Part shown: in pieces, positions 1-64,000 of the stretch
Layout of the letters: the number at the start of each line of letters is the position of its first letter
Position numbering within the stretch: position 1 is the stretch's first letter
NCBI GenBank assembly: GCA_025451235.1
Contig: JANWKT010000020.1
Coordinates: forward strand, 48,032 to 112,031
Origin: Flavobacteriales bacterium
GTDB lineage: Bacteria > Bacteroidota > Bacteroidia > CAIKAF01
Reading direction: 5' to 3'
Length of the DNA: 64,000 nt
Program-made: the position numbers and the translations under genes
The notes under the pieces: generated by a model
The model's database searches: none
Told to the model about the DNA's origin: nothing
What the model saw: the letters and a program-made list of their open reading frames with translations, nothing else

Positions 1-1
1 A

Positions 2-388
2 TATATATCCATAGGATCAGTTGTGATCGCAGTCATTACTTTGTTGGGTGCATTAATTGGTTTACTCAACATTATGTTGGTAAGCGTAACCGAACGCACC
101 AGGGAGATTGGTGTACGAAAAGCCATTGGTGCAACCAGAAGAAGTATAGCTTTCCAGTTTTTGATTGAAGCTATTTTGATTTGTCAATTAGGAGGTGCTT
201 TAGGAGTTGTATTAGGAATAGCGGTTGGAAACTTAATGACATTGATCTTCGGAGGAGCTTTTATTATTCCGTGGAACTGGATCATCACCGCTGTGGTAGT
301 GTGTTTTATTGTGGGTGTTATTTCCGGATTCTATCCTGCACTCAGGGCATCCAAACTTGATCCGGTTGAATCCTTGCGGTACGAATAA
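2..388 (+). CDS. ABC transporter permease, FtsX-like (MacB/LolE family); C-terminal fragment, 5' end lies outside the window
   Basis: The open frame runs from the window edge. The C-terminal TM segment has an FtsX-like layout (…ERTREIGVRKAIGATRRSIAFQFLIEA…). Confidence 0.8.
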   Translation, partial: YISIGSVVIAVITLLGALIGLLNIMLVSVTERTREIGVRKAIGATRRSIAFQFLIEAILICQLGGALGVVLGIAVGNLMTLIFGGAFIIPWNWIITAVVVCFIVGVISGFYPALRASKLDPVESLRYE

Positions 389-393
389 GCAGA

Positions 394-804
394 TCAATCA
401 TTTTTGATAATCATGACCACCAAACCAATTGGTATGGTTCCATCTATGCGATAGCGCTTATTTCCGCTTGGATATTCCAGAATATATTCTCCACTTATTC
501 GGTACAATCGTTGACCACTGGGGTATTCTGCTATATATTCACCATCTATATGAAACAATATATTCCCAGAAGGGTATTGATGAAAGTAGGTCCCATTTAC
601 TTCACCTACTCGATTCCCAGATGGATATTCTGTTATGTATTTCCCATCCATATGTAAGATCCGATTTCCGGAAGGATATTCAGATAAATAGGCCCCATCA
701 TATTGATAGAGTTTGTTGCCGGATGGATATTCCAGGATATAGGACTGAGCTGTAACAACCCCAATCGATATGAGCACAATAATGAAGAGTACAGTTTTTT
801 TCAT
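394..804 (-). CDS. Small secreted protein built from six tandem ~17-aa repeats (EYPSGNxxxxxDGxYI)
   Basis: N-terminal signal peptide (MKKTVLFIIVLISIGVVTAQ) followed by six copies of an EYPSGN…DG.Y repeat visible in the translation. Loosely MORN_2/YwqK-like in periodicity. Confidence 0.6.
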   Translation of the reverse strand: MKKTVLFIIVLISIGVVTAQSYILEYPSGNKLYQYDGAYLSEYPSGNRILHMDGKYITEYPSGNRVGEVNGTYFHQYPSGNILFHIDGEYIAEYPSGQRLYRISGEYILEYPSGNKRYRIDGTIPIGLVVMIIKND

Positions 805-872
805 AGGTTAGTTAAAACAAAAACCAGACCACAAATTTCTTTGTGATCTGGTTTTTGTTTTAGATAGCCCGG

Positions 873-2318
873 TTATTGTTTCATCAGGCGTTGAGTACCT
901 AGTCCGTTTATTTGTACGAAATAAATTCCTTTGGCCCACATTCGGGTGTCGATTTTTAATTCTGTTCCATTCAGCATATAGTTGCCGATGACCTGTCCAA
1001 CATTGTTGGTAACGATCACTTTTAAGTTCGCCACGGAGGATGGAAGTTTGATGATGCAATCATCACTCACTGGATTGGGATACAGTTGAAATAAATTCTG
1101 TGATTCGTTTTCAATTCCGATATAATTAAACGTCATTGTTTTTTGTACCCAGATAGGCTGCGGCGGAAAATAAACATCTCCATTACTCCAGCAAATCGTC
1201 CGATCCGGGATCGTTACACCGTGCACTGAAGTATCACTTACATTTTCGAAAATCTTTAATACGTTTGGAGGAGAACCGGGTTGCGGACCTCCGTTCGAAA
1301 TTCCATCGGAAGTATACATGATATCACGTTCTTCATCCCAATAAAAACCATATAAATTATGGTTGGAAGTATCCGTTAATAATGGATCATCATTGATCAT
1401 AAGCACTCTAGGAATCATGTTATATACCATGGGTGAACCAGGACTCATATTTACAGTATTCATATCAAAAAACAACATTTCATGTGTATGGTGTCCAACA
1501 GCTAATAATCCATTCAGTGTATTGTACCATACATTGTGTACCGTGGGGTTTCTAAAACCCAAACGGGTATTGCTTCCTTCAATTCTTACATTAGGTGTTA
1601 CGACTCCGTTGATTGTTGAGGCATTGTTATAAATAACCACCTTGGGTGGTCCTCCACAACCAATTCCACTGCATGCTACAAACATCCTGTCTGCCGGTTC
1701 ATCAATAAATATATATACAGGTGTAGACAACACCGGTGAAGAAATGATCCTGTCGGGTGGAGTATTTCCATTCCTGGTAGAAGCATTATTGAATACAAGG
1801 ATATTACAGCCAAATGAATTGGCTACATACAACCGGTCATTCACTTCATCCAACCAACAACCATGTGGTTGTCTTAATCCTGTAGAATCTCCAAAGATAT
1901 GTCGGCTGGGTGTCTGTCCACCGGTTAACGTACTTATGTTGTCAAAAATAGCAATAGAACCTTTGGCGGTATCTGGGTTTGTGGTCATGATATTTCCAGG
2001 GTTGGTAAAAAGCGTGGAAACATACATACGGTCGTTGGTTTCATCCAGGTAAAAACCGTGTTCGAAATTCATGAACATGGTTCCCGTTGAACATTGTTGT
2101 ACTGGAATAACCCCTTCAGGTATGTAAGTAGTATCACACAATGCTCCGCTGTTATAATTCATGGCATCCTCAAAACGAAGGATCCCATGCCAATCTGGAA
2201 ATGGATTGTACTCTCCGGTTCCTATATAAATTCTTTCGTGGTAAATAGTATCAACTATTTGGGCATATCCAAAAGTCATTGTAACCATGCTTACGGTTAG
2301 GTAAATTAATTTTCTCAT
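873..2318 (-). CDS. Secreted beta-propeller-like protein with T9SS type-A C-terminal sorting domain
   Basis: Signal peptide. Repeated D..NDRLYV / DEPADRMFV / DEERDIMYT blade-like motifs. The C-terminus LYPNPVSDD…GIYFVQINGLGTQRLMKQ is a typical Por-secretion CTD. Confidence 0.75.
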   Translation of the reverse strand: MRKLIYLTVSMVTMTFGYAQIVDTIYHERIYIGTGEYNPFPDWHGILRFEDAMNYNSGALCDTTYIPEGVIPVQQCSTGTMFMNFEHGFYLDETNDRMYVSTLFTNPGNIMTTNPDTAKGSIAIFDNISTLTGGQTPSRHIFGDSTGLRQPHGCWLDEVNDRLYVANSFGCNILVFNNASTRNGNTPPDRIISSPVLSTPVYIFIDEPADRMFVACSGIGCGGPPKVVIYNNASTINGVVTPNVRIEGSNTRLGFRNPTVHNVWYNTLNGLLAVGHHTHEMLFFDMNTVNMSPGSPMVYNMIPRVLMINDDPLLTDTSNHNLYGFYWDEERDIMYTSDGISNGGPQPGSPPNVLKIFENVSDTSVHGVTIPDRTICWSNGDVYFPPQPIWVQKTMTFNYIGIENESQNLFQLYPNPVSDDCIIKLPSSVANLKVIVTNNVGQVIGNYMLNGTELKIDTRMWAKGIYFVQINGLGTQRLMKQ

Positions 2319-2429
2319 AGAATCAATTATTTACTACCATAGTACGCAGGAAATGAGCTTTGTAATATTGAATTTGGTGAACCTTTCTATTAAATGAGTA
2401 AGGGATATTAAATCAGAAGCGAAACACGA

Positions 2430-2813
2430 CTATTTTTTTAGTAGGTCCCTGATCTCGGCAAGTAGTTTTTCCTGGTTACTAGGCTCAGCAGGTATAACTG
2501 ATTCAGTCTCTTTTTTCTTCTTCATTTTATTGACTGCCTTTACAAAAATAAAAAGTGCAATGGCAGTTATGGTAAAAGAAATAATGGTCGATAGAAAATT
2601 CCCATATTTAATGGCGGTTCCTTGAATGACCAATTCAGAAAGATTGGTTAAATGTGCAGCTTTCAACGCTGGTGTTAAAATTGCCGGGGTGATGATATCA
2701 TCCACCAGGGAGCTAATGATCTTATTAAAAGCAGCACCTATTACCACCCCAACAGCCAGGTCAATTACGTTTCCCTTGAGGGCAAACTCTTTGAATTCTT
2801 TTACAAAACCCAT
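2430..2813 (-). CDS. mscL: Large-conductance mechanosensitive channel MscL
   Basis: MGFVKEFKEFALKGNVIDLAVGVVIGAAF… and C-terminal …LLAEIRDLLKK align motif-for-motif with E. coli MscL. Confidence 0.9.
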   Translation of the reverse strand: MGFVKEFKEFALKGNVIDLAVGVVIGAAFNKIISSLVDDIITPAILTPALKAAHLTNLSELVIQGTAIKYGNFLSTIISFTITAIALFIFVKAVNKMKKKKETESVIPAEPSNQEKLLAEIRDLLKK

Positions 2814-2861
2814 ATAATGAATAATTTAGGACGAATATATTCAATTGGGCGATAGCAGGAA

Positions 2862-2898
2862 AGAAAAAAGCCCTGTTTAACTAGAAACAGGGCTCTTT
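2862..2898 (-). terminator. Intrinsic terminator hairpin (10-bp perfect stem agccctgttt/aaacagggct, loop aactag) with a T6 tract on the minus strand
   Basis: Read directly from the sequence. It lies 50 bp upstream of the mscL start and has no minus-strand ORF feeding it. Confidence 0.5.
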
Positions 2899-3278
2899 AT
2901 TAATTCACCAAAAACAATGCTCTAATGTATAATATATTTTTAATCCCACATGAGGGAAATAAGGATCTTTCACATTTTGTTAGCAAAATAATATCCCTAA
3001 ATAGGGTATAAATATCAATAATTCAATAGATTATTAAATCTATTTCAAGGAATCTCTTTGCAAGTATTAACAAATATATTATAGGCATGCCCGGGTATTT
3101 TCATTTTTAAAGTCGAAAATCATTGGGGAAATCCATGAAATCATCAACCCTACAAACCTTAATAATATTTTCATTTTTTATTCCATCAAATAATCTCCTT
3201 CTATTATACTGATTCATTAAATTAGTGAGTTATTGAATGGTTATTCTACTCATTTATCACAATTAAAAAACCTGCAGT

Positions 3279-4961
3279 ATGAAAAAAATCATCCCATTTA
3301 CCGCACTGGTCATTTTTATGTTGAGTCTTTTCTCATGTGCAAGAGAAGTAACGAACACCACAGGGTGGAGCTATAATAGCCATGGTAATGCCAGTATGAA
3401 AAGGTATCGGACATCCGGCAAAACAGCTAAAATGGCTTTTAGAACCATAACATGTCCATCGTTTGGATATACAGCTAGTCGTCAGAAAAAATCGGCCATA
3501 GCTCATGGAGAGATTGAGGGAGTGGTTGATCGAAGAACTATACCAAAAACTGATTCCACTGCTACCAATCCTGAAAATGGAGTGGTCATATCCGAAAATC
3601 CTTTCGAACTTGCCAAGAAGGACCATACTTCCACTTTTTCGATAGACGTTGACCGCGCCTCTTATTCCAATGTAAGAAGAATGATCAATCAAGGTACCAT
3701 GCCATCAGCCAACGACATCAGGCTGGAAGAAATGGTGAACTATTTTGTATACGACTATCCTCAGCCGGTGGATGAGCATCCTTTTTCCATCAATATGGAA
3801 ACAGCGGCTTGCCCATGGACTCCTAACCATCAATTGGTATTGGTGGGTCTGCAAGGGAAAAAATTGCCGGAAACTCAACTCCCTCCTTCTAACCTGGTTT
3901 TTCTCCTCGATGTATCCGGCTCCATGAACACCTATAATAAACTTCCCCTGGTAAAAAAATCCCTCAACCTGTTTATTGGTCAATTAAGAAAGAGCGATAG
4001 GATTTCCATCGTAGTATATGCAGGTGCCGCTGGATTAGTGCTTCCTTCTACACCTGGTAATATGAAAGATACCATCATGAATGCTATCAATGAGCTGGAG
4101 GCTGGTGGTTCTACTGCAGGTGGACAAGGAATCAAATTGGCATATAAGATCGCATCCGAAAACCTGATGCCAAACGGCAATAACCGGGTCATTCTATGTA
4201 CTGATGGTGATTTTAATGTGGGTGTAAGTTCGGATACCGAATTGCAAACATTGATCGAGGGGGAAAGGAATAAGGGCATTTATTTGAGTGTACTGGGTTA
4301 TGGGATGGGAAATTATCAGGATACCAAGCTGGAAATGTTGGCTGATAAAGGAAATGGTAACTATGCCTATATTGATTCGGAAGAGGAGGCAAAAAAAGTA
4401 TTTGTAAAAGAATTTGATGGGACCTTGTTTACTATTGCCAAGGATGTAAAGATCCAGGTAGACTTTAATCCTGATGTAGTGAAAACTTACCGTTTGCTTG
4501 GATATGAGAATAGGATATTACAGGATTGGGAATTTGATGATGATACAAGGGATGCCGGGGAGATCGGGTCAGGTCATACGGTCACGGCTATTTATGAGAT
4601 TGAGTTGTATGATCCATTAAATCCTACTCCTACAACAGATCCGGTGACCAATAAAAAGGGTTCTATTATGACCTTTAAGTTCAGGTATAAACCCATTGAT
4701 CAGGAAAAATCCATTTTGGTGGTAAAAGAACTGGATTATACGAACCAGGCATTTGAAAATGCTTCCAACAATCTACAATTTGCTTCCGCTGTGGCTGCCT
4801 TTGGAATGGTATTGAGGGAATCCAAATACAAAGGAACTGCGGATTTAAATATGGTGCTCAGCCTCGCTCAAAACAGCAAGGGTATGGACAAAGAAGGTTA
4901 CCGGACCGAATTTATCGAATTGGTGAAGTCGAGCAAGTTGCTGGGAACCGCCAGCAAGTAA
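3279..4961 (+). CDS. YfbK-like von Willebrand factor A (vWA) domain lipoprotein
   Basis: Lipoprotein signal (…LSLFSCAR). MIDAS motif DVSGSM. Domain order and length (~560 aa) resemble E. coli YfbK. Confidence 0.8.
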   Translation: MKKIIPFTALVIFMLSLFSCAREVTNTTGWSYNSHGNASMKRYRTSGKTAKMAFRTITCPSFGYTASRQKKSAIAHGEIEGVVDRRTIPKTDSTATNPENGVVISENPFELAKKDHTSTFSIDVDRASYSNVRRMINQGTMPSANDIRLEEMVNYFVYDYPQPVDEHPFSINMETAACPWTPNHQLVLVGLQGKKLPETQLPPSNLVFLLDVSGSMNTYNKLPLVKKSLNLFIGQLRKSDRISIVVYAGAAGLVLPSTPGNMKDTIMNAINELEAGGSTAGGQGIKLAYKIASENLMPNGNNRVILCTDGDFNVGVSSDTELQTLIEGERNKGIYLSVLGYGMGNYQDTKLEMLADKGNGNYAYIDSEEEAKKVFVKEFDGTLFTIAKDVKIQVDFNPDVVKTYRLLGYENRILQDWEFDDDTRDAGEIGSGHTVTAIYEIELYDPLNPTPTTDPVTNKKGSIMTFKFRYKPIDQEKSILVVKELDYTNQAFENASNNLQFASAVAAFGMVLRESKYKGTADLNMVLSLAQNSKGMDKEGYRTEFIELVKSSKLLGTASK

Positions 4962-5024
4962 TCATAACGATTAGTTCATCTTTATTTGTTGGTTCCTGCA
5001 AGGAGGGTACTTATATTTGTTACG

Positions 5025-5504
5025 ATGAAAAGTACTTCCCTAACCATATTCCTCTTGGCCGGTCTATGCACCCATTTATTATCACAAGGTATGGCTCCCT
5101 TTCCACCAACAACCGACATCTCCTATGCCGGGATTAAGGGTACGGTTAGAGATGTTCAATCCCTCGAAACTTTGCCGGGAGCAACAGTTTTCCTAATGCA
5201 AAACGATTCTATCCTTCAAGGAACTTTAACCGACATTGATGGGCATTACGAGTTTACCCGGGTACCCTCCGGAACTTACCAGTTAAAGGTGAAATATATC
5301 TCATATGAGGAGAAAATCATAGAAGTAAAGGTGGATACAAAAAATGGGGCATCCGACCTAATGGTCATGAATATTGAGGAAACACCTGTTTACCCTTGTA
5401 TTTGTGAAGAAAAAATTATTCCTCTTCCCCCTTACTGGTTATCCGGAAACACCTATTCAGGCTGGAAAGCAGAATATATCTTGATTCAAAGCCTGGGATT
5501 TTAA
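5025..5504 (+). CDS. Stand-alone CarboxypepD_reg-like domain protein
   Basis: Signal peptide from the internal Met. TVRDVQSLETLPGATVFL…DIDGHYEF…GTYQLKV is the carboxypeptidase-regulatory-like beta-sandwich that normally sits at the N-terminus of SusC-type TonB-dependent receptors. Confidence 0.55.
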   Translation: MKSTSLTIFLLAGLCTHLLSQGMAPFPPTTDISYAGIKGTVRDVQSLETLPGATVFLMQNDSILQGTLTDIDGHYEFTRVPSGTYQLKVKYISYEEKIIEVKVDTKNGASDLMVMNIEETPVYPCICEEKIIPLPPYWLSGNTYSGWKAEYILIQSLGF

Positions 5505-5614
5505 CACTTTTTTTTATTAGGCCAGGCAACCAAACGAAGGGGGCCGGCGTCTTATTAATAAATGGGCCGATTTCCCCAAGTTTGAGGTTCATTTTAAAAT
5601 CTTGTTTTGGTGAA

Positions 5615-5656
5615 TTAAAAAAGGTCCGGAAGGTAAAATCTCCGGGCCTTTTTATG
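5615..5656. terminator. Bidirectional intrinsic terminator (stem ggtccgga/tccgggcc with one G·U pair, A-run before, T5 after)
   Basis: Read directly. It sits between the convergent + gene ending at 5504 and the minus csbD-like gene ending at 5718. Confidence 0.6.
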
Positions 5657-5717
5657 TTATAGAGTTCTTCCAATGATTCTTAAAAGACAGTTGGTACCTT
5701 TTTTAGAACGATAGCTT

Positions 5718-5924
5718 TCAAGCCAATAGCATAGTGATCACCTCATCGCGTTTTTTGTTCAACCTTTTTATCATTCTTTCAATCAACTCGTTTTCTTTCC
5801 CGGTTTCAAACCTCAGGTCTTCCTGAGTCAATTGGACATATTCTTCTTTCAGTTTTTTTGATTGAGCCTCCCAGTTTCCGAAGATCTTAAAGGGCATTTT
5901 TTTCATGTTTTTATTTGTATACAT
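5718..5924 (-). CDS. CsbD-family general stress protein
   Basis: …GNWEAQSKKLKEEYVQLTQEDL…GKENELIERMIKRL matches the CsbD/YjbJ pattern (GNW..K..L.E.WG.LTDDDL…GK…L.G.IQE). Confidence 0.65.
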   Translation of the reverse strand: MYTNKNMKKMPFKIFGNWEAQSKKLKEEYVQLTQEDLRFETGKENELIERMIKRLNKKRDEVITMLLA

Positions 5925-6293
5925 AGTCGTTTTAAATAATAGAAGAATGAAGGTATCTACATTTACATTTCAACCTGTTACAAAATTTTATAAATAGATT
6001 GCATCATTAACGAATGAAGGTTGATATTCATTTAAAACCTTGAATAACAGTTATTCAGCATTTTTAGTAGAGCCTCGATTGCGTTAACGGCTTAGTTAGC
6101 TGAAATGTCAGTAAAAACAGCATTTACAGGAGCATAATCCACCTCAAACTGGCTTAAAATATAAGGAAATTAACAACACCCTGCTTATAAGTTCGATGGT
6201 TATTGGTGAATGCGCTCTTCGGGTACCATACCTTTATGCTTATTTCAACCAAAAACAATTCTTAATTATTGCCACAGTTCAATACCATTATCT

Positions 6294-7835
6294 ATGGAAA
6301 TGAATAACTGTAAGCCGTTAAGATTTCTGATCGGATCTTGTCTCCTTATAGGAGGGATCCTTTCAGTGTCCGCCCAAACCTTTGTTCCCAAAGCCTCTTA
6401 CCTAGGGCAATGGGCCTTTGCCCCCGGGGTAGCGCATCAACCCAGCCAATCTATTTACCTCATGGGTACCTACCAGTTTGGAGATATTGATCAATTTATT
6501 AAATATGATGTAACCAATAATAGCTGGAGCACCATACCAGGAGTACCTCCTATCAAAAGTGAATTTGGATTTGCTTTTGGGGTGAGCAACAGAATATTTT
6601 TTGGAGGCGGTGTGGACCAACCAGGAACATTCTCCAATGCCACATATGAATTCATTCCTCCCAATATCTTTAACGTAGTAGATAATATTCCAAATGGACC
6701 CGCATCTGCCTTTAATTTCGTTGTTGGTAATTACGCCTATGTAGGTGGAGGTATGGTTACAGGTTTTGTGAATCTGAATAGTATGTTCCGGTTTGATCCT
6801 ACAGGAGCTGCGGGTACCCAATGGTCGGCTGTGAGTTCCTATCCTGGTTCAGGTAAATTAAATTGTAGTGCTGGTTCTCTCAACGGTTTTGGTTATGCAG
6901 GATTAGGACGTTCGAATCCCGGATCTACCGAATACAATGATTTCTGGAGATATGATCCCAATACAGGTGCAGGCGGAACATGGACTGCAATGAGTCCCTT
7001 CCCTGGAATTGCCAGGGAATGTGCCATCCTTACCCCCATTTGTGGAAAGTTGATCTTAATGGGAGGGGTTACCCAAACAGGAATGAACTTTAATGATATA
7101 TGGCAATTTGATCCTGCTGCCGGACCTTCGGGAGCCTGGACCTATCTTGGGACCAATAACGGAGTATATGGACCTCAAAACGGAAGATATGGGCCTGCTT
7201 ATGCTTCCTACGGAGATAGTTTGTTCTTAGGAATGGGGTATGGCGTGGCAGGAGCTAATAATGATTGGAAAATGTTTACATATTGTCCGGTAGTTCCCCT
7301 TCCAATCGAACTGGTGAATTTTAATGTTCAATTGAATCAGGAGTATGGAGTGGATATTTTATGGACAACTGCTTCGGAGATCAATAACCACCATTTTGAG
7401 GTGCTGAGATCAGTAGATGCGATCCACTGGGAGACCATTGAGCAAATAGAAGGTGCAGGCAACTCATCTTCATTGTTGGAGTATCAGGTGATCGACCGAT
7501 TTCCGATGCAAGGAATCAATTATTATAAAATAAAACAGGTGGATTATAATGGAGATTTTACATTTTCTGAAATGGCATCTATTGAAATCCTCGAAAACTT
7601 CCCTGAAGATCCTACGGTTTACCCAAACCCCGTAGAACAAAACCTGGAAGTAATTATTCAATACCTAACAGAAGGCATGTCCTATACTATATTGAATTGC
7701 TATGGTTCAGAAGTATTAAATGGGAAGATCAATGACGGTCAAACCACCATTCCTACCCAATCCCTTGCTCCAGGTATTTATTACCTGCGAATTCGCGATT
7801 CAAAAGAATCTACGTTCAAGATCATCAAGCTTTAG
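6294..7835 (+). CDS. Kelch/beta-propeller-like secreted protein with a conserved ~95-aa LPIELV…YYKIKQVD module and T9SS type-A CTD (paralog 1)
   Basis: Signal peptide from the internal Met. Glycine-rich propeller repeats. C-terminal VYPNPVEQN…GIYYLRIRDSKESTFKIIKL. Confidence 0.75.
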   Translation: MEMNNCKPLRFLIGSCLLIGGILSVSAQTFVPKASYLGQWAFAPGVAHQPSQSIYLMGTYQFGDIDQFIKYDVTNNSWSTIPGVPPIKSEFGFAFGVSNRIFFGGGVDQPGTFSNATYEFIPPNIFNVVDNIPNGPASAFNFVVGNYAYVGGGMVTGFVNLNSMFRFDPTGAAGTQWSAVSSYPGSGKLNCSAGSLNGFGYAGLGRSNPGSTEYNDFWRYDPNTGAGGTWTAMSPFPGIARECAILTPICGKLILMGGVTQTGMNFNDIWQFDPAAGPSGAWTYLGTNNGVYGPQNGRYGPAYASYGDSLFLGMGYGVAGANNDWKMFTYCPVVPLPIELVNFNVQLNQEYGVDILWTTASEINNHHFEVLRSVDAIHWETIEQIEGAGNSSSLLEYQVIDRFPMQGINYYKIKQVDYNGDFTFSEMASIEILENFPEDPTVYPNPVEQNLEVIIQYLTEGMSYTILNCYGSEVLNGKINDGQTTIPTQSLAPGIYYLRIRDSKESTFKIIKL

Positions 7836-7983
7836 CTTTCGCATCCTTCATAATAGCTAGAACCACTTGTCCTTAGCCCAGGGTCCTCTTATTTATCCCT
7901 GATTTATTTGCTGCAGTTATTATTAATCGCTAATTTCAGTTTGATTTTAACAGCACAAAAGTTAAACCCAAATCAATCCGGTT

Positions 7984-9525
7984 ATGATCACTCTTCATAA
8001 AAAAATATTTTATTCAATTTATTTAGTTGGATTTTTCATTTTACTGAATTCAACTTTTGCAGATGCTCAAACTTTTTTGGCTAGAACACCTTATTTGGGT
8101 CAATGGGCATTCGCACCAGGGCTAGCACATTTACCTACTACCTCTATTTATATTCCGGGCACCTACCAGTTTGGAGATGTTGACCAATTTGCCAGATACA
8201 ATGTAACCACAAATTCATGGAGTACAGTGGCAGGTTTACCCGCCATAAAAAGTGAATTTGGTTTTGCTTTTACGGTGGGGAACCGAATGTTTTTTGGAGG
8301 TGGGGTGGATCAGCCCGGTACTTTCTCAAATGTTACCTATGAATTTATTCCTCCTAATATTTTTACCACCATGGATAATATTCCTAATGGCCCAGCATCG
8401 GGATTTAGTTTTACGGTAGGAACCTTTGGATATGTGGGTGGAGGATTGGTGGCTGGATTTGGAAATTTAAATGCTATGTTCAGGTTTAATCCATTAGGTA
8501 TTCCAGGCACGCAATGGTCAACGATGACTGCTTATCCAGGTTTGGGAGATATTAATTGTGGGGCAGCTTCATTGAATGGATATGGATACGTTGGTTTAGG
8601 AAGAGCTAATCCGGGAGCAACGGAGTACAACGATTTTTGGAGATATGATCCACTCTTAGGTGCTGGAGGAACCTGGACAGCTATGGCACCCTTTCCTGGT
8701 GCACCCAGAGAATGTCCGATCATTTCTGCATTATGCGACCGGCTTATTTTAATTGGTGGGGTAGATCAATCGGGGGGTAATTTTAATGATATCTGGGAGT
8801 TTGATCCTACCGCCGGAGCTACCGGTACCTGGACCTTTTTAGGAACCAACAATGCGGTATATGGTCCGCAAAATGGACGTTATGGTCCTGCCGCAGGGGC
8901 CTACGGGGATAGCTTATTTTATGGAATGGGATATGGTGCACTTGGAGTTAACACGGATTGGAACATGTTTACCTATTGCCCAATACCATTGCCTATACAA
9001 CTCCTGAGTTTTGAAGCAAATAAATTAGATGGAGATATTGTAGAATTGAACTGGACCACTGCATCAGAGATCAACAATGATCATTTTGAAATTCAAAGAT
9101 CCATGGATGCAATGAACTGGATCGAAATGGGAAGAGTAAACGGAGCTGGAAATTCTTCTTCGAACATTCATTACCAGCATATTGATTATTCTCCATTTAA
9201 TGAGATCAATTACTACCGTTTAAAACAAGTGGACGTAGACGGGAAATTTGAATATTCCTGGATTATCTCCATTGATATTGATAAAAATAAAAAACCTGAA
9301 ATATTGGCTTACCCCAACCCCTCTTATGATTTTGTGAATATTACCCAAACTATTCAGCCTAGCCCTCTTTCCTATTCTATCTATGATAGCTTTGGAACAA
9401 AGATCTCTTCCGGAACTTTGGGAGAAGAAAAAAACGTATTGAGTACGGATGAGTTGTTACAGGGAATTTATTTTATGCATTTCGATGATAAAAACAATAC
9501 TACTGTGAAGATCATTAAATACTAA
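7984..9525 (+). CDS. Kelch/beta-propeller-like secreted protein with the LPIQLL…YYRLKQVD module and T9SS type-A CTD (paralog 2)
   Basis: Colinear with 6294..7835 at roughly 60–65% identity along the whole length. Ends …GIYFMHFDDKNNTTVKIIKY. Confidence 0.75.
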   Translation: MITLHKKIFYSIYLVGFFILLNSTFADAQTFLARTPYLGQWAFAPGLAHLPTTSIYIPGTYQFGDVDQFARYNVTTNSWSTVAGLPAIKSEFGFAFTVGNRMFFGGGVDQPGTFSNVTYEFIPPNIFTTMDNIPNGPASGFSFTVGTFGYVGGGLVAGFGNLNAMFRFNPLGIPGTQWSTMTAYPGLGDINCGAASLNGYGYVGLGRANPGATEYNDFWRYDPLLGAGGTWTAMAPFPGAPRECPIISALCDRLILIGGVDQSGGNFNDIWEFDPTAGATGTWTFLGTNNAVYGPQNGRYGPAAGAYGDSLFYGMGYGALGVNTDWNMFTYCPIPLPIQLLSFEANKLDGDIVELNWTTASEINNDHFEIQRSMDAMNWIEMGRVNGAGNSSSNIHYQHIDYSPFNEINYYRLKQVDVDGKFEYSWIISIDIDKNKKPEILAYPNPSYDFVNITQTIQPSPLSYSIYDSFGTKISSGTLGEEKNVLSTDELLQGIYFMHFDDKNNTTVKIIKY

Positions 9526-9527
9526 AG

Positions 9528-9562
9528 TAAAAAAACCGGGTTAATTACTCCCGGTTTTTTGT
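9528..9562. terminator. Bidirectional intrinsic terminator (aaccggg…cccggtt, A7 before and T6 after); a second small hairpin lies at 9587-9600
   Basis: Read directly. It lies between convergent genes. Confidence 0.6.
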
Positions 9563-9621
9563 TTGTCGAACCCGAATGATATCGCATCCGCCGAAGCGGA
9601 CACTAAGAACGAATAAGGTTT

Positions 9622-11835
9622 TTAATCCACCACGATATAGATCTGGTTGTTATGAACGAATTGAACGTTTCTGGCCTTGGTTAAATATTCCTTGGCGGTT
9701 TTATCGGTATTCACCAGGTTAAAATACTCATCGCTGGCAAATTTTATTTCTTTTTTCTTCAGATTGGAATTCGTCATTACATCTGCATCGATCATCTGGT
9801 TGTTCTGATAATACATGGCCCTACCATTGGCAATGGTATTATAGTTGACTATATCCATTGCTTTATCTGATTCTGATCCTTCATTCACTTTCATCCGCTT
9901 ATTTCCGGCTTTTGTATCAGAATAATTAGCAGCTCCATTGAGTTGCTGCACCTCTTCACTCTGGGTCATGGATATTTTTCCGTTGTCTTTTTGCAGATCA
10001 TCATATTCTTTCTCCATATTCATCGAACCCTGTCCAAGTGCCCCGTCGTTGAAAATAGTGAACCCGTTTCTGTCAACGTTACTCACTTTTTCATCCTCTA
10101 ATATGAGGTAACTTGTATAAGGAGTAATAATTCCATACCTGCGAGCCAACGTAACAATTTCGTCCTTGATCTCCTCGTTCTCGCCGGTAAGCCTGATCTG
10201 ATCCAACAGATCTCCAACCCTTCTGGATGCCCAAATAGATGGAACAAATTCATTGCTCATGGCTTCCTCTTTCCAGGCTACATCATATTCAAATTTCTGC
10301 ACTATCCCGTTCAGCTTGCCCTCAACAATTAATGTTGAGTTTCCAGGATTACGGAAACGACCACTGATGGTTAATGAGCTTCCATAAAAAATATCCGGAC
10401 AGTTCTTAGGAAAGATTTGATACTCATTAGGAGCATCTGCAAAATATATTTTCACATCCGTAAGTACAGGGGCAGATATCTTCGAGAAGAAATTGGTAAC
10501 GGTAGAACTAATATCATCCCCTTCCGAAACATAAGCCCTGAGGCCTCTTCCATCTGCTGCAATTTTATCCAACAATTTAATATTGAGGTCCTCCCCTATT
10601 CCAAAAGTAAAAATACGATGGCTCTTCGAATTGGCATCTGTTATTTTTTTCATGAGTTTTCCTTCATCGTATTCGCCAATGGTCGGTTTTCCGTCAGTAA
10701 TAAAAATAATATTCGAAGGGCGCAAAGGGTCGACCTTCTCTGTAAATGCCAGCCTGAATGCATCATCCATATTGGTCCCACCCAAGGCTTCTATCTTATC
10801 GATAAAAGCAAACGCTTTTTTCTTGTTGATTTCATCTGCGATCATTCTTTTTCCAAAAAGCTGATAAGCTTCCGTACCAAAAGTGATCACTTCAAACTTA
10901 TCCCCAGGATTTAGGATCTCCACACACTTAGTAAGGGTATTTCGGGCCTGAATGATCTTATCACCTCTCATGCTTCCGCTGATATCCATAATAAATGTCA
11001 CATCCTTGTTCACAATTTTATTCTGCTCAATAAACCCTGGACTAATATCCGCGATAAAAAATCCGTCCTCATTTTGTTCCTTGAACTGGAACATTGACAT
11101 TCCAAGTAAAGTAGAAGAAGTGGAGTAATACAGTTTGAATTGTGAAGGCATCGCATCGTTTCCTAATTCCATGGAAGCCTTGGCTTTGAAGTCGGAAGAA
11201 TGGACCACATCCACCAAATGAGTAGGCGAATACACATTCTTGATCTTTTCATTGGATTTGATATCCACATTCAATACTACCTCATCAATAGGTTTTGAAT
11301 TATACTTCAATGCATTCAATGGATAGGAATATTCGTAAGTACCGTTATCAATTGGCATATGATGTGCAAATACCAGTTTGATCTCTTTGGTTGATTTGGG
11401 CTCAATGGGAAATATCCTCATTCTTAACATCCCCTGATCTGAAAATTCAAGCAAAGCAGGGTCCTTCATCTGGCGAACAATATCTTCATAGACCTGTCTT
11501 GCCTTTAAAGCATCCAACATTTCCGCTTTTACCATTTGCCCATTCATTTCCATTCTAAATTCTTTGATGATAGCATTTTTGGGTAAGGGGAAAAAATAAT
11601 CCCCTTCCATTCGTTGTGAAGTACTGTTCTCGAATGTTTGTTCAACGGTGGTGATGGCTATTGGTCCGTCCATTTGAACGTCTATCCTTAGTTTTTTACA
11701 GTGTAGGGTATAATCCTGCACCCGCTGGGTCTGTATATTGGCCATAGCTGCATTGGTGATGATAAAACCACCCGCGAAACTGAACAGGCAACTGCAGCAG
11801 ATGGCTGCCATTACCAAAAATATTTTTTTGTTCAT
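9622..11835 (-). CDS. Secreted VIT-domain + vWA-domain protein
   Basis: Signal peptide. The N-terminal region resembles a vault/inter-alpha-trypsin (VIT) domain. MIDAS motif DISGSM with downstream T..G and ITDG motifs. Confidence 0.8.
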   Translation of the reverse strand: MNKKIFLVMAAICCSCLFSFAGGFIITNAAMANIQTQRVQDYTLHCKKLRIDVQMDGPIAITTVEQTFENSTSQRMEGDYFFPLPKNAIIKEFRMEMNGQMVKAEMLDALKARQVYEDIVRQMKDPALLEFSDQGMLRMRIFPIEPKSTKEIKLVFAHHMPIDNGTYEYSYPLNALKYNSKPIDEVVLNVDIKSNEKIKNVYSPTHLVDVVHSSDFKAKASMELGNDAMPSQFKLYYSTSSTLLGMSMFQFKEQNEDGFFIADISPGFIEQNKIVNKDVTFIMDISGSMRGDKIIQARNTLTKCVEILNPGDKFEVITFGTEAYQLFGKRMIADEINKKKAFAFIDKIEALGGTNMDDAFRLAFTEKVDPLRPSNIIFITDGKPTIGEYDEGKLMKKITDANSKSHRIFTFGIGEDLNIKLLDKIAADGRGLRAYVSEGDDISSTVTNFFSKISAPVLTDVKIYFADAPNEYQIFPKNCPDIFYGSSLTISGRFRNPGNSTLIVEGKLNGIVQKFEYDVAWKEEAMSNEFVPSIWASRRVGDLLDQIRLTGENEEIKDEIVTLARRYGIITPYTSYLILEDEKVSNVDRNGFTIFNDGALGQGSMNMEKEYDDLQKDNGKISMTQSEEVQQLNGAANYSDTKAGNKRMKVNEGSESDKAMDIVNYNTIANGRAMYYQNNQMIDADVMTNSNLKKKEIKFASDEYFNLVNTDKTAKEYLTKARNVQFVHNNQIYIVVD

Positions 11836-11843
11836 ATTACCTA

Positions 11844-13016
11844 TTATTTAAAGGTATAGTTCTTTTTCTCAGCTACCGACTTTACACTTTCAATCACCGC
11901 CTGATCCAAAGAGTTGGCTTCTCCTTTTTCTTTCATTTTTTCGTCAATAAATGCCTGACGTTGTACGTTGATCAAATTGATCTCATTCTTGATGGTGTCT
12001 CTTTTGGCAGACTGATCTGATACATATTTTACTTTTTGGTCATCATCCATATCCTTCATCGCTTCTGGCAATTCCTCTTTTTTAAGCTTTTTTATGTCCA
12101 CTTTATTTTCTTTTTGGGCATCTACCAGGTCCCAACTACCATTATAGTATCCACTACCCGCTTTGGCTACCGCTCTGTCAGCAATATTGGCTTTAGAATA
12201 GGATTCAGCATTTTTATCCTGGTTGGTTTGATTGGTTGCTGCCAAAGTCCCTTCAGCTCCATAAAATATATAAGTGGAATTCAGTTCATTGTTCAGCCTG
12301 ATCAAGGTTGAATCAAAAGGAGTTTCAATATAAACGGTGGCTTCATTCATATTAATACTTATAAATGATCCATCAGCCAACAAAGCTCCATCTTTCCATC
12401 CGGAATTAGCTCCATCCGATTCGTTGCCACAGTAAATAGTATTGATAATGATCCCTTTTTTAATGGCATCCCTGCAAGCTTTTTGGTAATCTATTGATCC
12501 TTGATTGAAGGGTTCGTTTCCAGCAATATAAACCAGCTTCAGGTCTTCATTCGATTCGGTCCAAGCCAAATTCAAAGTGGCATCCTGAATAACTGCACCG
12601 CAATATTCACTGCCGCCGTTGGTGGATAATTTAAAAAGTTCTTCCGATACCTTGTCAAGATCCGTTGTAAATGGAAGTACCTGTTGAATATAATTGCTTT
12701 GGGAAGATAATCCATCATTTCCATAATGGTACAATGCGATCTCTATGGTTGGTTTTTCGCCATTATATTCAGCTGTGGCCAGTTCATTCACTATTTTCCA
12801 TAATTGCGATTTGGCTTGTTCGATCAGGCCATCCATGCTGCCGCTGGTATCCATTAAAAGTGCTACCTGTATTTTTTGTTTACCATGGACCCATGATGAT
12901 GAAGATCGTTTGATAGCGGTTAACTTATCGGCTGCGGATACGGTTGATCCGGCCAATGCAGAGCTCAAAATACCTATCGATACTAATGCTGTTAATAGAA
13001 TTGCTCGTTTGCTCAT
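11844..13016 (-). CDS. Secreted vWA-domain protein with a charged, coiled-coil-like C-terminus
   Basis: Signal peptide from the internal Met (MSKRAILLTALVSIG…). MIDAS motif DTSGSM. Only 9 bp from the upstream VIT-vWA gene on the same strand. Confidence 0.75.
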   Translation of the reverse strand: MSKRAILLTALVSIGILSSALAGSTVSAADKLTAIKRSSSSWVHGKQKIQVALLMDTSGSMDGLIEQAKSQLWKIVNELATAEYNGEKPTIEIALYHYGNDGLSSQSNYIQQVLPFTTDLDKVSEELFKLSTNGGSEYCGAVIQDATLNLAWTESNEDLKLVYIAGNEPFNQGSIDYQKACRDAIKKGIIINTIYCGNESDGANSGWKDGALLADGSFISINMNEATVYIETPFDSTLIRLNNELNSTYIFYGAEGTLAATNQTNQDKNAESYSKANIADRAVAKAGSGYYNGSWDLVDAQKENKVDIKKLKKEELPEAMKDMDDDQKVKYVSDQSAKRDTIKNEINLINVQRQAFIDEKMKEKGEANSLDQAVIESVKSVAEKKNYTFK

Positions 13017-13135
13017 AATATTTAATTTTTTGTTTTTGAGGAACTCACCACTCATCGTGATTGAATTCATTTTTACCTATTTTTATGTATTGATTACACC
13101 CCAAAAAAAATTAGGTTCATTTTTTCTGAGTTTTT

Positions 13136-13210
13136 TGGCGGCCTGCCTGCTATAGTGCAGGCCTGCGCTCCGGCAGGCAGGCTCCCCGGCTATCCAACAG
13201 GCAAGCCAGG
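13136..13210. repeat. GC-rich nested palindromic element: gcctgcctgc – gcaggcctgc (self-palindrome) – gcaggcaggc
   Basis: Three related decamers at 13141-13150, 13157-13166 and 13174-13183. The outer two are reverse complements, and the middle one is a perfect palindrome made from half of each. It stands out as locally GC-rich in an AT-rich divergent intergenic region. Confidence 0.45.
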
Positions 13211-13275
13211 GGGCTAAAAGAAATCTATCCGTTTCTGAATAAATTTTCGGACTTTTGTGTTTCAATTGATACATA

Positions 13276-13710
13276 GTGAACAGAGCTATCATATATATAG
13301 GTATCCTTCTTACATTTTTAATTACCGGTTGCGGTGCATCAAAAGAACAAAAGCAGAACAGGGAACTGGAAAAACTAGCGCTGGAGGTAATGAACATACA
13401 CGACCGCAGTATGCCCGATCATGGAAAATTGTTCAAGTTAAAAAAGAGTTTGCTCGCCATCTATGAAAGCGTTTCAGACACTCTGGTAAAAAAAGAGATA
13501 TCCTCAACCATTGAAGATATCGATCACGCTGATAGGGGCATGATGGACTGGATGCATCATTATACTGCACCGGCAGATTATCTTCCCTTCGAAGAAAAGA
13601 AAGCCTATTATCTTGAACAGAAAAAAATAATTGAAGATGTAGAAAAGTTGACCACCCAAACCATAGAGAAAGCAAAACAAATCATTGATGCATATCCCTC
13701 AGTAGAATGA
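13276..13710 (+). CDS. Hypothetical lipoprotein with a Met/His-rich patch (DHADRGMMDWMHHY); GTG start
   Basis: Lipobox LITGCG. Its stop overlaps the start of the downstream SCO1 gene by 4 bp. Confidence 0.55.
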   Translation: MNRAIIYIGILLTFLITGCGASKEQKQNRELEKLALEVMNIHDRSMPDHGKLFKLKKSLLAIYESVSDTLVKKEISSTIEDIDHADRGMMDWMHHYTAPADYLPFEEKKAYYLEQKKIIEDVEKLTTQTIEKAKQIIDAYPSVE

Positions 13711-14366
13711 TCCAAAGAATCGCTATTATATTATTTTTACCGATCCTCATGATGAGTTGTGGTAAAAAAAATGTCCAGGAAGCCCATCCAAAAACAAAAA
13801 GTTTACCTTATCTGGGCGAACCAGGTATCACCTCTCATGAGGAAAACGGGAAACTGGTGGCAGATACTATTTATCCTACAATTCCTGAATTTTCGTTTAC
13901 GAACCAGGATGGAAAAATGGTGAACCTAAAGACTTTCGATGGAGGTATCTACGTAGCTGATTTCTTTTTTACGACCTGCCCCACGATTTGCCCAAAAATG
14001 AAAGCGGAACTATTAAGGGTTTATGATGCTTTTAAAAATGAGCCCAGGGTAAAAATATTAAGTCATACCATTGATCCGGAACACGATAGTGTACCCGTGC
14101 TTCGTGAATATGCCAGCCGTTTGCAGGTGAGTAGTGATAAATGGAATTTTGTAACAGGTGACAAGGATTCTATTTATACCATCGCCGAATATTATTTATG
14201 TACTGCCGAAGAAGCTCCGAATGAACCTGGTGGTTATATTCACAGTGGCTCGTTGATATTGATCGATCATGAAAAACATATTCGTGGGATGTACAATGGA
14301 ACCAAACCCGAAGAAGTGGATCAGTTGATAAAAGACATTCCATTATTGTTAGGTGAAATCAAATAG
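13707..14366 (+). CDS. SCO1/SenC family copper chaperone (thioredoxin-like)
   Basis: Lipoprotein signal. The CxxxC motif FFFTTCPTICP is the SCO1 signature. Confidence 0.85.
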   Translation: MIQRIAIILFLPILMMSCGKKNVQEAHPKTKSLPYLGEPGITSHEENGKLVADTIYPTIPEFSFTNQDGKMVNLKTFDGGIYVADFFFTTCPTICPKMKAELLRVYDAFKNEPRVKILSHTIDPEHDSVPVLREYASRLQVSSDKWNFVTGDKDSIYTIAEYYLCTAEEAPNEPGGYIHSGSLILIDHEKHIRGMYNGTKPEEVDQLIKDIPLLLGEIK

Positions 14367-14769
14367 ATCCTATATCATCATTATTGTGGTTTGCCTGCTA
14401 CTTATTGGGCTGGTATTGATCGTTACCCAATCCAAAAAAAAGGATTATCTCACCAGAGGAAAAATGAGTTACGAAAAACATTGTGCCAATTGTCATGGGA
14501 TAAAAGGGGAAGGTTTACAATTATTGATCCCACCATTAACTGATCCCACCTGGACCCAAAACGATTCCATTGCATGCATTATTAAATATGGAATGGAGGG
14601 AAAGATCATGGTCAATGGAAAAGAATATAATAACCGAATGACCGGAAACGCGGTTATTGAAAATGACGAGATTGCGGATTTGGTTAGTTATATCCGAAAA
14701 GAATTTACCCAAATGCCTAAACGAATGACCCTAAAAGTAGCCGGAGAACAAATTTTAAAGTGCAAATAA
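14353..14769 (+). CDS. Membrane-anchored class I c-type cytochrome
   Basis: N-terminal TM anchor. CANCHG haem-binding CxxCH motif. Overlaps the SCO1 stop. Confidence 0.8.
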   Translation: MKSNRSYIIIIVVCLLLIGLVLIVTQSKKKDYLTRGKMSYEKHCANCHGIKGEGLQLLIPPLTDPTWTQNDSIACIIKYGMEGKIMVNGKEYNNRMTGNAVIENDEIADLVSYIRKEFTQMPKRMTLKVAGEQILKCK

Positions 14770-14846
14770 TCAGCATCTTAGCGTATTTATCCCTTTCAAT
14801 GTTAAGCCAATGTTACCAAAATGTAACCTAATTGTAAATTAGTCGT

Positions 14847-14854
14847 TATATTTG
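14847..14854 (+). promoter_or_regulatory. Bacteroidetes-type -7 promoter element TAnnTTTG (TATATTTG)
   Basis: Exact match to the published Bacteroidetes sigma-A -7 consensus, 28 bp upstream of the ATG at 14882. The same motif (TAAATTTG) occurs at 18743-18750 and 26125-26132, upstream of other genes. Confidence 0.35.
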
Positions 14855-14881
14855 CTACATCACCAATAAACAAAGGGAATC

Positions 14882-15274
14882 ATGAAAAGAATCCTCATCC
14901 TGACAACCCTCCTTCTTCCTTTAGCTATTTTTAGCCAAGGAGTCAATAAATTCAGCTATAATGTTGAGGGGCAACTAAGTGCTTCATATATCGGATCGGA
15001 TAATGGCAACTATACCGTTGTTAAATACCATGAAAATGGGGTAAAGGCATCGGTTGGTCATTTTAAGAACGGAGAAAAACATGGAATATGGAAAACATGG
15101 GATTCTAACGGAAAACTAGAAGCCATCGCTCATTATGCAAATGGTGAAAAAACTGGAAAATGGAAAATTGTTGACCAAGCGGATCATACTGTTTTTGAAA
15201 TCAGCTTTAGTCATAACCATATGTTGCATGCCTGGAAAAAAAATGAGCATGGGCACGTGATTGCAAAAAGATAA
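14882..15274 (+). CDS. Secreted MORN_2/YwqK-like repeat protein
   Basis: Signal peptide. G..Y..NG.K..G.WK..D.NGKL…Y.NGEK.GKWK repeats. Confidence 0.55.
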   Translation: MKRILILTTLLLPLAIFSQGVNKFSYNVEGQLSASYIGSDNGNYTVVKYHENGVKASVGHFKNGEKHGIWKTWDSNGKLEAIAHYANGEKTGKWKIVDQADHTVFEISFSHNHMLHAWKKNEHGHVIAKR

Positions 15275-15423
15275 TTACCTTACTCGCAAGAAGGTATGAA
15301 CATCATTCCCCTGGAATGGTGTTTTTTTTTAGCCAAATGATATTCCAGAGGAAAAAGATCATCCAATCTGATAGATAGCATTTTTTATTTCGTACATTTA
15401 TATAGAATCTATTCATCGGTGTT

Positions 15424-16590
15424 ATGAAAAATATACCCGGAGCTCTTAACCTGTCCATCAAAAATTTTTTGTTACTGATTTGTTGTATGCTGAACTCATC
15501 CAGCTCCTTTTCTCAGTTATGCAATGGATCGGGTAACGTAGTGGTTTTTTCTAATTATGATGGTTCTGGTAACACAGCCGCAACTAGATTGAACATCAAT
15601 GTGGATGTAAATATTGCCAACTTAAAAATAGGTATCGCCTCTTATGAAAGAGTTACTGTAAATATTGCAGGTGCATTTGTTGGAAACGTAACCGCTGTCC
15701 GTTGGGCCGGATATGGAGCCACCAATAACCATTGCACTTCTACAGCGGCTACTGTAATTACTGGTGTACCGGCCGGTATTATTACTTATGTAACGAGTCC
15801 TCCGGCTACAGTCAGTGATCCTCTGGGTAATGCTAATATTATTGGAGGCTATTCATGCCCAATGGGAAATGGCGGGGGTTCGGCAAGTATGTATCAAATC
15901 GTGAATTATTTTTTATCGGCATTCGGTCCTGGCAGCACCTTGCGCTCTTCTTTTTCACAATATGGTTGTTGGGCTGGTGCTACAAAAAACTTATCTGCAG
16001 GTGCTTCTGGCAATTGTTGCCCCGCCACTCCGCTGCCTATAGAGCTGGTTTCGTTTACAGAGTCATGCGATCAGAATCGCAGAACACTTAATTGGACCAC
16101 TTCATCAGAAATCAACAATGATTATTTTACGGTGGAAAGATCTGTTGATGCTGTTAACTATGAACCTATGGCTGAAATAAGAGGTGCTGGCAATTCAAAT
16201 ACCCTGATGCATTATGAATGGGTGGATGAATCTCCCCTGCCAGGGATCAATTATTATCGCTTAAGTCAGACTGACAATGATGGAACCACTGAATATTTTG
16301 AACCTATTTCCGCTGGCCCTGAATGTGGTCCAAAGTCATCAGATCTTACCATCATACATAATCCCACTGAATCTGTGCTTAGCTTTCAGGTAAATGGATC
16401 CATGAATGATGAGGTACTCAATATTCATATTTACGACTTAAAAGGAGGTTCTGTATTGAATAAAAAACTTATTTCCATGGAAGGAACCAACATTTTCATG
16501 ATTGATATCGAATCACTCGAAAGAGGTGTCTACTTTTTAAGAGTTGAAAGCGAAACTTATTCGGTACAGAAAAAATTTATTAAGATCTAA
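15424..16590 (+). CDS. Secreted protein with the LPIELV…YYRLSQTD module and T9SS type-A CTD
   Basis: Signal peptide. Shares the ~95-aa module with the genes at 6294 and 7984. Ends …GVYFLRVESETYSVQKKFIKI. Confidence 0.7.
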   Translation: MKNIPGALNLSIKNFLLLICCMLNSSSSFSQLCNGSGNVVVFSNYDGSGNTAATRLNINVDVNIANLKIGIASYERVTVNIAGAFVGNVTAVRWAGYGATNNHCTSTAATVITGVPAGIITYVTSPPATVSDPLGNANIIGGYSCPMGNGGGSASMYQIVNYFLSAFGPGSTLRSSFSQYGCWAGATKNLSAGASGNCCPATPLPIELVSFTESCDQNRRTLNWTTSSEINNDYFTVERSVDAVNYEPMAEIRGAGNSNTLMHYEWVDESPLPGINYYRLSQTDNDGTTEYFEPISAGPECGPKSSDLTIIHNPTESVLSFQVNGSMNDEVLNIHIYDLKGGSVLNKKLISMEGTNIFMIDIESLERGVYFLRVESETYSVQKKFIKI

Positions 16591-16793
16591 AGAGCCGACT
16601 TCCGGTTGGAAAACTCTTTGAGGCAGTCAGGACATAAGCAATCATCAAAATCTTTTTTAATATCCGACAGTTGTTCCGGCAATAATTTAATGCCCAGGCA
16701 CCAACATTCTCCCTCAGGAGTACAGGTAAATTTACGGTGGCACTTTGAACAGGTTTTATTGGGTTTATTCTTCACTGATAGTAATACTAACAT
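16587..16793 (-). CDS. Small cysteine-rich protein (CWC-type)
   Basis: 68 aa with CSKCH…CTPEGECWCLG…CLCPDC. Cys spacing resembles the Cys_rich_CWC family. Weakly supported as a gene. Confidence 0.45.
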   Translation of the reverse strand: MLVLLSVKNKPNKTCSKCHRKFTCTPEGECWCLGIKLLPEQLSDIKKDFDDCLCPDCLKEFSNRKSAL

Positions 16794-17121
16794 GTTCTAA
16801 CGGTCCCCCTAATGGAGCTCCCATTTTTTTTACCGTGGTCGACAATTGAGAAACTCCTTCTACCTCCATTTTGATCCGTTGATGGATCCTCCCAGCCACA
16901 TGCTCTATTAACTTGGATGCAACCTCCATTTCTCCTTTTACAATTCGATAAACATCTTCGTAATTAACGGTTCCTTCTATTTCATCCTTAGCTATACCTC
17001 CAGCCGCAATACACTCAAAACAAATATCTACCACAAACCACCCTCCTTTTTGTCTTTCTTCCTCATACAAACCATGGTGAGCAAAAAATTTCAGTCCAAT
17101 CAGTTCAATCCGGTTGATCAT
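16765..17121 (-). CDS. folB: Dihydroneopterin aldolase
   Basis: IELIGLKFFAHHGLYEEE…GGWFVVDI… matches the FolB pattern. Confidence 0.8.
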   Translation of the reverse strand: MINRIELIGLKFFAHHGLYEEERQKGGWFVVDICFECIAAGGIAKDEIEGTVNYEDVYRIVKGEMEVASKLIEHVAGRIHQRIKMEVEGVSQLSTTVKKMGAPLGGPLEHVSITISEE

Positions 17122-17128
17122 GGTAGGA

Positions 17129-18661
17129 TTAGTTTTTTGAAATAATATCGATACCGTTCTTCATTCTTTTGATCGTTTCTTCCTTTCCTAATATAGCTGC
17201 AATATCAAATACTGCAGGCCCTGTAAGCCCTCCAGTTAGCAATATCCTTACCAATGGCATTACTGCCCCAATCCCGATCTTATTTTCCTCCAGGTATTTC
17301 TTGATGGATGATTCAATCGTTACCGGTTCAAAATTTTCAATGGACTCAATAACCGGGATCAATTGAAGTGCCAATTCTGTCGAACCCTCTTTCCATTTTT
17401 TTTGTATGAGTTCAGTATCAAAACCTGCCGGAGGAACAAAGAAAAATTTGCCTTCGGTATAGATATCCTTTGGATACAAGGCCCGTTCTTTTTGAGCTGC
17501 CACTACTTTTTCAAGCAGCTCATCACTCACCTTCACCCCATCCGCTTCTACGAGTGGCTTGATAATAGCCGCCAGGTTTGCATCGGATTGTAACCTCAAA
17601 TAATGTTGATTGAACCATTTCGCTTTTTCCACATCAAACTTGGCCCCTGACTTCGAAACCCTGTCCAATGAAAATGCTTCGATCAATTCCTCCATGCTGA
17701 ATACTTCTTTATTATCAGCAGGGTGCCAGCCAAGTAAAGCCACCAGATTAACTACGGCCTCTGGGAACCAGCCTGATTCTCTATAACCTGAGGATATTTC
17801 CCCCGAAAAAGGATCTTTCCATTCCAATGGGAAAACCGGGAATCCTAAACGGTCTCCATCTCTTTTGCTTAACTTTCCATTTCCATCAGGTTTCAATATC
17901 AAAGGTAAATGGGCAAATTCAGGCATTACATCTTCCCAACCAAGATACCTGTATAACAATACATGTAAGGGTGCTGATGGCAACCATTCTTCTCCACGGA
18001 TCACGTGGGAAATTTTCATTAAATAATCATCTACCACATTGGCCAGATGGTATGTTGGCATTCCATCTGATTTAAACAATACTTTATCATCCAGGTTGTT
18101 TGAATTAACTACCACAACTCCGCGAATAATATCTGTTAACCTTACTTCTTCATTTCTTGGAATTTTAATTCTTATTACATATGGATCTCCGGCATCCAGC
18201 TTGCGTTTCACCTCATCAGCAGGCAAAGTCATTGAATTCTTCATATTCACCCGGGTGATATTGTTATATTGCCAGGTGGAATTACCAGATACTTTCATTT
18301 TTTCACGAATCTCCTCCAGTTCTTCAGAGGTATCAAAAGCATAATAGGCATATCCTTTTTCGATCAACAGTTCAGCATATTGCCGGTACATTTCTTTTCT
18401 TTCACTTTGGCGATAGGGTTGATCAGGTCCACCCACATGAACTCCTTCATCAAAAGTGATCCCCACCCAGGTGAGTGATTCGACTATATATTCTTCCGCA
18501 CCAGGGTAAAACCTTGTCTGATCTGTGTCCTCAATCCTTAATATGCATTTACCTCCGTGCTTCTTTGCAAACAGGTAATTATACAGTGCTGTCCTTACCC
18601 CTCCTAGATGAAGTGGGCCCGTTGGGCTTGGTGCGAATCTTACTCTTACTTCTTTGTTCAT
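17129..18661 (-). CDS. gltX: Glutamate--tRNA ligase
   Basis: RFAPSPTGPLHLGGVRTALYNYLFAKKHGGKCILRIEDTDQTR is the class I GluRS signature, and a KMSKS-like …LSKR motif is present. Start taken at the internal ATG (MNKEVRV). Confidence 0.9.
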   Translation of the reverse strand: MNKEVRVRFAPSPTGPLHLGGVRTALYNYLFAKKHGGKCILRIEDTDQTRFYPGAEEYIVESLTWVGITFDEGVHVGGPDQPYRQSERKEMYRQYAELLIEKGYAYYAFDTSEELEEIREKMKVSGNSTWQYNNITRVNMKNSMTLPADEVKRKLDAGDPYVIRIKIPRNEEVRLTDIIRGVVVVNSNNLDDKVLFKSDGMPTYHLANVVDDYLMKISHVIRGEEWLPSAPLHVLLYRYLGWEDVMPEFAHLPLILKPDGNGKLSKRDGDRLGFPVFPLEWKDPFSGEISSGYRESGWFPEAVVNLVALLGWHPADNKEVFSMEELIEAFSLDRVSKSGAKFDVEKAKWFNQHYLRLQSDANLAAIIKPLVEADGVKVSDELLEKVVAAQKERALYPKDIYTEGKFFFVPPAGFDTELIQKKWKEGSTELALQLIPVIESIENFEPVTIESSIKKYLEENKIGIGAVMPLVRILLTGGLTGPAVFDIAAILGKEETIKRMKNGIDIISKN

Positions 18662-18755
18662 AATACTATTCTGGAAGCAAAAGTAGGGATTTAAAGGGAA
18701 TAAAATAGGGCAAAAACCATATGAATGAATAGGTAAAAATCGTAAATTTGTAAAT

Positions 18756-21113
18756 ATGGGATTCAACAAATACCTGGGATTTTTCTTTATTTTTTGGCTG
18801 GGCCTTGTATCCTCCTTTTCTCAGAAAGCCAGCATTTATGGAACCGCTGTTGATACCCTGAGCGGGGAAAAGTTGATCGGAGTAACAATATCAGTAAATG
18901 GTAAACCCGTTTCCAATACGGATATTGGGGGGAAATTCGCTATTGAACTGGATTCCGGGACCTATATACTTTCGTTCAATGTATTGGGCTATAAAACATT
19001 TGAAGAACAGATCACACTTGCAGCCGGTGAAAAGAAAGAAATGAAAATCCTCATGAAGGATGCGCCCAAAGAGATGGGAACCTATGTGGTATCAGGTAGC
19101 CGGTATGACAAGGATATCAGTAAAGAAACCATTTCCATGGATGTGATATCCGCTCAGTTGATCAAAAATACCAATTCCATTGATGTTGCTGAAGTGGTCA
19201 ACCGGGTACCCGGTGTACAGATTACTGACGGGCAGGCCTCCATACGTGGGGGGGCTGGCTATTCTTATGGTGTGGGTTCGAGGGTTAACTTTTTGCTGGA
19301 TGGGATCCCTTTGATTGCGGGTGACCTCGGAAATGTTGAATGGAATCTGGTACCGATTGAAAACATCAGTCAGGTGGAAGTAATGAAAGGTGCTTCATCG
19401 GTTTTCTATGGAAGCGGATCATTGAATGGAGTGATCAATGTAATTACCGATTGGCCCACCGCCAAACCTTCTACAAGCATCAGCGTATATTCACAATTAT
19501 TCGGAGATCCCAGAAGATCGGATACCAAATGGTGGAGCTCAACCGAGCAACCCATGGCTACCGGGGTGTTCTTTAATCATTCCAGGCAGATCAAAGAAAA
19601 TACAGACCTGGTAATAGGAGGAAATTTTCATATCGACCGAAGCCCCTTACAAGGAAATAGCCAAACCAGGGGTAGGATCAATTTCAAGTTTAGACATAGG
19701 TTTAAAAAAACTCCCGGTCTTTCTATTGGACTTAATGGAAATTTTATGTTTGAAAGGGCCGGTCGTTTTGTATTGTGGCAAAATGCGAATGAGGGAATTT
19801 ACCGACCCACTTTTTCTTCAGATGATAAATATTATTTTCTTGTATTGGATCCGCATCTGAAATATTTCGACAAAAAGGGCAACAAACATGCCGTAACGAT
19901 GAGATATTATCGAAAATTTAGGTACGGATTTGATGGGGATATTGATGCTGTTGCCAATAATCTCTTACTGGATTATCAGTACCAGCGTAAATTCATCAAG
20001 AACATGTTCACAGTAACCGCTGGTGCTTACGTAAATTATGGATGGATCCAAAGCAATTTATTTCCGGATAGCCTTCAGCTGGATTCAAATGGAAATGCCA
20101 ATCATTTTTTTCAAACCTATGCAGCCGCAGCATTTGCGCAACTCGAATTTAATTATAGAAGGTGGAGTGTGGTAGCGGGTGTAAGGTACGAGTTAAACGG
20201 AGCTGACTTCCTGGTAGAAGGATCTTTGCCTGTATTTCGGGGTGGAATTAATTTTAGAGCTGCTAAACGAACTTTTTTACGTGGTTCCTTCGGACAATCT
20301 TATCGCATTCCTTCTTTGGGAGAAAGATTTATCAGAGCTGAATTGGTCCCGGGATTTTATGTACTGCCTAACTATGGCCTTAAACCTGAACGGGGATGGA
20401 GTACGGAATTAGGGGTCAGGCAAGAATTCAATATCACCAAAAAATGGACGGGTTATGCCGACCTGGCTCTTTATTGGATGGAATATACTGATATGATACA
20501 GTACAACGTAGGAAACTATCCACCTGATGGTATCGGCTTCAAAGCTTTTAATATTAGTCAGGCAAGGATCATGGGATTTGAATTCACGGTGGGAGGAAAA
20601 GGGAATATAGGACCTGTACAAGTGAACGCCTATGGAGGATATAATTATTGCTTTCCGGCAAACCTTTCCTCACATCCCGGATTGAATAATCTGGGAAATT
20701 ACCTGGATACTATGTTCAGGTATTTTGGAAACCATTTGCTCGATAGCAGTTCATTCAATGATATGTTGCTCCCTTTCCGCAATCGACATACGTTAAGAGC
20801 AGATGTGGATCTTATGTGGAAGAATATAAGTGTAGGATCTACTTTTTATTTTATGAGCACCTATGAATATATTGATCCGAATTTTATCTTCATGGAAATA
20901 GCCATTATTGATTTTATCAATCCATGGATCACCACCCATAAAGGTTATAGAGGAGATTTTACGATGGACGTGAGGGCATCTTACCATTTTAAAAAGATCA
21001 ACACCAAGGTCAGTTTCCTCATTAAGAACCTTACCAATCTCGACTATATGGCACGCCCAGGAGTAATGAATCCTCCACGAAGCTTTAATGTGAGGCTGGA
21101 TTTCAATTTTTAG
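18756..21113 (+). CDS. TonB-dependent outer-membrane receptor with N-terminal CarboxypepD_reg domain
   Basis: Signal peptide. CarboxypepD_reg domain, plug region, and a long beta-barrel ending in terminal Phe (…RLDFNF). A TAAATTTG -7 motif lies only 5 nt before the ATG. Confidence 0.85.
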   Translation: MGFNKYLGFFFIFWLGLVSSFSQKASIYGTAVDTLSGEKLIGVTISVNGKPVSNTDIGGKFAIELDSGTYILSFNVLGYKTFEEQITLAAGEKKEMKILMKDAPKEMGTYVVSGSRYDKDISKETISMDVISAQLIKNTNSIDVAEVVNRVPGVQITDGQASIRGGAGYSYGVGSRVNFLLDGIPLIAGDLGNVEWNLVPIENISQVEVMKGASSVFYGSGSLNGVINVITDWPTAKPSTSISVYSQLFGDPRRSDTKWWSSTEQPMATGVFFNHSRQIKENTDLVIGGNFHIDRSPLQGNSQTRGRINFKFRHRFKKTPGLSIGLNGNFMFERAGRFVLWQNANEGIYRPTFSSDDKYYFLVLDPHLKYFDKKGNKHAVTMRYYRKFRYGFDGDIDAVANNLLLDYQYQRKFIKNMFTVTAGAYVNYGWIQSNLFPDSLQLDSNGNANHFFQTYAAAAFAQLEFNYRRWSVVAGVRYELNGADFLVEGSLPVFRGGINFRAAKRTFLRGSFGQSYRIPSLGERFIRAELVPGFYVLPNYGLKPERGWSTELGVRQEFNITKKWTGYADLALYWMEYTDMIQYNVGNYPPDGIGFKAFNISQARIMGFEFTVGGKGNIGPVQVNAYGGYNYCFPANLSSHPGLNNLGNYLDTMFRYFGNHLLDSSSFNDMLLPFRNRHTLRADVDLMWKNISVGSTFYFMSTYEYIDPNFIFMEIAIIDFINPWITTHKGYRGDFTMDVRASYHFKKINTKVSFLIKNLTNLDYMARPGVMNPPRSFNVRLDFNF

Positions 21114-21164
21114 TACAATCTATCGGTAATTACAACGTTCATATTTCACAGTAACCCGAAAATA

Positions 21165-21590
21165 ATGAAGGGAATCTTTTTTATTATATTGGTTTTTATC
21201 TTAACCACTTCATTGGTACATACCCAAGTATTTATAGAAATTGAGGGAGAAGACAAAAGTGAGCTTCGAGGTACTAATATTCGAGGAGGATGTCCAATAC
21301 CCATACTTCCAGAATATCCAGGAGGCATAGACAGCTTACACGCATTTCTTAATCGAAATCTTACCTTACCAAAACCTGATACCTGTCAGGAAGAAAAAAT
21401 CTGGATTGTTTTTACCATTGATTCCACTGGTCAAGTCGTCGATATTTCGTCAGTAAGAGGAGGTTGTAAAGCATATATTGATGAAGCTATCAGAGTATTT
21501 TCTATCATGCCCAAATGGATACCAGGTAAATCCAGTGGTAAACCAACAAAAGTACAATATCGGCTTCCTATCATTTTTAAAAAGGAATAA
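21165..21590 (+). CDS. Secreted protein consisting only of a TonB C-terminal-like domain
   Basis: Signal peptide plus PEYPGG…IWIVFTIDSTGQVVDISSVRGG… (TonB_C-like). It has no TM anchor or proline-rich spacer. Confidence 0.55.
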   Translation: MKGIFFIILVFILTTSLVHTQVFIEIEGEDKSELRGTNIRGGCPIPILPEYPGGIDSLHAFLNRNLTLPKPDTCQEEKIWIVFTIDSTGQVVDISSVRGGCKAYIDEAIRVFSIMPKWIPGKSSGKPTKVQYRLPIIFKKE

Positions 21591-21625
21591 AAATTGGACA
21601 TTCCACATGTGCAGACAGTGGTCCA

Positions 21626-21776
21626 TTTATTTTTTGTCAATACCGTTTGTCATCTCGACCTGGATCGGGGAGAATGGCTTGCAGGGAGTGGAGAGATCTC
21701 AAATTTAACGATGAGATTTCTCCACTCGCCGCAGGCAGATCACCCATGGCTGGGTCGAAATGACAAAAAATAAAAG
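21626..21776. repeat. ~150 bp nested inverted-repeat element (outer arms ~22 bp, inner 16-bp stem)
   Basis: Outer arm tttattttttgtca…tctcgacc pairs with ggtcgaaatgacaaaaaataaa (21753-21774), with a 13-nt bulge in the left arm. The inner stem ggagtggagagatctca/tgagatttctccactc has one mismatch around a 10-nt loop. Confidence 0.5.
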
Positions 21777-21779
21777 CCT

Positions 21780-22979
21780 GTGCCGCGTATTTTTCCTACC
21801 TTGCTCCCAACCCCAATCAATCTTTCTATGTCCACCGTTGATATTATACCCCTCACAGCACTGGTCGTTTTTGTTTTCACCGGATTCTTCATGGCCAAGA
21901 TCAAATTATCCAAAATAAAAAAATGGATCATCTCCATCACATTGATGTCATCATCGATGATCATGATATTTGTGTATTTCAATCAGCTGGCTCCCCGTTA
22001 CAGAGATGCATTTTGCATCAATGAAATTACTTATTTCAAGGGGCCTAATGGAAACCTCATCCTTGTTCAACACAATGCATCCGTTCCTTCCAAAGTTTCG
22101 ATCTCCTATTCCAGGTTAAGTGTGTTGGATGCTGAAACCGGAAAGATCATGCATACTGTTGTAGCAGGTCCTTCCATGAGTAACAAAAAAGAATTGTTCC
22201 TGGAATTGGTAACCGATGATAAGATCTGGTATAGCAGTTATAAGTTTGGCTTACATGCCCGGGATCCATATACGGGCAAAATTGTATCAACGGAAAAGGA
22301 CATTATAAAAAGATACCCTCAATTGAACGGATCAACCAAAGTGCAGGTAAAAACGGATGATGGTTACTTGTTCGAATCAAAGCCACCCGATTTTAACCTC
22401 AAAATGATCTCTTATCCTCGCAATAAACTCAATAGTGGTGAAAGCTTTATTCAAGCCGATCGGGAACCACATCATTCTACCTATCAATATATTTCTGCCG
22501 AGGTGCTTGAAGAACATTTGTATAACTTGGATACTTCCTATTTTCGGTTAGCCTGGGATCATGGTATTGCCATTATGGACGCAGAAAAAGGATTCTGCTT
22601 TGAAAATAACGACAAAGATGACCGTGATGTGATGCAACTTATGCTGGCACGTAATACAAAATATGGATATAAGCAGGATAGTTGCCTAAATAACGAACTG
22701 AACCTGAGAAGTCCTTTTATCATCGAAAATTATTTATTGAAAAATCCCAAAAGTCTATTGGTAGGCCATTATGGTTATGATGAAAAGAGGGATATTCAAT
22801 TTTTGATGAGTAGAATAGACCTGGATGGTAATATCTTATGGACCCTCAAACAACATGAGTTAGGCGGAGAACCCAATATTTTTAGTTTAAATAATGGAAT
22901 TTTATATTTAGCCATCAAAGGCAAACTGGTAGCTATTGATCCGAATACAGGAAGTAAAAAATGGTCAATACAGCTTTGA
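21780..22979 (+). CDS. Hypothetical membrane-anchored protein with a C-terminal PQQ/beta-propeller-like region; start uncertain (alternative ATG at 21828)
   Basis: Two N-terminal hydrophobic segments. C-terminal …DGNILWTLKQ…LYLAIKGKLVAIDPNTGSKKWS is PQQ-repeat-like. Confidence 0.5.
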   Translation: MPRIFPTLLPTPINLSMSTVDIIPLTALVVFVFTGFFMAKIKLSKIKKWIISITLMSSSMIMIFVYFNQLAPRYRDAFCINEITYFKGPNGNLILVQHNASVPSKVSISYSRLSVLDAETGKIMHTVVAGPSMSNKKELFLELVTDDKIWYSSYKFGLHARDPYTGKIVSTEKDIIKRYPQLNGSTKVQVKTDDGYLFESKPPDFNLKMISYPRNKLNSGESFIQADREPHHSTYQYISAEVLEEHLYNLDTSYFRLAWDHGIAIMDAEKGFCFENNDKDDRDVMQLMLARNTKYGYKQDSCLNNELNLRSPFIIENYLLKNPKSLLVGHYGYDEKRDIQFLMSRIDLDGNILWTLKQHELGGEPNIFSLNNGILYLAIKGKLVAIDPNTGSKKWSIQL

Positions 22980-22984
22980 TAAAA

Positions 22985-24037
22985 CTATGGTTGACTAAAA
23001 GCGGGATTTGCTATGAAATCCGGATCGGTCAATGTTTTCAAAAAGTTGATGAGGTCGATTTTTTCCTGTGCCGTTAAATTCAATCCGGGTTGCTGACTTC
23101 CAGGTAAGTGTTTCATCAAAGGGTCTACGGTACTGCTTTCGATCCCGCCCTGATCGTAATGATTCACTACATCGTCTAAGGTAGCAAAGCGACCGTCATG
23201 CATATAGGGGGCAGTTAACTCAATATTGCGCAAAGTGGGCACCTTGAATTTTCCTCGATCGGAAAGCAATCCGGTTACATCCATTCTTCCATCATCTGTC
23301 ATCGAAGCATCACTATCAAGCCCGTTATTCCTAAACTGATTATCTGTTGCCAATCCATTGGTGAGTGTATGACAATGAAAACAATCTCCTTTTTCGGTGT
23401 TATAAATAACAAGGCCGTTTAGTTCAGAAGTCGTTAGATTTACCTCCTCTCGGACAAATTTATCAAACTTGCTATTACCGCTTATCATCGTCCTTAAAAA
23501 CTGGGCAATCGCTTTGGAAACGTGTACCGAATCAATCACATCAATATCAAATGCCTGTTTAAACAGGTCACGATAGGTGGCAGATGCATTCAGTTCTGCT
23601 TCCACCTCAGGCCAGGTAGTATTCATTTCTATCGGGTTGGTTACTGGCCCATAGATCTGGTTTTCCAACGAGCTTGCTCTTCCATCCCAGAAAAATTCTG
23701 TGCCCCAGGCCAGGTTAATGGTGGCCATGGAGTTCCGGTCGCCTGCAAACCCATCAACTCCTATACTATATTGTAAACCATCATCCGTAAATCCATAGGA
23801 TTGTACATGACAATTGGCGCATGACTGAGCATCATTTTTAGAGAGAAGAGGGTCGTAAAATAATCTTCTTCCCAATTCTATTCCTTCCACCGTCATCGGA
23901 TTATCAGCCGGAAGTGTAGGCGTAATAAACCCAACGGGAACCTGAAAGGTATAGGGTGTGGTGGCTGGTTCCTTCTCACAACTGGTGAAAATAAAAGCAC
24001 CTGTAAGTCCTAATAATATGAATGCTCGTTTATCCAT
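22985..24037 (-). CDS. ccp: Di-haem cytochrome c peroxidase (CCP/MauG family)
   Basis: Lipoprotein signal. Two CxxCH motifs (CANCH, CFHCH) with spacing typical of bacterial CCP. Confidence 0.85.
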   Translation of the reverse strand: MDKRAFILLGLTGAFIFTSCEKEPATTPYTFQVPVGFITPTLPADNPMTVEGIELGRRLFYDPLLSKNDAQSCANCHVQSYGFTDDGLQYSIGVDGFAGDRNSMATINLAWGTEFFWDGRASSLENQIYGPVTNPIEMNTTWPEVEAELNASATYRDLFKQAFDIDVIDSVHVSKAIAQFLRTMISGNSKFDKFVREEVNLTTSELNGLVIYNTEKGDCFHCHTLTNGLATDNQFRNNGLDSDASMTDDGRMDVTGLLSDRGKFKVPTLRNIELTAPYMHDGRFATLDDVVNHYDQGGIESSTVDPLMKHLPGSQQPGLNLTAQEKIDLINFLKTLTDPDFIANPAFSQP

Positions 24038-24077
24038 GATCTAAACAATAAACGAATATACGAAGAAGGTTTGATTG

Positions 24078-24154
24078 TTCGAAGTTTGAGGTTTGATAAA
24101 TTATATACAAGTTTGAACTTCAAACCTTGTCAAACATCAAACCTAGAAGTTCGA
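24078..24154. promoter_or_regulatory. Array of GTTTGA heptamers (3 direct, 4 inverted) forming a large imperfect palindrome with an inner 7-1-7 palindrome gtttgaa-c-ttcaaac
   Basis: Read directly. It sits between the stop of the 24143 gene and the ccp start, so it is either a terminator or an operator. Confidence 0.35.
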
Positions 24155-24664
24155 CCTGGCCTCTTCTTTTATAAAGTCAATGGCCAGTTGGGTAGGCATT
24201 TTATCCAGTTGCATGCTTAATTCGAGTACCATTTTGCTCAATTCTACCCCTTTGGCATTATCATTCACTTTTGATGCGGCAATATTGATCAGCTTAATGG
24301 TCTCTTCTTTGGCTCTTTTAACGGCTTCCCAGGCCCCTTTTGAAATATATACTTGCTGGGTAAGGTTATGCTCATACTCGGCCCTAATAGAGGTTAAGAG
24401 CTCCTGATGCATCTGTGCGGCAGTGCCATTGGCATTATTCATCCGCATCACCAGACTTTGGGGGGTGATCCTTTCCAATAAGAGTATCATTCTTTCATAG
24501 GCCTGCAACCTGATGGGAAGTACCGTACTTTGCTGGTCCTGCTTGCCTTTTACCACCTGCGACCTTAATTGGGTATCCAATTGTTTTCTTAATACAAAAT
24601 ATACCGCCAGAAATACAATGGCTGAGGGTAAAATGTATTTGAGAATGTCTAAAAGATCTTCCAT
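24143..24664 (-). CDS. Hypothetical protein with N-terminal TM helix
   Basis: ORF with a hydrophobic N-terminus. I recognised no family. Confidence 0.45.
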   Translation of the reverse strand: MEDLLDILKYILPSAIVFLAVYFVLRKQLDTQLRSQVVKGKQDQQSTVLPIRLQAYERMILLLERITPQSLVMRMNNANGTAAQMHQELLTSIRAEYEHNLTQQVYISKGAWEAVKRAKEETIKLINIAASKVNDNAKGVELSKMVLELSMQLDKMPTQLAIDFIKEEARSNF

Positions 24665-24795
24665 AGAATCGTTGAATTGGTTGCTAAAATAAGGGTTTTA
24701 ATCATATAATGCAGTATTTGAATAAAAGATACAATCTGGTTAATATTTGGTCGAATAGAAATTTTACTTACCATTGTGAAGGTAAATTAATATTC

Positions 24796-25989
24796 ATGGT
24801 TCACTTTTCAAGACGGCTTCTTCAAATGGCCGAGTCGGAAACCCTTGCAATGGCTAGATTAAGCAGAGAATTGAAGGCGCAAGGAAAAGATATCATCAAC
24901 CTTAGCTTAGGAGAGCCTGATTTTGACACTCCAGATTACATCAAACAGGCCGCTAAAGACGCCATTGATCAGAACTATTCACATTATACACCGGTAGCTG
25001 GTTATGACGAATTGCTGGATGCCATTTGCCTCAAGTTAAAACGCGACAATGGCCTGGATTTTAAGCGATCGCAGATCATGGTCTCCACAGGAGCCAAGCA
25101 ATGTATTGCCAATCTGGTGATGGCTTGTATCGACGAAGGTGATGAGGTAATTGTTCCGGCGCCTTATTGGGTAAGCTATCGCGAGATCATTAAAATGGCC
25201 GGAGGCAAGCCGGTAGAGGTATTGGCAGGGATCGATCAGGATTTTAAAGTAAGTCCGGAGCAGGTAGAAAAAGCCATTACGAGCAAAACAAAGATGTTCA
25301 TGTTTAGTTCTCCCTGCAACCCTACCGGTTCTGTTTATAGTTACGAGGAACTGGAGTCAATCGTAAATGTATTAGCCAAATATCCTGATATTACGGTGGT
25401 ATCGGATGAAATATATGAACTCATTAATTTTGTAGGCAAACATGTAAGTATAGGGAGTTTTGATCAGATCAGCGATAGAACAGTTACCATCAACGGCTTG
25501 TCAAAGGCATTTGCGATGACCGGCTGGCGATTGGGCTACCTGGCAGCACCTGAGCCTATTGCAAAAGCCTGTATAAAAATGCAGGGTCAGTTTACCTCGG
25601 CCACCTGTTCAATTGCACAGCGGGCAGCTATTACCGCCCTGACCAATGGCCCTGAAAAGGTGAGTAATATGATTGCCGCTTTCAAAAAAAGAAATGAGCT
25701 AACACATCAACTGTTATTGGAAATTCCCAACATCATCGTTAACAATCCACAGGGAGCATTTTATTTTTTCCCGGATATCAGTTATTATATTGGAAAGAGT
25801 TTTGGTAACACTAAGATCCAAAATTCTGATGACCTAAGTATGTATCTCATACACGAGGCGAACGTATCTACGGTTCCAGGCTCTGCCTTTGGGGCGGAAA
25901 ATTATATACGTTTATCCTATGCTACTTCCGAAGATGCCATTGTCAAAGCGGTGGAGAGGATCAAAGTGGCCTTGTTGAATCTGAAATAA
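24796..25989 (+). CDS. Pyridoxal-phosphate-dependent aminotransferase, class I (aspartate aminotransferase-like)
   Basis: …LSRELKAQGKDIINLSLGEPDFDTP…, SKAFAMTGWRLGY (PLP-lysine region). Start chosen at MVHFSRRLL… to keep the conserved N-terminal helix. Confidence 0.85.
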   Translation: MVHFSRRLLQMAESETLAMARLSRELKAQGKDIINLSLGEPDFDTPDYIKQAAKDAIDQNYSHYTPVAGYDELLDAICLKLKRDNGLDFKRSQIMVSTGAKQCIANLVMACIDEGDEVIVPAPYWVSYREIIKMAGGKPVEVLAGIDQDFKVSPEQVEKAITSKTKMFMFSSPCNPTGSVYSYEELESIVNVLAKYPDITVVSDEIYELINFVGKHVSIGSFDQISDRTVTINGLSKAFAMTGWRLGYLAAPEPIAKACIKMQGQFTSATCSIAQRAAITALTNGPEKVSNMIAAFKKRNELTHQLLLEIPNIIVNNPQGAFYFFPDISYYIGKSFGNTKIQNSDDLSMYLIHEANVSTVPGSAFGAENYIRLSYATSEDAIVKAVERIKVALLNLK

Positions 25990-26151
25990 GAGTTCTCTTG
26001 GGGACTTTCGGATATCATAGCTCATTCCACTCAACCATCTACATCATTTAATCAATCAAGGGCCTTGCTTACAATATTGTTGATAATTGATGTTAAAATG
26101 CTGGTAGCTCCCATCTTCTATGCTTAAATTTGTAATTCAGATGATTCACCC

Positions 26152-26883
26152 GTGAACACAACCACCAACGTTAAGCCATATAGCACCGAAAAGTCGAAAA
26201 AGGAAGAGGTGGCAGAAATGTTCAACAACATTTCCCATCGCTATGATTTTTTAAACCGGTTTTTGTCAATGGGGGTTGATATAGGCTGGAGAAAAAAAAC
26301 CGTGAGGGCAGTTGCTACAACAAACCCGCAACGCATTCTGGACGTGGCCACAGGAACAGCCGATCTGGCCATTGCACTTCGAAAAACAGGAGCCAAGGAA
26401 ATTATCGGATGTGATATTTCGGAAGGCATGATGGCCAAAGGAAGGGAAAAAGTGATCAAAAGAGGATTAGAAGACCTGATCCATTTACAACTGGGAGATT
26501 CGGAGCATTTGCCTTTTGATGACAATAGCTTTGATGCGGTAACGGTTGCCTTTGGAGTTCGAAATTTCGAATCACCCCGGGATGGATTAAGAGAAATTAA
26601 CAGAGTATTGAAACCAGGTTGTCGGATCCATGTATTAGAATTTTCAAAACCTGAGAAATTTCCCGTTAAGCAACTCTATTCCTTTTATTTCAAAACCATT
26701 CTACCTTTCTGGGGTAGAATCATTTCCAAAGATAAAGCGGCATATACCTACCTTCCCAATTCTGTAAAGGCTTTCCCTCATGGCGAAGGCTTCCTGCAAC
26801 TGCTGGCTGAATGCGGATTTCGCTCCAATTCGGCAAAAAAGCTTACTTTTGGCATTGCATCGCTCTATATAGGCGAAAAATAA
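26152..26883 (+). CDS. ubiE: Demethylmenaquinone/ubiquinone C-methyltransferase UbiE/MenG
   Basis: VAEMFNNISHRYDFLNRFLSMGVDIGWRKKTV plus the SAM motif VLDVATGTADLA. Probable GTG start. TAAATTTG -7 motif at 26125-26132. Confidence 0.85.
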   Translation: MNTTTNVKPYSTEKSKKEEVAEMFNNISHRYDFLNRFLSMGVDIGWRKKTVRAVATTNPQRILDVATGTADLAIALRKTGAKEIIGCDISEGMMAKGREKVIKRGLEDLIHLQLGDSEHLPFDDNSFDAVTVAFGVRNFESPRDGLREINRVLKPGCRIHVLEFSKPEKFPVKQLYSFYFKTILPFWGRIISKDKAAYTYLPNSVKAFPHGEGFLQLLAECGFRSNSAKKLTFGIASLYIGEK

Positions 26884-26914
26884 ATACCTGGTTTTCCCGT
26901 TGTATTGTTCAATA

Positions 26915-27658
26915 ATGTTAACTAACAGTTTCATAAAAAGATCCCTTTTTTCTGTCGTATTCGTTGGAATTTTTATGTCTCAGCATTCCTTTGCTCAATT
27001 TACTGGTAACAAAAAACAAAAAAGAGTGGTAGGGACCAATATGCCAAAATACGACAGAAGGTTATTTCATTTTGGTATCAATATAGGAACGCAGATCACC
27101 GGGGTGGGGCTTCGAACCATTCCTGATCTAAGGGCTTTATATCCTGATACTATTTATTCCATTACTCCAGTATGGACACCTGGCTTTACAATGGGTATTG
27201 AAACCAACCTGAGATTGAATGAAAATCTTGATCTCCGGTTTACTCCACAGCTCACCCTCACCTCCCGAACATTATTATATGAACGCCCAGCCGGTAGAGT
27301 GGATAAATTTGAAATCGAGGCTACCTTCATTGAATTTCCCTTATACATAAAATTCAAAACCAATCGGATCAATAATTTCAGAGCTTATGTAATCGGTGGT
27401 GGAAAATACGTATACGATATTTCTAATAAGGTTCAAGCTGAAAACGCGGCCGACTATCCGGTGAAATTTCGTGCAAATGATGTTCAGGCGGAAATGGGAT
27501 TCGGGCTGGACTTTTATCTGCCCTATTTTAAATTTTCAACACAGATCAAAGGCTCCTGGGGATTTGTTAATTTGCATTATCCCGAAAACAATGCCTATAA
27601 TCGGGGTATTGAGGGCTTATATGCCCGAAGTATCTTTATTACTTTCCTCTTCGAATAA
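26915..27658 (+). CDS. Outer-membrane beta-barrel protein (PorT/OmpA-like small barrel family)
   Basis: Signal peptide, ~240 aa with alternating hydrophobic strands. The family call is by resemblance only. Confidence 0.5.
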   Translation: MLTNSFIKRSLFSVVFVGIFMSQHSFAQFTGNKKQKRVVGTNMPKYDRRLFHFGINIGTQITGVGLRTIPDLRALYPDTIYSITPVWTPGFTMGIETNLRLNENLDLRFTPQLTLTSRTLLYERPAGRVDKFEIEATFIEFPLYIKFKTNRINNFRAYVIGGGKYVYDISNKVQAENAADYPVKFRANDVQAEMGFGLDFYLPYFKFSTQIKGSWGFVNLHYPENNAYNRGIEGLYARSIFITFLFE

Positions 27659-29208
27659 TGCCCTCTATTTTTCAGATCAATATTCCCGCTGAGCATCATG
27701 ATGATATTGCTTATATTCAATCGTCCCTGGCAAAGGATCAGGGAATAGATCCTGGCAGGATCCGACATATATCCATCAGAAAGCAGAGTATTGACGCAAG
27801 GGGTAGAAATATTAAACTGGTGATCAGCCTGGAAGCCTGGATCGATGAAGAATATACACCTGCCGATATTTATTCTCCTGCGTTTAAAAATGTAAAGAAT
27901 GAAAAGGAAGTATATATTATAGGTGCAGGACCTGCAGGTTATTTTGCAGCACTTCAGCTCCTATTATCAGGAAGAAAACCTGTTATTATTGAAAGAGGGA
28001 AAGATGCAAGAAGTAGAAGAAGGGACCTGGCAGAACTCACCAAAAACCATATCGTCAATACAGAAAGTAATTATTGCTTTGGCGAAGGAGGTGCAGGTAC
28101 TTATTCCGATGGGAAGTTATATACCCGATCAGATAAACGCGGAGATATCAAATCAGTGCTGGATCTTTTTATTCATTTTGGTGCTTCGCCCAATATTGGC
28201 ATAGATGCCAAACCCCATATTGGTACCAACAAACTTCCTGAGATCATTCAGCATATGCGTGAATGTATCCTTGCCCATGGGGGTGAAATTCATTTCGAAA
28301 AAAGGTTGGATGATTTTGAGGTACAGTTCGATCAAATCCATTCGCTTACTTTCAATGGAAATGAAAAAGTGCTCGCTTCTCAAATGATCCTTGCTACCGG
28401 CCATTCTTCACGGATGATATTTGAAATGTTGCACCATAAAAATATATTGCTCGAGGCCAAACCTTTCGCTTTAGGAGTAAGGGCTGAACATGCACAAAGC
28501 ATGATCGACCAGGCACAATATCATTGCAATGCACGTCCGGATTATTTACCGGCAGCTTATTATCATTTTGTAAGCCAGGAAATGGAAAGAGGTGTTTATT
28601 CATTCTGTATGTGTCCTGGTGGAATTATTGCCCCGTGCAGCACAAGTCCAGGTGAGATCGTTACGAACGGATGGTCCCCGTCCAAACGGAACAATCCATA
28701 TGCAAATTCGGGTATAGTGGTAGAGATCCGTTTAGAAGATATTTTAAAATCAGGTTACCAGGAGAATCCATTGATGACCTTGGAATTTCAAAGAGATATA
28801 GAACAACTCGCCTGTAAAATGGGTGGAGGAAATCAAACCGCTCCGGCCCAAAGGTTGGTTGATTTTGTGGAAGGAAAAACAAGCAATACCCTTCCCGTTT
28901 GCTCTTACACACCAGGAACAAAATCGGTCAATCTCGATCAGGTCTTGCCAGATTTTATAGCAAAAAGACTAAAATCGGGTTTCAAAAACTTTGGTAAAAA
29001 GATGAGGTCCTACTATACAAATGAGGCGATTCTAGTTGCCCCAGAATCCCGTACGTCGTCACCCATAAAAATCCCAAGGGATACTAAATCCATGCAGCAC
29101 CCCCAAATAGGAGGTTTGTACCCATGTGGAGAAGGGGCAGGCTATGCAGGTGGGATTGTTTCTGCCGCTATTGATGGAATGAAGTGTGCTGCATGCAGCA
29201 TAACATAA
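27658..29208 (+). CDS. NAD(P)/FAD-dependent oxidoreductase (COG2509-type)
   Basis: VYIIGAGPAGYFAALQL dinucleotide-binding motif. Length and architecture fit the uncharacterised FAD-dependent dehydrogenase family. Confidence 0.75.
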   Translation: MPSIFQINIPAEHHDDIAYIQSSLAKDQGIDPGRIRHISIRKQSIDARGRNIKLVISLEAWIDEEYTPADIYSPAFKNVKNEKEVYIIGAGPAGYFAALQLLLSGRKPVIIERGKDARSRRRDLAELTKNHIVNTESNYCFGEGGAGTYSDGKLYTRSDKRGDIKSVLDLFIHFGASPNIGIDAKPHIGTNKLPEIIQHMRECILAHGGEIHFEKRLDDFEVQFDQIHSLTFNGNEKVLASQMILATGHSSRMIFEMLHHKNILLEAKPFALGVRAEHAQSMIDQAQYHCNARPDYLPAAYYHFVSQEMERGVYSFCMCPGGIIAPCSTSPGEIVTNGWSPSKRNNPYANSGIVVEIRLEDILKSGYQENPLMTLEFQRDIEQLACKMGGGNQTAPAQRLVDFVEGKTSNTLPVCSYTPGTKSVNLDQVLPDFIAKRLKSGFKNFGKKMRSYYTNEAILVAPESRTSSPIKIPRDTKSMQHPQIGGLYPCGEGAGYAGGIVSAAIDGMKCAACSIT

Positions 29209-29326
29209 CTGTTAAATAAAAATTAAATAAACAGCCTATGTTAAAAAGTATATACTATATAATTTGAATATATAGTATTCGTTTTCTAATTTAGATTCAT
29301 CAACCCCTACAACAAAATCTACAAGT

Positions 29327-29518
29327 ATGATTCAATCCATGCTAGAATACTCAAAGTTCATTCTTCAAAAAGTTAGCTTCGATGAACTTCTGTTTAAAAA
29401 AGAATTAGAAAAGGCATTAAAAATATTATTACCCGAAGAAATCAAGCAATTAATTAATTGGGCAAAAGAGCAGTTTTACGGTATGCCCGTATATGAGTAC
29501 ATTCCTGCCCAAAATTAA
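29327..29518 (+). CDS. Small hypothetical helical protein (63 aa)
   Basis: ORF only. Its stop abuts the convergent mpl stop. Confidence 0.3.
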   Translation: MIQSMLEYSKFILQKVSFDELLFKKELEKALKILLPEEIKQLINWAKEQFYGMPVYEYIPAQN

Positions 29519-30886
29519 CTAGCCTTCTATTTTTTTTCTAAGCAGATCAAAAACATTTACTGAATTCCAGTTCCCTGAACTCATCATTAGAAATACAGAT
29601 GAGGTGGAATCGACATTTAATAGGTATTTTTCTAATTCCTCATTTTGGTTAAATACATTCAATTGTGAATTGTCAAAAGCACTCGATATTTCATCGGGGT
29701 CAATAGATGGTAGTTTTTTTAATTCCAATGTATGTTGACTATAAAATACCACCCCCTCATCTGCTTCATCCATTGTATTTTTGTATTGCTCCAAAAAGTT
29801 TTTATTCAAGCTACTGTAGGTATGCAATTCTACAAAAGCATATAACCTCTTTTCCGGATATTGAAGTCTTACAGCATGTATGGTAGCTTTTAACTTCGAG
29901 GGAGAATGGGCAAAATCTTTATAAATGATACTTTCCTTGGTCCTGAATACCAATTCAAGTCTTTTCGCTGCACCGGTAAATGTTTCCATGCAGGCGTAGA
30001 AGTCCTCTTCTCCAATACCAGCAGCCTTACAGGCTAACCTGGCAGCCTCCAAATTCATGAGGTTATGTTCCCCGAATATCCGTAAATGATATTTTTTTCC
30101 ATTCGAGTGAATATAGGTCTCTTCATCGATAATCTCGTAGGCGGGTACCTTATAGGCAATCATTTCTATATCCTTTCTGGTATTCTTTTTCACCAGTTCA
30201 GCCAATATTTGATCATCCACACAATAGATCAATTGTCCGCCGGGCTCGATCATATGTATGAACTGTGCAAACTGATCACAATAGTTTTCAAAAGTGGGGA
30301 ACACATTCATATGGTCCCAAGCTATCCCACTAATAATAGCTATATGCGGATGGTATATATGGAACTTGGGAACGGGATTCAAAATAGAAGATAAATATTC
30401 ATCCCCTTCAAAAACTGCCAGCTCTGATGAGGGATCCACTTTTACCATGGTATCAAAACCCTCTAGTTGGGCCCCCACCAAATAATCAAACTGCTTTTTC
30501 TGCAGACGGAATACATGCATGATCATAGAGGTGATGGTGGTTTTTCCATGGCTTCCTCCCACCACGATTCTTTTTTTATGAAGGGATTGCTGATATATAA
30601 ATTCAGGGTAGGAATAAACAGGGATGCCTAATGCCAGCGCCTTTAATAATTCAGGGTTGTCTTTATGCGCATGCATTCCCAGGATAATTGCACCAATATC
30701 GCTTGTTATTTTTTCCGGGAACCAGCCCATTTGAGGGGGTAAAATCCCGGCTTTTTCCAATCTTGTTCGGGAGGGTTCGAAAATTTCGTCATCAGAACCT
30801 GTTACCTCATGTCCATGCAAGCTAATATCCAAAGCCAGGTTATGCATGACCGATCCGCCGATAGCTATAAAATGGAATTTCATCAA
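29519..30886 (-). CDS. mpl: Mur ligase family protein, Mpl-like (UDP-N-acetylmuramate:L-Ala-gamma-D-Glu-meso-DAP ligase)
   Basis: The N-terminus HFIAIGGSVMHNLALDISLHGHEVTGSD…LEKAGI and the P-loop GGSHGKTT track E. coli Mpl more closely than MurC. Confidence 0.7.
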   Translation of the reverse strand: MMKFHFIAIGGSVMHNLALDISLHGHEVTGSDDEIFEPSRTRLEKAGILPPQMGWFPEKITSDIGAIILGMHAHKDNPELLKALALGIPVYSYPEFIYQQSLHKKRIVVGGSHGKTTITSMIMHVFRLQKKQFDYLVGAQLEGFDTMVKVDPSSELAVFEGDEYLSSILNPVPKFHIYHPHIAIISGIAWDHMNVFPTFENYCDQFAQFIHMIEPGGQLIYCVDDQILAELVKKNTRKDIEMIAYKVPAYEIIDEETYIHSNGKKYHLRIFGEHNLMNLEAARLACKAAGIGEEDFYACMETFTGAAKRLELVFRTKESIIYKDFAHSPSKLKATIHAVRLQYPEKRLYAFVELHTYSSLNKNFLEQYKNTMDEADEGVVFYSQHTLELKKLPSIDPDEISSAFDNSQLNVFNQNEELEKYLLNVDSTSSVFLMMSSGNWNSVNVFDLLRKKIEG

Positions 30887-31183
30887 GAATAATTTCGAAA
30901 TAAAGATATATCCGGAACCTTATCTTCAAATCGAAAATGGAAATACTTATTAACCTGCAAATGATAAAAAAACTTAACGCGATGTTGGAGCCTGTAGCAA
31001 AACCATCTGCAGAATGATTTGTTTATAAGGCGTTTACCCAACCGGGCAGCGGCTTACACAGAGGATAGGAAAAGTTTAACAAAAAGAAAGCTTGGAGAAA
31101 AACTAAAATAAATCGTACCTTTGAATATACAAAAAATTAGATAATGTCGTTTTAAAGATAGTTTTTTTCATAGTAGGTTGGTT

Positions 31184-31220
31184 AACCAAGAGGGAGGCGA
31201 AAGCTTCCCTTTTGGTTTTT
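31184..31220 (+). terminator. Orphan intrinsic terminator: 15-bp perfect stem with a GAAA tetraloop followed by a T-tract
   Basis: aaccaagagggaggc-GAAA-gcttcccttttggtt then ttt. There is no + strand gene for ~1.7 kb upstream. Confidence 0.5.
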
Positions 31221-31365
31221 ATAGGCTTCTCTAAAACCTGTAAATTTCTTCGTTGTATTTCAACCTCAAATGCTCATTTACCTATGTAAACTCCGCTTTT
31301 CGGTTTCATACGCCTCGAAATTCTTTGTTTTTAGAGAAGCCTACTTTAAAGTAAGCTAGTCGATG

Positions 31366-31827
31366 TTATTTGTATTCTTCAATCTCCGGATCTGGAGCCT
31401 GGTCGTACGAATTGCCTTTGGGTCTTAGTTTTTCTTTAAATACTACATTCAGCTCATGCCGGTTTCCTCTTAATTTCGCCACGATGGTTTCTGAGATCCC
31501 ATTCACAATAGAATAATCTTCTTTTATATCGAAGGTTACTTTTTCGTATTTACCATCCACAATCCTGATCTCAATCGATCTCAATGTACCTTTTTTAACA
31601 CTTACCTTTCCATAATAGCAGTTTCCATGTACACCTTGTCTTAAGCTCACCACCACATTATCATAATCACCGTCTTCCACCTCATCTGCTCCCCGTATTT
31701 GAAATATTTTATACCATTTTCGATAGCAGCTTTCATCTTCTTTTTTATCCGCATCAGCAGACTGGGCAAATACACCCAAGGAAGAAGGAATCAGTAACAG
31801 GCTTAAAAACATCCATTTTTTAATCAT
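31366..31827 (-). CDS. Hypothetical secreted protein
   Basis: Signal peptide. No family recognised. Confidence 0.5.
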   Translation of the reverse strand: MIKKWMFLSLLLIPSSLGVFAQSADADKKEDESCYRKWYKIFQIRGADEVEDGDYDNVVVSLRQGVHGNCYYGKVSVKKGTLRSIEIRIVDGKYEKVTFDIKEDYSIVNGISETIVAKLRGNRHELNVVFKEKLRPKGNSYDQAPDPEIEEYK

Positions 31828-31973
31828 AGTCCTATATTTTATTATTCACTTTATATTTATGTTATTTGGTGTTCATGCTCTCGCCTCGGCTTAGCCGAGG
31901 CTCGGGTGGTGATTTTGAAGTACTAAAATTAGTAAAATACCTTTAAACACAAAATTTTTTGAGCAATAAAGTT

Positions 31974-32693
31974 TTATGAACCTAAAGCGAATACCACCTG
32001 CCGGTCTTTCAAGCCTGGCTTAGTTTTTAATTGATTCCAACCATCAACCGTATGGGTAATAATTTCCTGGTTTGGGGAGAAAATATCTATTCCAAGGCAT
32101 ACCCTGCTGGAACCCGCAAGGTGCTGTAGCAATTCCTTAAAAGTAACTTCAGCACGGTAGGGGGTTTCAATAAAGATATAGGTGGTATTGGCTAACTTCA
32201 TTCCGGCTGATAATTTTTTGATCTGATCAACACGTTCTTTTTGGTCCTTCGGTAAATAACCTATGAAATGGAAATTCTGTCCGTTCAATCCACTGGCCAT
32301 AAGTGTAAGAAAAATAGAAGAAGGTCCAACCAACGGAATGATCTCTATATTCTTTTCATGTGCCATCTTCACCAGTTCTGAACCAGGATCAGCAATCCCC
32401 GGACAACCGGAATCCGATAGAACACCCACATCATTTCCATTCTTTAAACAAGAAATCACTTCCAAATATAAGGCTGAATTATCCTTTGCATGTTTATCAA
32501 AGTGAAACAGGGTAATTTGGTCGAAAGCAACTTCCTGATCAATGGATTTAATAAAAGCCCTGGCAGGTTTGGGATTTTCAACAAAATAGTACTTCAGGCT
32601 TTGGATGATCTCGGTATTCCAGATAGGGAACTGATGGGTACCTGCATCATCACCAATGGAACTGGGGATTAAAAATAATTTTCCGGTTTTCAT
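31974..32693 (-). CDS. Tetrapyrrole-methylase-fold SAM-dependent methyltransferase (RsmI-like)
   Basis: LFLIPSSIGD…VLSDSGCPGIADPG…IIPLVGPSSIFLTLMASGL follows RsmI/YraL-family conserved blocks. Confidence 0.7.
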   Translation of the reverse strand: MKTGKLFLIPSSIGDDAGTHQFPIWNTEIIQSLKYYFVENPKPARAFIKSIDQEVAFDQITLFHFDKHAKDNSALYLEVISCLKNGNDVGVLSDSGCPGIADPGSELVKMAHEKNIEIIPLVGPSSIFLTLMASGLNGQNFHFIGYLPKDQKERVDQIKKLSAGMKLANTTYIFIETPYRAEVTFKELLQHLAGSSRVCLGIDIFSPNQEIITHTVDGWNQLKTKPGLKDRQVVFALGS

Positions 32694-33160
32694 TTAAAAT
32701 GGGATTTGATCACTTGTTCGCAAGCCTCATCCAACAGTTGAAAAACATGCTCAAAACCATTCATCCCTCCAAACCATGGATCAGGAACTGAATTTTTATC
32801 CGTGGTTGCCGAATAAGACAGAATGAGTTGTACTTTTTTTCGATGATGATCATGGGAACTCAATCGTAAAATATCATCATAATTAGATTCATCCATGGCC
32901 AATATCAGATCGAACCTGTCAAAATCACTTTTTTTGAATTGTCGGGCCACTAAATTTGAAATATCAAGGCCATGTTGGTTCATGGTTTTAACAGCCCTTT
33001 CATCCGGGTTCTGACCGGCATGCCAACCACCGGTACCTGCTGAGTCAACCTGAGAATTGTTACCAAGTTCTTTGAGTTTATGCCGCATGATGCCCTCCGC
33101 CATGGGTGAACGGCAAATATTGCCCAGACATACCATTAATATCTTTATTTCATTATTCAC
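32690..33160 (-). CDS. Low-molecular-weight protein tyrosine phosphatase
   Basis: C(X)5R P-loop CLGNICRS near the N-terminus and a DP motif near the C-terminus. Confidence 0.85.
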   Translation of the reverse strand: MNNEIKILMVCLGNICRSPMAEGIMRHKLKELGNNSQVDSAGTGGWHAGQNPDERAVKTMNQHGLDISNLVARQFKKSDFDRFDLILAMDESNYDDILRLSSHDHHRKKVQLILSYSATTDKNSVPDPWFGGMNGFEHVFQLLDEACEQVIKSHFK

Positions 33161-33239
33161 ACTTTAAACGTTGTTTAACAACCATGAAAAAATATAATGC
33201 GTAAATTTACATATATTCTTATGCCTTAAAAACATTCTT

Positions 33240-34064
33240 ATGAAAACAATAATGATTCCGGTGGCCCATAATGCGCCAAAGGAGAAAATAAGGAACTGTA
33301 TTCATTTACTTGCTGATAAATCAAGATATAGGCTCCTGTTGTTTCATGTGGTTTCTATTCCTACGGTTGGTGACTCCATAGAAGGTATTGTGGTGGGGGC
33401 CGAAAAGACCATCGAAGATATCCGGGAAAAGGAGGAGAAAGCCTTTCGTGAATTTGCAGAACTTATCATTGCTGATGGATATACCGTAGATATTTCGGTC
33501 CCTATTGGTTTTTTTGATGAGAAATTCATTTCAACTGCCAACGAGGTAAAACCATCCTTTATCATCATGTTTACAGGAGGCTCTCATGGGTTATTAGAAG
33601 ATATGTTCGGCACCAACGCATCTTTTGTTTTTGAAAAAGTAACACCTCCTATTTTTATCATTTCCTATGATTATAACTTGAAGAAATTGTCAAAGGCAGT
33701 AGTTGGCCTCCACCTGGAAAATGAACGCCTTGCTGTTCTGGGTGACTACTTTCACTTTGCAGATGAGCATAAATTGGAATCCAATTTTATAAAAATAGAC
33801 CATCGCCTTCAACTTGATATTATAGATGACGGCAAAGTGCTTAACCAGCTCCAAAAAATGTACCCTGGTAAAATCGAGTTCATTGTCCACCGATCATCCG
33901 AAGATATAGCCGAAGGTCTCGAGAAATATGCCGATGAGTCTGGTTCTGATGTGATCGTATTGTTTACTACCAAAAGAAACTTTATTGAGAAGTTATTCCA
34001 CAGAAGTGTGGCCCGTGACCTGGTATTGCACTCTAAAAAGCCATTGCTGATCTATCATTACTAG
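33240..34064 (+). CDS. Tandem (double) universal stress protein-domain protein, paralog 1
   Basis: Two Usp-like halves. GGSHG…G ATP-binding-like motif. Ends …KKPLLIYHY. Confidence 0.65.
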   Translation: MKTIMIPVAHNAPKEKIRNCIHLLADKSRYRLLLFHVVSIPTVGDSIEGIVVGAEKTIEDIREKEEKAFREFAELIIADGYTVDISVPIGFFDEKFISTANEVKPSFIIMFTGGSHGLLEDMFGTNASFVFEKVTPPIFIISYDYNLKKLSKAVVGLHLENERLAVLGDYFHFADEHKLESNFIKIDHRLQLDIIDDGKVLNQLQKMYPGKIEFIVHRSSEDIAEGLEKYADESGSDVIVLFTTKRNFIEKLFHRSVARDLVLHSKKPLLIYHY

Positions 34065-34257
34065 GCCTCTGGTTGAATAGTAGTAAAAAAAATGCCCTTA
34101 CCGAGATAGGGAAATGCTCTATTTTTGCCAAAATACCGGTTTGTTTTTTTTATTGACCGAATCATATTTATAAAAATGCTATATTGTTTCGATAATTCTA
34201 TGGGCTTATAGCAGTCCAAGCCACAAGTATAGTTTGTAATGAATAAAAAGGTGATCT

Positions 34258-35082
34258 ATGAAAACTGTTCTCATTCCTGTTTCTAAAGATGCTCCATGGG
34301 AGATCATCACAAAAAGTATGCGTTTGTTTATAAAACAAACTGTTTACCGTTTACATTTTGTGCATATGTTAAGTTCAATATCCTCTAAAGAGTATCTGGA
34401 AGCCGTTGAAAATGGTGAAAAAGAAAAAGTGGAGGAAATGAAAAGGCTTGAAGGAGAGCCGATCCATGCATTTGCTGAAAACCTGAAAAAAGAAGGATAT
34501 AAAGTAGAAGTTTCTACTCCAATGGGTGTATTCCATCAGAAATTTGCGGAGATGGCGAACGAAATGAAACCCGCGTTTATCATGATGCTCACTACCGGCT
34601 CTGATAATCTGTTGGAAGAAATAATGGGAACAAATACTTCCTATGTATTTGAGAACACACTATCACCTATGTTTATTGTTCCCATCAAGTCGGAGTTAGT
34701 AAACTTTAAACAAGCTGCCATAGGTCTTGAACTGGAAAATGAAAACCTGGAAGCATTAAAACCATTTTTTGATTTTGTCGACGAAACAGGAATTGATACA
34801 AGCTTTATAAAGATAGAGGACCATCTTCAGATGGATATTATTAACGACGAGCGTGTATTAATTGAGCTGGGAAAGCTATACCCAAACCGGATTGACCATA
34901 TTGTTCATAGGGAGTCGGAGGATGTGGCGGAAGGACTTGAAAAGTATGCTGATGAATCGGGCTCAGATCTGATCGTTCTATTTACCACCCGGAGGAATTT
35001 CATTGAAAAGCTCTTTCATAAAAGTGTAACCAGGGATTTGATATTACACTCTAAAATGCCGCTTCTGATCTATCATTACTAA
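34258..35082 (+). CDS. Tandem (double) universal stress protein-domain protein, paralog 2
   Basis: Same length (274 aa) and colinear with paralog 1. Ends …KMPLLIYHY. Confidence 0.65.
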   Translation: MKTVLIPVSKDAPWEIITKSMRLFIKQTVYRLHFVHMLSSISSKEYLEAVENGEKEKVEEMKRLEGEPIHAFAENLKKEGYKVEVSTPMGVFHQKFAEMANEMKPAFIMMLTTGSDNLLEEIMGTNTSYVFENTLSPMFIVPIKSELVNFKQAAIGLELENENLEALKPFFDFVDETGIDTSFIKIEDHLQMDIINDERVLIELGKLYPNRIDHIVHRESEDVAEGLEKYADESGSDLIVLFTTRRNFIEKLFHKSVTRDLILHSKMPLLIYHY

Positions 35083-35120
35083 AAAAAACCGCTTCGTGGA
35101 AGAAGCGGTTCTTTATTTAT
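35080..35120. terminator. Bidirectional terminator (aaccgcttc/gaagcggtt, A8 before, T-rich after) between the usp paralog and dnaA
   Basis: Read directly. Confidence 0.6.
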
Positions 35121-35146
35121 AATCCGGCACTGCTTAAAAAAAGCCA

Positions 35147-36577
35147 TTAAATGTTGATCTTCTTTTCCAGCTCATCTACATAAGCTCTGAATCGCTTGTC
35201 AGTTTCCATTAGATTATTTACTGTTTTGCAGGCATGCAATACAGTAGCATGGTCTTTACCTCCGCAATGAGCTCCAATAGTAGCTAAAGAAGATTTGGTG
35301 TAGTTTTTGGCAAAATACATAGCAATTTGTCTTGCCTGAACCACTTCACGTTTACGTGTTTTGGATTTCATGAGTTCAATAGGTAGCTCAAAATAATCGC
35401 AAACCACTTTTTGAATGTAATCGATCGATACTTCACGGGCATTGTTCTTCACAAATTTATCGATCATCTTTTTAGCAAGATCAAGGGTAACCTCTTTCTT
35501 GTTAAGGGATGATTGGGCGATCAGGGAGATCAAAGCTCCTTCGAGTTCCCGGATATTGGTTGTGATACTATATGCCAGGTATTCGATTACATCCTTAGGT
35601 AATTCTATACCATCATTGTAAATTTTCTTTTCAAGGATGGCAATTCTTGTTTCCAACTCTGGAATTTGTAAATCAGCAGAAAGTCCCCATTTAAATCTGG
35701 AAAGAAGACGTTGTTCCATACCCTGCAATTCAACTGGTGGTTTGTCGGAACTCAAAATAAGTTGTTTGCCATTTTGGTGCAGGTGATTGAATATATGGAA
35801 GAACACATCCTGTGTTTTTTCTTTTCCGGCTAAATACTGTACATCATCTATAATTAAAACATCCACTAACTGGTAGAAATTCACAAAGTCGTTATTGCTC
35901 CCGCTCTTTACAGCATCAATGAACTGGTTAATGAATTTTTCAGAAGGTACGTAAAGTACCGTTTTGTTAGGGAAGTTTTTCTTGATCTCAATTCCAATTG
36001 CATGAAGCAGGTGGGTTTTACCCAAGCCAGTGCTTCCATAAACCATTAAAGGATTAAACGATGTTCCGCCTGGATTTTTAGCTACAGCATAGCCTGCAGA
36101 TCTGGCCAAACGATTACAATCGCCTTCAACGAAATTTTCAAAGGTATAATTAGGATTAAGGTTAGAGTCAATATTAACTTTTTTAAGCCCGGGAATAATA
36201 AATGGATTTTTTATTGATTTGTTTCCACCCAAATCAATAGGCATGTTTACTGTAGGATTTACTAATGCTTTTTTGTCTGTCGTTGGTAGTTTTACCGAGT
36301 AAGATTGTTTAGAATTTGTATGATTTTCCATAATAATACTGTATTCCAATCTGCCCTCTGGCCCCAGCTCTTTTTTCACTACTTTTTTTAATAAAGTAAT
36401 GTAGTGTTCTTCCAGCCATTCGTAAAAAAATTGGGAAGGAACTTGGATCGTCAGAACACTATCAATAAGCTTGAGCGGCTGTATTGGCTCAAACCAGGTT
36501 TTGTAGCTTTGGGGGCTTACGTTATCCCGGATAATGTTCAGACAGTTCTCCCATAAATCATTGTGGTTTTTAGCCAT
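35147..36577 (-). CDS. dnaA: Chromosomal replication initiator protein DnaA
   Basis: MAKNHNDLWENCL… N-terminus. Walker A YGSTGLGKTHLLHAIG. C-terminal DNA-binding helix …QIAMYFAKNYT…. Confidence 0.9.
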   Translation of the reverse strand: MAKNHNDLWENCLNIIRDNVSPQSYKTWFEPIQPLKLIDSVLTIQVPSQFFYEWLEEHYITLLKKVVKKELGPEGRLEYSIIMENHTNSKQSYSVKLPTTDKKALVNPTVNMPIDLGGNKSIKNPFIIPGLKKVNIDSNLNPNYTFENFVEGDCNRLARSAGYAVAKNPGGTSFNPLMVYGSTGLGKTHLLHAIGIEIKKNFPNKTVLYVPSEKFINQFIDAVKSGSNNDFVNFYQLVDVLIIDDVQYLAGKEKTQDVFFHIFNHLHQNGKQLILSSDKPPVELQGMEQRLLSRFKWGLSADLQIPELETRIAILEKKIYNDGIELPKDVIEYLAYSITTNIRELEGALISLIAQSSLNKKEVTLDLAKKMIDKFVKNNAREVSIDYIQKVVCDYFELPIELMKSKTRKREVVQARQIAMYFAKNYTKSSLATIGAHCGGKDHATVLHACKTVNNLMETDKRFRAYVDELEKKINI

Positions 36578-36628
36578 AATTTCACCTCCTTTTTTTTGAT
36601 CTGAAACATGTTTTCGCAACTCTGTTCG

Positions 36629-36656
36629 AAAAAAAAAGGAACGCTGAGTTCCTTTA
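36629..36656 (-). terminator. Intrinsic terminator for the 5'-nucleotidase gene pair (aaaggaac/gttccttt, T9 on the minus strand)
   Basis: Read directly. It lies 70 bp upstream of the dnaA start. Confidence 0.6.
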
Positions 36657-36732
36657 ATGATCGTATGTTTGATTGCTCACAGCAAATATTAGGATAAAAA
36701 AGATGAAAAAAAAACTTTTCTCCTATTGTTTT

Positions 36733-37650
36733 TTAAGAAATTTCTTTATTCCCCGAAAATGCTGATACTTCCAGCGTTTCTGGGTTTTGTAGCACATCTA
36801 CCCTACCCAAAATTAATCCTGCCCAACCTGCCTGCGAAACCATTAGTTTTTTGCCCGATTTGTTGGCAATGATTGTGGCCTCTTTCAGGAAAGTATGGGT
36901 ATGTCCCCCTAAAATAATGTCAATGTCCTGACTCTGTGCCGCCAGCACCAGATCGCTTACTTGTGTGGTTTTATACTCATAACCCAAGTGGGACAAGCAG
37001 ATCACCAGATCGCATTTCTTTTCCTCTTTCAATTCCTTGGCCACCCTATTCGCATTTTCAATTGGGTCATTATATATAATGGTCCCAAATAATTTTTTAT
37101 CCACCAATCCTTCCAATTTTATTCCCACCCCCAAAACTCCAATTTTCAGGCCTGCTTTTTTAAAGATTTTATAAGGAATTATCTTATTTTCAAGTACACT
37201 ATTCCTGCAATCATAATTACAGTTAATAAAAGGGAAATCAGCTATCCCCATTTTAGAACCCAGGTTATCAAGTCCTCCATCAAAATCATGGTTACCAATG
37301 GTAGCTGCATCATATTTCATCAGGTTCATTAACTTCATTTCTAGTTCTCCCAGGTAATAATTAAAATAAGGAGTCCCTTGAAAAATATCCCCACAATCCA
37401 ATAATAAGACCTCTGCTCCTTCTGCCCTGATCGATTCTATTAAACTGGCCCTTTTTGCAATACCTCCTTGTCCGGGGTACCTCGGATCATTATCCGCAAA
37501 AGGCTCTATATGACTATGCATATCATTGGTATGAAGTATCACCAGCTTATTGAATTTTTTCTGGTTCGAATTACCTAAAACCAGTTTAGGTGCCAGCATC
37601 GTACTTGCTGCACCTAAAAAAATATTCCCTATGAACTTTCTTCTTTTCAT
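36733..37650 (-). CDS. Metallophosphoesterase, UshA N-terminal-domain-like (5'-nucleotidase/2',3'-cyclic phosphodiesterase family)
   Basis: Tat-like signal (MKRRKFIG). Metallophosphatase motifs LHTNDMHS, LDCGD, GNHDFD. Confidence 0.8.
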   Translation of the reverse strand: MKRRKFIGNIFLGAASTMLAPKLVLGNSNQKKFNKLVILHTNDMHSHIEPFADNDPRYPGQGGIAKRASLIESIRAEGAEVLLLDCGDIFQGTPYFNYYLGELEMKLMNLMKYDAATIGNHDFDGGLDNLGSKMGIADFPFINCNYDCRNSVLENKIIPYKIFKKAGLKIGVLGVGIKLEGLVDKKLFGTIIYNDPIENANRVAKELKEEKKCDLVICLSHLGYEYKTTQVSDLVLAAQSQDIDIILGGHTHTFLKEATIIANKSGKKLMVSQAGWAGLILGRVDVLQNPETLEVSAFSGNKEIS

Positions 37651-38409
37651 TTAGTTCACTATGGAGATCCTACCATCCAATACCGGATTCAGTTTTTTAT
37701 TCTCAGTCGTTTTCAAACGGATATAATCCAAAATAGCATCTCTTAGTTTTTTTAAAGTGGTTTGAATGGTCCCGGTCGACCAGAAGTTCATATTATCCCC
37801 CCCTCCTGCCAGATAATCAGAAGTGGCAATTTTATAAGTCCTTTCCTTCGAAAATTTTTCTCCGTTTATTTTTATATCTGCGGGAACCAGGTTTCCGTTC
37901 ATCTTTTCGAGCTTCATCTCCACCCCAGCAACAGGAACACCTCCCTTACTGGCAGCATAACTAAAAATTTCATTTACTTTCTCCCCCTTCAGTGTTACAA
38001 TTACAATCTCGTTATCAAATGGCATGAGTTCGTAAACGTTTCTTATGGTAATATCACCCTGGGGCAATGACGATCTTAATCCACCATTGTTCAACAGGCA
38101 AAAGTCGGTTTCCTGATCAATGGTCCTTGAAAATTCAAGCACCAGGTCGGCAACAAAGTTCCCTAATATAGTTTCTGGTTCACCGTTTACCTTAGGCATG
38201 GCAACTTCACTATTCCCTATTACTTTATTCATTTCGGCATCTATTCCCAATTTATATGGATCGATGATCTTATTGAGAGCTGCATTTTCGGTTTCGTTCT
38301 TAATACCAGCATACGATGCATGATATACAAGGTCTTTTTTTACCGGTTGGCAGGCTACCAACCATAAAATAACCAGGCTCATCAATCCGGTTTTATTTAT
38401 TTTGTGCAT
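37651..38409 (-). CDS. 5'-nucleotidase C-terminal (substrate-binding) domain lipoprotein
   Basis: Lipoprotein signal. NGGLRSSLPQGDITIRNVYELMPFDN matches the 5_nucleotid_C domain. Abuts the metallophosphatase gene. Confidence 0.75.
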   Translation of the reverse strand: MHKINKTGLMSLVILWLVACQPVKKDLVYHASYAGIKNETENAALNKIIDPYKLGIDAEMNKVIGNSEVAMPKVNGEPETILGNFVADLVLEFSRTIDQETDFCLLNNGGLRSSLPQGDITIRNVYELMPFDNEIVIVTLKGEKVNEIFSYAASKGGVPVAGVEMKLEKMNGNLVPADIKINGEKFSKERTYKIATSDYLAGGGDNMNFWSTGTIQTTLKKLRDAILDYIRLKTTENKKLNPVLDGRISIVN

Positions 38410-38860
38410 GTTCCTCTATCCATTCCAGCAAAGGTAGTTGAACCGGATGAATTTTTTGTTTAGCTTTTGTTAAATCGAAGAAATCCAATTGGTCAATTTC
38501 ATCAAAAGTAGCTGAGGTAACCGACTTGGGCGGCCATATCAATTCAAAGGTGTTACTTTTAAAATTTTCTATATTCAGGTCCTCTACTTCCAATGCCCAA
38601 CTATATAAGGTTTTACCGTTTTTATATTTTACTATAGGCAGCTCTATAAAATTTCCTTCCTCCAGCTTCAGGTTGGTTTCCTCAAAAAATTCACGTTTGG
38701 CAGTTGTTAATGGATCCTCCTCTTTTTCAACCAACCCTTTTGGAATTCCCCATGCGCCTTCATCCTTTTTTTTATAAAAAGGTCCACCCGGATGTGCCAA
38801 TAAAAAATGGAGCTGGTCATTCACTTTTTTAAAAACCAATATTCCGGCGCTTACAGGCAT
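38393..38860 (-). CDS. NUDIX hydrolase
   Basis: NUDIX box GIPKGLVEKEEDPLTTAKREFFEETNL. Confidence 0.8.
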   Translation of the reverse strand: MPVSAGILVFKKVNDQLHFLLAHPGGPFYKKKDEGAWGIPKGLVEKEEDPLTTAKREFFEETNLKLEEGNFIELPIVKYKNGKTLYSWALEVEDLNIENFKSNTFELIWPPKSVTSATFDEIDQLDFFDLTKAKQKIHPVQLPLLEWIEEHAQNK

Positions 38861-38904
38861 ATGAGAGGTGGGTGAAGAATTGAATGCACGAATATAGTTT
38901 TTTT

Positions 38905-39026
38905 TATGGGCATTGCACCTCCCCTCAACCCCTTCTCCACAATCCTTGGTGCACCGGGTGTTCTGCAGTAGTCCTCGTTTCGGCTACGCCTCAACTGTGG
39001 GCTACTGCTGCCACCCCCTATGCCAC
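38905..39026. other. GC-rich structured intergenic island (candidate small RNA or REP-like element)
   Basis: ~120 bp that stands out as locally GC-rich. Contains the palindrome ggtgcacc and a stem gcagtag…ctactgc (38965-38971 / 39002-39008). No ORF. Confidence 0.3.
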
Positions 39027-39112
39027 TAAAAACAAAAAATGAAATTTATTCGATCATAGTTCGGAGGTAATATATTGCGTCCATGCCTTACCAGAAAAAA
39101 AACAACAATAGC

Positions 39113-39637
39113 CTAATCTTTCAGTATCCGCAAATACTCCACCCATGGCCCCACATTCTCTTTATATTGTTTGGCCATCACCCGTACAATCTGGCCAATA
39201 TGTCCAAGGTCATGTACGGTCCAGGTAGAAAGTAATTGACGCAAGGTAACTTCCCCGAATTTAGGATGAATCCCTTTTTTATCCAACATATCCTCCGTTA
39301 CATTGAGAGACCTGATAAAGTCCAGGTTCTTTTTCCTTACTTCCTTAAATTCGGTGAGTAAGATCTGTAAAGATTTACCTTTACTTTCTTCGTACATGGC
39401 AAACCGGTCGAATACGGCAAAATCTTTGTCATTCTCCGAAAGGATCTTCTTGGTTCTTGCAATCCAATCGGTAGTTTCACCATGCACTAAATGACCAACC
39501 ACATCATAAGGACTAAAAGTTTCGCCCCCTTCATTGTTCATGGTCCATTCATCTGATAAACCGGCCAGTAAATGTTCGATAACGGTTGGAGTTCTTTCCA
39601 ATAACTCCATACTTTTGTTGAGGTTAAAAGGTATCAT
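39113..39637 (-). CDS. DinB/YfiT-family metal-dependent hydrolase (DinB_2)
   Basis: Spaced His residues (…HLVHGE…HDLGHIGQI…) and length fit the DinB superfamily. Confidence 0.7.
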   Translation of the reverse strand: MIPFNLNKSMELLERTPTVIEHLLAGLSDEWTMNNEGGETFSPYDVVGHLVHGETTDWIARTKKILSENDKDFAVFDRFAMYEESKGKSLQILLTEFKEVRKKNLDFIRSLNVTEDMLDKKGIHPKFGEVTLRQLLSTWTVHDLGHIGQIVRVMAKQYKENVGPWVEYLRILKD

Positions 39638-39647
39638 ATAAACTTCA

Positions 39648-40601
39648 TTAAAAATATTCTATTTTTCTTTCGTACATCTTCACCGGCTTATCATCCTTGT
39701 ATTCTATTTTTTCAATCCAGTTTCCTAACGGATCATACTTATAAGCTGCACTATTTTTACTTTGTTTAAAAGTCTTATCCTTTAAATAGGTAATGGTGAG
39801 TTCCACCACTAGGCTTCCCCATTGATCATACTCATAGGTGATGAGAGATTCAGTAGCCATTTCGCTGTTAGGTAGGATGTATCTTTTTTCCATCATCTGG
39901 CCCTTTTCATTGTAGGTAGCGGTATAACGGTAAAAGCTCTTTCCGGCATACCATTGCGTAGAGATATATTCGATCATGTTCCCTTTATCATCATAGGTAT
40001 AAGTAGAGGTATCATGTAACGCTTGAGGATCATTGCCTGCTATGTACTGATGCTGTATAATACGGTCTTTTTTATCATATTTATTAAGCCACTTATCACG
40101 TAAAATATTTTCGTAGAAAAATTTCCACTTCATTAAATTTCCTCTTTTATCAAATTTAGCTATTGAATATTCCTCCAGTTTCGAATCGGGCCCATAATAC
40201 TCGTATCGTAGCAAATTGCCTTTCCCATTATAATAAAACAAGGAAAAACTATGCTTTCCATCACTGATCTTATAAGTATCTATTCTGGTATTTTCGCCTT
40301 TCTTATTATACGTATAGCTACTAGTCTTAAATAATTCATTGTTGATCGAGTAGTCCTTTTCTTCTTTTATATTTCCTGATTCGTTAAAAAAAATATGCCT
40401 GTCCAGGTCAATCCAGTTATCAATCACCTTTTCTCCTTTTACAACTATCCCCGCTTTTTCAACCGGCTTATATTGGCAACTCTCCATATATTTAACCTTG
40501 CCTTTCAATCCCATTTCATCCCAGTCTTTCTTATAATGCTGCGCATAAGAACATACGGTAGTGAAGCTAAACAAAAACAATATATAGGGTATACGAGACA
40601 T
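39648..40601 (-). CDS. Secreted YD-repeat-like protein
   Basis: Signal peptide. Repeated Y.YD..GN / YTYNKKGE motifs. Confidence 0.5.
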   Translation of the reverse strand: MSRIPYILFLFSFTTVCSYAQHYKKDWDEMGLKGKVKYMESCQYKPVEKAGIVVKGEKVIDNWIDLDRHIFFNESGNIKEEKDYSINNELFKTSSYTYNKKGENTRIDTYKISDGKHSFSLFYYNGKGNLLRYEYYGPDSKLEEYSIAKFDKRGNLMKWKFFYENILRDKWLNKYDKKDRIIQHQYIAGNDPQALHDTSTYTYDDKGNMIEYISTQWYAGKSFYRYTATYNEKGQMMEKRYILPNSEMATESLITYEYDQWGSLVVELTITYLKDKTFKQSKNSAAYKYDPLGNWIEKIEYKDDKPVKMYERKIEYF

Positions 40602-40736
40602 TATTGGGTAAATATGATCAGGTAATAACGAAGGATAAACGAATATAAGTATAAAACCAATCCGAGAAAAAGAAATTAGGTTGCAAAGTCTCCAAAATCA
40701 ATAAAAAAAATTAATTTTAGCCATTCAACTGTATGA

Positions 40737-42155
40737 ATGGTTTTTAGCAGTATCATATTCCTGGCCTATTTTCTTCCTATCTTTTTGCTCCTCTATTTTA
40801 TTGTGGACAAAAAGTATAAGAATGGATTATTGCTCATAGGTAGTATTATTTTTTATAGCTGGGGAGCCCCTAAATTCATTTTCGTTATTCTGCTCACCAC
40901 CTTTATCGATTTCCACCTGGTAAAATTGATGGATTCAACCCAAAAGAAATTGCATAAAAGAATTTTATTGACCCTTTCCATTTCCATCAATGTAGGATTA
41001 CTCTTCTATTTTAAATATTGTAACTTTTTTATCGGTAACATCAATCGTGTCTTGGGCGTTGCCGGGGGTGGTGAGATCTCCTTGCTCAATGTGATCATGC
41101 CCATCGGGATCTCATTTTATACTTTCGAAACCATTACCTATGTAGTGGATGTGTATAGAAAAGTGCATAAGCCACTTAAAAAATTCTGGGACTATCAATT
41201 ATATATCATCCTCTTCCCCAAATTAATTGCCGGACCCATTATCCGGTATCATGACCTGGCCGACCAGATCACCGAACGTCCGGATAAAGTAGATGATAAA
41301 CTATTGGGATTTTATAGATTTGCTATTGGTCTGGGGAAAAAAGTAATTATTGCCAATTACCTGGGCGCTCAGGCCCAGCATATTTTTAATTGGGATTACC
41401 AACAATTAGATGCAGTGGGTGCATGGATGGGTGCATTATGTTTTACCTTCCAGATCTATTTTGATTTTGCAGGTTACAGTGATATGGCCATTGGTATTGG
41501 CAGAATGTTAGGATTTAAATTTCCCGAAAATTTCCATAACCCCTATACCGCTACTTCTATTACCGATTTTTGGAGAAGGTGGCATATTTCACTGGGCAAA
41601 TGGATGAAGAGTTATTTATACATTCCGCTTGGAGGAAACCGGGTAAAACCCGAAATACTGGTATACGTAAATTTATGCATCGTTTTCCTCATCTCAGGTT
41701 TCTGGCATGGAGCCATGTGGAGCTTTATTCTTTGGGGTGCTTACCACGGTATTTTCCTGGTGCTGGAAAGAGCTTTCTTGTTAAAAGTATATGATAAAAT
41801 AGGCAGAGTTCCTTCGATGATCATTACATTTATTATTGTGGTGGTGGGTTGGGTGCCTTTTAAGCTGGAAAGTGTTCGATTAAGCTGGCAATATATTAAA
41901 GCCATGTTTAGCTTTGAGGTAAGTGGCAAGTTCCATTGGGACCATGAATTTTATTTTTATTTTTTTCTGGCAGTTTTCTTTTCCTTCTTTACGGTTTCTA
42001 AATGGGGGCAAAAGATCCAGGATAGCATTTATGTAAAGGAATATGGAAATGTAAAACATGCCTTGGCAACAGTTATAAGTATTGCATTGATGATCGTATG
42101 TGTTGGTTTTATTGCGGCGAATGGATTTAACCCTTTTATTTATTTTAGGTTTTAG
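40737..42155 (+). CDS. MBOAT-family membrane O-acyltransferase (AlgI/DltB/PatA-like)
   Basis: Multi-TM protein with the conserved His in FWRRWHISLGKWMKSYLYIPLGGN. Confidence 0.85.
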   Translation: MVFSSIIFLAYFLPIFLLLYFIVDKKYKNGLLLIGSIIFYSWGAPKFIFVILLTTFIDFHLVKLMDSTQKKLHKRILLTLSISINVGLLFYFKYCNFFIGNINRVLGVAGGGEISLLNVIMPIGISFYTFETITYVVDVYRKVHKPLKKFWDYQLYIILFPKLIAGPIIRYHDLADQITERPDKVDDKLLGFYRFAIGLGKKVIIANYLGAQAQHIFNWDYQQLDAVGAWMGALCFTFQIYFDFAGYSDMAIGIGRMLGFKFPENFHNPYTATSITDFWRRWHISLGKWMKSYLYIPLGGNRVKPEILVYVNLCIVFLISGFWHGAMWSFILWGAYHGIFLVLERAFLLKVYDKIGRVPSMIITFIIVVVGWVPFKLESVRLSWQYIKAMFSFEVSGKFHWDHEFYFYFFLAVFFSFFTVSKWGQKIQDSIYVKEYGNVKHALATVISIALMIVCVGFIAANGFNPFIYFRF

Positions 42156-42167
42156 ACGAAAATTCAA

Positions 42168-43484
42168 ATGAAAATAGGGATCAAACATATTCTTTTAAGT
42201 ATTATCATGGTATTTCTGTTTCTACCATTGATACAGGAGAATTTTAATATTTCGAAGATACGACCTCTATCCGGAGATTATGTTCCTGCAGGTGACGTGC
42301 CCATTACCCGACATGGCTGGTTCAGCAAAAACTTCCAGGTTCAAAAAGAAAAGTTCCTTCACGATCATTTTGGATATCACAATACCTATATAAGATTACA
42401 TAACCAGATCGCCTTCCATTTATTTAAGAAGGCCAAAGCGAATGGAGTTGTGATCGGTAAGGAAAACTATCTATACGAGGAAAGATATATTGATGCATAC
42501 TATGGACAGGATTTTATTGGGGTGGATTCCATTCGCAAAAAAATGGTGATGGTTTCATTCCTGGCCGATACATTGAGAAAAATGAACAAAACTCTATTGT
42601 TGGTGTTTGCCCCTGGAAAGGGTTCTTTTTTCCCAGAATACATTCCTGAAAGTAAAAAAGCACCCAAGGGTATTACCAATATGGAAATTTATACGCGGTT
42701 TGCAAGGGAAATGGGTATACCCCATATTGATTTTCATACCTGGTTCATTCAGCAAAAAAATATTTCGCCATACCCCCTTGTTCCAAAATATGGTATTCAT
42801 TGGAGTCAATATGGAGCCATACTAGCCACTGATTCCATTTTAAAAACCATAGAGCAAACAAGAGGTATTGATATAGCCGACATTTACTGGACTCAATTGA
42901 CCACCGAAAAAGCAAAGGATTCGGATATCGATATTGAAAAGGGAATGAACCTTCTTTTTAAATTAAAGTCAGAGCATATGATGGCTTATCCGGAAGTATT
43001 GTTTGAAGATACTGTCGGAAAGGTGAAGCCTTCGGTTTTGGTGGTGGCTGATAGTTATTATTGGCAGATCTTTGCCATGGGTATTTCAAGCATTTTCGAC
43101 CGGTCGGATTTCTGGTATTATTTTAAGTCGGCCCATAGTCCGCGGTTCGATAAAACCAAAAAAATAGAAGATGTAGACGTCGTAGACGAAATCAATCGTC
43201 ATGAAGTGATCATTTTGATGTCGACAGATGTTCACTTACCCGAATTCGGATGGGATTTTATTGAAACCATGTTTGAATTTTATAAGGGTACTCTTCCAAG
43301 AGAAAAATTAGATCCTACTTATTACGACAAAATTGATGAAATGGTGGAATATATTCGAACAGACGCTATCTGGATGAAAAGTATTACCGAAAAAGCCGCA
43401 ACAAGAAAAATATCAGTCGACTCTATGTTATATATTGACGCCAAATGGAGTGTAGATGAGAATGAAAGGAAGAAGAAAAAATAA
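42168..43484 (+). CDS. AlgJ/AlgX-like periplasmic partner of the MBOAT protein (putative O-acetyltransferase)
   Basis: N-terminal TM anchor. GIHWSQYG resembles the D/G-x-HW motif of AlgJ/AlgX-type proteins. Sits immediately downstream of the MBOAT gene. Confidence 0.45.
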   Translation: MKIGIKHILLSIIMVFLFLPLIQENFNISKIRPLSGDYVPAGDVPITRHGWFSKNFQVQKEKFLHDHFGYHNTYIRLHNQIAFHLFKKAKANGVVIGKENYLYEERYIDAYYGQDFIGVDSIRKKMVMVSFLADTLRKMNKTLLLVFAPGKGSFFPEYIPESKKAPKGITNMEIYTRFAREMGIPHIDFHTWFIQQKNISPYPLVPKYGIHWSQYGAILATDSILKTIEQTRGIDIADIYWTQLTTEKAKDSDIDIEKGMNLLFKLKSEHMMAYPEVLFEDTVGKVKPSVLVVADSYYWQIFAMGISSIFDRSDFWYYFKSAHSPRFDKTKKIEDVDVVDEINRHEVIILMSTDVHLPEFGWDFIETMFEFYKGTLPREKLDPTYYDKIDEMVEYIRTDAIWMKSITEKAATRKISVDSMLYIDAKWSVDENERKKKK

Positions 43485-43492
43485 AGCTGGAT

Positions 43493-44428
43493 TTATACTA
43501 CTTTATTTTTAATTCCGGAAATGATCTTCAGGCTTCGGGTGATCATTTCTATATCAACCGGTGTATGACCCAATTCCTCTCCATCCGTTTCGACATATAC
43601 AGCGTTTTCCGATTCTATGCGGATCTTATGCGCTGTATGTTGAGATATAAAAGGAAGTTTTACAAAACTTCCATCATATAACTTATTGGTATTTTTTATC
43701 ACCTGCATCTTGGTAGGGTTGTGATAAACCGTAAGATCGAAGACCCCGTCATCAGGCATAGCATCAGGCAGCTGCATCATGGCTTTTCCATTGAAACGTC
43801 CATGCCCTATAGCAGCAGAAAAAATAATTTCATTCAATACTTCTTTATCGTCTAAGATCAATTTTACCACTTGAGGCTTATACTTGAGCAAAGAAGTGAA
43901 TACGGTCATTTTATAGTTGCTCGATTTTTTCTTGTTCACTCTTTGAACAACAAAAGCATCATAAGCTAACCCTGCAATATTGGCAAAATATCTCGATTTA
44001 CGTCCTTCATTGGTTTGGTAAGTAACCTTCCCTACATCGTGTAAAAAAAAAGATCCGGTTTTGATGGTTTTTATCGCCCCTTCGTAATCATGAGGAATAC
44101 CTACCGTCCTTACCCAATCGTTTCCACTGCCTACTGGAATAAATGCAAAAGCAATTTCGCTGGGAGATACCACCTGTTGATTAAAAATACCATTTACAAT
44201 TTCGTTCATGGTCCCATCTCCTCCAATCCCAATTATTTTTCGATGGCCTTCTTCAATTAATTTTTTGGTCAGATCAATTCCATGACCCACATGCTCGGTA
44301 AAGAATGGTTTAAACGATATCTTATACTTCTCAAGTAATTTAAATATCTTTTCCTTATGCTTGGTGGCTTTTTTCTTTCCTGCAAATGGGTTCAAGATTA
44401 CAACCCATTCCTGGTCTACTAATGTCAT
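43493..44428 (-). CDS. Diacylglycerol kinase-family lipid kinase (YegS/DagK-like)
   Basis: GGDGTMNEIVNGI catalytic motif. Confidence 0.8.
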   Translation of the reverse strand: MTLVDQEWVVILNPFAGKKKATKHKEKIFKLLEKYKISFKPFFTEHVGHGIDLTKKLIEEGHRKIIGIGGDGTMNEIVNGIFNQQVVSPSEIAFAFIPVGSGNDWVRTVGIPHDYEGAIKTIKTGSFFLHDVGKVTYQTNEGRKSRYFANIAGLAYDAFVVQRVNKKKSSNYKMTVFTSLLKYKPQVVKLILDDKEVLNEIIFSAAIGHGRFNGKAMMQLPDAMPDDGVFDLTVYHNPTKMQVIKNTNKLYDGSFVKLPFISQHTAHKIRIESENAVYVETDGEELGHTPVDIEMITRSLKIISGIKNKVV

Positions 44429-44528
44429 TTAAACTATTTTAGGCGAACAAATGTAATCAAATTAAGGTTGTATCAACTGATTGTTAATAGTTTTTACCAA
44501 TTGGTAAGCTCCTGAGGATCAAAAAGCT

Positions 44529-46586
44529 CTACCTAAAGCGGCTGCTAAAGTAGCCTTCATCGGCTATTGAATAAAAGTCGATGTTTTCTTCAGCCAATAG
44601 TTCCTTAAATTTTTTGATCTTCTTTACCGGATGATTGTTCAGGAGGATCACCTTTTTGAATCGAAACTGTTCCTTTAACAGATCTGTATCCAGGTATTTC
44701 AGGTTGGAAAGCACCAAATAATCGGTGGTCAATATATTTTCAGATCTGGGTATAAATCCTTCTATGAAAAAGAACCTGGTTTCTCTGATCTGGAAGCCTG
44801 GAAGGTTTAATTCAACATCCTCGTGTTGATCCACCCGGTGAAATATACCTTGATGCTGGTGGTTGGTTCTTATAAAAAGACCAAAATCCAGATCGGTGAG
44901 CGGTTTATTTAAAACGTTGATAGCTTCATGTCCACTTACATATTCAATATAGCTGGTTTTATTAAGGTTGTAAACATATATTTCCCTATGTTGCAGTATT
45001 TCAAATCTTCTATAAATAAGCGTGATTGTAAACAAACATAGGATTATTAATCCTACTCTTACATAAAGAACCTTCCTGTACTGAAAGTAGAAAACGGTTG
45101 AAAATAACAATAGATATATTAGCACAGCCTGCCATCGGTTGATGAGTAAATGATCAAGGTATGAATATGGAAGTGTTTCGATCCAATCAATACTTATATC
45201 CAATACCCATAGTAATCCATATAATAATTTCCCCAAAAGCATCGACAACCCAGGCACCTTAAAGAAAATAAGGGCCGCAATACCCACGTAAATGATCAAG
45301 GTGGAAAGAGGTACTGCGATGAGGTTGGAAATCAAAAAAGATAATGGGAATTGTCCAAAATAATATAATACAATGGGAGTAGTAAAAAAGGTAGCAGCTA
45401 ATGAAACTGCGGTTAATTGCCAAATCTGGTTGAGAAGCCAGTACTTTGAATCAAACCATTTCCGCATATATGGATATAAATAAATGATACCAAAGACAGC
45501 AATATAAGATAGCTGAAATCCTACATCAAATAAATAAGCAGGCTGCCAGAACAATAAAAGGAATGCTGAGCTGGATATATTATTATAGGCGTTCCCCTGG
45601 ACCTGGAAGCTGATAATAGGTATTAGCAGGGTAAACATAAGGGAAGCTCTAACAATGGATGGTGAAAAACCAGCGATCAATGCATAACCCCATAAGAAAG
45701 CAATCAGGATAAAGGCTTTCAGTACCCTGGTGTACTTATTTCTATCAAGCGGAAATAATATTTTAGACAATAGTAAAAAGATGATCCCCACATGCAAGCC
45801 TGAAACGGCCAGAATATGCATGGCCCCTACCCTGGAAAAACTGGTTTTGGTTTCCGGATCCAACTCCTCCTGATAGCCCACCAGCAATGCCGTTGCAATA
45901 GAGCTCAGGTTTTCATCAGGGATCATTGAATGAAAAACATGTCGGGTATATTGTACCGATGCTTCTGCAAAATCATCGAGGGTAAAATGGTGATCCTCGC
46001 CAACAATTCTAAAATCCTCCTGCTTTACATAGGTTTGATAAAATATCTCCTTTTTTTCAAGATATTTCTTGTAATTGAATTGATGAGGATTGGCAGGTGA
46101 TTTAGGACGTGCAATATTTGATCTTAAAAAAACAATGTCATCATACTTCCAGAATGCCTGATCTGAAAGAGGAGTATAAATGATCATTTTTTTGCGAATA
46201 TCTATCCAATTACCTCCAATCAACGCACTTTGTACATAAGCTTCCGATTTATACGACCTGGTTTTGGCCACTGGAGTTTGAGTAATTCTGCAGATTACCC
46301 CATCAGCATTTTCCAGATCTACCACCTTCACTTTCCGTGAGTGAAAGTGAGCATCCCCAAAACCCAATACAAAGAAAAATAGCTGAAGGGAAAGCCCCAG
46401 ATAGACCGTTTTCTTATGGTGTAATCTTATTTTCTTCGGAGCAAGGACGGAAAAAAGAAATACCGGGATAATAAGTAAAAAAAGCAAGTAAATAGAAATA
46501 GTGGCAGGTAAAAACTCGTTCAATACAATTCCGGCAATAAATGCTATCAATAACCTTAAAAAAGGATATTTTGAATACGATATCAT
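44529..46586 (-). CDS. comEC: ComEC/Rec2-family competence membrane protein (no recognisable metallo-beta-lactamase HxHxDH motif)
   Basis: DUF4131-like N-terminus followed by a poly-TM competence domain (…FQLSYIAVFGIIYL…). Start taken at the internal ATG. Confidence 0.7.
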   Translation of the reverse strand: MISYSKYPFLRLLIAFIAGIVLNEFLPATISIYLLFLLIIPVFLFSVLAPKKIRLHHKKTVYLGLSLQLFFFVLGFGDAHFHSRKVKVVDLENADGVICRITQTPVAKTRSYKSEAYVQSALIGGNWIDIRKKMIIYTPLSDQAFWKYDDIVFLRSNIARPKSPANPHQFNYKKYLEKKEIFYQTYVKQEDFRIVGEDHHFTLDDFAEASVQYTRHVFHSMIPDENLSSIATALLVGYQEELDPETKTSFSRVGAMHILAVSGLHVGIIFLLLSKILFPLDRNKYTRVLKAFILIAFLWGYALIAGFSPSIVRASLMFTLLIPIISFQVQGNAYNNISSSAFLLLFWQPAYLFDVGFQLSYIAVFGIIYLYPYMRKWFDSKYWLLNQIWQLTAVSLAATFFTTPIVLYYFGQFPLSFLISNLIAVPLSTLIIYVGIAALIFFKVPGLSMLLGKLLYGLLWVLDISIDWIETLPYSYLDHLLINRWQAVLIYLLLFSTVFYFQYRKVLYVRVGLIILCLFTITLIYRRFEILQHREIYVYNLNKTSYIEYVSGHEAINVLNKPLTDLDFGLFIRTNHQHQGIFHRVDQHEDVELNLPGFQIRETRFFFIEGFIPRSENILTTDYLVLSNLKYLDTDLLKEQFRFKKVILLNNHPVKKIKKFKELLAEENIDFYSIADEGYFSSRFR

Positions 46587-46697
46587 GAATTGGATTTGGG
46601 TACAATAAATATATACAGTAAATATGTTAAAAACCAAGCCCTTTAGATGTTAAAATATCAGGAAAAAGAAGTAATTTGGTCCTACTCAAAAGCATAG

Positions 46698-47345
46698 ATG
46701 AAAAGATACAGGAAGTTGATCTATATATTAATAGGAATTGTCATTGTGCCTTTCCTTTTTGTATTTGCATCAAATGCCATTATAAAAAAAACCACCCGCG
46801 ATAAAATATATAGTAATATTGAACATCTGCCAGTGAATGATATTGGTTTGGTGTTGGGTACCAGTAAATATACCCATGGAGGCCTTAATCAATATTATAG
46901 TTACCGGATGGAAGCAGCGGCTGAGTTATTTTTTGCCGGAAAGATCAAACATATCATTGTAAGTGGAGACAACCATGTAAATGGTTATAATGAACCGGAG
47001 CAAATGAAAGCTTCTTTGGTAAAGTTGGGTGTGCCTGCCGAAAAGATCACTTGTGATTATGCCGGATTGAGAACATTTGATTCGGTGGTAAGGCTAAAAA
47101 AGATCTTTCTCACGAACAAAGCCACCATCATTTCCCAAAAATTTCATCTGGAACGAGCATTGTTTATCGCCCAACATTATCATATTGATGCGGTGGGCTA
47201 TTGTTCAAAAGATGTAGGTGCCCAATATAATAAGACCACAAAATTCCGAGAACTCCTGGCACGTTCAAAAGCCGTGCTTGACTTATACGTTCTCGGCACC
47301 AAACCCAAACATTTAGGTACAGAAATTAAAATCAATATCCCATGA
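46698..47345 (+). CDS. SanA/YdcF (DUF218) family protein
   Basis: N-terminal TM helix. …HIIVSGDNHVNGYNEPEQMK…YAGLRTFDSVVR fits the DUF218 pattern. Confidence 0.7.
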   Translation: MKRYRKLIYILIGIVIVPFLFVFASNAIIKKTTRDKIYSNIEHLPVNDIGLVLGTSKYTHGGLNQYYSYRMEAAAELFFAGKIKHIIVSGDNHVNGYNEPEQMKASLVKLGVPAEKITCDYAGLRTFDSVVRLKKIFLTNKATIISQKFHLERALFIAQHYHIDAVGYCSKDVGAQYNKTTKFRELLARSKAVLDLYVLGTKPKHLGTEIKINIP

Positions 47346-49207
47346 ACAAACTATTTACCATCGCGTTATTTGCCATCACCATCACTACGACGGCCCAGGC
47401 TCCTCATAAACTACATTTTGCAGTTGCACCAGCAGGTTCGGCTAGTTTCAATGCGGTAGATGAAGGCCCCTGGTATGTAAATATCGAAAACCACGAGGCA
47501 GGGCAACAACTGAATAGCCAGGAAAAAATACGGATGGGTGAACTAAAAGCAAATACCAATTATCTCTTTCCGCATAAAAACTCAATGGAAATAAAAGCAG
47601 ATCGTGCTTTACCTGATCCGGTGATCAACAATTCCTTTATTGCCAATGCGGCTTCAGGAAGTGTGCCTATGGATAATTATATGGCCAATTCGGATAGCGG
47701 ATATATCACCTCGGTATCCAACACCCTTATACAGGTATACAGAGAAAATGGGGTACTCGTAAAATCCAGGACCTTACAGAGTTTTGCAACTTCATTGGGA
47801 TTGAATGGAATTAATAACGGCAAGTTCGATCCTAAAGTGATCTACGACCCGCAGGCGGATAGATTCATCGCTGTTATACTGAATGGTTTCAATTCTACGT
47901 ATAGCAAGATCATTGTGGCCTTCTCTCAAACCAACAGGCCCGATAGTACCTGGAATTTCTATACGCTTTCAGGAAACCCTTTAAGTGATACCACCTGGTT
48001 TGATTACCCGGCTGTTTCAATTACTGATGACGAATTATTCATTACCGGTAATCAATTAAAAGAAGGACAATCGTGGTTACTTGGGTTCAAGCAATCGATC
48101 ATCTGGCAAATTGATAAAGAGGATGGTTATAATGGAGATACATTGGATATGGACCTATGGTACAATATCAATTCAGGAGGTCGACCGATCAGGAATCTTC
48201 ATCCGGTAAAAGGCGGAGAAGACATTTATGGTCCTAAACAATATTTTTTGAGTAATAGAAATATATCCACATTAAATGATACGATTTTTGTTCTTAACAT
48301 TAATGATACCATTGGCGCACCAGGCACTCAGCTAAATGTAGATGTCCTCCAGGCGGATATCCCCTATGGCTTTCCTCCGAATGCATATCAGAAAGTAGCC
48401 GGTCAATACCTCGCTACCAATGACGGGAGGGTACTAGGTGGGTTTTACGAAGAAGGAAGGATCTACTTTGCCTCTAACTCTGTTGATACCTCCAATGGAC
48501 GTGCTGGAATATTCTTTGGGGAGATCACCGGAGTGGATACCGCCAACTATAATATCACCGGAACCATGATCTCGAATGATACCTTGGATTTCGGCTATCC
48601 TAACCTGTCATGGTGCGGTTCTTATGGAACACAAAGTAACCTCTATCTATCCTTTCTGCATTCAGGTCCCAACAGGTTCCCGGGTATATCCACTGTTTTG
48701 TATTCCAACAATGAATGGTCGAACCTAAAAACAGTAAGAGAGGGAACGGCCAATCTGCTGGCATTATCCGATTCGGTGGAAAGATGGGGAGATTATTTTG
48801 GGTCGCAACCTAAATACAATAATGATGGAGTGGTTTGGATCTGTGGCACCTTCGGCAATACAGGGAATGCCTATCGGGCATTCATTGCAGAATTATATAA
48901 TCCAATGGGAATTGAAATAGGAATAGAAGAAGAGAAACCAGCTTCCGCCAACACAAATAATAAAATATATCCAAATCCGGCGATGGATCTCACTAATGTT
49001 GAAATTGAATTGTTGCAGGATCGAAATGTAGAAATTTCCCTATATGATATCAACGGAAAAATGATCGCTATCCTTTATAAAGGGAAATTATATGCAGGAG
49101 TGAACAAAGTTCAATTCAATATCGGTCATTTATCAAATGGTAGTTATATATTGCATGCAATATCGGGGAACGAATCTATTTTAAGAAAGACCATTGTTAA
49201 AAACTGA
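47342..49207 (+). CDS. Secreted hypothetical protein with T9SS type-A CTD
   Basis: Signal peptide. C-terminal KIYPNPAMDLTNVEIELLQ…ISLYDINGKMI…GSYILHAISGNESILRKTIVKN. Confidence 0.7.
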   Translation: MNKLFTIALFAITITTTAQAPHKLHFAVAPAGSASFNAVDEGPWYVNIENHEAGQQLNSQEKIRMGELKANTNYLFPHKNSMEIKADRALPDPVINNSFIANAASGSVPMDNYMANSDSGYITSVSNTLIQVYRENGVLVKSRTLQSFATSLGLNGINNGKFDPKVIYDPQADRFIAVILNGFNSTYSKIIVAFSQTNRPDSTWNFYTLSGNPLSDTTWFDYPAVSITDDELFITGNQLKEGQSWLLGFKQSIIWQIDKEDGYNGDTLDMDLWYNINSGGRPIRNLHPVKGGEDIYGPKQYFLSNRNISTLNDTIFVLNINDTIGAPGTQLNVDVLQADIPYGFPPNAYQKVAGQYLATNDGRVLGGFYEEGRIYFASNSVDTSNGRAGIFFGEITGVDTANYNITGTMISNDTLDFGYPNLSWCGSYGTQSNLYLSFLHSGPNRFPGISTVLYSNNEWSNLKTVREGTANLLALSDSVERWGDYFGSQPKYNNDGVVWICGTFGNTGNAYRAFIAELYNPMGIEIGIEEEKPASANTNNKIYPNPAMDLTNVEIELLQDRNVEISLYDINGKMIAILYKGKLYAGVNKVQFNIGHLSNGSYILHAISGNESILRKTIVKN

Positions 49208-49222
49208 ACCGGCAAATAGTTA

Positions 49223-50719
49223 ATGAATCCTTACCTCATCTTAGGCTTTATTGCCTTATACTTTCTTGTTTTATTAACCATCTCCTATTTTACGAGTAGA
49301 AATGCCGATAACGACAGCTTTTTTATTGGAAATAGAAAATCTCACTGGTTTTTAATTGCCTTAGGATTAATTGGAGATTCTCTTTCCGGAGTCACCTTTA
49401 TTTCGGTTCCCGGCAAAGTGGTATATGATCAATTTTCTTATTTACAATTGGTTTTCGGTTATCTGGTAGGATATTGGGTGATCGGTTATGTATTGTTACC
49501 TGTATATTATAAATTAAAACTCACTTCCATATACTCTTACTTGTTAGGCCGTTTTGGTGTATTTTCTCAAAAAACAGGCTCTTTCTTTTTTATTCTCTCC
49601 AGGCTATTAGGTGCCGGTGGCCGTTTATATCTGGCCGTAGGGACCATTCAGATCTTTGTATTCGACCGGTTAGGTATCAATTTTTATTTTACCGTGGCCA
49701 TTATGATCTTGTTAATGGTTGCTTATACCTACCGGGGGGGGATAAAAACCCTGGTATGGACGGATAGTTTTCAGAGCATTCTGTTGTTAGGTGGGTTAAT
49801 ATTTTCCATCGTTGCCATTGGATCTCAATTGCATTTGGGGTTGGGGGGCATGGTGAGTAAGGTAATTGAATCCGATCATTCACGGGTTTTCTTCTGGGAT
49901 TTTAAAGAAAAAAATTATTTCTGGAAACAATTCATCGGTGGGGCATTCATCGCTATTGCAATGACTGGACTTGATCAAAACATGATGCAAAAAAACCTAA
50001 GTTGCCCCAACTTAAAGGATGCTCAAAAAAATATCATGAGCTTTAGTTTTGTGATGGTATTGGTTAACCTCTTGTTCATCTCCTTAGGAGCATTGCTTTT
50101 TGTATATGCTGCCGAATTAAATATCCAACTTGACCTGAATACAAAAAATAAGATCATTACTGATAGAGTCTTCCCTACCCTGGCCTTAGGTCATCTAGGC
50201 ACTATTGCGGGGTTAGCGTTTATTGTAGGATTAACCGCAGCCACCTTTAGTAGTGCCGACAGTGTTTTAACCACCTTGGCCACTTCGTTTTGCATTGATT
50301 TTTTAGGATTCGAAAAGGAAGGGAAATACAATGAAAAAGATAAGATGACCACCCGTAAAATGGTGCATGTGCTTTTTGCTGTTTTTCTTTTTATTATCAT
50401 AGGATTGTTTAAACTCATGAATAAACAGGCCATCATCGACACCATTTTAATGGTGGCCGGTTATACCTATGGTCCCTTGCTGGGTTTATTTGCATTCGGG
50501 ATCTTTACCAAAATAAAAACCATCGACTGGATGGTTCCAGTGGTTTGTATTATTTCACCTATCCTCTGTTATATCATTGACTTCAACAGCCAGGCATGGT
50601 TCGGAGGTTATAAATTCGGATTTGAATTACTCCTGTTAAATGGATGCATTACCTTCTTATTTCTTTTTGTCCTTAGTTGGATGAGAAAAAAAGATCCCCT
50701 TCAGAGGAAACTTACTTAA
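49223..50719 (+). CDS. Sodium:solute symporter family transporter
   Basis: About 13 TM helices. N-terminal region (…FFIGNRKSHWFLIALGLIGDSLSGVTFISVPG) is SSF-like. Confidence 0.8.
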   Translation: MNPYLILGFIALYFLVLLTISYFTSRNADNDSFFIGNRKSHWFLIALGLIGDSLSGVTFISVPGKVVYDQFSYLQLVFGYLVGYWVIGYVLLPVYYKLKLTSIYSYLLGRFGVFSQKTGSFFFILSRLLGAGGRLYLAVGTIQIFVFDRLGINFYFTVAIMILLMVAYTYRGGIKTLVWTDSFQSILLLGGLIFSIVAIGSQLHLGLGGMVSKVIESDHSRVFFWDFKEKNYFWKQFIGGAFIAIAMTGLDQNMMQKNLSCPNLKDAQKNIMSFSFVMVLVNLLFISLGALLFVYAAELNIQLDLNTKNKIITDRVFPTLALGHLGTIAGLAFIVGLTAATFSSADSVLTTLATSFCIDFLGFEKEGKYNEKDKMTTRKMVHVLFAVFLFIIIGLFKLMNKQAIIDTILMVAGYTYGPLLGLFAFGIFTKIKTIDWMVPVVCIISPILCYIIDFNSQAWFGGYKFGFELLLLNGCITFLFLFVLSWMRKKDPLQRKLT

Positions 50720-51422
50720 TATAAAAATCTTTCGAAATAGTTTTATACCAATCACTCCTGCTTTTATCGGAATGATATAAATATTGAGTTTCTTCCACCA
50801 GTTTTTGTTCTTTCATCGAAAAGATCCCCAATTCCCTGATGATCTCACCCTGTTTGTGACTCGAAAGGTGACAAACCTGGTTCAAATAAATATTCCTGGT
50901 GTTTAAAATTTTTACCACTCGTGCAAATTCAGTGGTTGGCAGGATGATCCCTAACTTCCCCTCGCTTGATAAATGCACTGGAAGAAAGTCAGCCAAAGTC
51001 TCTGCATTAAAATGGGTTGAATGCCGGGCCAATGATTTTCTTTCATCCAGGTTTTTAAGACTATTAGTAAAATAAGGAGGATTGGTGATAACAAGATCGA
51101 ATTTTTCTGTTGGGTGATGGACACTCCAGTTCATCAGATCATCATTAACTAATATGAGTTCTTCCTTCCATCTACTTAGCGTAAAATTATTAGCACAATC
51201 CTCGGCGGATGCCTGGTCGATTTCAATGGCAACTACCTTCCCAGGTTCAAACCGCTGAGCCAGTATTAAGCTCAAAATGCCAGTTCCAGCCCCCAGGTCC
51301 AATACCTTTTTATAACTCTTGCCCGGCAACCAGCAACCCAGTACTACCGAGTCAGTACCTAGCTTAAATGCGGCTTTCCCCTGGTATAGGGTAAATTGTT
51401 TGAACTCAAATGGAGCTGACAT
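50712..51422 (-). CDS. tRNA1(Val) (adenine37-N6)-methyltransferase (YfiC/TrmN6-like)
   Basis: FEFKQFTLYQGKAAFKLGTDSVVLGCW matches the YfiC N-terminus. NPPY (DLVITNPPYF) N6-adenine methyltransferase motif. Confidence 0.8.
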   Translation of the reverse strand: MSAPFEFKQFTLYQGKAAFKLGTDSVVLGCWLPGKSYKKVLDLGAGTGILSLILAQRFEPGKVVAIEIDQASAEDCANNFTLSRWKEELILVNDDLMNWSVHHPTEKFDLVITNPPYFTNSLKNLDERKSLARHSTHFNAETLADFLPVHLSSEGKLGIILPTTEFARVVKILNTRNIYLNQVCHLSSHKQGEIIRELGIFSMKEQKLVEETQYLYHSDKSRSDWYKTISKDFYIK

Positions 51423-51483
51423 GCATAAAGGTATTTCCTTTTTTCAAAAAATTTCTTCATTTTGCGTTAAATATGATAGCTAT

Positions 51484-52617
51484 ATGGCTGATATTGTAGT
51501 AAAAAAGGTGACGGATACCCCGGAAATGAAGAAATTCATCCGGGTTCCCTGGAGGATCTATAAGGACGACAAAGTTTGGGTGGCACCTATTAAATCACAG
51601 TACAAAAAAATATTCGATAAAAAGAAAAACCCTTTCTTTTTACATGGAGATGCTGACTTTTTTATTGCAGAAAAAAACGGCGAAACCGTTGGTAGAATTG
51701 CCGCTATCACTAATAAACTGCATACCGAAACCTGGAAAGACAAAGTGGGTTTTTTTGGATTTTTTGAATGTATCAATGACCAGGAGGTAGCAAATGCCTT
51801 GTTGAACGCTGCGGCACAGCACTTAAAATCACTTGGATTTGTGCAAATGAGAGGACCTGCAAGTCCCTCCAGTAACGAAGACTATGGAGTATTGATCGAT
51901 AATTTTACAGATCAACATGTACTGCTTTCGGTTTACAATGCCTCTTATTATCACCAGCTATACCAAAAATATGGTTTAGAAGGTATTAAAAAACTATATG
52001 CTATTAAATTCCCTGGTCTGCTGATTCGGGAAAAGAGCGGTGAAAGGCTCACTAAATTGCGAAAAGCAGTGATGGAAAGAACAGGTATTTCTTTTGAAAG
52101 CCTGAACATGAAAAAATTTAAAGAAGCAGTTACTACCTTTAAGGGGTTGTTTAACGAGGCATGGACTACTGAGAACAACCATGGATGGGTTCCACTAACA
52201 GATGCGGAATTTGAGGCTATTACAGGTGATCTGAAGCAAATTACAGATCCTGACCTGGTGATGTTGGCCAAGGTAGGCGACCGGGTGGTAGGTGGAGTTA
52301 TTTGCTTGCCGGATTACAACGAAATTTTCAGGAAATGGAAAGGAAATATTTTCCCGTTTCATTGGATTGACTTATTTACCAAAAAAAGGAAGATCCAATG
52401 CTTACGCATTGTTATTTTAGGTGTTCTACCCGAATATCAGAAAAAAGGATTAGATGCCATTATGTATTATGAGATCCTTGAAAGAGGACTTGCCAAGGGC
52501 ATGAGTTGGGCCGAAGCATCCTATATTGTAGAAGACAATATGCCCATGTTCAAACCTCTTATGAATATCGGCGGTGAGATCTACAAGACCTATATGGTCA
52601 TGGAGAAAAATATTTAA
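51484..52617 (+). CDS. GNAT-fold acyltransferase-like protein
   Basis: C-terminal GNAT motif-A-like …LGVLPEYQKKGLDAIMYYEI… Start set at MADIVVKK to avoid overlapping trmN6. Confidence 0.45.
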   Translation: MADIVVKKVTDTPEMKKFIRVPWRIYKDDKVWVAPIKSQYKKIFDKKKNPFFLHGDADFFIAEKNGETVGRIAAITNKLHTETWKDKVGFFGFFECINDQEVANALLNAAAQHLKSLGFVQMRGPASPSSNEDYGVLIDNFTDQHVLLSVYNASYYHQLYQKYGLEGIKKLYAIKFPGLLIREKSGERLTKLRKAVMERTGISFESLNMKKFKEAVTTFKGLFNEAWTTENNHGWVPLTDAEFEAITGDLKQITDPDLVMLAKVGDRVVGGVICLPDYNEIFRKWKGNIFPFHWIDLFTKKRKIQCLRIVILGVLPEYQKKGLDAIMYYEILERGLAKGMSWAEASYIVEDNMPMFKPLMNIGGEIYKTYMVMEKNI

Positions 52618-52647
52618 GACGAACTTAACATCCCAGGTAGCAACCGC

Positions 52648-52680
52648 AAAAAAAAGACGGATAAAAATCCGTCTCTTCAT
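52648..52680. terminator. Bidirectional terminator agacgga-taaaaa-tccgtct with A8/T tracts
   Basis: Read directly. Nearly identical to the hairpin at 54460-54490. Confidence 0.6.
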
Positions 52681-52700
52681 TTATATTTTCATTCTTGCCA

Positions 52701-54431
52701 TTAATTCTTGAACACCGTAAAGAATCCTTTAAATGGTTCGTTTACTTTATCATCCACCACATAAAAATATACCCCGTCAACCACATCGGGTTTCCAGTCG
52801 TTTTTATATGACTTTTCATAATGTAACAAAGTTCCCCAGCGGTTATAGAACCAGACTTCATTTTCTGGATATTGCTCTATATTCTGTATGAAGAATATAT
52901 CATTCAATCCATCATCGTTGGCCGTGATCACATTAGGGATAATAATTGGACATTGAATCACAATCGTGACGGGCGTACTTGTTCCTGCCTTTTCACAATC
53001 ATCTTCAATATTTACATAATATACCGTGGTGGTACCCATAGTGGCGTTCGAAGTAGCCGTAGTATCACCTGTGGGATACCATGTATAATGATAGTTCCCA
53101 AACCCACCTGTTACAATCGGATTGAGTAATGGGGGAATTCCTCCAGGGCATAAGGTGGTGTCACCATCCATAATAGCAACTATTGGAATATAATCTTGTA
53201 TATACAGTTTACGGAAAAGAGTAATAAGACCCGTATCACATGGATTGGTAAAGCTCATGGACAAGATCAGGGTATCTGTTCCTTCATCTAATCCATCGGC
53301 ATTTGCTGTAATAATAATACTGTCGGCAAAAACACCCTGGGGTATGATCAATGTATTCACAATGGGATCATAATCGGATCCTTCAATTGCATTTCCACCT
53401 TTTATAATAAAAATGGTATCGGCAGAGCTGGTATCCTGGCGTGAAAAAATAAATACTCCTTGCTCACATCCTTCGGTAAAAACACTGTCAGGTGTAAATA
53501 TTCCACCTTCGATCGTACCACTGCTAAATTGTAATGTTGGAGTTGGAGGGCAATTGGTGACGTTAAACTGAAAATCGCGGGTATGGGTACCAATCAATAC
53601 TCCATTTCTATATTCATCACAACAAATACCTACTACAAACTGACCCAACTGGGTTGGAGTAAGCGTTAATATTCCGGTTACCGGATCAATAGCCAATGGA
53701 GGCGCCCCTGAAATGGGATCCAACGCGGTAAATGGTGGAATAAAAGTAATGGGGTTAAAGGGTGGTGCTGAGGTAATCTGAGGTTGTGAATTGAATGCAT
53801 CTGCACCAATATAGGGAGAGCAAATATAATATACCAATGAATCACCATCGGGGTCAGTGGCAGAATGATCAAAAACCAAGGGTTGATTAATACATAATGC
53901 TATAGGGGGAAAGTTCGTATACCTGGGACTGTTGTTACAAGAATCTTGAACAGGAACTGTTTCGTAATAGGTGGTTCCAGTATTCCCGGGATCCAAAATA
54001 TTGATGATCGAATTGTTTCTACAACATCTCTGATAAGCAAAAATATACCCTGTTGGTGAGACGGGCAGTGTTACAACGGTTTGATAAATGGCTTCCTCCA
54101 CACAAACACCGCTGGGGGCTATAAAGCAAGGATCGGTAGAAACGATCGGTAATACAATAGCTCCCGGAAATGGAATGGCCACCGTATCAATAAATAAGGG
54201 GCTGCCTGATCCATCCCAGATGCTTATATAGGCAGGATTATCATATGCGGCAGTTCCGGGATTACAATCGCGGTAAACTTTTAAGGTCAAACGATAGGTG
54301 TTGGGGCCTATGCAATCATAAATCAATTCACCTCCAATGATATGGGTCGCATTAGTACGAATCACCGATGAACTGAATAGCAACATGAAAAGGGCTATAC
54401 CAAGGAACCTTAATCGTTGAAGTTTTGCCAT
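52701..54431 (-). CDS. T9SS type-B sorting-domain (CHU_C/SprB-type CTD) protein with a Cys-rich N-terminal domain
   Basis: C-terminal IIPNVITANDDGLNDIFFIQNI…NRWGTLL… is the 'gliding motility-associated C-terminal domain'. The N-terminal …THIIGGELIYDC…YRDC…CC… domain is typical of this cargo class. Confidence 0.8.
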   Translation of the reverse strand: MAKLQRLRFLGIALFMLLFSSSVIRTNATHIIGGELIYDCIGPNTYRLTLKVYRDCNPGTAAYDNPAYISIWDGSGSPLFIDTVAIPFPGAIVLPIVSTDPCFIAPSGVCVEEAIYQTVVTLPVSPTGYIFAYQRCCRNNSIINILDPGNTGTTYYETVPVQDSCNNSPRYTNFPPIALCINQPLVFDHSATDPDGDSLVYYICSPYIGADAFNSQPQITSAPPFNPITFIPPFTALDPISGAPPLAIDPVTGILTLTPTQLGQFVVGICCDEYRNGVLIGTHTRDFQFNVTNCPPTPTLQFSSGTIEGGIFTPDSVFTEGCEQGVFIFSRQDTSSADTIFIIKGGNAIEGSDYDPIVNTLIIPQGVFADSIIITANADGLDEGTDTLILSMSFTNPCDTGLITLFRKLYIQDYIPIVAIMDGDTTLCPGGIPPLLNPIVTGGFGNYHYTWYPTGDTTATSNATMGTTTVYYVNIEDDCEKAGTSTPVTIVIQCPIIIPNVITANDDGLNDIFFIQNIEQYPENEVWFYNRWGTLLHYEKSYKNDWKPDVVDGVYFYVVDDKVNEPFKGFFTVFKN

Positions 54432-54459
54432 TTTTTTATTTGTTATATTTTGTAAATAT

Positions 54460-54490
54460 AAAAAAAGACGGACAAAAATCCGCCTCTTTT
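54460..54490 (-). terminator. Intrinsic terminator agacgga-caaaaa-tccgcct (one mismatch) with a T6 tract on the minus strand
   Basis: Read directly. A duplicated copy of the 52648-52680 terminator. Confidence 0.55.
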
Positions 54491-54512
54491 ATATAGATAT
54501 TCATTCTTGCAA

Positions 54513-56213
54513 TCACGGATTTTTAAATATCATGAAGAAATCTTTAAATGGATCATTCACTTTATCGTCAACCACATAGTAATAAACTCCATCCGATAAA
54601 TGAGGGGTCCAGTCGTTCTTATAGGACTTGGCATAGTGCAGCAAGGTCCCCCATCGATTAAAGAACCACACCTCGTTCTCAGGATATTGATCAATATTCT
54701 GAATGATAAATGTATCGTTCAGTCCATCTTCATTGGCTGTAATAACATTGGGTATCACTATTGGACATTGGATCACGATTGTTACAGGCATGCTAGCAAT
54801 GGTTTTACCACAATCATCTTCAATATTTACATAATATACCGTGGTTTCACCCATAAATGCATTAATCGTGGCGGTTGTATCCCCTGTGGGGTACCATAAA
54901 TAATGGTAATTACCGAATCCCCCCGTGACGACGGGGTTCAATAAAGGAGGAGGCCCACCCCCCGGACAGAGCGTAGTATCCCCATCCATGAATGCACTCA
55001 TTGGAGTATAATCCTCCAGGTATAATGTTTTAAATATAGTATCTGTTCCGCATGGATTATCAAAGGTGATATAAATGGTTACGGTTTCTGTTCCCTCACC
55101 ATTCACTCCATCATCAAATGCAGAAATGATGATGCTATCCCTGAATTCTCCTTGTCCGATCACAATAAAATCAGGCACATCGGTATAGTCGGTTCCCTCG
55201 GTCGCCGAACCTCCGGTAAAGAAGAAAATTGTATCTACTGCATTGGAATCAGGTCGGGTGAAAAAATAAATGGCCTGCTGGCAACCCTCTACGAAAACTG
55301 AATCCGTAGTAATACTATCACCGTCAATCGTTCCTCCAGAAATTTGCAGGGCACTGGATTGAAAACTACCCGCCTCCAACATAACGCCTGAATCAAAAGC
55401 TGCATCACCTGCATCCGCCACTGCTATCTTCAAATGGTAGGTCTGATTACATTGTACTACAGCCATCGCTGTAAGTCTTACCGTAAACCCATCATACTGG
55501 CAATTGTTAAAACCAGGTTCAGCCACATTATCGTTATTTACATAATAAACGTTGTCTCCATTATCCCAATTGGGGTTGGCCGTTTCACAAGTAGCAGGTG
55601 TACCAAAAGCTCCGGAAACACCCAGGTTAATAGTATTAATAGCCACAGGAGTAGATGTTCCAGGGATGAGAGCTATATTTTCTGCTCCTAAGGAAAAAGG
55701 GCCACTAAAACCTGGACCACTGATAAAAAAGCCAAATACATCGTTAAATCCTGAACAAGTATATTCGTTATACTCTTCGGAACAGAATACATAATTGAAT
55801 CGGATAGTGTCACCTGCTGGCACGAAGTCAAACTCCAATACGGCTTTGTTAAAGGTAGTATTACTGCATAAAGTGTTCAAATCGCCATCAGAACCAGCAT
55901 CTGCTGTGGGTGGTAGGCTAAAACTTCCTGAATTATTTGGTCCTAGCGCTTCATTAATATCCCCCGTTGCCAGGATCATACCGTTGCCAATACCTATGCT
56001 TCCATTTCCCTGTGTAAAAGTACCAATCTGGTTATTGAGAGAGGATCCTGGATTTCCGTTAAAAGTAATATTAGAAATAACCACCCCTTGGCCTGCCAAT
56101 ACGTTCTGTACAATCTGGGTTGGAGTTAAAGCCCCGCTTACTGCGATGGGTTGAGCCCATAGGGTGATTCCTCCGGTTATTACAAAGAGTAGAAGTAAAT
56201 AAATTTTCTTCAT
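54513..56213 (-). CDS. Choice-of-anchor-L domain + T9SS type-B sorting-domain protein
   Basis: N-terminal …FDFVPAGDTIRFNYVF.SEEY.EY…FNDVFGFFISGPG…YHLKIAVADAGDAAFDSGVMLEAGSF matches the choice-of-anchor-L pattern. The C-terminal 190 aa are ~80% identical to the 52701 gene. Confidence 0.8.
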   Translation of the reverse strand: MKKIYLLLLFVITGGITLWAQPIAVSGALTPTQIVQNVLAGQGVVISNITFNGNPGSSLNNQIGTFTQGNGSIGIGNGMILATGDINEALGPNNSGSFSLPPTADAGSDGDLNTLCSNTTFNKAVLEFDFVPAGDTIRFNYVFCSEEYNEYTCSGFNDVFGFFISGPGFSGPFSLGAENIALIPGTSTPVAINTINLGVSGAFGTPATCETANPNWDNGDNVYYVNNDNVAEPGFNNCQYDGFTVRLTAMAVVQCNQTYHLKIAVADAGDAAFDSGVMLEAGSFQSSALQISGGTIDGDSITTDSVFVEGCQQAIYFFTRPDSNAVDTIFFFTGGSATEGTDYTDVPDFIVIGQGEFRDSIIISAFDDGVNGEGTETVTIYITFDNPCGTDTIFKTLYLEDYTPMSAFMDGDTTLCPGGGPPPLLNPVVTGGFGNYHYLWYPTGDTTATINAFMGETTVYYVNIEDDCGKTIASMPVTIVIQCPIVIPNVITANEDGLNDTFIIQNIDQYPENEVWFFNRWGTLLHYAKSYKNDWTPHLSDGVYYYVVDDKVNDPFKDFFMIFKNP

Positions 56214-56225
56214 GGTGGTAGCCTT

Positions 56226-56591
56226 TTATTTAATGATGAGTTTTTTAGCCAAAAGGGTTGCATTGCCTTTCCAGATATATAAGGTATAATATTTCTCGGT
56301 AAAAAGGCTCAGAGGTATGATTAGATGCTTATCATCCACCACTTCGATGGATTTGGTGTCAATTTCTGTGCTTTTTGACGAAATAATGCTGATTTTCCTT
56401 GATTTAACAGGAATATCGGCAGGAACAATATTCTTTATATAAACATATTTGCCGATGGCCTTCGAAAATTCAACCGGTTTGTTAGGGTCACTTACCAAGT
56501 AAATAGTATCATTCACAACCTGACCGATTTGGGAAAAACCCACCGACAGAGCTCCTACACTCAATAAACAGGTCAGAAAAATCCTCTTCAT
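56226..56591 (-). CDS. Mini-protein: signal peptide plus a T9SS type-A-like CTD only
   Basis: MKRIFLTCLLSVGALSVGFSQ then ~100 aa ending …KYYTLYIWKGNATLLAKKLIIK, which resembles the CTD endings of the other cargo genes in this window. Confidence 0.4.
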   Translation of the reverse strand: MKRIFLTCLLSVGALSVGFSQIGQVVNDTIYLVSDPNKPVEFSKAIGKYVYIKNIVPADIPVKSRKISIISSKSTEIDTKSIEVVDDKHLIIPLSLFTEKYYTLYIWKGNATLLAKKLIIK

Positions 56592-56672
56592 TCGTAAATT
56601 TAATGATAAAGTCAAGTATAAAAATACGAAAAATTTTAAACTTTGCCAGAATTTAAGGTAGATTTATGCACC

Positions 56673-58760
56673 ATGGATGAATCGCGGTATTTTAACAGGG
56701 ATATAAGCTGGCTATCCTTCAATTACAGGGTTTTGCAGGAAGCCATGGATCCATCTCTTCCCATTTATGAACGGATAAAGTTCCTGGCCATCTACAGCAG
56801 TAATCTTGACGAGTTTTTTAGGGTCCGGGTTGGGGTGATCAGGCATTCTTTAACGATTTCTAAAGAGAGAGAAAAGGCAGAATTACTCCTCAGCCAAATC
56901 AATGAAATAGTGGATTCACAACAAAAAGAATTCGGCTATGTTTTTAGAGAAACAGTTTTACCTGAACTGGAACGGAATGGGATCCGGCTTATCTTGGATG
57001 GACATTTTACCAAAAAACAACAGAGCTTTTTAAAACAATATTATCAGGAAGAACTCATTTTTCATGTTCAGCCGATCTTATTGGTAAAAAATAAAGTAGT
57101 TCCATTTCTGCAAAATGGATCCATATATTTATTGGTTGCACTTACCAGTAAAAGAAAAAAAGCCTCTAAAACCGGTAAGTCAGCTAACACCGCTACGAAA
57201 AGAAGAAAATATGCCATTTTAAAAATTCCCAGTGATGTGGCTAAAAGGTTTGTTGAACTACCTGCCGCCAATAGTAAGTTCTGTATTACCTTCCTGGATG
57301 ATGTGATCAGGTTCAACATGGAAGAGATCTTTAAGGGATATGACATTGAATTTGCGTATAGTATTAAATTATCCAGAGATGCAGATCTTCATATTGAAGA
57401 TGAATTCAGGGGAGATTTAGTGGAAAAAGTAAAGAAGAGCCTGGGCAAAAGAAAAACAGGTGAACCCAGCAGGTTTTTGTATGATGAGAAAATGCCTAAG
57501 GATGCAGTTAGTTTTTTGAAGACCACTTTTAAGCTCAAAAAGAACGAAATGATTGCAGGTGGCGGGTACCATAATTTCTATGATTTTTTCAAGTTCCCAA
57601 ATCCACTATCCCCAGCATTGGAAAGTTTCCCAAGATTACCATTAAGACTTCCACATTTCGATAGCTTCCCATCTATGTTCGAGGCGATCAAAACCAAAGA
57701 CTGGATACTTCATTTTCCTTATCAGAACTATGATTACGTGTTAAGGTTTTTAAACGAGGCTTCCTTCGATCCCAAGGTTTTCGAAATTAAAGCTACTCAA
57801 TATAGAGTGGCTCCTGAATCAGGGATTGTAAATGCGTTGATCAATGCTGCCAGAAATGGGAAAAAAGTGACGGTTTTTGTGGAAGTAAAGGCCCGATTTG
57901 ACGAAGAAAGTAATATGAGGTTCGCCCAGCAAATGGCATCAGCCGGGGTAAATATTATTTATAGTTTGCCAGGTTTGAAAATGCACGCCAAAGCTATCCT
58001 GGTATCGCGGGAATCAGGCAACAGAAGAGGAGTAAGACAATATGGCTATTTGAGCACTGGCAATTTTAATGAGAGTACAGCAAAAATATATGCCGATCAT
58101 GGTTATTTTACTTCTACGTACGAAATATGTGATGAGTTAACTTTATTCTTCAAGGAACTTGAAAAACGCACCAATGAAATTTCTTTTCAACAGCTCCTGG
58201 TGGCCCAATATAATATGGTCCCTCGGTTACACGAGTTGATTGACAGAGAAATAAAAAATGCAAAAAACGGGAAGAAAGCAAATATCGTGATCAAGCTCAA
58301 CAACCTGGAAGATGAAAGTATGATCGATAAATTATACGAAGCATCTATAGCCGGAGTAACCATTGAGATTATTGTTAGAAGTATTTGCAGAGTGATCCCC
58401 AATCAAACTTTTTCAAAGAATATACGGGTAAGAAGAATTGTAGATCAATACCTGGAACATGCCCGTATTTGTGTTTTCTACAATGGAGGAGAGGAAGAGG
58501 TTTATTTATCATCCGCTGATTGGATGAAAAGAAATTTATTGCACAGGATCGAATTAGGTTTTCCCATCAATGACCCCACCTTAAAAAGTGAGTTACTTGA
58601 GATTATTCAATTGCAATTGAAGGACAATACCAAAGCCCGTATTATTGATGAGCACCTCCGCAATATTCATCCACCTAAGGTCGGCTTAATTCATCGGTCG
58701 CAATCCGAAACATACGAATTATTAAAAAACAAATATTATCAAGTCTTCGCAGACGATTAA
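56673..58760 (+). CDS. ppk: Polyphosphate kinase 1
   Basis: YFNRDISWLSFNYRVLQEAMDPSLPIYERIKFLAIYSSNLDEFFRVRV and PLD-like HxK motifs. Length ~695 aa. Confidence 0.9.
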   Translation: MDESRYFNRDISWLSFNYRVLQEAMDPSLPIYERIKFLAIYSSNLDEFFRVRVGVIRHSLTISKEREKAELLLSQINEIVDSQQKEFGYVFRETVLPELERNGIRLILDGHFTKKQQSFLKQYYQEELIFHVQPILLVKNKVVPFLQNGSIYLLVALTSKRKKASKTGKSANTATKRRKYAILKIPSDVAKRFVELPAANSKFCITFLDDVIRFNMEEIFKGYDIEFAYSIKLSRDADLHIEDEFRGDLVEKVKKSLGKRKTGEPSRFLYDEKMPKDAVSFLKTTFKLKKNEMIAGGGYHNFYDFFKFPNPLSPALESFPRLPLRLPHFDSFPSMFEAIKTKDWILHFPYQNYDYVLRFLNEASFDPKVFEIKATQYRVAPESGIVNALINAARNGKKVTVFVEVKARFDEESNMRFAQQMASAGVNIIYSLPGLKMHAKAILVSRESGNRRGVRQYGYLSTGNFNESTAKIYADHGYFTSTYEICDELTLFFKELEKRTNEISFQQLLVAQYNMVPRLHELIDREIKNAKNGKKANIVIKLNNLEDESMIDKLYEASIAGVTIEIIVRSICRVIPNQTFSKNIRVRRIVDQYLEHARICVFYNGGEEEVYLSSADWMKRNLLHRIELGFPINDPTLKSELLEIIQLQLKDNTKARIIDEHLRNIHPPKVGLIHRSQSETYELLKNKYYQVFADD

Positions 58761-58765
58761 ATGGT

Positions 58766-59035
58766 ATGCAACTAACAGTAGAGATCAGCCTATATCCCCT
58801 CACAGAGAATTTCGAACAAGTAGTGATCGATTATATTGGGGAAATTAAAAAAACTCCAGGCATAAAAGTGGAAGTAAATGGGTTAAGCACCCAGGTATTC
58901 GGCGAATATGAGCTAGTGATGAAAACACTTGCATCGGTGAACAAGTCTGCTTTTGAGAAAAATAAATGTGTTGTGCTCATGAAAATGGCCGCTGGAGAAA
59001 AAACGGTTGAGAATTTGCCGGAGGCATTGAAGTAG
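58766..59035 (+). CDS. MTH1187/YkoF-family small protein (putative thiamine-binding)
   Basis: MQLTVEISLYPL…E.V……IK..G.K.EV..L.T.V.GE pattern, 89 aa. Confidence 0.55.
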   Translation: MQLTVEISLYPLTENFEQVVIDYIGEIKKTPGIKVEVNGLSTQVFGEYELVMKTLASVNKSAFEKNKCVVLMKMAAGEKTVENLPEALK

Positions 59036-59048
59036 GGTTAATTTTCAC

Positions 59049-59125
59049 CGAAGTACGAACTTGTACAAACCTACGAACGATTCAAGGTACGGTTCGTAAG
59101 TTGGTATTATTTTATTCGTACTTCG
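59049..59125. repeat. Array of four TACGAAC-containing motifs (two direct, two inverted) forming nested inverted repeats
   Basis: cgaagtacgaac (59049-59060) pairs with ttcgtacttcg (59115-59125). The inner pair is ctacgaacg / cggttcgtaag. It lies between convergent genes. Confidence 0.4.
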
Positions 59126-59165
59126 ATGGAGATAAAGAGATATAGCGGAATACTGGATCAGTTTC

Positions 59166-59867
59166 CTATAAATAATTCTTCAACTCCGCTAAATGATGAA
59201 TAGAAGGATGCTCCAAACCTTCTACATCTTTTTGGCCATGGTTATACCAAACAGCATGTAACCCTGCATTGGCGGCCCCTTTTACATCGGTTTCGAGATC
59301 ATCACCGATCATTACCGAAGAATGAGCATCGGCATTGGCAATTTTTAAAGCATAAGCAAAAATTTTAGGTTCAGGTTTTCTCTTTCCTACTTTTTCACTG
59401 GTGATTACTTTGCTGAAATATTGTTCAATCTTAGAATTGCGCATTTTCAACGATTGAACCTCTTGAAAACCATTGGTAATGATATGTAAAGGATACTTTC
59501 CGGATAAATAATCCAACAACTCCGCCACTCCTGGCATTAAAGCTGTTTTGGTAGGGCTAATATCTACATATCTTTTCCCCAGTTTTTTTGAGAGCTGACG
59601 ATCAACGATCCCAAAGTCTTTTAGCGTTAAATAGAAACGTTGGTGTCTCAGTAGGTCCTTTTTCATTTGGTTTTTGCGGTACATGTCCCAACAATATTCA
59701 TTGCAGCGGAAATAGACAGGTAGAAATTTTTCCAACGTCAAACCAATATCTGTCAACTTAAACTCCTCGTACAAGTCGGTGATCGCATCTTTTGAATTGG
59801 TTTCGAAATCCCAGAGGGTATGATCGAGATCAAAAAAGATATGTTGTATGGTTTGGCCTTTAAACAA
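59166..59867 (-). CDS. HAD-superfamily hydrolase, subfamily IA (YjjG-like nucleotidase); start uncertain
   Basis: Motif I (HIFFDLDHTLWD) and a C-terminal GDD motif. The longest frame (to 59939, GTG) overlaps the upstream gene by 80 bp. A TTG at 59867 gives the usual short N-terminus. Confidence 0.65.
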   Translation of the reverse strand: MFKGQTIQHIFFDLDHTLWDFETNSKDAITDLYEEFKLTDIGLTLEKFLPVYFRCNEYCWDMYRKNQMKKDLLRHQRFYLTLKDFGIVDRQLSKKLGKRYVDISPTKTALMPGVAELLDYLSGKYPLHIITNGFQEVQSLKMRNSKIEQYFSKVITSEKVGKRKPEPKIFAYALKIANADAHSSVMIGDDLETDVKGAANAGLHAVWYNHGQKDVEGLEHPSIHHLAELKNYL

Positions 59868-60342
59868 CCTTAATGGAATTAAAGATCTCAAGGATAGCCG
59901 ATCCGAAGCCGGCATAAATAAATGACCATATGACCACACTGATAAATAAGTATAGAAATATTTTCTTTTTGTTCTTATAATACCTCATGGCTATAAAACA
60001 ACCAATGGGGATTGAAAGCAGGATGGGGGTGAGGATCGCTATACCTGCTAATCCGAAACGGCCTTTCAACCTTACCCATCTCCTTGTTCTCTTGGAGAAC
60101 TTTTTTCTGGGCTTTTTCCTTTTAAACCAACCTGTTTTTCTTTTGAACCAATTCCAGATACGAAGGATACCAGAACTTAGATACATAAAAACAATGATCC
60201 CAAATGTGCCGGAGGCTATTCCAAATAAAACGGATTCCCAAAAAGATAATTTTTCGCTGAGAATAAAAAAGGGAACCGTAATAGCAAATTTAAAGGATGC
60301 TATTAAAACCGCAATAACCAGTTCGAGCCAGGTAGTTTCCAT
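59860..60342 (-). CDS. Small hypothetical membrane protein (4 predicted TM helices) with a basic loop KRKKPRKKFSKRTRR
   Basis: ORF flanked tightly by upp, whose stop overlaps this start, and by the HAD gene. Confidence 0.5.
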   Translation of the reverse strand: METTWLELVIAVLIASFKFAITVPFFILSEKLSFWESVLFGIASGTFGIIVFMYLSSGILRIWNWFKRKTGWFKRKKPRKKFSKRTRRWVRLKGRFGLAGIAILTPILLSIPIGCFIAMRYYKNKKKIFLYLFISVVIWSFIYAGFGSAILEIFNSIKVV

Positions 60343-60992
60343 TATAATTTTACTCCATAAGCAAGGTCCCCGGCGTCTCCCAATCCTGGAATAATATAGG
60401 ACTTGGCATTGAGTTCAGGGTCTACTGCTCCAATCCAATAACTAACGTCAGCTGGTAAATGATGACGGGTATGGTTCAACCCGTCTTCGCTAGCGATTAC
60501 AGAAACAATATGGGTGCTTTTTGGCATTCCTCTTCTCTCGGTAAGGATCTTCCAGCAACTTACCATGCTCATTCCTGTAGCTAGCATAGGATCGCAAAGG
60601 ATCAAAACCTTATCCTGTAAAGAAGGTGCCGACATATATTCCACCTCGATATGGAACTTAATATCCGTATCATGTTTTCTATAAGCCGAAATGATGGCAT
60701 TTTCTGCCTGATCAAATGTTTCCAGTAAACCTTCGTGCAAGGGTAACCCTGCCCGCAAAATTGTTCCAAGAACAATTTGATCATCACAAATACTTTGAGT
60801 GGCAATTCCTAACGGAGTTTGCACTTCCATTGTAGTATAATTCAACTTCTTGCTGATCTCATATCCCATATGAAGACCTATTCTGCGCAAATTATTTCTA
60901 AATCTCAGGCTGTCCTTCTGCACCTCGATATTTCGAAGCTCTGCAATATAATTATTGACGATGGTATTATCGTTGGAAAAAAGGTGAATCAT
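60342..60992 (-). CDS. upp: Uracil phosphoribosyltransferase
   Basis: …ILRAGLPL…, PRPP-binding VLILCDPMLATGMS, and C-terminal IIPGLGDAGD. Confidence 0.9.
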   Translation of the reverse strand: MIHLFSNDNTIVNNYIAELRNIEVQKDSLRFRNNLRRIGLHMGYEISKKLNYTTMEVQTPLGIATQSICDDQIVLGTILRAGLPLHEGLLETFDQAENAIISAYRKHDTDIKFHIEVEYMSAPSLQDKVLILCDPMLATGMSMVSCWKILTERRGMPKSTHIVSVIASEDGLNHTRHHLPADVSYWIGAVDPELNAKSYIIPGLGDAGDLAYGVKL

Positions 60993-61060
60993 CGGGTGTT
61001 TCTTTTACGATCTAAATGTATACAAATTTAAGGAACCCGAGGTTATGAATGGACCTTTTA

Positions 61061-61945
61061 TTAAATTTTAAATTTTTTATACTCGTTCAGGTAATAGTCA
61101 ACATCCTTGCCACCAAAGCCTTTATAGAAACGTGCCACAGACTCGGTATTGGATCCTCCAAAGTCAAAAAAATCGCATTTGTTGATATGATCATTGATCT
61201 CTGAGTCGATCAAAAAATGCATGGCTCCTGAATTCTTTCCCTCATTCGTTACAGCACCTTTGTAATAAGTAACGGTTTTTCTCCATGTTAAAAAATATCC
61301 GATGGCTAACAAAATTTCTCCATCATATACACCGGTAATATGTCCATCGTTTTTTTGGAGCCAATGTATCATCAGTTTTCGGAGCAAAACATAAGAGTCC
61401 TCATTTATATTTTCTATTTGGTCCCCTTTATTTTCTTTAAAGGTGTTGATCACCAGGTCTACATCCGATACTTTTTTTATTTCTATGCCCTGTTTTACAG
61501 CTTTTTGTCGATTCCTCTTTGTATTCTCATTATATTCTTTCCGGACATCTTCCATATTTTTACCGGCCAATCCAAGTTGCTGGTATTTCCACAAGGTAGG
61601 TTTTATTAAATTTCCTTCAGCGGGTTGGAAATAAAACATTTTTACCCACCAGGAATGTTGGATCATCTCCTCCAACATCTTCTGTTGAATCTGAGGATCC
61701 TCCTCATTTCCAAAAATACCCAAAGGCCCCATGAACTGGGGGTGCCAGGAATAAGTAAGTCCGAGTTTTTTCTTTTGGGGAAGGGCCAGCACCCATTGGT
61801 AATCATTATAGATGATCCCAACCCATCGATCGCAAGCCATACAAATAGAATCGTATAAGCCATAAATATTCCCATTCTTACCTGAATGGATACAAGCATC
61901 CCATTTTGTTCTATTGATTTTTTCAAATGGAACTACCTGGATCAT
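61061..61945 (-). CDS. FemAB/Acetyltransf_6-like acyltransferase-fold protein
   Basis: C-terminal …GAMHFLIDSEIN…DFFDFGGS resembles the FemAB-family ending (…yDFGG). Confidence 0.4.
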   Translation of the reverse strand: MIQVVPFEKINRTKWDACIHSGKNGNIYGLYDSICMACDRWVGIIYNDYQWVLALPQKKKLGLTYSWHPQFMGPLGIFGNEEDPQIQQKMLEEMIQHSWWVKMFYFQPAEGNLIKPTLWKYQQLGLAGKNMEDVRKEYNENTKRNRQKAVKQGIEIKKVSDVDLVINTFKENKGDQIENINEDSYVLLRKLMIHWLQKNDGHITGVYDGEILLAIGYFLTWRKTVTYYKGAVTNEGKNSGAMHFLIDSEINDHINKCDFFDFGGSNTESVARFYKGFGGKDVDYYLNEYKKFKI

Positions 61946-63252
61946 TCCGAAACCGATTTTACCATCCTTTCAAAACCATCTTTCCAGCCAGCATATTCTG
62001 GCCATGGAGCAAATGAGCGGTCATGCCATACAAATACAAACAAGCCTGACACTTTTTTCACTTCTTCCATGATATCGATCATGGAGTTAGTAGCCGAAAT
62101 GGCATCCATTTTTTTATAGTCCCGGTACTGAGTATCCATTACCTGGAATGGAACAATCATCAAAGAAGTGATCTCTTCAGCTTCCAAGTCATAGAAAGGA
62201 TAGGGTTCGGCAATGCAAGCTCTGAAACCAGGACGGTCGGGGTAGCCCATGCTATAATCCTTTTTAATTCCACAACTGATCAAGTGGCGGTAAGTATCAG
62301 GAAATTTTAATTTGATAAAATGCTGTCTGCTATGTCGTACTCTTTTTCTCAGAATTTTACTCAAGGCCCTGATCTCAAGTTTCAATATGGCCACATCGGT
62401 GTTCGAGGCATACGATGGATGAATTCCCACCTTACCGCAAAATCTCAGTTTCCTGATCAGTTTCTTAAATGAGATGGAAGTTATATCCAATCCATGGTCA
62501 TGCTCCCCCTTACTTGCACATAAGGCAAAATAACGAAGGGGAATGCCATAATTGGTGCATACTTTTTTCTGGAATTTATAATAATTAAAAGGGTCCTTTT
62601 TGTTTCCGGTGATCACATGGGTCCTTTCCATGGCCGATTTGAATTTAAACCTCAAAATATCCTTTACATAGGCCCCAAACGTTCTGATCGACCCTTTTCC
62701 TCTATACGCATAGCCATTGTCTACATCAACTGTGGCCAATGCTCTGAAACTTTTCTCGGGAAACTCAAACTCAGGAAATTTTGAAGATAGTTTATCTTTT
62801 ACTTCCTCAGCCCAATAATGCACCATGGGTTTCAAATAAAAATCATGCTGGATCGAAAATACTTTGTCAGGAACAAATCTGCCATATTGATCGGTTTCCT
62901 GAGATAAGTATTCTTCATAACGGCTCACCATATAAAAAACAGCCGCCAATGGATCATAAGTAAAGTCCTTACTTCCTTCCACCGGAAAAATAGCCTTGCT
63001 GTATTGACCATCGGTAATTCCAGGAAATTCAGGTTTGATCTTTAATTGAAAAAGAAATCCGGAGGGAACAATATGCAGTCCTTGCTCAAGTGCATCATTG
63101 CTATAATTGATCTTGGCTCCTTTGGTAGATAAAAAATAGCCTACATTATCCGTATAATTTACAGGCATCTCCAGTTTCAAAACATGGTTAAAGATCACCT
63201 GAGCTGCAAATTGCAGCCTGGGAGTCATATGTTGGCTATAGATAAGGATCAC
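61942..63252 (-). CDS. Polysaccharide-deacetylase-like protein (divergent)
   Basis: TVDVDNG (DxD), HPSY and RQHF motifs are reminiscent of the NodB-type metal-binding triad. Overlaps its neighbours by 4 bp and 0 bp. Confidence 0.35.
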   Translation of the reverse strand: MILIYSQHMTPRLQFAAQVIFNHVLKLEMPVNYTDNVGYFLSTKGAKINYSNDALEQGLHIVPSGFLFQLKIKPEFPGITDGQYSKAIFPVEGSKDFTYDPLAAVFYMVSRYEEYLSQETDQYGRFVPDKVFSIQHDFYLKPMVHYWAEEVKDKLSSKFPEFEFPEKSFRALATVDVDNGYAYRGKGSIRTFGAYVKDILRFKFKSAMERTHVITGNKKDPFNYYKFQKKVCTNYGIPLRYFALCASKGEHDHGLDITSISFKKLIRKLRFCGKVGIHPSYASNTDVAILKLEIRALSKILRKRVRHSRQHFIKLKFPDTYRHLISCGIKKDYSMGYPDRPGFRACIAEPYPFYDLEAEEITSLMIVPFQVMDTQYRDYKKMDAISATNSMIDIMEEVKKVSGLFVFVWHDRSFAPWPEYAGWKDGFERMVKSVSE

Positions 63253-63253
63253 T

Positions 63254-64000
63254 TTAGCGAGTAAATTGTTTGACTGTTTGCTTTAAATATAAGGTAAAGT
63301 TAAAATTAATTAGATTCCGTGCCTTATTGTTTTTAATGTCATTTTCAATCACCCTATATGCTTTTTTCAAGTCAATCTTGAATATGGGTACTCCGTTCAA
63401 TTCCATTTTTACCAAGGCTCCTGCATCCTGCAACGGTTTTTCGAGGCTATTCAGCACAGGAATATATCCATTCTTCTTGGCGTATATCTTAAATTCTTTT
63501 TTTTCGGTAAGTCCTTTCAAGTCGGTAAATTCGAAGGGATACAGTTTTGTTTCCCGGTACCCCACATTTAATTGTTGTTCTACATAATGGGCAAAAGTAA
63601 ATCCGTAATATAGTTCCAGGTCGATAATAAGTAAGGTACCTCCTATTTTGTATAAATAATCAAAAACTGAATGAGGTCCGAATGTATCCGTATTGGAATA
63701 AGTGGCCTCAGTTATTCTATTCGACTCCTCACCGAAAATGAAAAAAGAATGAAAAGGATCGTTCGTCCTTGTGCATTCATTTTTTTTGAACAATGTAAAT
63801 GCCTGTTTCGACAATCCACCGGTTTCGGGTTTCAGCGTTCTCATATCCACCTTGGTTCCAGGTTTCAATGTGTTTACAAAACCAGGTATGAGCAGATTCC
63901 CAGCGGATAAATGATCCTTGAAGGAAGATATGAACGCCTGGGGCTTAAATTCTCCCTCCTTCCGAATGGTGGCCAGCATCAAACGTGAAACATCCGACAC
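63254..64000 (-). CDS. AAC(3)-family N-acetyltransferase-fold protein; partial, N-terminus beyond the window end
   Basis: …TRTNDPFHSFFIFGEES…HSVFDYLYKIGGTLLIIDLELYYGFTFAHYVEQ parallels the AAC(3) blocks (RS.HP..SFAA.G…SPL..LYELDG.VLLLGV…NTS.HLAEY). Confidence 0.55.
   Translation of the reverse strand: MSDVSRLMLATIRKEGEFKPQAFISSFKDHLSAGNLLIPGFVNTLKPGTKVDMRTLKPETGGLSKQAFTLFKKNECTRTNDPFHSFFIFGEESNRITEATYSNTDTFGPHSVFDYLYKIGGTLLIIDLELYYGFTFAHYVEQQLNVGYRETKLYPFEFTDLKGLTEKKEFKIYAKKNGYIPVLNSLEKPLQDAGALVKMELNGVPIFKIDLKKAYRVIENDIKNNKARNLINFNFTLYLKQTVKQFTR

Follow-up and report, generated by a model that had tools for sequence, protein, structure and literature searches.

The window analysed here, i.e., a stretch of 64,000 nt from a Flavobacteriales bacterium, carries two adjacent genes (A and B) that look like T9SS cargo. 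Each places a module of about 100 residues between its main domain and a type-A CTD, and the same module stands before the CTD of gene C further downstream. A sequence-only reading had recognised the module without being able to name a family for it. We thus ask what this module is and what it may do in front of the CTD.

Architecture of the module-bearing genes

Genes A and B both lie on the forward strand and encode proteins of 513 aa. The open reading frame of gene A spans 6210-7835 with its likely start at the ATG at 6294 (6294..7835), which agrees with the database protein P0023; gene B (7984..9525) corresponds to the database entry P0017 with 100% identity. Putative signal peptides cover aa 1-27 of gene A (6294..6374) and aa 1-28 of gene B (7984..8067), where the cleavage sites, placed by eye, separate ...SVSA from QTF and ...FADA from QTF, respectively. 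Also judged by eye, the N-terminus of gene A combines a K/R n-region, a hydrophobic core and small residues at -3/-1, and the full-length model of gene B (mean pLDDT 88.5) shows a predicted N-terminal helix at residues 2-21. A six-bladed Kelch beta-propeller follows (gene A: aa 28-333, 6375..7292; gene B: aa 29-333, 8068..8982), then the pre-CTD module (aa 335-434 in both, at 7296..7595 and 8986..9285) and the CTD including the stop codon (aa 442-513, 7617..7835; aa 443-513, 9310..9525).

Gene C (15424..16590, + strand; P0186) encodes a 388-aa T9SS cargo protein, as seen from its open reading frame and its matches to PF18962, TIGR04183 and the module HMM. It combines a Cys-rich passenger region without family match (aa 31-202) with the module (aa 203-302, 16030-16329) and a type-A CTD (16360-16590). 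Its N-terminal part is unrelated to gene B (best BLASTP E-value 0.69) while its module and CTD are related to those of gene B (E 4e-34), which bears out the claim of a module shared with an otherwise unrelated gene. The motif quoted for the module in the sequence-only reading is found in all three translations, and an HMM built from the three copies gives, in the six-frame translation of the window, these three only (E 1e-52 to 2e-56).

The assignment of the CTDs to type A also holds. PF18962 and TIGR04183 (cut-offs 27 and 23 bits) score 37.7 and 38.1 bits for gene A, 41.3 and 37.0 bits for gene B, and 45.2 and 32.6 bits for gene C. All three matches are complete (profile positions 1-4 through 71-75) and end 1-3 residues before the stop. 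We infer that genes A and B encode Sec-exported, T9SS-secreted cargo with a putative CTD cleavage site. The window holds CTD genes of both types, five of type A and two of type B, and the module is absent from two of the five type-A genes. No core T9SS gene was found among the 25 window ORFs scanned (of 49 with at least 150 aa). A scan of positions 5400-9800 for sigma-70 promoters and terminators is uninformative because it yielded fewer sites than shuffled sequence.

Age of the tandem duplication

Genes A and B had been described as tandem, colinear paralogs with about 60-65% identity. Colinearity is evident from an end-to-end alignment with only 2 gaps (74% positives, E = 0.0); the similarity is thus real, and the identity has to be corrected to 59%. 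It is unevenly distributed, i.e., 72% in the propeller, 50% in the module and 27% in the CTD. We also ran the suggested dN/dS comparison. The fraction of non-synonymous differences (pN) is 0.17 in the propeller, 0.35 in the module and 0.52 in the CTD, while pS is saturated throughout (0.73-0.82), so that a proper dN/dS ratio cannot be estimated.

On the nucleotide level, third codon positions are 40% identical, the longest exact run is 18 nt and no 90-nt window exceeds 80% identity. This low identity rules out recent gene conversion as well as an assembly artefact. In a neighbour-joining tree, the A and B sequences fall into separate clades with orthologues in each, and an orthologous A/B pair is again found in tandem on a JGI contig. 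The duplication is old and under purifying selection.

The Kelch propellers

What had been noted as a glycine-rich propeller is identified as a six-bladed Kelch propeller by Pfam, the structure model and Foldseek alike. Both genes exceed the cut-offs of Kelch_1 (20.1 bits; gene A 30.3, gene B 36.3) and of Kelch_3 (22 bits; gene A 31.2, gene B 31.3). In the predicted structure of gene B, the 24 strands of the propeller form 6 groups of 4 each. Its Foldseek matches are Kelch domains, namely those of NS1-BP, KLHL12, Keap1 and LZTR1, with E-values down to 2.8e-16 and target-normalised TM-scores of 0.77-0.84. These proteins, as well as the bacterial mutarotase NanM/YjhT, likewise have six blades of four strands each, and the Kelch_1, Kelch_3 and Kelch_4 models exceed their cut-offs for the A/B propellers. 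On the other hand, sequence identity to the known propellers is only 15-20%, a BTB/BACK partner is missing, and the A/B propellers are T9SS cargo.

A function as N-acetylneuraminate mutarotase (NanM/YjhT) is not supported by the respective models, which score far below their cut-offs (NF010730: 27.6 vs. 416 bits; TIGR03547: 21 vs. 256; PF24996: 28 vs. 45), and the JGI label 'mutarotase' that some distant relatives carry is unsupported for genes A and B. The six-bladed propeller is presumably a binding module, i.e., it would have a ligand-binding role. Close relatives are rare: we found 17 proteins with at least 43% propeller identity among 5.8 billion sequences, and no relative turned up when the GTDB species representatives were scanned with full-length gene B. 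In nine Kelch proteins that are more distantly related and about 400 aa long, the CTD directly follows the propeller, without the module. The Kelch paralogs as such are ordinary lineage-specific proteins with a predicted surface location.

Fold and family status of the pre-CTD module

According to the structure models, the module is an independent domain of about 100 residues. Its stand-alone model reaches a pLDDT of 92.7, and in the full-length model of gene B the pLDDT drops to 71 at aa 331-340 and to 69 at aa 431-440, i.e., in the linkers that flank it. The predicted fold is a seven-strand beta-sandwich of the FN3 type (strands A-B-E / C-C'-F-G), which confirms the expected Ig/FN3-like fold; for gene A, the same is suggested by the match of the module HMM and the homology to the modelled gene B module.

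The module is nevertheless without a named family in the databases screened, just as the sequence-only reading had left it. None of the three window copies matches any Pfam model at E ≤ 10. Likewise, Pfam and NCBIfam provide no module model when searched with full proteins, isolated modules, proteins with 3-9 copies or 64 family members, and the precomputed Pfam matches of a newer release have none that is common to module-bearing proteins. The module lies outside the TIGR04183 and PF18962 models, and the CTD behind it does not differ from other type-A CTDs. A literature text search that covered the motif as well as T9SS pre-CTD, FN3 or Ig-like domains found no description of the module. One candidate from the precomputed Pfam annotations, PF26628, was discarded. 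It is DUF8202, an N-terminal passenger domain, and not the module: in P0065, DUF8202 aligns to residues 3-99 while the module is found at 223-318, and the module has no match in a nearby DUF8202 gene of 218 aa. The 'long CTD' class of Prevotella refers to a longer CTD, not to the pre-CTD module.

Among the closest known systems is FN3 (PF00041), represented by Ihog Fn1 (2ic2/2ibg) and the FN3-like linkers that occur in glycoside hydrolases and pectate lyases of bacteria. It is quite possible, if somewhat short of an even chance, that the module is just a divergent subfamily of ordinary FN3, which PROSITE PS50853, SMART, Gene3D 2.60.40.10 or SUPERFAMILY may already label as such. Sequence and model can be read in its favour, since two classic FN3 landmarks are retained, namely the Trp of strand B and a tyrosine-corner-like YY-R-L in strand F. 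However, PF00041 fails at E ≤ 10 on single modules, on 9-copy proteins and on the 64 members scanned, as do all other Pfam models. Comparing the family profile with the human 10Fn3 sequence by hhalign gave a probability of 0.65%. Searching the PDB sequences with a single module and with the family profile returned chance-level matches only (Tse15 with E 0.03, 4lks with E 0.14) and no FN3 chain. That is, sequence models miss the module, its identity to FN3 structures is 5-17%, and it is set apart from FN3 by invariant motifs that it does not share and by its strict placement immediately ahead of the T9SS CTD. The module represents a family of known fold that is uncatalogued in the Pfam and NCBIfam copies screened.

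Abundance, position and conservation of the module

We identified 117,513 cluster representatives (clusters defined at 50% identity) with the module at E ≤ 1e-3, of which 85,273 remain at E ≤ 1e-10 and 4.8% of the matches reach E ≤ 1e-30. Together with the observation that the best 80 genome loci are all from Bacteroidota, this agrees with its description as a recurring Bacteroidota module. With at least 85,000 clusters at E ≤ 1e-10, it ranks among the most frequent domains that environmental Bacteroidota have in their T9SS cargo. The Pfam and NCBIfam copies screened have no model for it, and therefore tens of thousands of proteins are only labelled 'T9SS type A sorting domain-containing' or 'hypothetical'. 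Both the annotation of T9SS cargo and the calling of its domain boundaries would gain from a family model.

The position of the module is strict. Within the 80 genome loci, we counted 87 module ORFs whose 3' stop codon is covered by the fetched sequence, and 78 of them have a CTD match behind the module, connected by a linker with a median of 7 aa (5th-95th percentile 4-13). Among the nine ORFs without a CTD match, seven carry a tail of 80-96 aa. Overall, the module precedes the CTD by about 7 residues in no less than 90% of cases. Similarly, 92% of 272 database proteins end 60-110 aa past their last module. The passengers in front are unrelated to each other and comprise Laminin_G_3, DUF8202, Ice_binding, MAM, CUB, pentraxin, SBBP, beta-helix and GDSL domains. 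The module also forms tandem arrays of up to 9-12 copies, which resembles the use of a stalk; P0137, for instance, combines a GDSL lipase with 9 modules and a CTD. A special conservation of the CTD-adjacent copy within such arrays was rejected, since this copy is the most canonical one in 9/32 arrays compared to 7.9 expected.

Among the CTD-adjacent copies sampled, conservation reaches 70% or more at 41 of the 99 positions, although this is overstated because the samples were selected by similarity. Conserved polar motifs are WTTASEINN, ERSxD, GAGNS and YYRLKQxDxDG, where many of the internal array copies retain the residues of QxDxDG only weakly. Even with propellers that are only 24% identical, the modules still share 42-51% of their residues. 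This degree of conservation exceeds by far what a passive spacer would require. A counterexample is P0030, a close Kelch orthologue with a strongly diverged module (16 bits), in which propeller and CTD are kept.

Possible roles of the module

Taking these observations together, we consider it probable that the locus encodes old tandem paralogs, i.e., T9SS-secreted Kelch propellers, in which an FN3-like module acts as stalk or insulator before the CTD. The role as stalk or spacer is the most likely one by analogy with the gingipains. For RgpB, an IgSF-CTD tandem with flexible linker has been described and the IgSF domain was proposed as spacer/insulator (PMC4804311). Like the module, the IgSF domains of the gingipains RgpB and Kgp and of PPAD are beta-sandwiches of about 85-100 residues between the functional domain and the type-A CTD, and in the gingipains a short flexible linker, within which the CTD gets cleaved, connects the IgSF domain with the CTD (PMC4804311). 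The resemblance is one of arrangement, i.e., we found neither a sequence nor a closest-fold relationship between the module and the IgSF domains of RgpB, Kgp and PPAD. In such a role, the module would keep the folding of the passenger domain apart from the CTD and present a short linker to the signal peptidase/sortase. After CTD removal, it would become the C-terminal, surface-proximal domain that holds the passenger off the outer membrane.

The gingipain IgSF may also contribute to processing (PMC4804311). A more active role of the module would be that of one half of a bipartite C-terminal cassette, which is read by a T9SS post-translocation component (a PorU/PorZ-type complex, PorV, or a surface receptor) and sets CTD processing, glycan/LPS attachment, or surface retention rather than release. 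The strict juxtaposition to the type-A CTD (linker median 7 aa, 4-13) and the unusually tight conservation, which includes polar residues that are likely exposed, argue for such a cassette, as does the selection on protein rather than DNA (pS 0.82 in the module). Placement and conservation make the module at least a testable candidate for CTD processing or surface retention. We still regard the cassette as unlikely. The module is optional for export because distant Kelch relatives have a CTD and no module, and the two module-free type-A CTD genes of the window point in the same direction. Furthermore, CTDs with and without module have similar PF18962 scores, internal array copies are located far from the CTD without the CTD-adjacent copy being the most canonical, and the module of P0030 drifted while its propeller and CTD stayed.

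A related and rather doubtful idea is that the conserved module surface (SEINN / GAGNS / YYRLKQxDxDG) is read by the attachment machinery or a surface glycan after CTD removal. If true, module recognition would decide between surface retention and release of cargo in environmental Bacteroidota. We know of no determinant for this sorting outside Porphyromonas.

Least probable among these readings is a binding function of the module itself (for carbohydrate or surface glycan in a CBM-like manner, or for Ca2+), which would add adhesion or rigidity to the passenger: the CBM32-type chain 4lks among the PDB matches and the QxDxDG hairpin with its E/N/S-rich motifs, which we take to resemble DxDxDG-type Ca2+ sites, are set against fold matches to FN3 rather than to jelly-roll or discoidin, passengers too diverse for one shared substrate, and the weak retention of QxDxDG in internal array copies. 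In bacterial adhesins, stalks of tandem beta-sandwiches often gain stiffness from Ca2+. The galactose-binding discoidin model PF22633 (F5_F8_type_C_2), whose hits speak for binding as well, scores 30.4 bits (cut-off 27.8) inside one module of P0145 and matches 3/64 members at E ≤ 0.1. It was rejected, since these matches are partial (profile positions 27-77 of 91), the three window copies have no Pfam match at all, and the predicted fold is that of FN3.

Domain layout of the module-bearing genes

Genes A, B and C are of ordinary, known kinds, i.e., T9SS type-A cargo, with Kelch propellers in A and B. Gene A (ORF 6210-7835, + strand) has its probable start at the ATG at 6294, which yields 513 aa and equals the length of its database entry P0023. 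Gene B (7984-9525, +, 513 aa) lies 148 bp away on the same strand in the ORF list. BLASTP aligns the two over 502 residues with two gaps (59% identity, 74% positives, E = 0). According to Pfam and NCBIfam models, Kelch repeats span about aa 50-290 of both proteins (Kelch_1: 30-36 bits vs. a cut-off of 20.1; Kelch_3: 31 vs. 22), and a complete C-terminal sorting domain (CTD) covers aa 442-513 (PF18962: 38-41 bits vs. 27; TIGR04183: 37-38 vs. 23). The stretch without any such model, aa 335-434, holds the module.

Gene C (15424-16590, +, 388 aa) carries module and CTD behind a Cys-rich N-terminal region. Module and CTD are homologous to those of gene B (E 4e-34); the N-terminal region is unrelated to the Kelch propeller (E 0.69) and matches no Pfam or NCBIfam family. 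Its passenger part (aa 31-202, window 15514-16029, +) is rich in Cys as well as in glycine and serine. Searched against all six reading frames of the window, an HMM built from the module copies of A, B and C hits nothing but these copies. A CTD HMM detects five type-A CTD genes there, 2/5 without the module, namely 873-2318 (-, PF18962 38 bits) and 47342-49207 (+, 50 bits), whose passenger regions show no further Pfam domain.

The full-length AlphaFold model of gene B (mean pLDDT 88.5) shows an N-terminal helix, the putative signal peptide (residues 2-21), 24 strands in six groups of four (29-331), a seven-strand domain (339-432) and the CTD (441-512), with confidence falling at both linkers. 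According to Foldseek, the propeller resembles the six-bladed Kelch domains of NS1-BP, KLHL12, Keap1 and LZTR1 (E as low as 2.8e-16, target-normalised TM 0.77-0.84). JGI labels distant relatives as mutarotases; for A and B this label is unsupported, since the NanM/YjhT models score far under their cut-offs.

A large sequence family of known fold

The sequence-only reading had described the module as recurring but nameless, with an Ig/FN3-like fold expected, and this description holds: the module forms a very large sequence family that is new relative to Pfam and NCBIfam, and its FN3-like fold is a known one. No model of either database matches it at E <= 10, and none covers it even where a protein repeats it three to nine times in tandem, or in any of the 64 members of module alignment A2. 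Precomputed hits from a newer Pfam release contain nothing common to the module-bearing proteins. The sole recurrent extra family, PF26628 (DUF8202), is distinct from the module, being a passenger domain at the N-terminus. By sequence, FN3 kinship is undetectable (hhalign against 10Fn3: 0.65% probability), and profile searches against PDB sequences return noise only. Text searches of the literature found no paper describing the module. Its chief value is for annotation.

A profile of 10 sequences, run exhaustively with HMMER over 1.84 billion representatives of clusters at 50% identity, yields 117,513 proteins at E <= 1e-3, 85,273 at E <= 1e-10 and 5,634 at E <= 1e-30, with up to about 20 matched stretches per protein. 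Scanning GTDB species genomes for two conserved peptide patterns yields at least 593 confirmed module loci. The best 80 of these are all from Bacteroidota (80/80), i.e., from Flavobacteriales MAGs (including Crocinitomicaceae, Vicingaceae and Cryomorphaceae), Cytophagales, Chitinophagales, Saprospiraceae, Sphingobacteriales and a few Bacteroidales MAGs.

Position and conservation of the module

The architectural position is already known, namely that of a pre-CTD Ig-like spacer. In 92% of 272 database proteins, 60-110 residues separate the end of the last module from the C-terminus. An independent genome sample holds 87 module-bearing ORFs whose 3' stop codon falls within the fetched locus. 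In 78 of them the CTD HMM finds a match, separated from the module by a linker of median 7 residues (5th-95th percentile 4-13). Seven of the nine ORFs without a match carry a tail of 80-96 residues, probably a CTD that has diverged beyond the reach of the small HMM used.

The passengers ahead of the module are very diverse and comprise Kelch, Laminin_G_3, DUF8202, Ice_binding, MAM, CUB, pentraxin, SBBP, beta-helix and GDSL lipase domains. Repeats of the module within one protein also occur; the database protein P0137, e.g., consists of a GDSL lipase, nine modules and a CTD. At one genome locus (L081, 1342-2873; GCA_038142565.1, JAYQKF010000013.1), a 218-aa DUF8202 gene is followed after 2 nt by the gene of P0088, a protein with a weak DUF8202 match, module and CTD; a frameshift or sequencing error seems to have split a single cargo gene into these two.

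The module is optional. In nine more distant Kelch proteins of ~400 aa, the CTD directly follows the propeller. P0030 (497 aa, on a Logan contig of 72.8 kb), a close Kelch orthologue with a propeller 69% identical to that of gene B, has kept propeller and CTD with a drifted module (16 bits, 22-29% identity). Its tree neighbours still show about 50% module identity, which looks like relaxed constraint in one lineage.

Across the sampled copies next to a CTD, conservation reaches 70% or more at 41/99 positions, among them the polar motifs WTTASEINN, ERSxD, GAGNS and YYRLKQxDxDG. Module identity is 42-51% where propeller identity is 24%. These values overstate the effect, since similarity guided the choice of samples and the family as a whole spans a wider range. 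The constraint acts at the protein and not the DNA level. Such conservation does not fit a purely passive spacer.

Role of the module

The best-supported reading is that of a stalk or insulator domain. The module is an autonomous unit between flexible linkers, occurs singly or in arrays on any kind of passenger, and is dispensable for some cargo. If the CTD is cut within the ~7-residue linker, as in Porphyromonas, the module would become the mature C-terminal, surface-proximal domain. Its placement mirrors the IgSF domain ahead of the CTD in RgpB, Kgp and PPAD. A study of the gingipain-type IgSF-CTD demonstrated a flexible linker and proposed the IgSF domain as a spacer/insulator; its authors further suggested that CTD processing is influenced by motifs of both Ig-like domains (PMC4804311).

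The conservation, even though overstated, leaves room for more specific roles. An action in a post-translocation attachment or retention step draws on this room and is unlikely. That the module is itself a sorting or retention determinant we consider rather unlikely; within 32 arrays, the CTD-adjacent copy scores best in 9 vs. 7.9 expected by chance, i.e., this copy is nothing special. An intrinsic binding or Ca2+ site, for which the same room and a faint PF22633/CBM32-like similarity speak along with the QxDxDG hairpin that we take to be suggestive of such a site, is improbable.

Age of the tandem pair

The tandem duplication of A and B is old and unremarkable. Nei-Gojobori counts by region give pS/pN values of 0.73/0.17 for the propeller, 0.82/0.35 for the module and 0.70/0.52 for the CTD. 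The dN/dS estimate proposed for the paralogs in the sequence-only reading comes to about 0.07-0.09, which is indicative only, because synonymous sites are saturated; purifying selection on the propeller is clear. We see no sign of recent gene conversion between A and B (third-position identity 40%, longest identical run 18 nt, best 90-nt window 80% identical). In a neighbour-joining tree of the propeller region, both genes fall into separate clades, each with orthologues, and the orthologous pair P0022 and P0019 is also in tandem on a JGI contig, again downstream of a YfbK-type VWA gene. The close Kelch family is small, with 17 proteins at >=43% identity among 5.8 billion sequences for a propeller-only query.

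Genomic neighbourhood

The Kelch pair is flanked by VWA-domain genes, i.e., a vWF_A/VWA/YfbK_C gene (3279-4961, +) followed by a small CarboxypepD_reg ORF (4986-5504, +) on one side, and a VIT+VWA gene (9622-11835, -) and a weak VWA gene (11844-13070, -) on the other. On the JGI contig, which stems from another metagenome, a CarboxypepD_reg+VWA+YfbK_C gene lies just upstream of the orthologous pair, and the arrangement may represent conserved synteny.

Two adjacent genes, 52701-54431 (-, 33.2 bits) and 54513-56213 (-, 34.8 bits, with a choice-of-anchor L domain of 246 bits), score just under the TIGR04131 cut-off of 35 and are marginal type-B CTD candidates. Alongside the type-A CTD genes, they suggest that the genome uses both CTD classes. 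The window also holds the gene of the chromosomal replication initiator DnaA (35147-36619, -; TIGR00362 532 bits vs. 344) and thus adjoins a probable replication origin; the cumulative GC skew shows a steep drop from about 36 to 40 kb. Finally, a small cluster whose genes overlap at their start and stop codons (13276-14769, +) sits between gene C and the VWA genes. It comprises a lipoprotein-like ORF, an SCO1/SenC copper chaperone and a cytochrome c, a content that suggests a function in cytochrome oxidase assembly.

Follow-up and report, generated by a model that had tools for sequence, protein, structure and literature searches.

What does the first gene of a tight three-gene cluster do beside a SCO1 gene and a cytochrome c gene? 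The window analyzed here is a 64,000-nucleotide stretch of DNA from a Flavobacteriales bacterium. The cluster in it consists of three open reading frames on the plus strand, ORF1 (13276–13710), ORF2 (13707–14366), and ORF3 (14353–14769), which overlap in series. ORF1 and ORF2 share the four bases ATGA (13707–13710), and ORF2 and ORF3 share 14 bases (14353–14366). The tight unit with overlaps of 4 and 14 bp that had been described in an earlier note on this DNA was confirmed by both the ORF list and the raw sequence. Relatives of the locus repeated the overlapping order of lipoprotein, SCO1, and cytochrome c; since the same order recurs, it is not due to chance. The three genes probably form one co-translated unit.

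ORF2 starts with ATG and encodes a SCO1/SenC lipoprotein of 219 aa with the lipobox MMS-C18. It scored 95 bits against the Pfam family SCO1-SenC (PF02630; cut-off 22.8 bits; 4.6e-27). Its best solved relative was Bacillus subtilis Sco/YpmQ (1XZO, 3.5e-25), with the CxxxC and the His aligned. The copper ligands of Sco were located in ORF2 by this alignment: C91-PTI-C95 (C91-x3-C95, 13977–13991) and the distal H179 (14241–14243). C18, C91, C95, and H179 were invariant among the 18 cluster SCO1 proteins, and ORF2 is predicted to be tethered to the membrane and to face the periplasm. The Pfam score, the 1XZO alignment, and the intact ligands therefore agreed with the identification of this gene as SCO1 in the earlier note.

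ORF3 starts with GTG and encodes a class I cytochrome c of 138 aa. It scored 42.2 bits against PF00034 (cut-off 21.3 bits; 2.1e-10) and 37.7 bits against PF13442 (cut-off 27 bits; 2.6e-09). The heme site is C44-A-N-C-H48 (CxxCH, 14482–14496), and a hydrophobic helix spans residues 7–25. The PF00034 match, the CANCH site, and the N-terminal hydrophobic helix bore out its earlier description as a membrane-anchored cytochrome c. The best solved relatives were the C-terminal cytochrome c domain of three-domain copper nitrite reductases (5e-10) and Thermus c552; in both, the cytochrome c domain delivers electrons to copper centers. The Met in the NNRMTGN segment of ORF3, a candidate for the distal sixth ligand of the heme, aligned with a Met-containing segment of the nitrite reductase cytochrome domain.

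ORF1 (144 aa) has a GTG start and begins with a signal peptide (13276–13332) that ends in the lipobox LLTFLITG-C19, with the Cys codon at 13330–13332. The segment ITG-C19 fits the bacterial lipobox [LVI][ASTVI][GAS]C. In an alignment of 150 family members, the lipobox Cys was present in all 148 members with a residue at that column, and the residue at −1 was Ser, Ala, or Gly in 141 of the 148. The public record of ORF1 (P0001) has 106 aa and starts at Met39. The GTG at 13276 aligned with the ATG start of four close relatives, which encode the same signal peptide. Because the GTG and ATG starts align and the lipobox Cys is conserved, the 144-aa form is taken as the real one and the 106-aa record as truncated. 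As read from the sequence, the deposited annotation drops the lipoprotein signal.

The relationship of ORF1 to known proteins was then considered. ORF1 alone had no match in Pfam, NCBIfam, or the PDB sequences, and relaxing the Pfam threshold to E ≤ 1 gave four weak, unrelated families only. When 150 and 16 family members were individually compared with Pfam and NCBIfam, no consistent family emerged, only scattered coiled-coil noise. Profiles built from 11 and from 150 relatives found nothing below E = 0.04 among all PDB chains. The statement that ORF1 has no recognized family was supported by these empty searches. A match to a non-metal-binding family, which had been named as evidence against copper handling, was likewise not found in them.

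Although no named family was found, ORF1 was not a singleton. A word-indexed protein search with ORF1 gave 11 close relatives only, whereas a profile run exhaustively against 1.84 billion cluster representatives gave 2,133 clusters (50% identity) at E ≤ 0.001 and 637 clusters at E ≤ 1e-10. Among the 150 members listed of the 2,133 clusters, all were single-domain proteins of 101–175 aa, mostly about 130–170 aa. A second profile search, in the word-indexed database, gave single-domain proteins only, none with a Pfam domain, so there are no fusion proteins to learn from. With one genome scanned per GTDB species, at least 546 family loci were confirmed. Record titles placed members in Saprospiraceae, Cyclobacteriaceae, Pontibacter, Runella, Ekhidna, Reichenbachiella, Chitinophaga, Maribacter, and Flagellimonas, all Bacteroidota, and one member came from Desulfogranum. 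The public labels were "hypothetical protein" and, for UniRef entries, "Viral A-type inclusion protein", a wrong name given to a coiled-coil-like sequence. A DNA pattern combining both family motifs had 0 matches in viral contigs. The ORF1 family is a large, unnamed, membrane-tethered helical family, found mainly in Bacteroidota.

The three-dimensional structure of ORF1 was modeled with AlphaFold2 from an 11-sequence alignment (pLDDT 89.6, pTM 0.75). After the signal peptide, the model showed three long helices, 23–65, 69–95, and 105–139, and no strands. An independent AlphaFold2 model of a 30%-identical member (P0109; pLDDT 91.4) had the same three helices. A Foldseek search of the ORF1 model against the PDB returned nothing at E ≤ 0.001; the nearest structures were designed bundles and adaptor domains. 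Kinship with cytochrome b562 was examined separately and rejected, with an hhalign probability of 0.2% and three helices instead of a four-helix bundle.

Conservation was evaluated with the window protein and 149 diverse representatives of 21–58% identity to it. The columns C19, H42, M46, M89, W92, and M93 were invariant across the 150 proteins. Motif 1 on helix 1, H42-D43-R-S-M46 (13399–13413), contains the invariant H42 and M46 together with D43, which was 99% conserved. Motif 2 on helix 2, D86-R-G-M89-M90-D-W92-M93-H-H-Y96 (13531–13563), contains the invariant M89, W92, and M93. Around these residues, A85 was conserved in 95%, L82 in 93%, M90 in 89%, M39 in 79%, and D86 in 71%; position 96 was aromatic (Y/F) in 93%. 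Y111 on helix 3 (13606–13608) was 94% conserved. Position 49 was Met in 117 of 150 proteins (78%), Thr in 17, and His in 5, the window protein among the last. Every one of the 224 family proteins collected contained both H[DN]xxM and MxxWM. The mature proteins contained 6.9% Met, and 186 of the 224 had no Cys. Such a Cys-free, Met-rich composition is what would be expected of a periplasmic Cu(I) site. His-rich tails occurred in four of the 224.

The earlier note had quoted a Met/His patch in ORF1, D83 to Y96 (DHADRGMMDWMHHY), and the quotation matched the sequence exactly. Motif 2 is the conserved core of this patch. The methionines and the tryptophan held up as conserved residues (M89, M90, W92, and M93, with D86 at 71%), but the histidines H84, H94, and H95 did not. 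H84 and H95 were outside the four commonest residues at their positions in the 150 members, and the position of H94 was His in 48 of 150 and Arg in 54 of 150. The invariant histidine is instead H42, which lies 47 residues upstream in the HDxxM motif on another helix and had been overlooked. Orthologs lacking the Met/His residues had been named in the earlier note as evidence against its proposal; no ortholog was found without the Met/Trp core.

The spacing of M39, H42, M46, and residue 49 is 3-4-3, so these residues line one face of helix 1. Counted from the turn between helices 1 and 2, the helix register would place H42 and M46 within about one helical turn of M89–M93. Counted from the loop between helices 2 and 3, Y111 would come out roughly level with M89. 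These positions are approximate, since the spacing between motifs 1 and 2 ranges from 42 to 57 residues across the family. Several conserved residues are on or beside the core face of the helices, and the conservation could therefore be partly structural.

To determine the neighbors of the family, 80 loci from GTDB species genomes were compared, 79 of which had room to judge. SCO1 was adjacent in 59 of the 79. It was directly downstream on the same strand in 46 loci, usually overlapping, and cytochrome c came next in 38 of these 46. In 13 other loci, a SCO1-cytochrome c pair on the opposite strand converged on the 3′ end of the family gene, with abutting stop codons in ten and a distance of 0.5–1.4 kb in three. 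Neither arrangement was present in 21 of the 80 loci, including the one without room to judge. All-against-all clustering of the ORFs gave SCO1 (56 loci) and cytochrome c (50 loci) as the only widely shared neighbors; the next commonest neighbor family, an ABC ATPase, was found at 15 loci.

The linkage was also examined from the side of SCO1, with 80 metagenome loci fetched by a profile of the cluster SCO1, 74 of them with room to judge. The family gene was adjacent in 56 of the 74: directly upstream in 48 and convergent after cytochrome c in 8. It was absent in 18, and 6 loci were unjudgeable. Cytochrome c followed SCO1 in 69 of the 80. Since the genes stay together in different orientations and across several orders, inherited synteny alone does not account for the linkage. 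The proposal that ORF1 is a partner of SCO1 was strongly backed by this linkage (59/79 and 56/74).

In the 18 loci without ORF1, an alternative chaperone was sought upstream of SCO1, and nothing chaperone-like was found there. The upstream gene in 10 of the 18 was a member of UPF0093, which we take to be the heme-synthesis enzyme HemJ. A reading of this neighbor as CopD was considered and rejected; the UPF0093 model scored 141 bits and CopD 36 bits. In Flavobacteriaceae, the family gene stood alone near gldD, with no SCO1 nearby. Genes for copper exporters, multicopper oxidases, and oxidase subunits were not among the recurrent neighbors of the 80 loci, where one-off neighbors were mostly unannotated, nor were they present in three complete neighborhoods that were fully inspected.

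Two loci connected the family with another copper system. In Catalinimonas niigatensis (L085), the family gene was 20 bases upstream of genes for an MbnH-like diheme peroxidase and MbnP (Pfam MbnP), and SCO1 was absent. In an uncultured Sphingobacteriales (L030), the family gene and SCO1 were followed by relatives of MbnP and MbnH, recognized by similarity to the L085 proteins. MbnP binds copper at a site where His and Met are found together with a kynurenine that MbnH produces (PMC11951088).

Residue chemistry and gene neighbors point to ORF1 as an all-helical Cu(I) carrier that works with SCO1, a reading to which we give an even chance. As a possible new type of copper carrier in the periplasm, the family is a strong candidate. 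In the proposed mechanism, ORF1 would be a periplasm-facing lipoprotein whose antiparallel three-helix bundle displays a Cys-free cluster of soft-metal ligands. Helix 1 would contribute H42 and M46 to the cluster, with M39 and the Met/His of position 49 on either side, and helix 2 would contribute M89, M90, and M93 with W92; Y111 on helix 3 would be at about the same level. The binding of Cu(I) would resemble that at the His/Met/Trp site of CusF or at the His/Met site of PCuAC, though on a different fold. Copper would be exchanged between ORF1 and the SCO1 lipoprotein, both translated from one mRNA. With this copper, SCO1 would load or repair respiratory copper centers, for example CuA or CuB of heme-copper oxidases, and the cytochrome c of ORF3 would supply the electron that keeps copper as Cu(I) or the SCO1 cysteines reduced. 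What the data show is the gene arrangement with its overlaps, the predicted fold, the invariant residues, how large the family is, and the two-way linkage with SCO1 and cytochrome c; that a metal is bound, which metal it is, which way it is passed, and which enzyme finally receives it are inferred.

The proposed site was compared with known copper systems. PCuAC is a periplasmic Cu(I) chaperone that cooperates with Sco and has a His/Met site with the motif H(M)x10Mx21HxM on a beta-barrel (PMC7558416). As a small periplasmic Sco partner with a His/Met site, PCuAC (PccA/PcuC, DUF461, PF04314) has the very role proposed for ORF1. The two differ in that PCuAC is a beta-barrel, whereas the ORF1 family is all-helical, and ORF1 is lipid-anchored with the motifs HDxxM ... 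MMxWM. Identity of ORF1 with PCuAC was ruled out by the all-helical models and by the lack of a PF04314 match even at E = 1. Nor was PF04314 one of the 25 families that had the most matches in the 150 members at E ≤ 0.01.

In CusF, one His and two Met coordinate Cu(I), and a Trp caps the site through a cation-pi interaction. The same His/Met/Trp residue set is invariant in the ORF1 family (H42, M46/M89/M93, and W92). However, the five-stranded beta-barrel of CusF works for an efflux pump, while ORF1 is helical and has no efflux genes among its recurrent neighbors. A CusF or CopC type was ruled out for ORF1; the models are strand-free, and neither family was in the fold-search listings. CopM (DUF305) and PcoE/SilE are helical, or become helical on binding, and hold Cu(I)/Ag(I) through HxxM/MxxH-type spacing. 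The spacings H42xxxM46 and M89xxxM93 along the helices of the ORF1 family are similar, but CopM and PcoE/SilE serve resistance and lack SCO1 linkage. DUF305/CopM was also discarded as an assignment for ORF1: PF03713 was absent from the Pfam results, and the fragment 3BT5 was a non-significant fold match (rank 46, E about 1.1).

Two further systems bear on the partnership with Sco. Bacillus subtilis, an organism without PCuAC, has the lipoprotein CtaK (YtkA), which aids Sco in CuA assembly. CtaK is a precedent for lineage-specific Sco partners such as ORF1, although its YtkA-like domain is a beta-sandwich with no sequence or fold relation to the ORF1 family. In Sco-cytochrome c fusions and pairs, for instance in Pseudomonas putida, a cytochrome c domain joined to Sco passes electrons to it. 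This transfer explains the presence of ORF3 in the cluster. By contrast, the genes here are separate and overlapping, and ORF1 is a third partner.

Other explanations of the conserved residues were considered. ORF1 could be metal-free, a helical scaffold or adaptor that holds SCO1, cytochrome c, or both at the membrane or docks on a target, with the Met, Trp, and His serving as packing or as a protein-protein interface. A three-helix bundle is a generic fold, designed bundles and adaptor domains are its nearest structures, and several of the conserved residues are on or beside the hydrophobic face. Gene linkage alone would suit any physical partner of SCO1 equally well. We nevertheless consider a metal-free role unlikely. 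A His, three to five Met, and a Trp are rarely all kept invariant at 21–58% identity in an interface or a core, and at the usual core positions of these proteins Leu, Ile, and Val are interchanged. A metal is also indicated by the MbnP/MbnH neighbors, by the His-rich tails, and by the His that some members have at position 49. In another explanation, ORF1 would bind heme b through His/Met as cytochrome b562 does and act as a small redox partner of the cytochrome c or as a heme carrier for it. The invariant His on one helix faces invariant Met residues on another. A cytochrome c gene in the same cluster suits this idea, as does the clade in which hemJ (UPF0093) heads the SCO1-cytochrome c operon. 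Yet a heme would hardly fit into a three-helix bundle, a single His and a single Met would suffice to hold it whereas the family retains four to seven Met and a Trp, and no PDB heme protein was among the sequence or fold matches. Heme binding is thus judged very unlikely.

The remaining explanation accepts copper and differs on its use. ORF1 would be a copper/silver buffer or resistance protein, like CusF, CopM, or PcoE/SilE, or a supplier to proteins such as MbnP, and not a dedicated partner of SCO1 in oxidase assembly. Its ligand set is the same as that of resistance chaperones, about a quarter of the family loci lack SCO1, and one locus pairs the family gene with MbnH/MbnP in the absence of SCO1. 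Against this, CopA, CusCBA, CopB, multicopper oxidases, and copper sensors were not among the recurrent neighbor families of the 80 loci, at which unique neighbors are unannotated. A two-way linkage of 75%, usually with overlapping stop and start codons, is the pattern of dedicated partners. A general buffering or resistance role is therefore regarded as quite unlikely, and a Cu(I) carrier working with SCO1 is the preferred reading. In its widest form, this reading would make the family an unrecognized class of periplasmic Cu(I) metallochaperones, lipid-anchored three-helix bundles with a His-Met3-Trp site. They would replace PCuAC in Bacteroidota and feed SCO1, and in some species MbnP-type proteins, for respiratory copper centers, with a dedicated cytochrome c as reductant. 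This wide form is put forward tentatively, with its chances somewhat short of even.

For Proteobacteria, Bacillus, Thermus, and mitochondria, the route of copper to respiratory oxidases is well understood. Bacteroidota are among the most abundant bacteria of soil, sea, and gut. Nothing on copper supply to respiratory oxidases in Bacteroidota was found in the literature searched. Nor did the literature searched for the family, for Bacteroidota Sco partners, and for helical Met-rich chaperones contain a description of the family. The family, its fold, and its motifs are thus new with respect to Pfam, NCBIfam, the PDB, and this literature, while the role of a Sco partner is a known one. If the family is the missing partner of SCO1, more than 2,000 clusters labeled "hypothetical" or "viral A-type inclusion protein" would gain a name. 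A His/Met/Trp Cu(I) site would also be known on a third independent fold, which would be a clear example of convergence, and copper supply in Bacteroidota would become easily accessible to genetics and biochemistry. Annotations with a clipped lipoprotein signal, as in the record of this genome, could then be corrected.

The flanks of the cluster were examined as well. A block on the plus strand, TTTCTGAATAAATTTTCGGACTTTTGTG (13232–13259), lies 16 bases 5′ of the ORF1 start codon. It was near-identical in the window and four relatives, and the remaining intergenic region was variable. The block is probably the promoter of the operon or its 5′ leader, judging from this conservation. A scan for the sigma-70 consensus gave the background level only, as expected for Bacteroidota, and an Rfam search of 12900–15500 gave no match. 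Downstream of the three genes, a gene for a secreted MORN-repeat protein (Pfam MORN_2) lies on the same strand at 14882–15274. It adjoined the three genes only in the close relatives L001 and L003; it may be co-transcribed with them and is outside the conserved module. The sole terminator-like hairpin on the plus strand was at 15298–15324, 3′ of the MORN-repeat gene.

The genes around the ORF1 lipoprotein family (the candidate Cu(I) carriers) were compared among its loci in GTDB species genomes. In the convergent arrangement, found at 13 loci, an SCO1-cytochrome c pair on the opposite strand converges on the 3' end of the family gene. The opposite-strand operon was HemJ (UPF0093)-SCO1-cytochrome c in 12 of these 13 loci (L009, L019, L020, L023, L024, L031, L034, L036, L041, L047, L067, and L075), for example at L031 6407-8029 on the minus strand, an arrangement linking the copper chaperone with a gene for heme synthesis. 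These loci came from Cyclobacteriaceae, Ekhidna, Reichenbachiella, and Marivirga-type genomes. A MacB-type ABC transporter, a protein weakly matching DUF3299, or both were encoded upstream of the family gene in eight loci: six of the 12 HemJ loci, L014, and L021.

The family gene adjoined genes for the copper-binding protein MbnP and an MbnH-like diheme peroxidase in Catalinimonas niigatensis (L085 10001-14189) and in an uncultured Sphingobacteriales genome (L030 5887-9326). In L085, the genes that followed encoded a DUF3050 (heme-oxygenase-like) protein and another peroxidase. The family gene and its MbnP/MbnH-like neighbors may form a wider copper-acquisition module. In the window, the stretch at 18756-24037 contained genes for a TonB-dependent receptor (18756-21113) and a small protein resembling TonB_C (21165-21590). 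It also encoded a 399-aa protein with just a weak match to the PQQ_2 (BamB-family) beta-propeller and, in convergent orientation, a diheme peroxidase of the MauG/CCP type (22985-24037). MbnP was missing from this stretch; a clear tie to the trio operon (ORF1, SCO1/SenC, and cytochrome c) was therefore absent.

The public protein record for ORF1 at NCBI (P0001) gives a product of only 106 aa for 13276-13710. Since this record starts at Met39, it misses the signal peptide together with the lipobox Cys19. The homolog alignment shows the true start of ORF1 to be the GTG at 13276.

The trio was flanked on its 5' side by a divergent pair on the minus strand, encoding VIT-VWA (737 aa) and VWA-like (408 aa) proteins (9622-13070). 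The pair adjoined the trio at the same position in all four close relatives, and was not kept across the wider ORF1 family. A gene for a MORN-repeat secreted protein (14882-15274, plus strand) lay 112 bases 3' of the trio and was retained next to it in close relatives only. The sole terminator-like hairpin on the strand of the trio (15298-15324) comes after the MORN gene, so the trio and the MORN gene may be transcribed together as four genes.

The divergent intergenic region upstream of ORF1, elsewhere A+T-rich, contained a G+C-rich imperfect palindrome (13140-13183) with arms of 21 nt that were 81% complementary. It matched nothing in Rfam and occurred only once in the window. Relatives carried different G+C-rich inserts at the same intergenic place.

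A Cys-rich ORF of 68 aa (CSKCHRKFTCTPEGECWC...CLCPDC; 16587-16793, minus strand) was located directly after a folB-like gene, which it overlapped. Several secreted proteins, including two Kelch-repeat proteins, were encoded at 873-2318, 6210-9525, and 15424-16590. The C-terminus of the 15424-16590 ORF resembled a type IX sorting domain by the look of its sequence. The first three proteins of the set had type IX secretion C-terminal sorting domains according to Pfam, which fits a Bacteroidota origin of the window.

Follow-up and report, generated by a model that had tools for sequence, protein, structure and literature searches.

At positions 21626-21776 of the 64-kb window (the whole stretch of DNA that was analysed), the intergenic region between two co-oriented genes holds a nested inverted repeat, and the question raised by this locus is what kind of sequence it is: a signal in the transcript of one of its neighbours, a repeat that moves or once moved, or a palindrome without a history. 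The gene upstream encodes a protein of 141 aa with a weak match to TonB_C (PF03544, E = 4e-5, just under the cutoff), and the left repeat unit of the element starts 58 nt after its stop codon; the element lies 64 nt before the next start codon. The downstream protein matches PQQ_2/BamB weakly and carries a hydrophobic segment at its N-terminus. An ORF of 59 aa that runs across the element (21594-21773) is spurious, and a protein search with its translation yielded no candidate homologues. The gene content of the window (a TonB-dependent receptor with a CarboxypepD_reg domain, a DUF7935 protein, and 39% G+C overall) appears Bacteroidota-like.

Architecture of the palindrome and its two repeat units

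The features of the locus, by position in the window and strand, are as follows.

21165-21590, + strand: upstream gene, 141 aa, weak TonB_C match
21626-21639, + strand: outer left arm, TTTATTTTTTGTCA, 14/14 complementary to 21761-21774
21646-21701 versus 21712-21767: long arms, 56 nt each, 73% complementary
21649-21700, + strand: left unit, 52 nt, an exact match to the one-arm pattern given below
21701-21712, unstranded: spacer, 12 nt, the loop of the long hairpin and the position of the GIY-YIG gene in full-length relatives (compare loci L058 and L037)
21713-21764, - strand: right unit, 52 nt, consisting of GTCATTTCGACC, a 27-nt insert and GTGGAGAAATCTC, and matching the pattern
21761-21774, + strand: outer right arm, TGACAAAAAATAAA, 14/14 complementary to the outer left arm, its first four bases being the foot of the right unit
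21828-22979, + strand: downstream gene (383 aa from the ATG at 21828), or from the GTG at 21780 (399 aa, as in database entry P0001)

The nested inverted repeat reported by the initial annotation was confirmed, with outer arms complementary at 14 of 14 positions in addition to the long arms and an inner stem. The bulge of about 13 nt that had been placed in the left arm was recovered and comes after the outer left arm, and the inner stem, reported as 16 bp around a 10-nt loop, measured 16-17 bp (GGAGTGGAGAGATCTCA / TGAGATTTCTCCACTCG) and closes a loop of 10 nt (AATTTAACGA). Between the outer left arm and the left unit lie ATACCGTT (21640-21647) and then the tag base T (21648), and TGTCA is present twice on this side, at 21635-21639 and at 21648-21652. 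When the + strand was folded as RNA, the MFE was -78.2 kcal/mol (z = -8.2), with 0 of 200 shuffles as good; the - strand gave -67.3 kcal/mol (z = -6.3), a fold that no shuffle equalled. The palindromic structure is real and non-random, far beyond chance. The core of the element has a G+C content of 51%, compared to about 37-40% in the flanks. A T-tract had been said to follow the hairpin; this did not hold up, as the 3' flank on the + strand is an A-rich run (ACAAAAAATAAAAG) that is itself the 3' half of the outer stem, and the nearest run of five T residues (21790-21794) begins about 15 nt past the stem.

What the earlier description had overlooked is the organisation of the palindrome, which consists of two inverted copies of one 52-nt unit (21649-21700 on the + strand and 21713-21764 on the - strand), each with an internal stem. 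The consensus of the unit is 5'-(T)GTC-AT[Y]TC-GA-CC...G-T-GG-AG-GA[R]AT-CTC, and the pattern used to search for single arms was GTCATYTCGAC-N(5-35)-TGGAGARATCTC, a pattern of 23 positions in which Y and R are independent of each other. Both arms of the window copy match this pattern exactly, where none is expected in the window by chance. The left unit reads, in order, a T-preceded GTC tag, ATCTC, GA, CC, a tip insert of 27 nt, G-T-GG, AG, GAGAT and a CTC tail. Folded alone as DNA, it pairs ATCTC with GAGAT in the MFE structure, and the right unit alone pairs ATTTC with GAAAT. The triplets that hold the Y/R pair are thus CTC/GAG in the left unit and TTC/GAA in the right one, each arm retaining a Watson-Crick pair of its own. 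In both arms, the TGTC tag is kept before the stem, the stem opens with AT...AT, and a C follows directly 3' of the stem (...GAGAT-C-TC or ...GAAAT-C-TC).

The 27-nt tips of the two arms have the same length and are only about 52% identical. As DNA, the arms alone have MFE values of -3.0 and -6.1 kcal/mol, versus -36 kcal/mol for the long hairpin that forms between them; in a fully single-stranded state, this predicted long hairpin would mask the units of the window copy. The divergence of the tips, together with the weak self-folding of the arms, suggests that the window copy, which looks old from its sequence, is a drifted inverted duplication. In addition, the palindrome reaches 9-10 nt past the tags (TTTATTTTT / AAAAATAAA), which is unusual, since in the family described below only the tag-adjacent base is usually complementary. 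Complementarity beyond the tags, the extra ATACCGTT on the left side and the second TGTCA are compatible with an inverted duplication that included flanking DNA and was followed by a small insertion.

No second copy of the element was detected in the 64-kb window by blastn-short or by the pattern scan. A match with 3 mismatches at 41065 lies inside a coding sequence and was attributed to chance. Matches to a regular expression for tag, stem and tail at 26454-26523 (- strand) and 46137-46185 (+ strand) were likewise set aside as chance; they have long unstructured interiors, and about one such match per 64 kb is expected.

The comparison with orthologous intergenic regions that the initial annotation had proposed was carried out, and the element was absent from the one readable region, that of locus L201. 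Among the orthologues of the downstream gene that could be retrieved, the one in this locus is the closest (62% identity), and the 166 nt upstream of it contain neither a unit nor a TonB_C gene. On the contig of entry P0002, the gap between the preceding gene (154 aa) and the orthologue of the downstream gene is 61 nt, which is too short to hold the element. Both sites come from distant relatives; they speak against a conserved leader, and as evidence for an insertion at this locus they are weak.

A dispersed repeat family with intra-arm structure and a GIY-YIG gene association

Genome contigs, one genome per species, were scanned with the one-arm pattern, which was matched in at least 120 stretches, a taxonomic sample and not a census. 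The hosts among the matches listed include Bacteroidales, Flavobacteriales (including Zunongwangia, Flavobacterium and Pedobacter), Rhodothermales and Clostridia, as well as Coriobacteriia, Bifidobacterium, Patescibacteria, Saccharibacteria, Verrucomicrobiota, Acidobacteriota, Gammaproteobacteria, Treponema and others. Several MAGs had more than one contig matched by the pattern, and as many as 5 exact-pattern units, or 10 by a looser definition of the unit, lay within a single 8-kb locus. Occurrence as a single copy was one of the grounds on which the initial annotation would have called the sequence an incidental palindrome; single copy is correct within the 64-kb window and fails for the family, with its at least 120 stretches elsewhere. 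No match was obtained with Rfam at the gathering score for 15 family loci, and a full-text literature search with the arm sequences returned primers only.

The smallest unit is 28 nt long (GTCATTTCGACCGAAGTGGAGAAATCTC). Units of 36-38 nt are common and have tips such as GAGCGAAGCGAG, with a GCGAAGC mini-hairpin, and the longest, of about 58 nt, have longer self-complementary tips. Among the matches listed, 24% of the units lie in open frames of at least 150 aa, versus 83% of the bases. The commonest layout, found in 56 of 110 neighbour pairs among the matches listed, is a unit, a gap of 5-60 nt and an inverted unit, and this is the architecture of the window copy; single units and tandem units are also common in family loci. 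Units occur in every orientation relative to genes, and the neighbouring genes are unrelated to one another.

The base pairing within the arm could be deduced from covariation. The Y/R pair is Watson-Crick in 114 of 114 distinct units among the matches listed (T-A in 85, C-G in 29), and the second variable pair, formed by the base after GAC and the base before TGGAG, is C-G in 81, T-A in 23 and something else in 10 (n = 114). Covariation of this kind inside the arm indicates that each arm folds on itself. In inverted pairs, the two arms differ in the covarying triplet in 26 cases, the window copy among them, and agree in 24; since the arms differ as often as they agree, it is the arm hairpin that is under selection, rather than the long one. 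The deduced fold begins with an unpaired (T/C)GTC, the base before GTC being T in 94 and C in 40 of 142 occurrences. The stem consists of A-T, T-A, Y-R, T-A and C-G, and is followed by tandem G.A / A.G mismatches and, further in, by C-G, a bulged T, C-G or T-A, and the variable tip; the 3' CTC is unpaired. The sub-family therefore has a stem of 5 bp, then G.A/A.G, then 1-2 bp, and a tip of 5-35 nt (27 nt in the window).

ORFs of at least 90 aa from the at least 120 family loci were clustered, and among the loci listed only one neighbour recurred: an ORF of about 95 aa in L037, L058 and L076 that is directly abutted by units and encodes a single-domain GIY-YIG protein (PF01541, E = 1e-15 to 1e-18). 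In L058 and L037, the gene lies between two inverted units, the downstream one of which shares its first bases with the stop codon (TGAGAT...). In L076, a dimer of 87 nt is duplicated, with one copy on each side of the gene. No transposase recurred near units among the at least 120 loci listed.

The association was also observed in the reverse direction. An alignment of the three GIY-YIG proteins led to 80 metagenome loci, in which 71 genes had at least 150 nt of flanking sequence on both sides. Of these 71 genes, 55 (77%) lie within 150 nt of a tag-stem-tail unit. Units occur on both sides of 35 (49%), and for 27 the upstream unit is forward and the downstream one inverted. The background was 0.13 units per 300 bp elsewhere in those loci, and 3 units were found in 186 kb of shuffled sequence. 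The body of the hairpin varies by sub-family (TTGCGAGG, CCTGAGCG, TCCCGCG, TTTCGACC and others), unlike the feet, GTCAT and ATC(T), which do not change. Units of the sub-family found in the window adjoin the GIY-YIG gene in L058, L147 and L151 and are present in its locus in L142 and L167; L076 is a further locus in which the sub-family flanks the gene. A near-exact copy of the Neisseria repeat NTS lies beside 3 of the 80 GIY-YIG genes, which indicates that the protein family is the same as that of the Neisseria nuclease Ssn. There is no NCBIfam model for small GIY-YIG proteins, and the PDB holds only distant UPF0213 structures for them. A tblastn search for an ssn-like gene in the 64-kb window found none.

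Identity of the element and rival explanations

Two published descriptions bear on these observations. Di Nocera, De Gregorio & Rocco (BMC Genomics 2013) defined CGTC-tagged REPs, families CGTC-1 to -4, which have an unpaired CGTC or TGTC (or CCTC) tag, A-T at the first two stem positions and a short tail; they occur mainly as inverted dimers, intergenic and just downstream of ORFs, without a transposase, and the class takes in Neisseria dRS3 and Rickettsia RPE-4/RPE-6 (PMC3733652). Chenal et al. (Nat Commun 2025) reported that NTS (CGTCATTCCCGCGMAVGCGGGAATCYRG), the oriented form of dRS3, and Ssn-related motifs (SRM) flank ssnA, the product of which is a 94-aa single-domain GIY-YIG protein (cd10448), and that Ssn homologues have a motif nearby in 71% of cases and on both sides in 42% (PMC11893778). 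SsnA recognises the hairpin as ssDNA only, neither dsDNA nor RNA being bound or cut, and its cut falls a few nucleotides 5' of the hairpin and tag; the three bases before the palindrome are required for cutting and the C after it, which matters more than any other base in this respect, for binding (PMC11893778). In N. meningitidis, SsnA activity lowers transformation by NTS-bearing DNA (PMC11893778). Binding and cleavage of ssDNA are known for the Neisseria and Wolbachia enzymes only, and the authors remarked on the IS-like NTS-ssnA-NTS layout, the mobility of SRMs being a hypothesis only in the literature (PMC11893778).

The element in the window is probably a gene-less inverted dimer of a CGTC/TGTC-tagged REP / SRM-type hairpin repeat. 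It is assigned, as a new member that belongs to a distinct sub-family, to the CGTC-REP/SRM class published in 2013 and 2025; the grounds for this are the feet, orientation and dimer form of the element and the genes with which the sub-family is associated, and not the published search pattern. The unit would act as an ssDNA hairpin in which the (T/C)GTC is unpaired, the stem opens with AT and includes tandem G.A/A.G, the tip varies, and a C stands 3' of the stem. In the full-length relatives, two inverted units bracket a gene for a GIY-YIG nuclease of about 95 aa (putatively ssn); as the same two units stand only 12 nt apart in the window, the window copy would be a gene-less, REPIN/MITE-like derivative. 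When the DNA becomes single-stranded, as in replication, in repair or in incoming transforming DNA, each strand would show one correctly oriented unit. Should the genome encode a cognate Ssn nuclease, that enzyme would be expected to bind this hairpin and to cut a few nucleotides 5' of GTC. With one correctly oriented unit per strand, the published cleavage position predicts that the dimer would be cut at both of its outer edges, once in each strand. By analogy, the sub-family and the window copy may be recognised in the manner of the Neisseria and Wolbachia sites, and we infer that dimers spread with the help of the nuclease. If the TonB_C transcript is affected at all, this would be a by-product of the high stability of the hairpin as RNA.

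More tentatively, gene-less inverted dimers may be non-autonomous elements that are copied or moved by a GIY-YIG Ssn acting on ssDNA hairpins. They would belong to a prokaryotic class of GIY-YIG transposons, with a G.A-mismatch lineage that current SRM searches overlook and that horizontal transfer carried into more than ten phyla, Patescibacteria and Clostridia among them; we consider this proposal possible but doubtful. Compatible with mobility are the unit-gene-inverted-unit layout, the gene-less dimers with the same ends, the dispersal in many copies and the absence of the element at the orthologous site. Whether dimers are mobilised by a GIY-YIG nuclease is a question for the whole class and not for the window copy. 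Gene-less dimers are natural material for testing the mobility of Ssn/SRM systems.

Several other readings were weighed against that of a REP/SRM-type dimer. At the level of the transcript, the TonB_C mRNA could carry the element at its 3' end as an RNA hairpin of great stability that terminates or attenuates transcription towards the downstream gene or shields the message from 3' exonucleases, as for some REPs. The RNA MFE of -78 kcal/mol and the position 58 nt after a co-oriented stop codon and 64 nt before the next start favour this, and REPs lie mostly downstream of ORFs, many of them being thought to be transcribed (PMC3733652). However, the + strand has no adjacent U-tract and a terminator scan was blank at the element, so that the terminator or attenuator suggested by the initial annotation is unsupported as a canonical element. 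Moreover, the GTC tag, the orientation, the intra-arm covariation and the G.A mismatches are features of a protein-recognised ssDNA hairpin, Ssn is inactive on RNA (PMC11893778), and family units stand in all orientations beside unrelated genes. We regard such a function as unlikely; it would at best be a secondary role, and it leaves the origin of the element unexplained. Control of the downstream membrane protein by a riboswitch-like or protein-binding leader, which had also been suggested, has in its favour a structured region directly upstream of the gene, but the evidence against it makes it next to impossible. The Rfam scan that had been recommended returned nothing at the gathering threshold in the whole window, and even at E <= 10 only meaningless miRNA-hairpin matches appeared in 21400-22000. 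The unit adjoins unrelated genes in many phyla, it is missing from the 166 nt upstream of the L201 orthologue (62% identity), the P0002 gap measures only 61 nt, and a near-perfect long palindrome lacks the asymmetry of a ligand pocket. The motifs that define a hammerhead or other ribozyme, an integron attC site, a CRISPR array and a box C/D k-turn are absent from the sequence.

The suggestion of a MITE held in part: the element does belong to a dispersed, multi-copy family of hairpin repeats found in many phyla, but it has no target-site duplication and no DDE parent, and its relatives flank a GIY-YIG gene. A classical MITE, that is, a deletion derivative of an IS with a DDE transposase that moves by cut and paste via its terminal inverted repeats, would account for such repeats in an intergenic sequence of about 116-150 bp. 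Nevertheless, there is no direct repeat at 21626/21774 or at 21649/21764, neither a recurrent transposase ORF nor a DDE parent was found among the at least 120 loci, the full-length relatives encode a GIY-YIG nuclease and not a DDE enzyme, and the common single and tandem units are not predicted by transposition that depends on terminal inverted repeats; this origin is very improbable. An equally slim chance is given to a REPIN moved by a RAYT (REP-associated tyrosine, HUH/Y1 transposase). The architecture here, a pair of inverted hairpins of REP type that are separated by a short spacer and have unpaired, conserved 5' tags, is that of a REPIN (PMC3116915), but the tag is (C/T)GTC and not GTAG or GGAG, Di Nocera and colleagues found no RAYT flanked by CGTC REPs (PMC3733652), and the bracketed gene is GIY-YIG (PF01541) and not Y1_Tnp. 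Finally, an incidental palindrome with neither history nor function would fit a single copy in the window, but with a folding z-score of -8 and with both arms exactly matching a 23-position pattern common to at least 120 stretches elsewhere, it can be given practically no credence. For the window, the gain is mainly one of annotation: the palindrome is to be described as a REP/SRM-type repeat dimer and not as a regulatory leader.

Comparison with known repeat classes

Like the classical MITEs (Correia/NEMIS, ERIC and RUP), the element is small, is intergenic, has inverted-repeat ends and could form a long RNA hairpin; MITEs, in contrast, have target-site duplications and a parental IS with a DDE transposase, and the window element has neither. 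REPINs and their RAYTs (Bertels & Rainey 2011, PMC3116915) share a design in which two inverted REP hairpins combine into a longer one, and they are regarded as the non-autonomous counterpart of one nuclease/transposase gene that the repeats themselves bracket. They differ in tag and enzyme, which are GTAG and an HUH/Y1 transposase there, compared to YGTC and GIY-YIG here, and transposition is documented for REPINs and not for SRMs.

The element resembles the CGTC-tagged REPs in its unpaired CGTC/TGTC tag, in the complementary A-T that opens the stem at positions 1 and 2, and in a short tail that stays unpaired. In both cases inverted dimers prevail, no tyrosine transposase is associated, and the repeats sit close to the 3' end of the upstream ORF, the neighbouring ORFs being either unidirectional or convergent. 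The families described so far, however, have uninterrupted stems of 8-9 bp and loops of 4-5 nt, and the sub-family has neither; furthermore, they come mostly from Alphaproteobacteria, whereas Bacteroidota, Clostridia and Patescibacteria are among the hosts here.

Several features are common to the element and the SRM/NTS-Ssn system: the hairpin repeat, of 20-50 nt in the SRM definition, is oriented, its stem opens with AT and is directly preceded by an unpaired (C/T)GTC, and the base directly 3' of the stem is a C. The family in other genomes also shares the multi-copy, intergenic distribution and the unit-gene-inverted-unit arrangement around single-domain GIY-YIG genes of about 95 aa. The proportions of genes with one unit nearby and with units on both sides, 77% and 49% here, compare with the published 71% and 42% and come from independent data. 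The differences are that the stem of the sub-family is only 5 bp long and is followed by tandem G.A/A.G mismatches and a second short stem, that the tip ranges from 5 to about 35 nt and often contains a mini-hairpin of the GCGAAGC type, and that the window copy has no ssn gene within 64 kb. The published SRM search sequence, HGTCWYN(0-2)YYVSBRHN(0-5)WNVSBRGN(0-2)RNCYNB, had 0 matches in the window; it matched neither arm and not the canonical 28-nt unit, whereas the NTS control was matched. The sub-family is missed because the G.A mismatches and the long tip break the pattern. Near the GIY-YIG genes, the published expression found a motif in 13 of 80 loci, versus 62 of 80 with the tag-stem-tail definition, which indicates that it is narrower than the class. 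A very widespread Ssn-type sub-family, GTCATYTCGACC...GGAGARATCTC with tandem G.A pairs and a variable tip, thus escapes the published search, and Ssn/SRM systems are therefore probably more widespread in Bacteroidota, Clostridia, Patescibacteria and other phyla than has been estimated. Any such sub-family may represent a new specificity among site-specific ssDNA nucleases.

Outer arms of the window dimer and an overlapping reading frame

The window dimer is an inverted pair of 52-nt hairpin repeat units (21649-21700, forward; 21713-21764, reverse), and its palindrome reaches past both of them, on the left side within 21626-21652. The left outer arm, TTTATTTTTTGTCA, pairs perfectly with TGACAAAAAATAAA (21761-21774), and an additional ATACCGTT and a second TGTCA lie between this arm and the left unit. 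In the other dimers of the family, among the matches listed, complementarity stops about 1 nt beyond the tag. The pattern in the window dimer suggests an origin by inverted duplication that took in neighbouring sequence, with 13 nt inserted or duplicated afterwards. One reading frame overlaps the structure:

21594-21773, forward strand: 59-aa ORF (MDIPHVQ...GRNDKK) spanning the whole element

This ORF, for which a set of 5.8 billion proteins held no word-sharing homologue, is almost certainly spurious. Frames that run across repeats of this kind are likely to give rise to false "hypothetical proteins."

Other inverted repeats in the window

Further inverted repeats were found in the window:

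806-869: 30-nt arms, 4-nt loop, with the T-rich run TTTTTGTTTT in the 3' arm
13141-13182: GC-rich, near-perfect palindrome GCCTGCCTGCTATAGTGCAGG / CCTGCGCTCCGGCAGGCAGGC within an AT-rich intergenic stretch
31222-31343: TAGGCTTCTCTAAAACCTGTAAATTTC / GAAATTCTTTGTTTTTAGAGAAGCCTA, 27-nt arms, 81% complementary, 68 nt apart
59038-59136: 22-nt arms, 55 nt apart

The palindrome at 13141-13182, which is followed by further GC-rich sequence, is a hairpin element distinct from the dimer at 21626-21776. A similar tip, CCTGCC...GGCAGG, was found inside one unit of a Zunongwangia stretch (L018). The repeat at 31222-31343 is unrelated in sequence to the dimer, and that at 806-869 looks terminator-like, since its T-rich run sits in the 3' arm.

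Tips, reach, and arrangement of the units

Among the matches listed from the genome stretches recovered with the unit pattern (L001-L120), many units have GCGAAGC, GCGTAGC, or GCGCAGC within the tip, flanked by additional G.A/A.G pairs. The oligonucleotide d(GCGAAGC) forms an exceptionally stable DNA mini-hairpin, and tips of this type would fit units that work as single-stranded DNA rather than RNA.

In the 80 metagenome loci (L121-L200), the tag-stem-tail rule (GTCAT-N3...N3'-ATC) placed a unit within 150 nt of 62 of the 80 Ssn-like genes, and the published degenerate pattern for the Ssn-related motif (SRM; PMC11893778) placed a motif within 200 nt of 13. Published SRM counts probably underestimate the size of the class.

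At one locus (L076), a whole 87-nt dimer, composed of a GTCATTCCGAGC... unit and an inverted GTCATTTCGACC... unit, is present in two almost identical copies (2085-2171 and 2507-2593). The GIY-YIG gene is flanked by one full dimer on each side, whereas in L058 and L037 it lies inside a single dimer; this layout may be a trace left by the copying of the gene or of the dimer. Some genomes (L035, L093, L097, and L089) carry tandem arrays of units in the same orientation, with sub-families mixed and irregular spacers of 17-40 nt; for example, GTCATCTCGACC... alternates with GTCATCCTGAGC... or GTCATCTTGAGC..., and L089 has tandem GGTCTCTCCRCTTCGG repeats after one of its units. These arrays resemble BIME-like mosaics.

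Follow-up and report, generated by a model that had tools for sequence, protein, structure and literature searches.

A 64,000-nt stretch of DNA from a Flavobacteriales bacterium, which we call the window throughout, carries in its largest ORF-free gap what appears to be a well-supported and previously uncatalogued sRNA gene. We consider it likely that the gap is best explained by a trans-acting, FopS-like sRNA gene together with a separate palindrome. By sequence comparison the gene would be of a familiar kind in an understudied, uncultured Bacteroidota lineage, and its mode of action is plausibly that of FopS. The proposed gene, on the + strand, would be independently transcribed and act in trans. 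In its RNA, a 24-nt stretch that is unstructured and absolutely conserved would lead into an intrinsic terminator. With that stretch, which is antisense to a start region of the form AACCAACCUAC-U-AUG-AAA-AAA-ACU, the RNA may pair across the start codon of mRNAs for exported and envelope proteins and so block 30S binding, like FopS and GibS in Bacteroides thetaiotaomicron.

The intergenic gap and its neighbours

Two minus-strand genes enclose the gap (30887-31365). It is bounded on one side by the start of mpl, a Mpl-type Mur ligase gene (29519-30886), and on the other by the stop of a gene for a 153-aa protein without a Pfam family (31366-31827), which is convergent to the sRNA. The first-pass annotation had singled out this gap as the largest non-coding one of the window, and we agree: the rival larger interval, 599 bp at 50720-51318, is actually a 236-aa minus-strand gene. 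Every feature that had been named in the gap was found where the annotation had placed it. It had also noted that the nearest upstream + strand gene is distant, and the nearest such ORF that is also called as a gene in relatives does end ~1.7 kb away, at 29518. This ORF (29327-29518, 63 aa) lies just downstream of mpl, and five relatives (L082, L083, L093, L094 and L095) have a called gene of 63-64 aa, without a Pfam hit, in the equivalent place.

A 38-nt minus-strand block at 30940-30977, which precedes the mpl start codon by ~80 nt, is 79-89% identical to its counterparts in L001-L003, while the remaining spacer has diverged. From its position and conservation it is probably the mpl promoter. 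Read on the minus strand, the block is TTAAGTTTTTTTATCATTTGCAGGTTAATAAGTATTT; it loosely resembles the sRNA head (AGTTTTTTT..CAT..AGGTT..TTAA) and was reported by neither nhmmer nor our model R1. The block overlaps the start of an 18-codon ORF (30961-31017) that the first-pass annotation had included in a small RNA or mobile unit. The ORF exists, but its peptide is not conserved in relatives and it starts inside the probable promoter block, so we do not count it as part of any such unit. On a larger scale, the sRNA locus of several relatives has dnaA 3-5 kb away (L082 5568-6998, L083 5339-6769, L092 6342-7772), and the window therefore probably spans the chromosomal origin region.

A strand-specific, covarying terminator hairpin

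The most prominent structure in the gap is a hairpin of 15 pairs with a GAAA loop at 31184-31217 on the + strand, followed by a U-tract (31218-31222) that would form the 3' end of the RNA. The stem had been described as perfect. Its length, loop and U-tract are as described, while the pairing is not perfect, since 13 pairs are Watson-Crick and two are G-U. The hairpin has a folding energy of -25.2 kcal/mol (z = -4.3), and none of 200 shuffled sequences folded as well. A terminator scan flagged the same hairpin. Because the G-U pairs turn into C-A mismatches on the opposite strand, the structure is specific to the + strand, with -24.7 kcal/mol there against -16.1 kcal/mol on the minus strand.

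A GC-containing stem-loop followed by a U-tract on the transcribed strand, as in an intrinsic (Rho-independent) terminator, is conserved in all homologues, and every one of them has TTTT(T)AT after the stem. The stem itself occurs in six sequence versions. In a model-based alignment of the homologues, 11 of the 13 stem pairs show compensatory changes, and 96.5% of stem cells are paired, compared with 46-74% when the partner column is slid as a control. Covariation at the observed level was reached by none of 500 shuffles. The element lies between the start of mpl and the stop of the convergent 153-aa gene, leaving no co-directional gene for the hairpin to terminate. The first-pass proposal of an independent transcript end belonging to an unannotated small RNA is strongly backed by synteny, by the covarying terminator, and by the invariant stretch and promoter box described below.

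An invariant 24-nt stretch in two genomic contexts

Immediately before the hairpin lies the stretch AGUUUUUUUCAUAGUAGGUUGGUU (31160-31183, + strand), the putative seed, which is unpaired in the minimum-energy fold. We fetched relatives in two ways, via the Mpl protein and via the 153-aa protein. AGTTTTTTTCATAGTAGGTTGGTT, with the hairpin and TTTTAT immediately after it, is present in fifteen loci of related metagenome genomes, among which there are 13 distinct sequences. The 24-nt stretch is identical in 14 of the 15 loci, the remaining one (L085) having one extra U. MAGs with a Flavobacteriales label are the closest relatives, and their Mpl is ~70% identical; Mpl identity across L001-L004 is just 54-71%, and the 153-aa protein of the related loci is 59-84% identical. 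The intergenic DNA around the element is otherwise unalignable among relatives. Conservation across related genomes had been named beforehand as a check, and the sRNA element shows it in these 15 loci. One of the relatives, L003 (CAZUXM010000018.1), and the protein P0017 are publicly labelled Candidatus Competibacteraceae, a gammaproteobacterial family, yet are Bacteroidota-like; they are probably mis-binned or mislabelled, since they agree in gene content and synteny with the MAGs that bear the Flavobacteriales label.

In the clade of the window the element sits between mpl and the 153-aa gene. More distant relatives have it in a second context, 45-60 nt downstream of clpB and on the same strand (L004 1009-1071, L085 11788-11854, L089 8757-8819 and L092 11269-11333, with L090 grouped with L089). 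That the element occurs in two genomic contexts indicates that the RNA, rather than its neighbours, is the conserved unit. No intervening terminator between clpB and the sRNA is evident in the 45-60 nt spacer sequences. The clpB-linked position suggests a 3'-UTR-derived form or co-transcription with this heat-shock gene, and the location behind clpB suggests co-expression with stress genes.

The element occurs once per locus in the 288 kb searched, and no further copies of the 27-nt sRNA head were found in the window. The 23-nt seed was absent from viral contigs, BLAST against plasmids and phages returned chance matches only, and no tRNA or tmRNA was found.

Candidate promoter and length of the RNA

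Upstream of the stretch, a candidate -7 promoter box, TACCTTTG (31116-31123, + strand), matches TAnnTTTG, which is generally known as the sigma-A consensus of Bacteroidota. The match is perfect in all eight aligned sequences of the window clade, while the DNA around it varies. The same motif has been reported as the Bacteroidota -7 consensus (PMC11697453), and by this resemblance we infer a promoter function for the box. A31129 and C31130 are invariant and lie 6-7 nt after it. A start at ~31129 would give an RNA of ~93 nt in the window clade, with a putative 5' leader at 31129-31159 (+ strand). This 30-nt leader contains the clade-conserved CGTTTTAAAGAT; its sequence varies otherwise and has no consistent fold. 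If transcription instead started near 31158-31161, the RNA would be ~62 nt long.

Among the clpB-linked loci, L004 has a perfect TAAGTTTG box 9 nt before the invariant stretch, which predicts a short form of ~67 nt. The other clpB-linked loci have weak boxes only, and in them processing of the clpB 3' UTR may give rise to the RNA. A 3'-UTR-derived member, FopS-14, is known in B. thetaiotaomicron (PMC11697453).

Could the conserved element be something other than an sRNA gene? Taken as a mere bidirectional terminator, the hairpin would serve the 153-aa gene in the window clade and clpB elsewhere, and the 24-mer would be a DNA-level site such as an operator or an origin-linked element near dnaA. 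This is hard to reconcile with the window clade, where no co-directional gene lies upstream and yet the G-U pairs and the U-tract are kept on the + strand only. In most relatives, moreover, the 153-aa gene has a separate minus-strand terminator; in L001 and L094 just ~14 nt separate its stop codon from the hairpin, and one hairpin may act on both strands there. In L085, L089 and L092 no other hairpin comes between the clpB stop codon and this one, and the distance of 3-5 kb to dnaA in several loci would fit an origin-linked site; against these stand the invariant TAnnTTTG directed into the element, a 24-mer in which we read no DnaA box, and a distance from 24-mer to terminator fixed at 0 nt, in fixed orientation, across two unrelated contexts. 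We therefore regard this explanation as very unlikely.

The conserved CAT could also be taken for the start codon of a minus-strand frame for a small protein (MKKTIFKT...), with coding as the reason for its conservation. A frame ATG-AAA-AAA-ACT does open on the minus strand in every locus, but these frames close within 8 to 23 codons and extend into the sRNA promoter or the clpB 3' end, and the peptides are unrelated past ~8 residues. The conservation also runs the wrong way, upstream of the minus-strand ATG, and we give this possibility almost no credence. A cis-leader or riboswitch was rejected, as no gene lies downstream on the + strand. In dCas12f guide RNAs, which are linked to rpoE-dcas12f, the scaffold is on the 5' side and the guide on the 3' side (PMC13472631). 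The window RNA has neither that arrangement nor that linkage, and we rejected a dCas12f/sigma-E guide RNA as a candidate. The preferred interpretation remains an sRNA gene.

Predicted targets and proposed mechanism

CUAUGAAAAAAACU, to which the invariant stretch is antisense, is a Met-Lys-Lys start; the full complement of the stretch is AACCAACCUACUAUGAAAAAAACU. Met-Lys-Lys is the usual opening of signal peptides. To our knowledge, Bacteroidota mRNAs lack Shine-Dalgarno sequences. Because the complement comprises a start codon and two Lys codons, and because of this lack, we propose that the RNA would mask the start regions of exported-protein mRNAs.

The best predicted target site in the window (791-816, minus strand) falls where translation of gene 394-804 starts. 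This gene encodes a 136-aa exported protein beginning MKKTVLFIIVLISIGVVTAQ. Its mRNA, AACUAACCUAUGAAAAAAACU, is predicted to form 22 bp with the invariant stretch, with a 2-nt bulge and a duplex energy of -21.8 to -22.7 kcal/mol, the best among 58 starts in the window and among 218 starts of the lineage. No homologues of this protein were found. Further top predictions are also signal-peptide proteins, namely a vWA/YfbK protein and a CHU_C protein of the type IX secretion system. At or below -18 kcal/mol, the seed pairs with 2 of the 218 start regions and with none of the internal windows, and with shuffled seeds the number averages 0.48 and reaches 4 at most, so this enrichment is statistically weak. 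The adjacent 153-aa gene was not supported as a conserved target, as it is not targeted consistently.

The region around the best site deserves a separate comment. Our model R1 scores 793-859 weakly on the + strand (25.6 bits). We considered a second sRNA paralogue there and rejected it, since the hairpin has a G-U pair on the minus strand that becomes a C-A mismatch on the plus strand, as in a minus-strand terminator. From its sequence the region is better read as a target-like site, with the hairpin as the terminator of the upstream minus-strand gene. A strong terminator hairpin at 806-869 is separated by just 13 nt from the downstream start codon of gene 394-804, and this gene would need read-through from an upstream type IX secretion-tail gene (873-2318).

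A separate palindrome beyond the terminator

Downstream of the U-tract, the first-pass annotation had reported a 13-bp inverted repeat, which is exact: GGCTTCTCTAAAA at 31224-31236 has its reverse complement at 31329-31341, and two matches were found where 0.15 would be expected by chance. With the flanking TA the repeat reaches 15 bp. The pair forms the base of an imperfect palindrome of 122 nt (31222-31343, minus strand), in which 86 of 126 aligned positions are self-complementary and which is not part of the sRNA. It folds better as minus-strand RNA (-43.6 kcal/mol, against -31.8 on the + strand), and the z of the inner 92 nt is -5.1 for minus-strand RNA, against -1.65 for the + strand.

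The 122-nt palindrome is missing from every sRNA-carrying relative. At the same position, L003, L082, L083, L093 and L095 have short unrelated hairpins with minus-strand T-runs, which are the terminators of the 153-aa gene, and L001, L002 and L094 have no hairpin. Neither another copy of the palindrome nor a solo end was found in the 64-kb window or in 94 loci, where short matches fell inside coding sequence. A scan of JGI metagenomes for the exact pair returned a single contig, eukaryote-like and with an unrelated interior. Grouping the repeat pair with the small RNA in one unit, as originally proposed, is therefore not supported: the pair is absent from the relatives and has no second copy in the window, the 94 loci or the JGI scan. 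The search for further copies, named in advance as the test for a MITE, found none in the DNA examined.

A MITE might still have inserted by itself, at a TA just after the sRNA terminator, with the 13-15 bp ends as its terminal inverted repeats. The ends are indeed perfect over 15 bp, TA stands at both, the preceding GGTTTTTATA(G) is common to relatives, and the palindrome is present here and missing at the equivalent position in all of them. However, this spacer is hypervariable, with a different hairpin in almost every relative, so that presence or absence is not evidence of mobility and no relative offers a clean empty site, and the TA belongs to the palindrome and is not a demonstrable target-site duplication. 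Dispersed copies, as a MITE would have, are lacking in the window, the 94 loci and the JGI metagenome scan, and the self-complementary interior, with its marked folding advantage on the minus strand, suggests that selection acts on the RNA. We consider an insertion unlikely. The palindrome resembles MITEs and REP/BIME-type palindromes in being long and imperfect, with perfect 15-bp ends and a position between convergent genes; it differs from them in having no extra copies, no demonstrable target-site duplication and no known related transposase end.

Most likely, the palindrome is a genome-specific 3'-UTR RNA hairpin of the convergent 153-aa gene, separate from the sRNA. The gap then holds two unrelated features, an sRNA gene and an ordinary-looking palindrome, which should not be merged. 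The window contains a second, unrelated palindrome of ~150 nt at 21626-21774 (arms 21646-21701 and 21712-21767), between a TonB_C gene and the next + strand gene. It has an outer 14-nt perfect repeat (TTTATTTTTTGTCA / TGACAAAAAATAAA) and folds with -70.9 kcal/mol on the + strand and -64.6 kcal/mol on the minus strand.

Discussion

Post-transcriptional control in Bacteroidota is known almost wholly from B. thetaiotaomicron. Here, genomes with proteins that differ by 30-45%, from an environmental lineage with the label Flavobacteriales, share a frozen 24-nt stretch. The candidate offers a clean test case for the question of whether start-codon-masking sRNAs are a phylum-wide throttle on the secretome, and its position next to clpB leads to a concrete hypothesis about the inducing signal.

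How close is the window RNA to the known family? FopS RNAs are B. thetaiotaomicron sRNAs of 65-70 nt that block the translation of susC-like mRNAs, with a 5' seed over the start codon; they have canonical promoters, are antagonised by the RRM protein RbpB, and include intergenic, antisense and 3'-UTR-derived members (PMC11697453). Conservation of FopS/GibS has been reported solely within Bacteroidaceae (PMC11697453). An Rfam scan of the whole window at the gathering threshold, a check proposed in the first-pass annotation, returned no hit. In a permissive scan of the gap, the sole suggestive match was to FopS (RF04319), at 31161-31221 on the + strand with 29.1 bits (E = 0.036, 851-nt scan), well below the gathering score of 56 that sets the threshold for membership. 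Unrelated hairpin families reach similar sub-threshold scores in a control scan (mir-994, 29.6 bits), so membership cannot be argued from the FopS score by itself. In a scan of equal size, the control region 793-859, which combines the antisense of a gene start with a hairpin and a T-run, gave no FopS hit. The distant homologues also gave none, in a 56-kb scan with stricter filters.

The FopS model aligned end to end, with GU-UUUUUCAU-GUA and GGUUAA in common, and over model positions 1-15 the two are near-identical, so that the 24-nt stretch aligns with the FopS 5' seed. As in FopS, an unstructured 5' region with UUUUUCAU is antisense to a start codon region. The terminator covaries and TAnnTTTG is invariant, and the boxes predict RNAs of ~93 nt in the window clade and ~67 nt in L004. 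By analogy, then, the window RNA would work like FopS/GibS, with predicted targets and with membership below the curated threshold.

The likeness extends to several traits. Both are short RNAs with an unstructured 5' region and a single intrinsic terminator, and both share the 5' sequence G-U-(G/U)-UUUUUCAU-(G/A)-GUA and a GGUUAA before the stem. In both, the seed is antisense to the start codon and the Lys codons of mRNAs for exported proteins, a promoter box of the canonical TAnnTTTG kind is present, a candidate one for the window RNA, and members are found both in intergenic and in 3'-UTR positions. There are also clear differences. The window RNA occurs in MAGs labelled Flavobacteriales and FopS in Bacteroidaceae; the former has apparently one copy per locus (288 kb), whereas FopS has 12-15 paralogues per genome. 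The seed of the window RNA extends with AGUAGGUUGGUU where FopS has AUUAGAUUUAAGG, and the RNA of the window clade possibly has a 30-nt leader. The proteins predicted as targets are exported and include no SusC-like one, and the DNA examined contains no RRM or RbpB-like gene.

The shared seed could reflect convergence on the AUGAAAAA start instead of common descent. We consider it possible, though less likely than not, that the window RNA is genuinely homologous to the GibS/FopS R1 seed family and has diverged deeply from it. If so, an 'anti-start-codon' sRNA repressing the synthesis of exported proteins would be older than the split between Bacteroidales and Flavobacteriales. The ancestral form would have been a single-copy, stress-linked gene in the clpB 3' UTR, with multicopy expansion only in gut Bacteroides.

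A looser parallel lies in the envelope-stress sRNAs of Proteobacteria, MicA, RybB and MicL. These consist of a 5' seed and a terminator, repress many outer-membrane and lipoprotein mRNAs, and are co-regulated with stress genes; they depend on Hfq and sigma-E. The resemblance is one of analogy only, without a sequence relationship to the window RNA, and the clpB linkage of the window RNA hints at stress co-regulation of the same kind.
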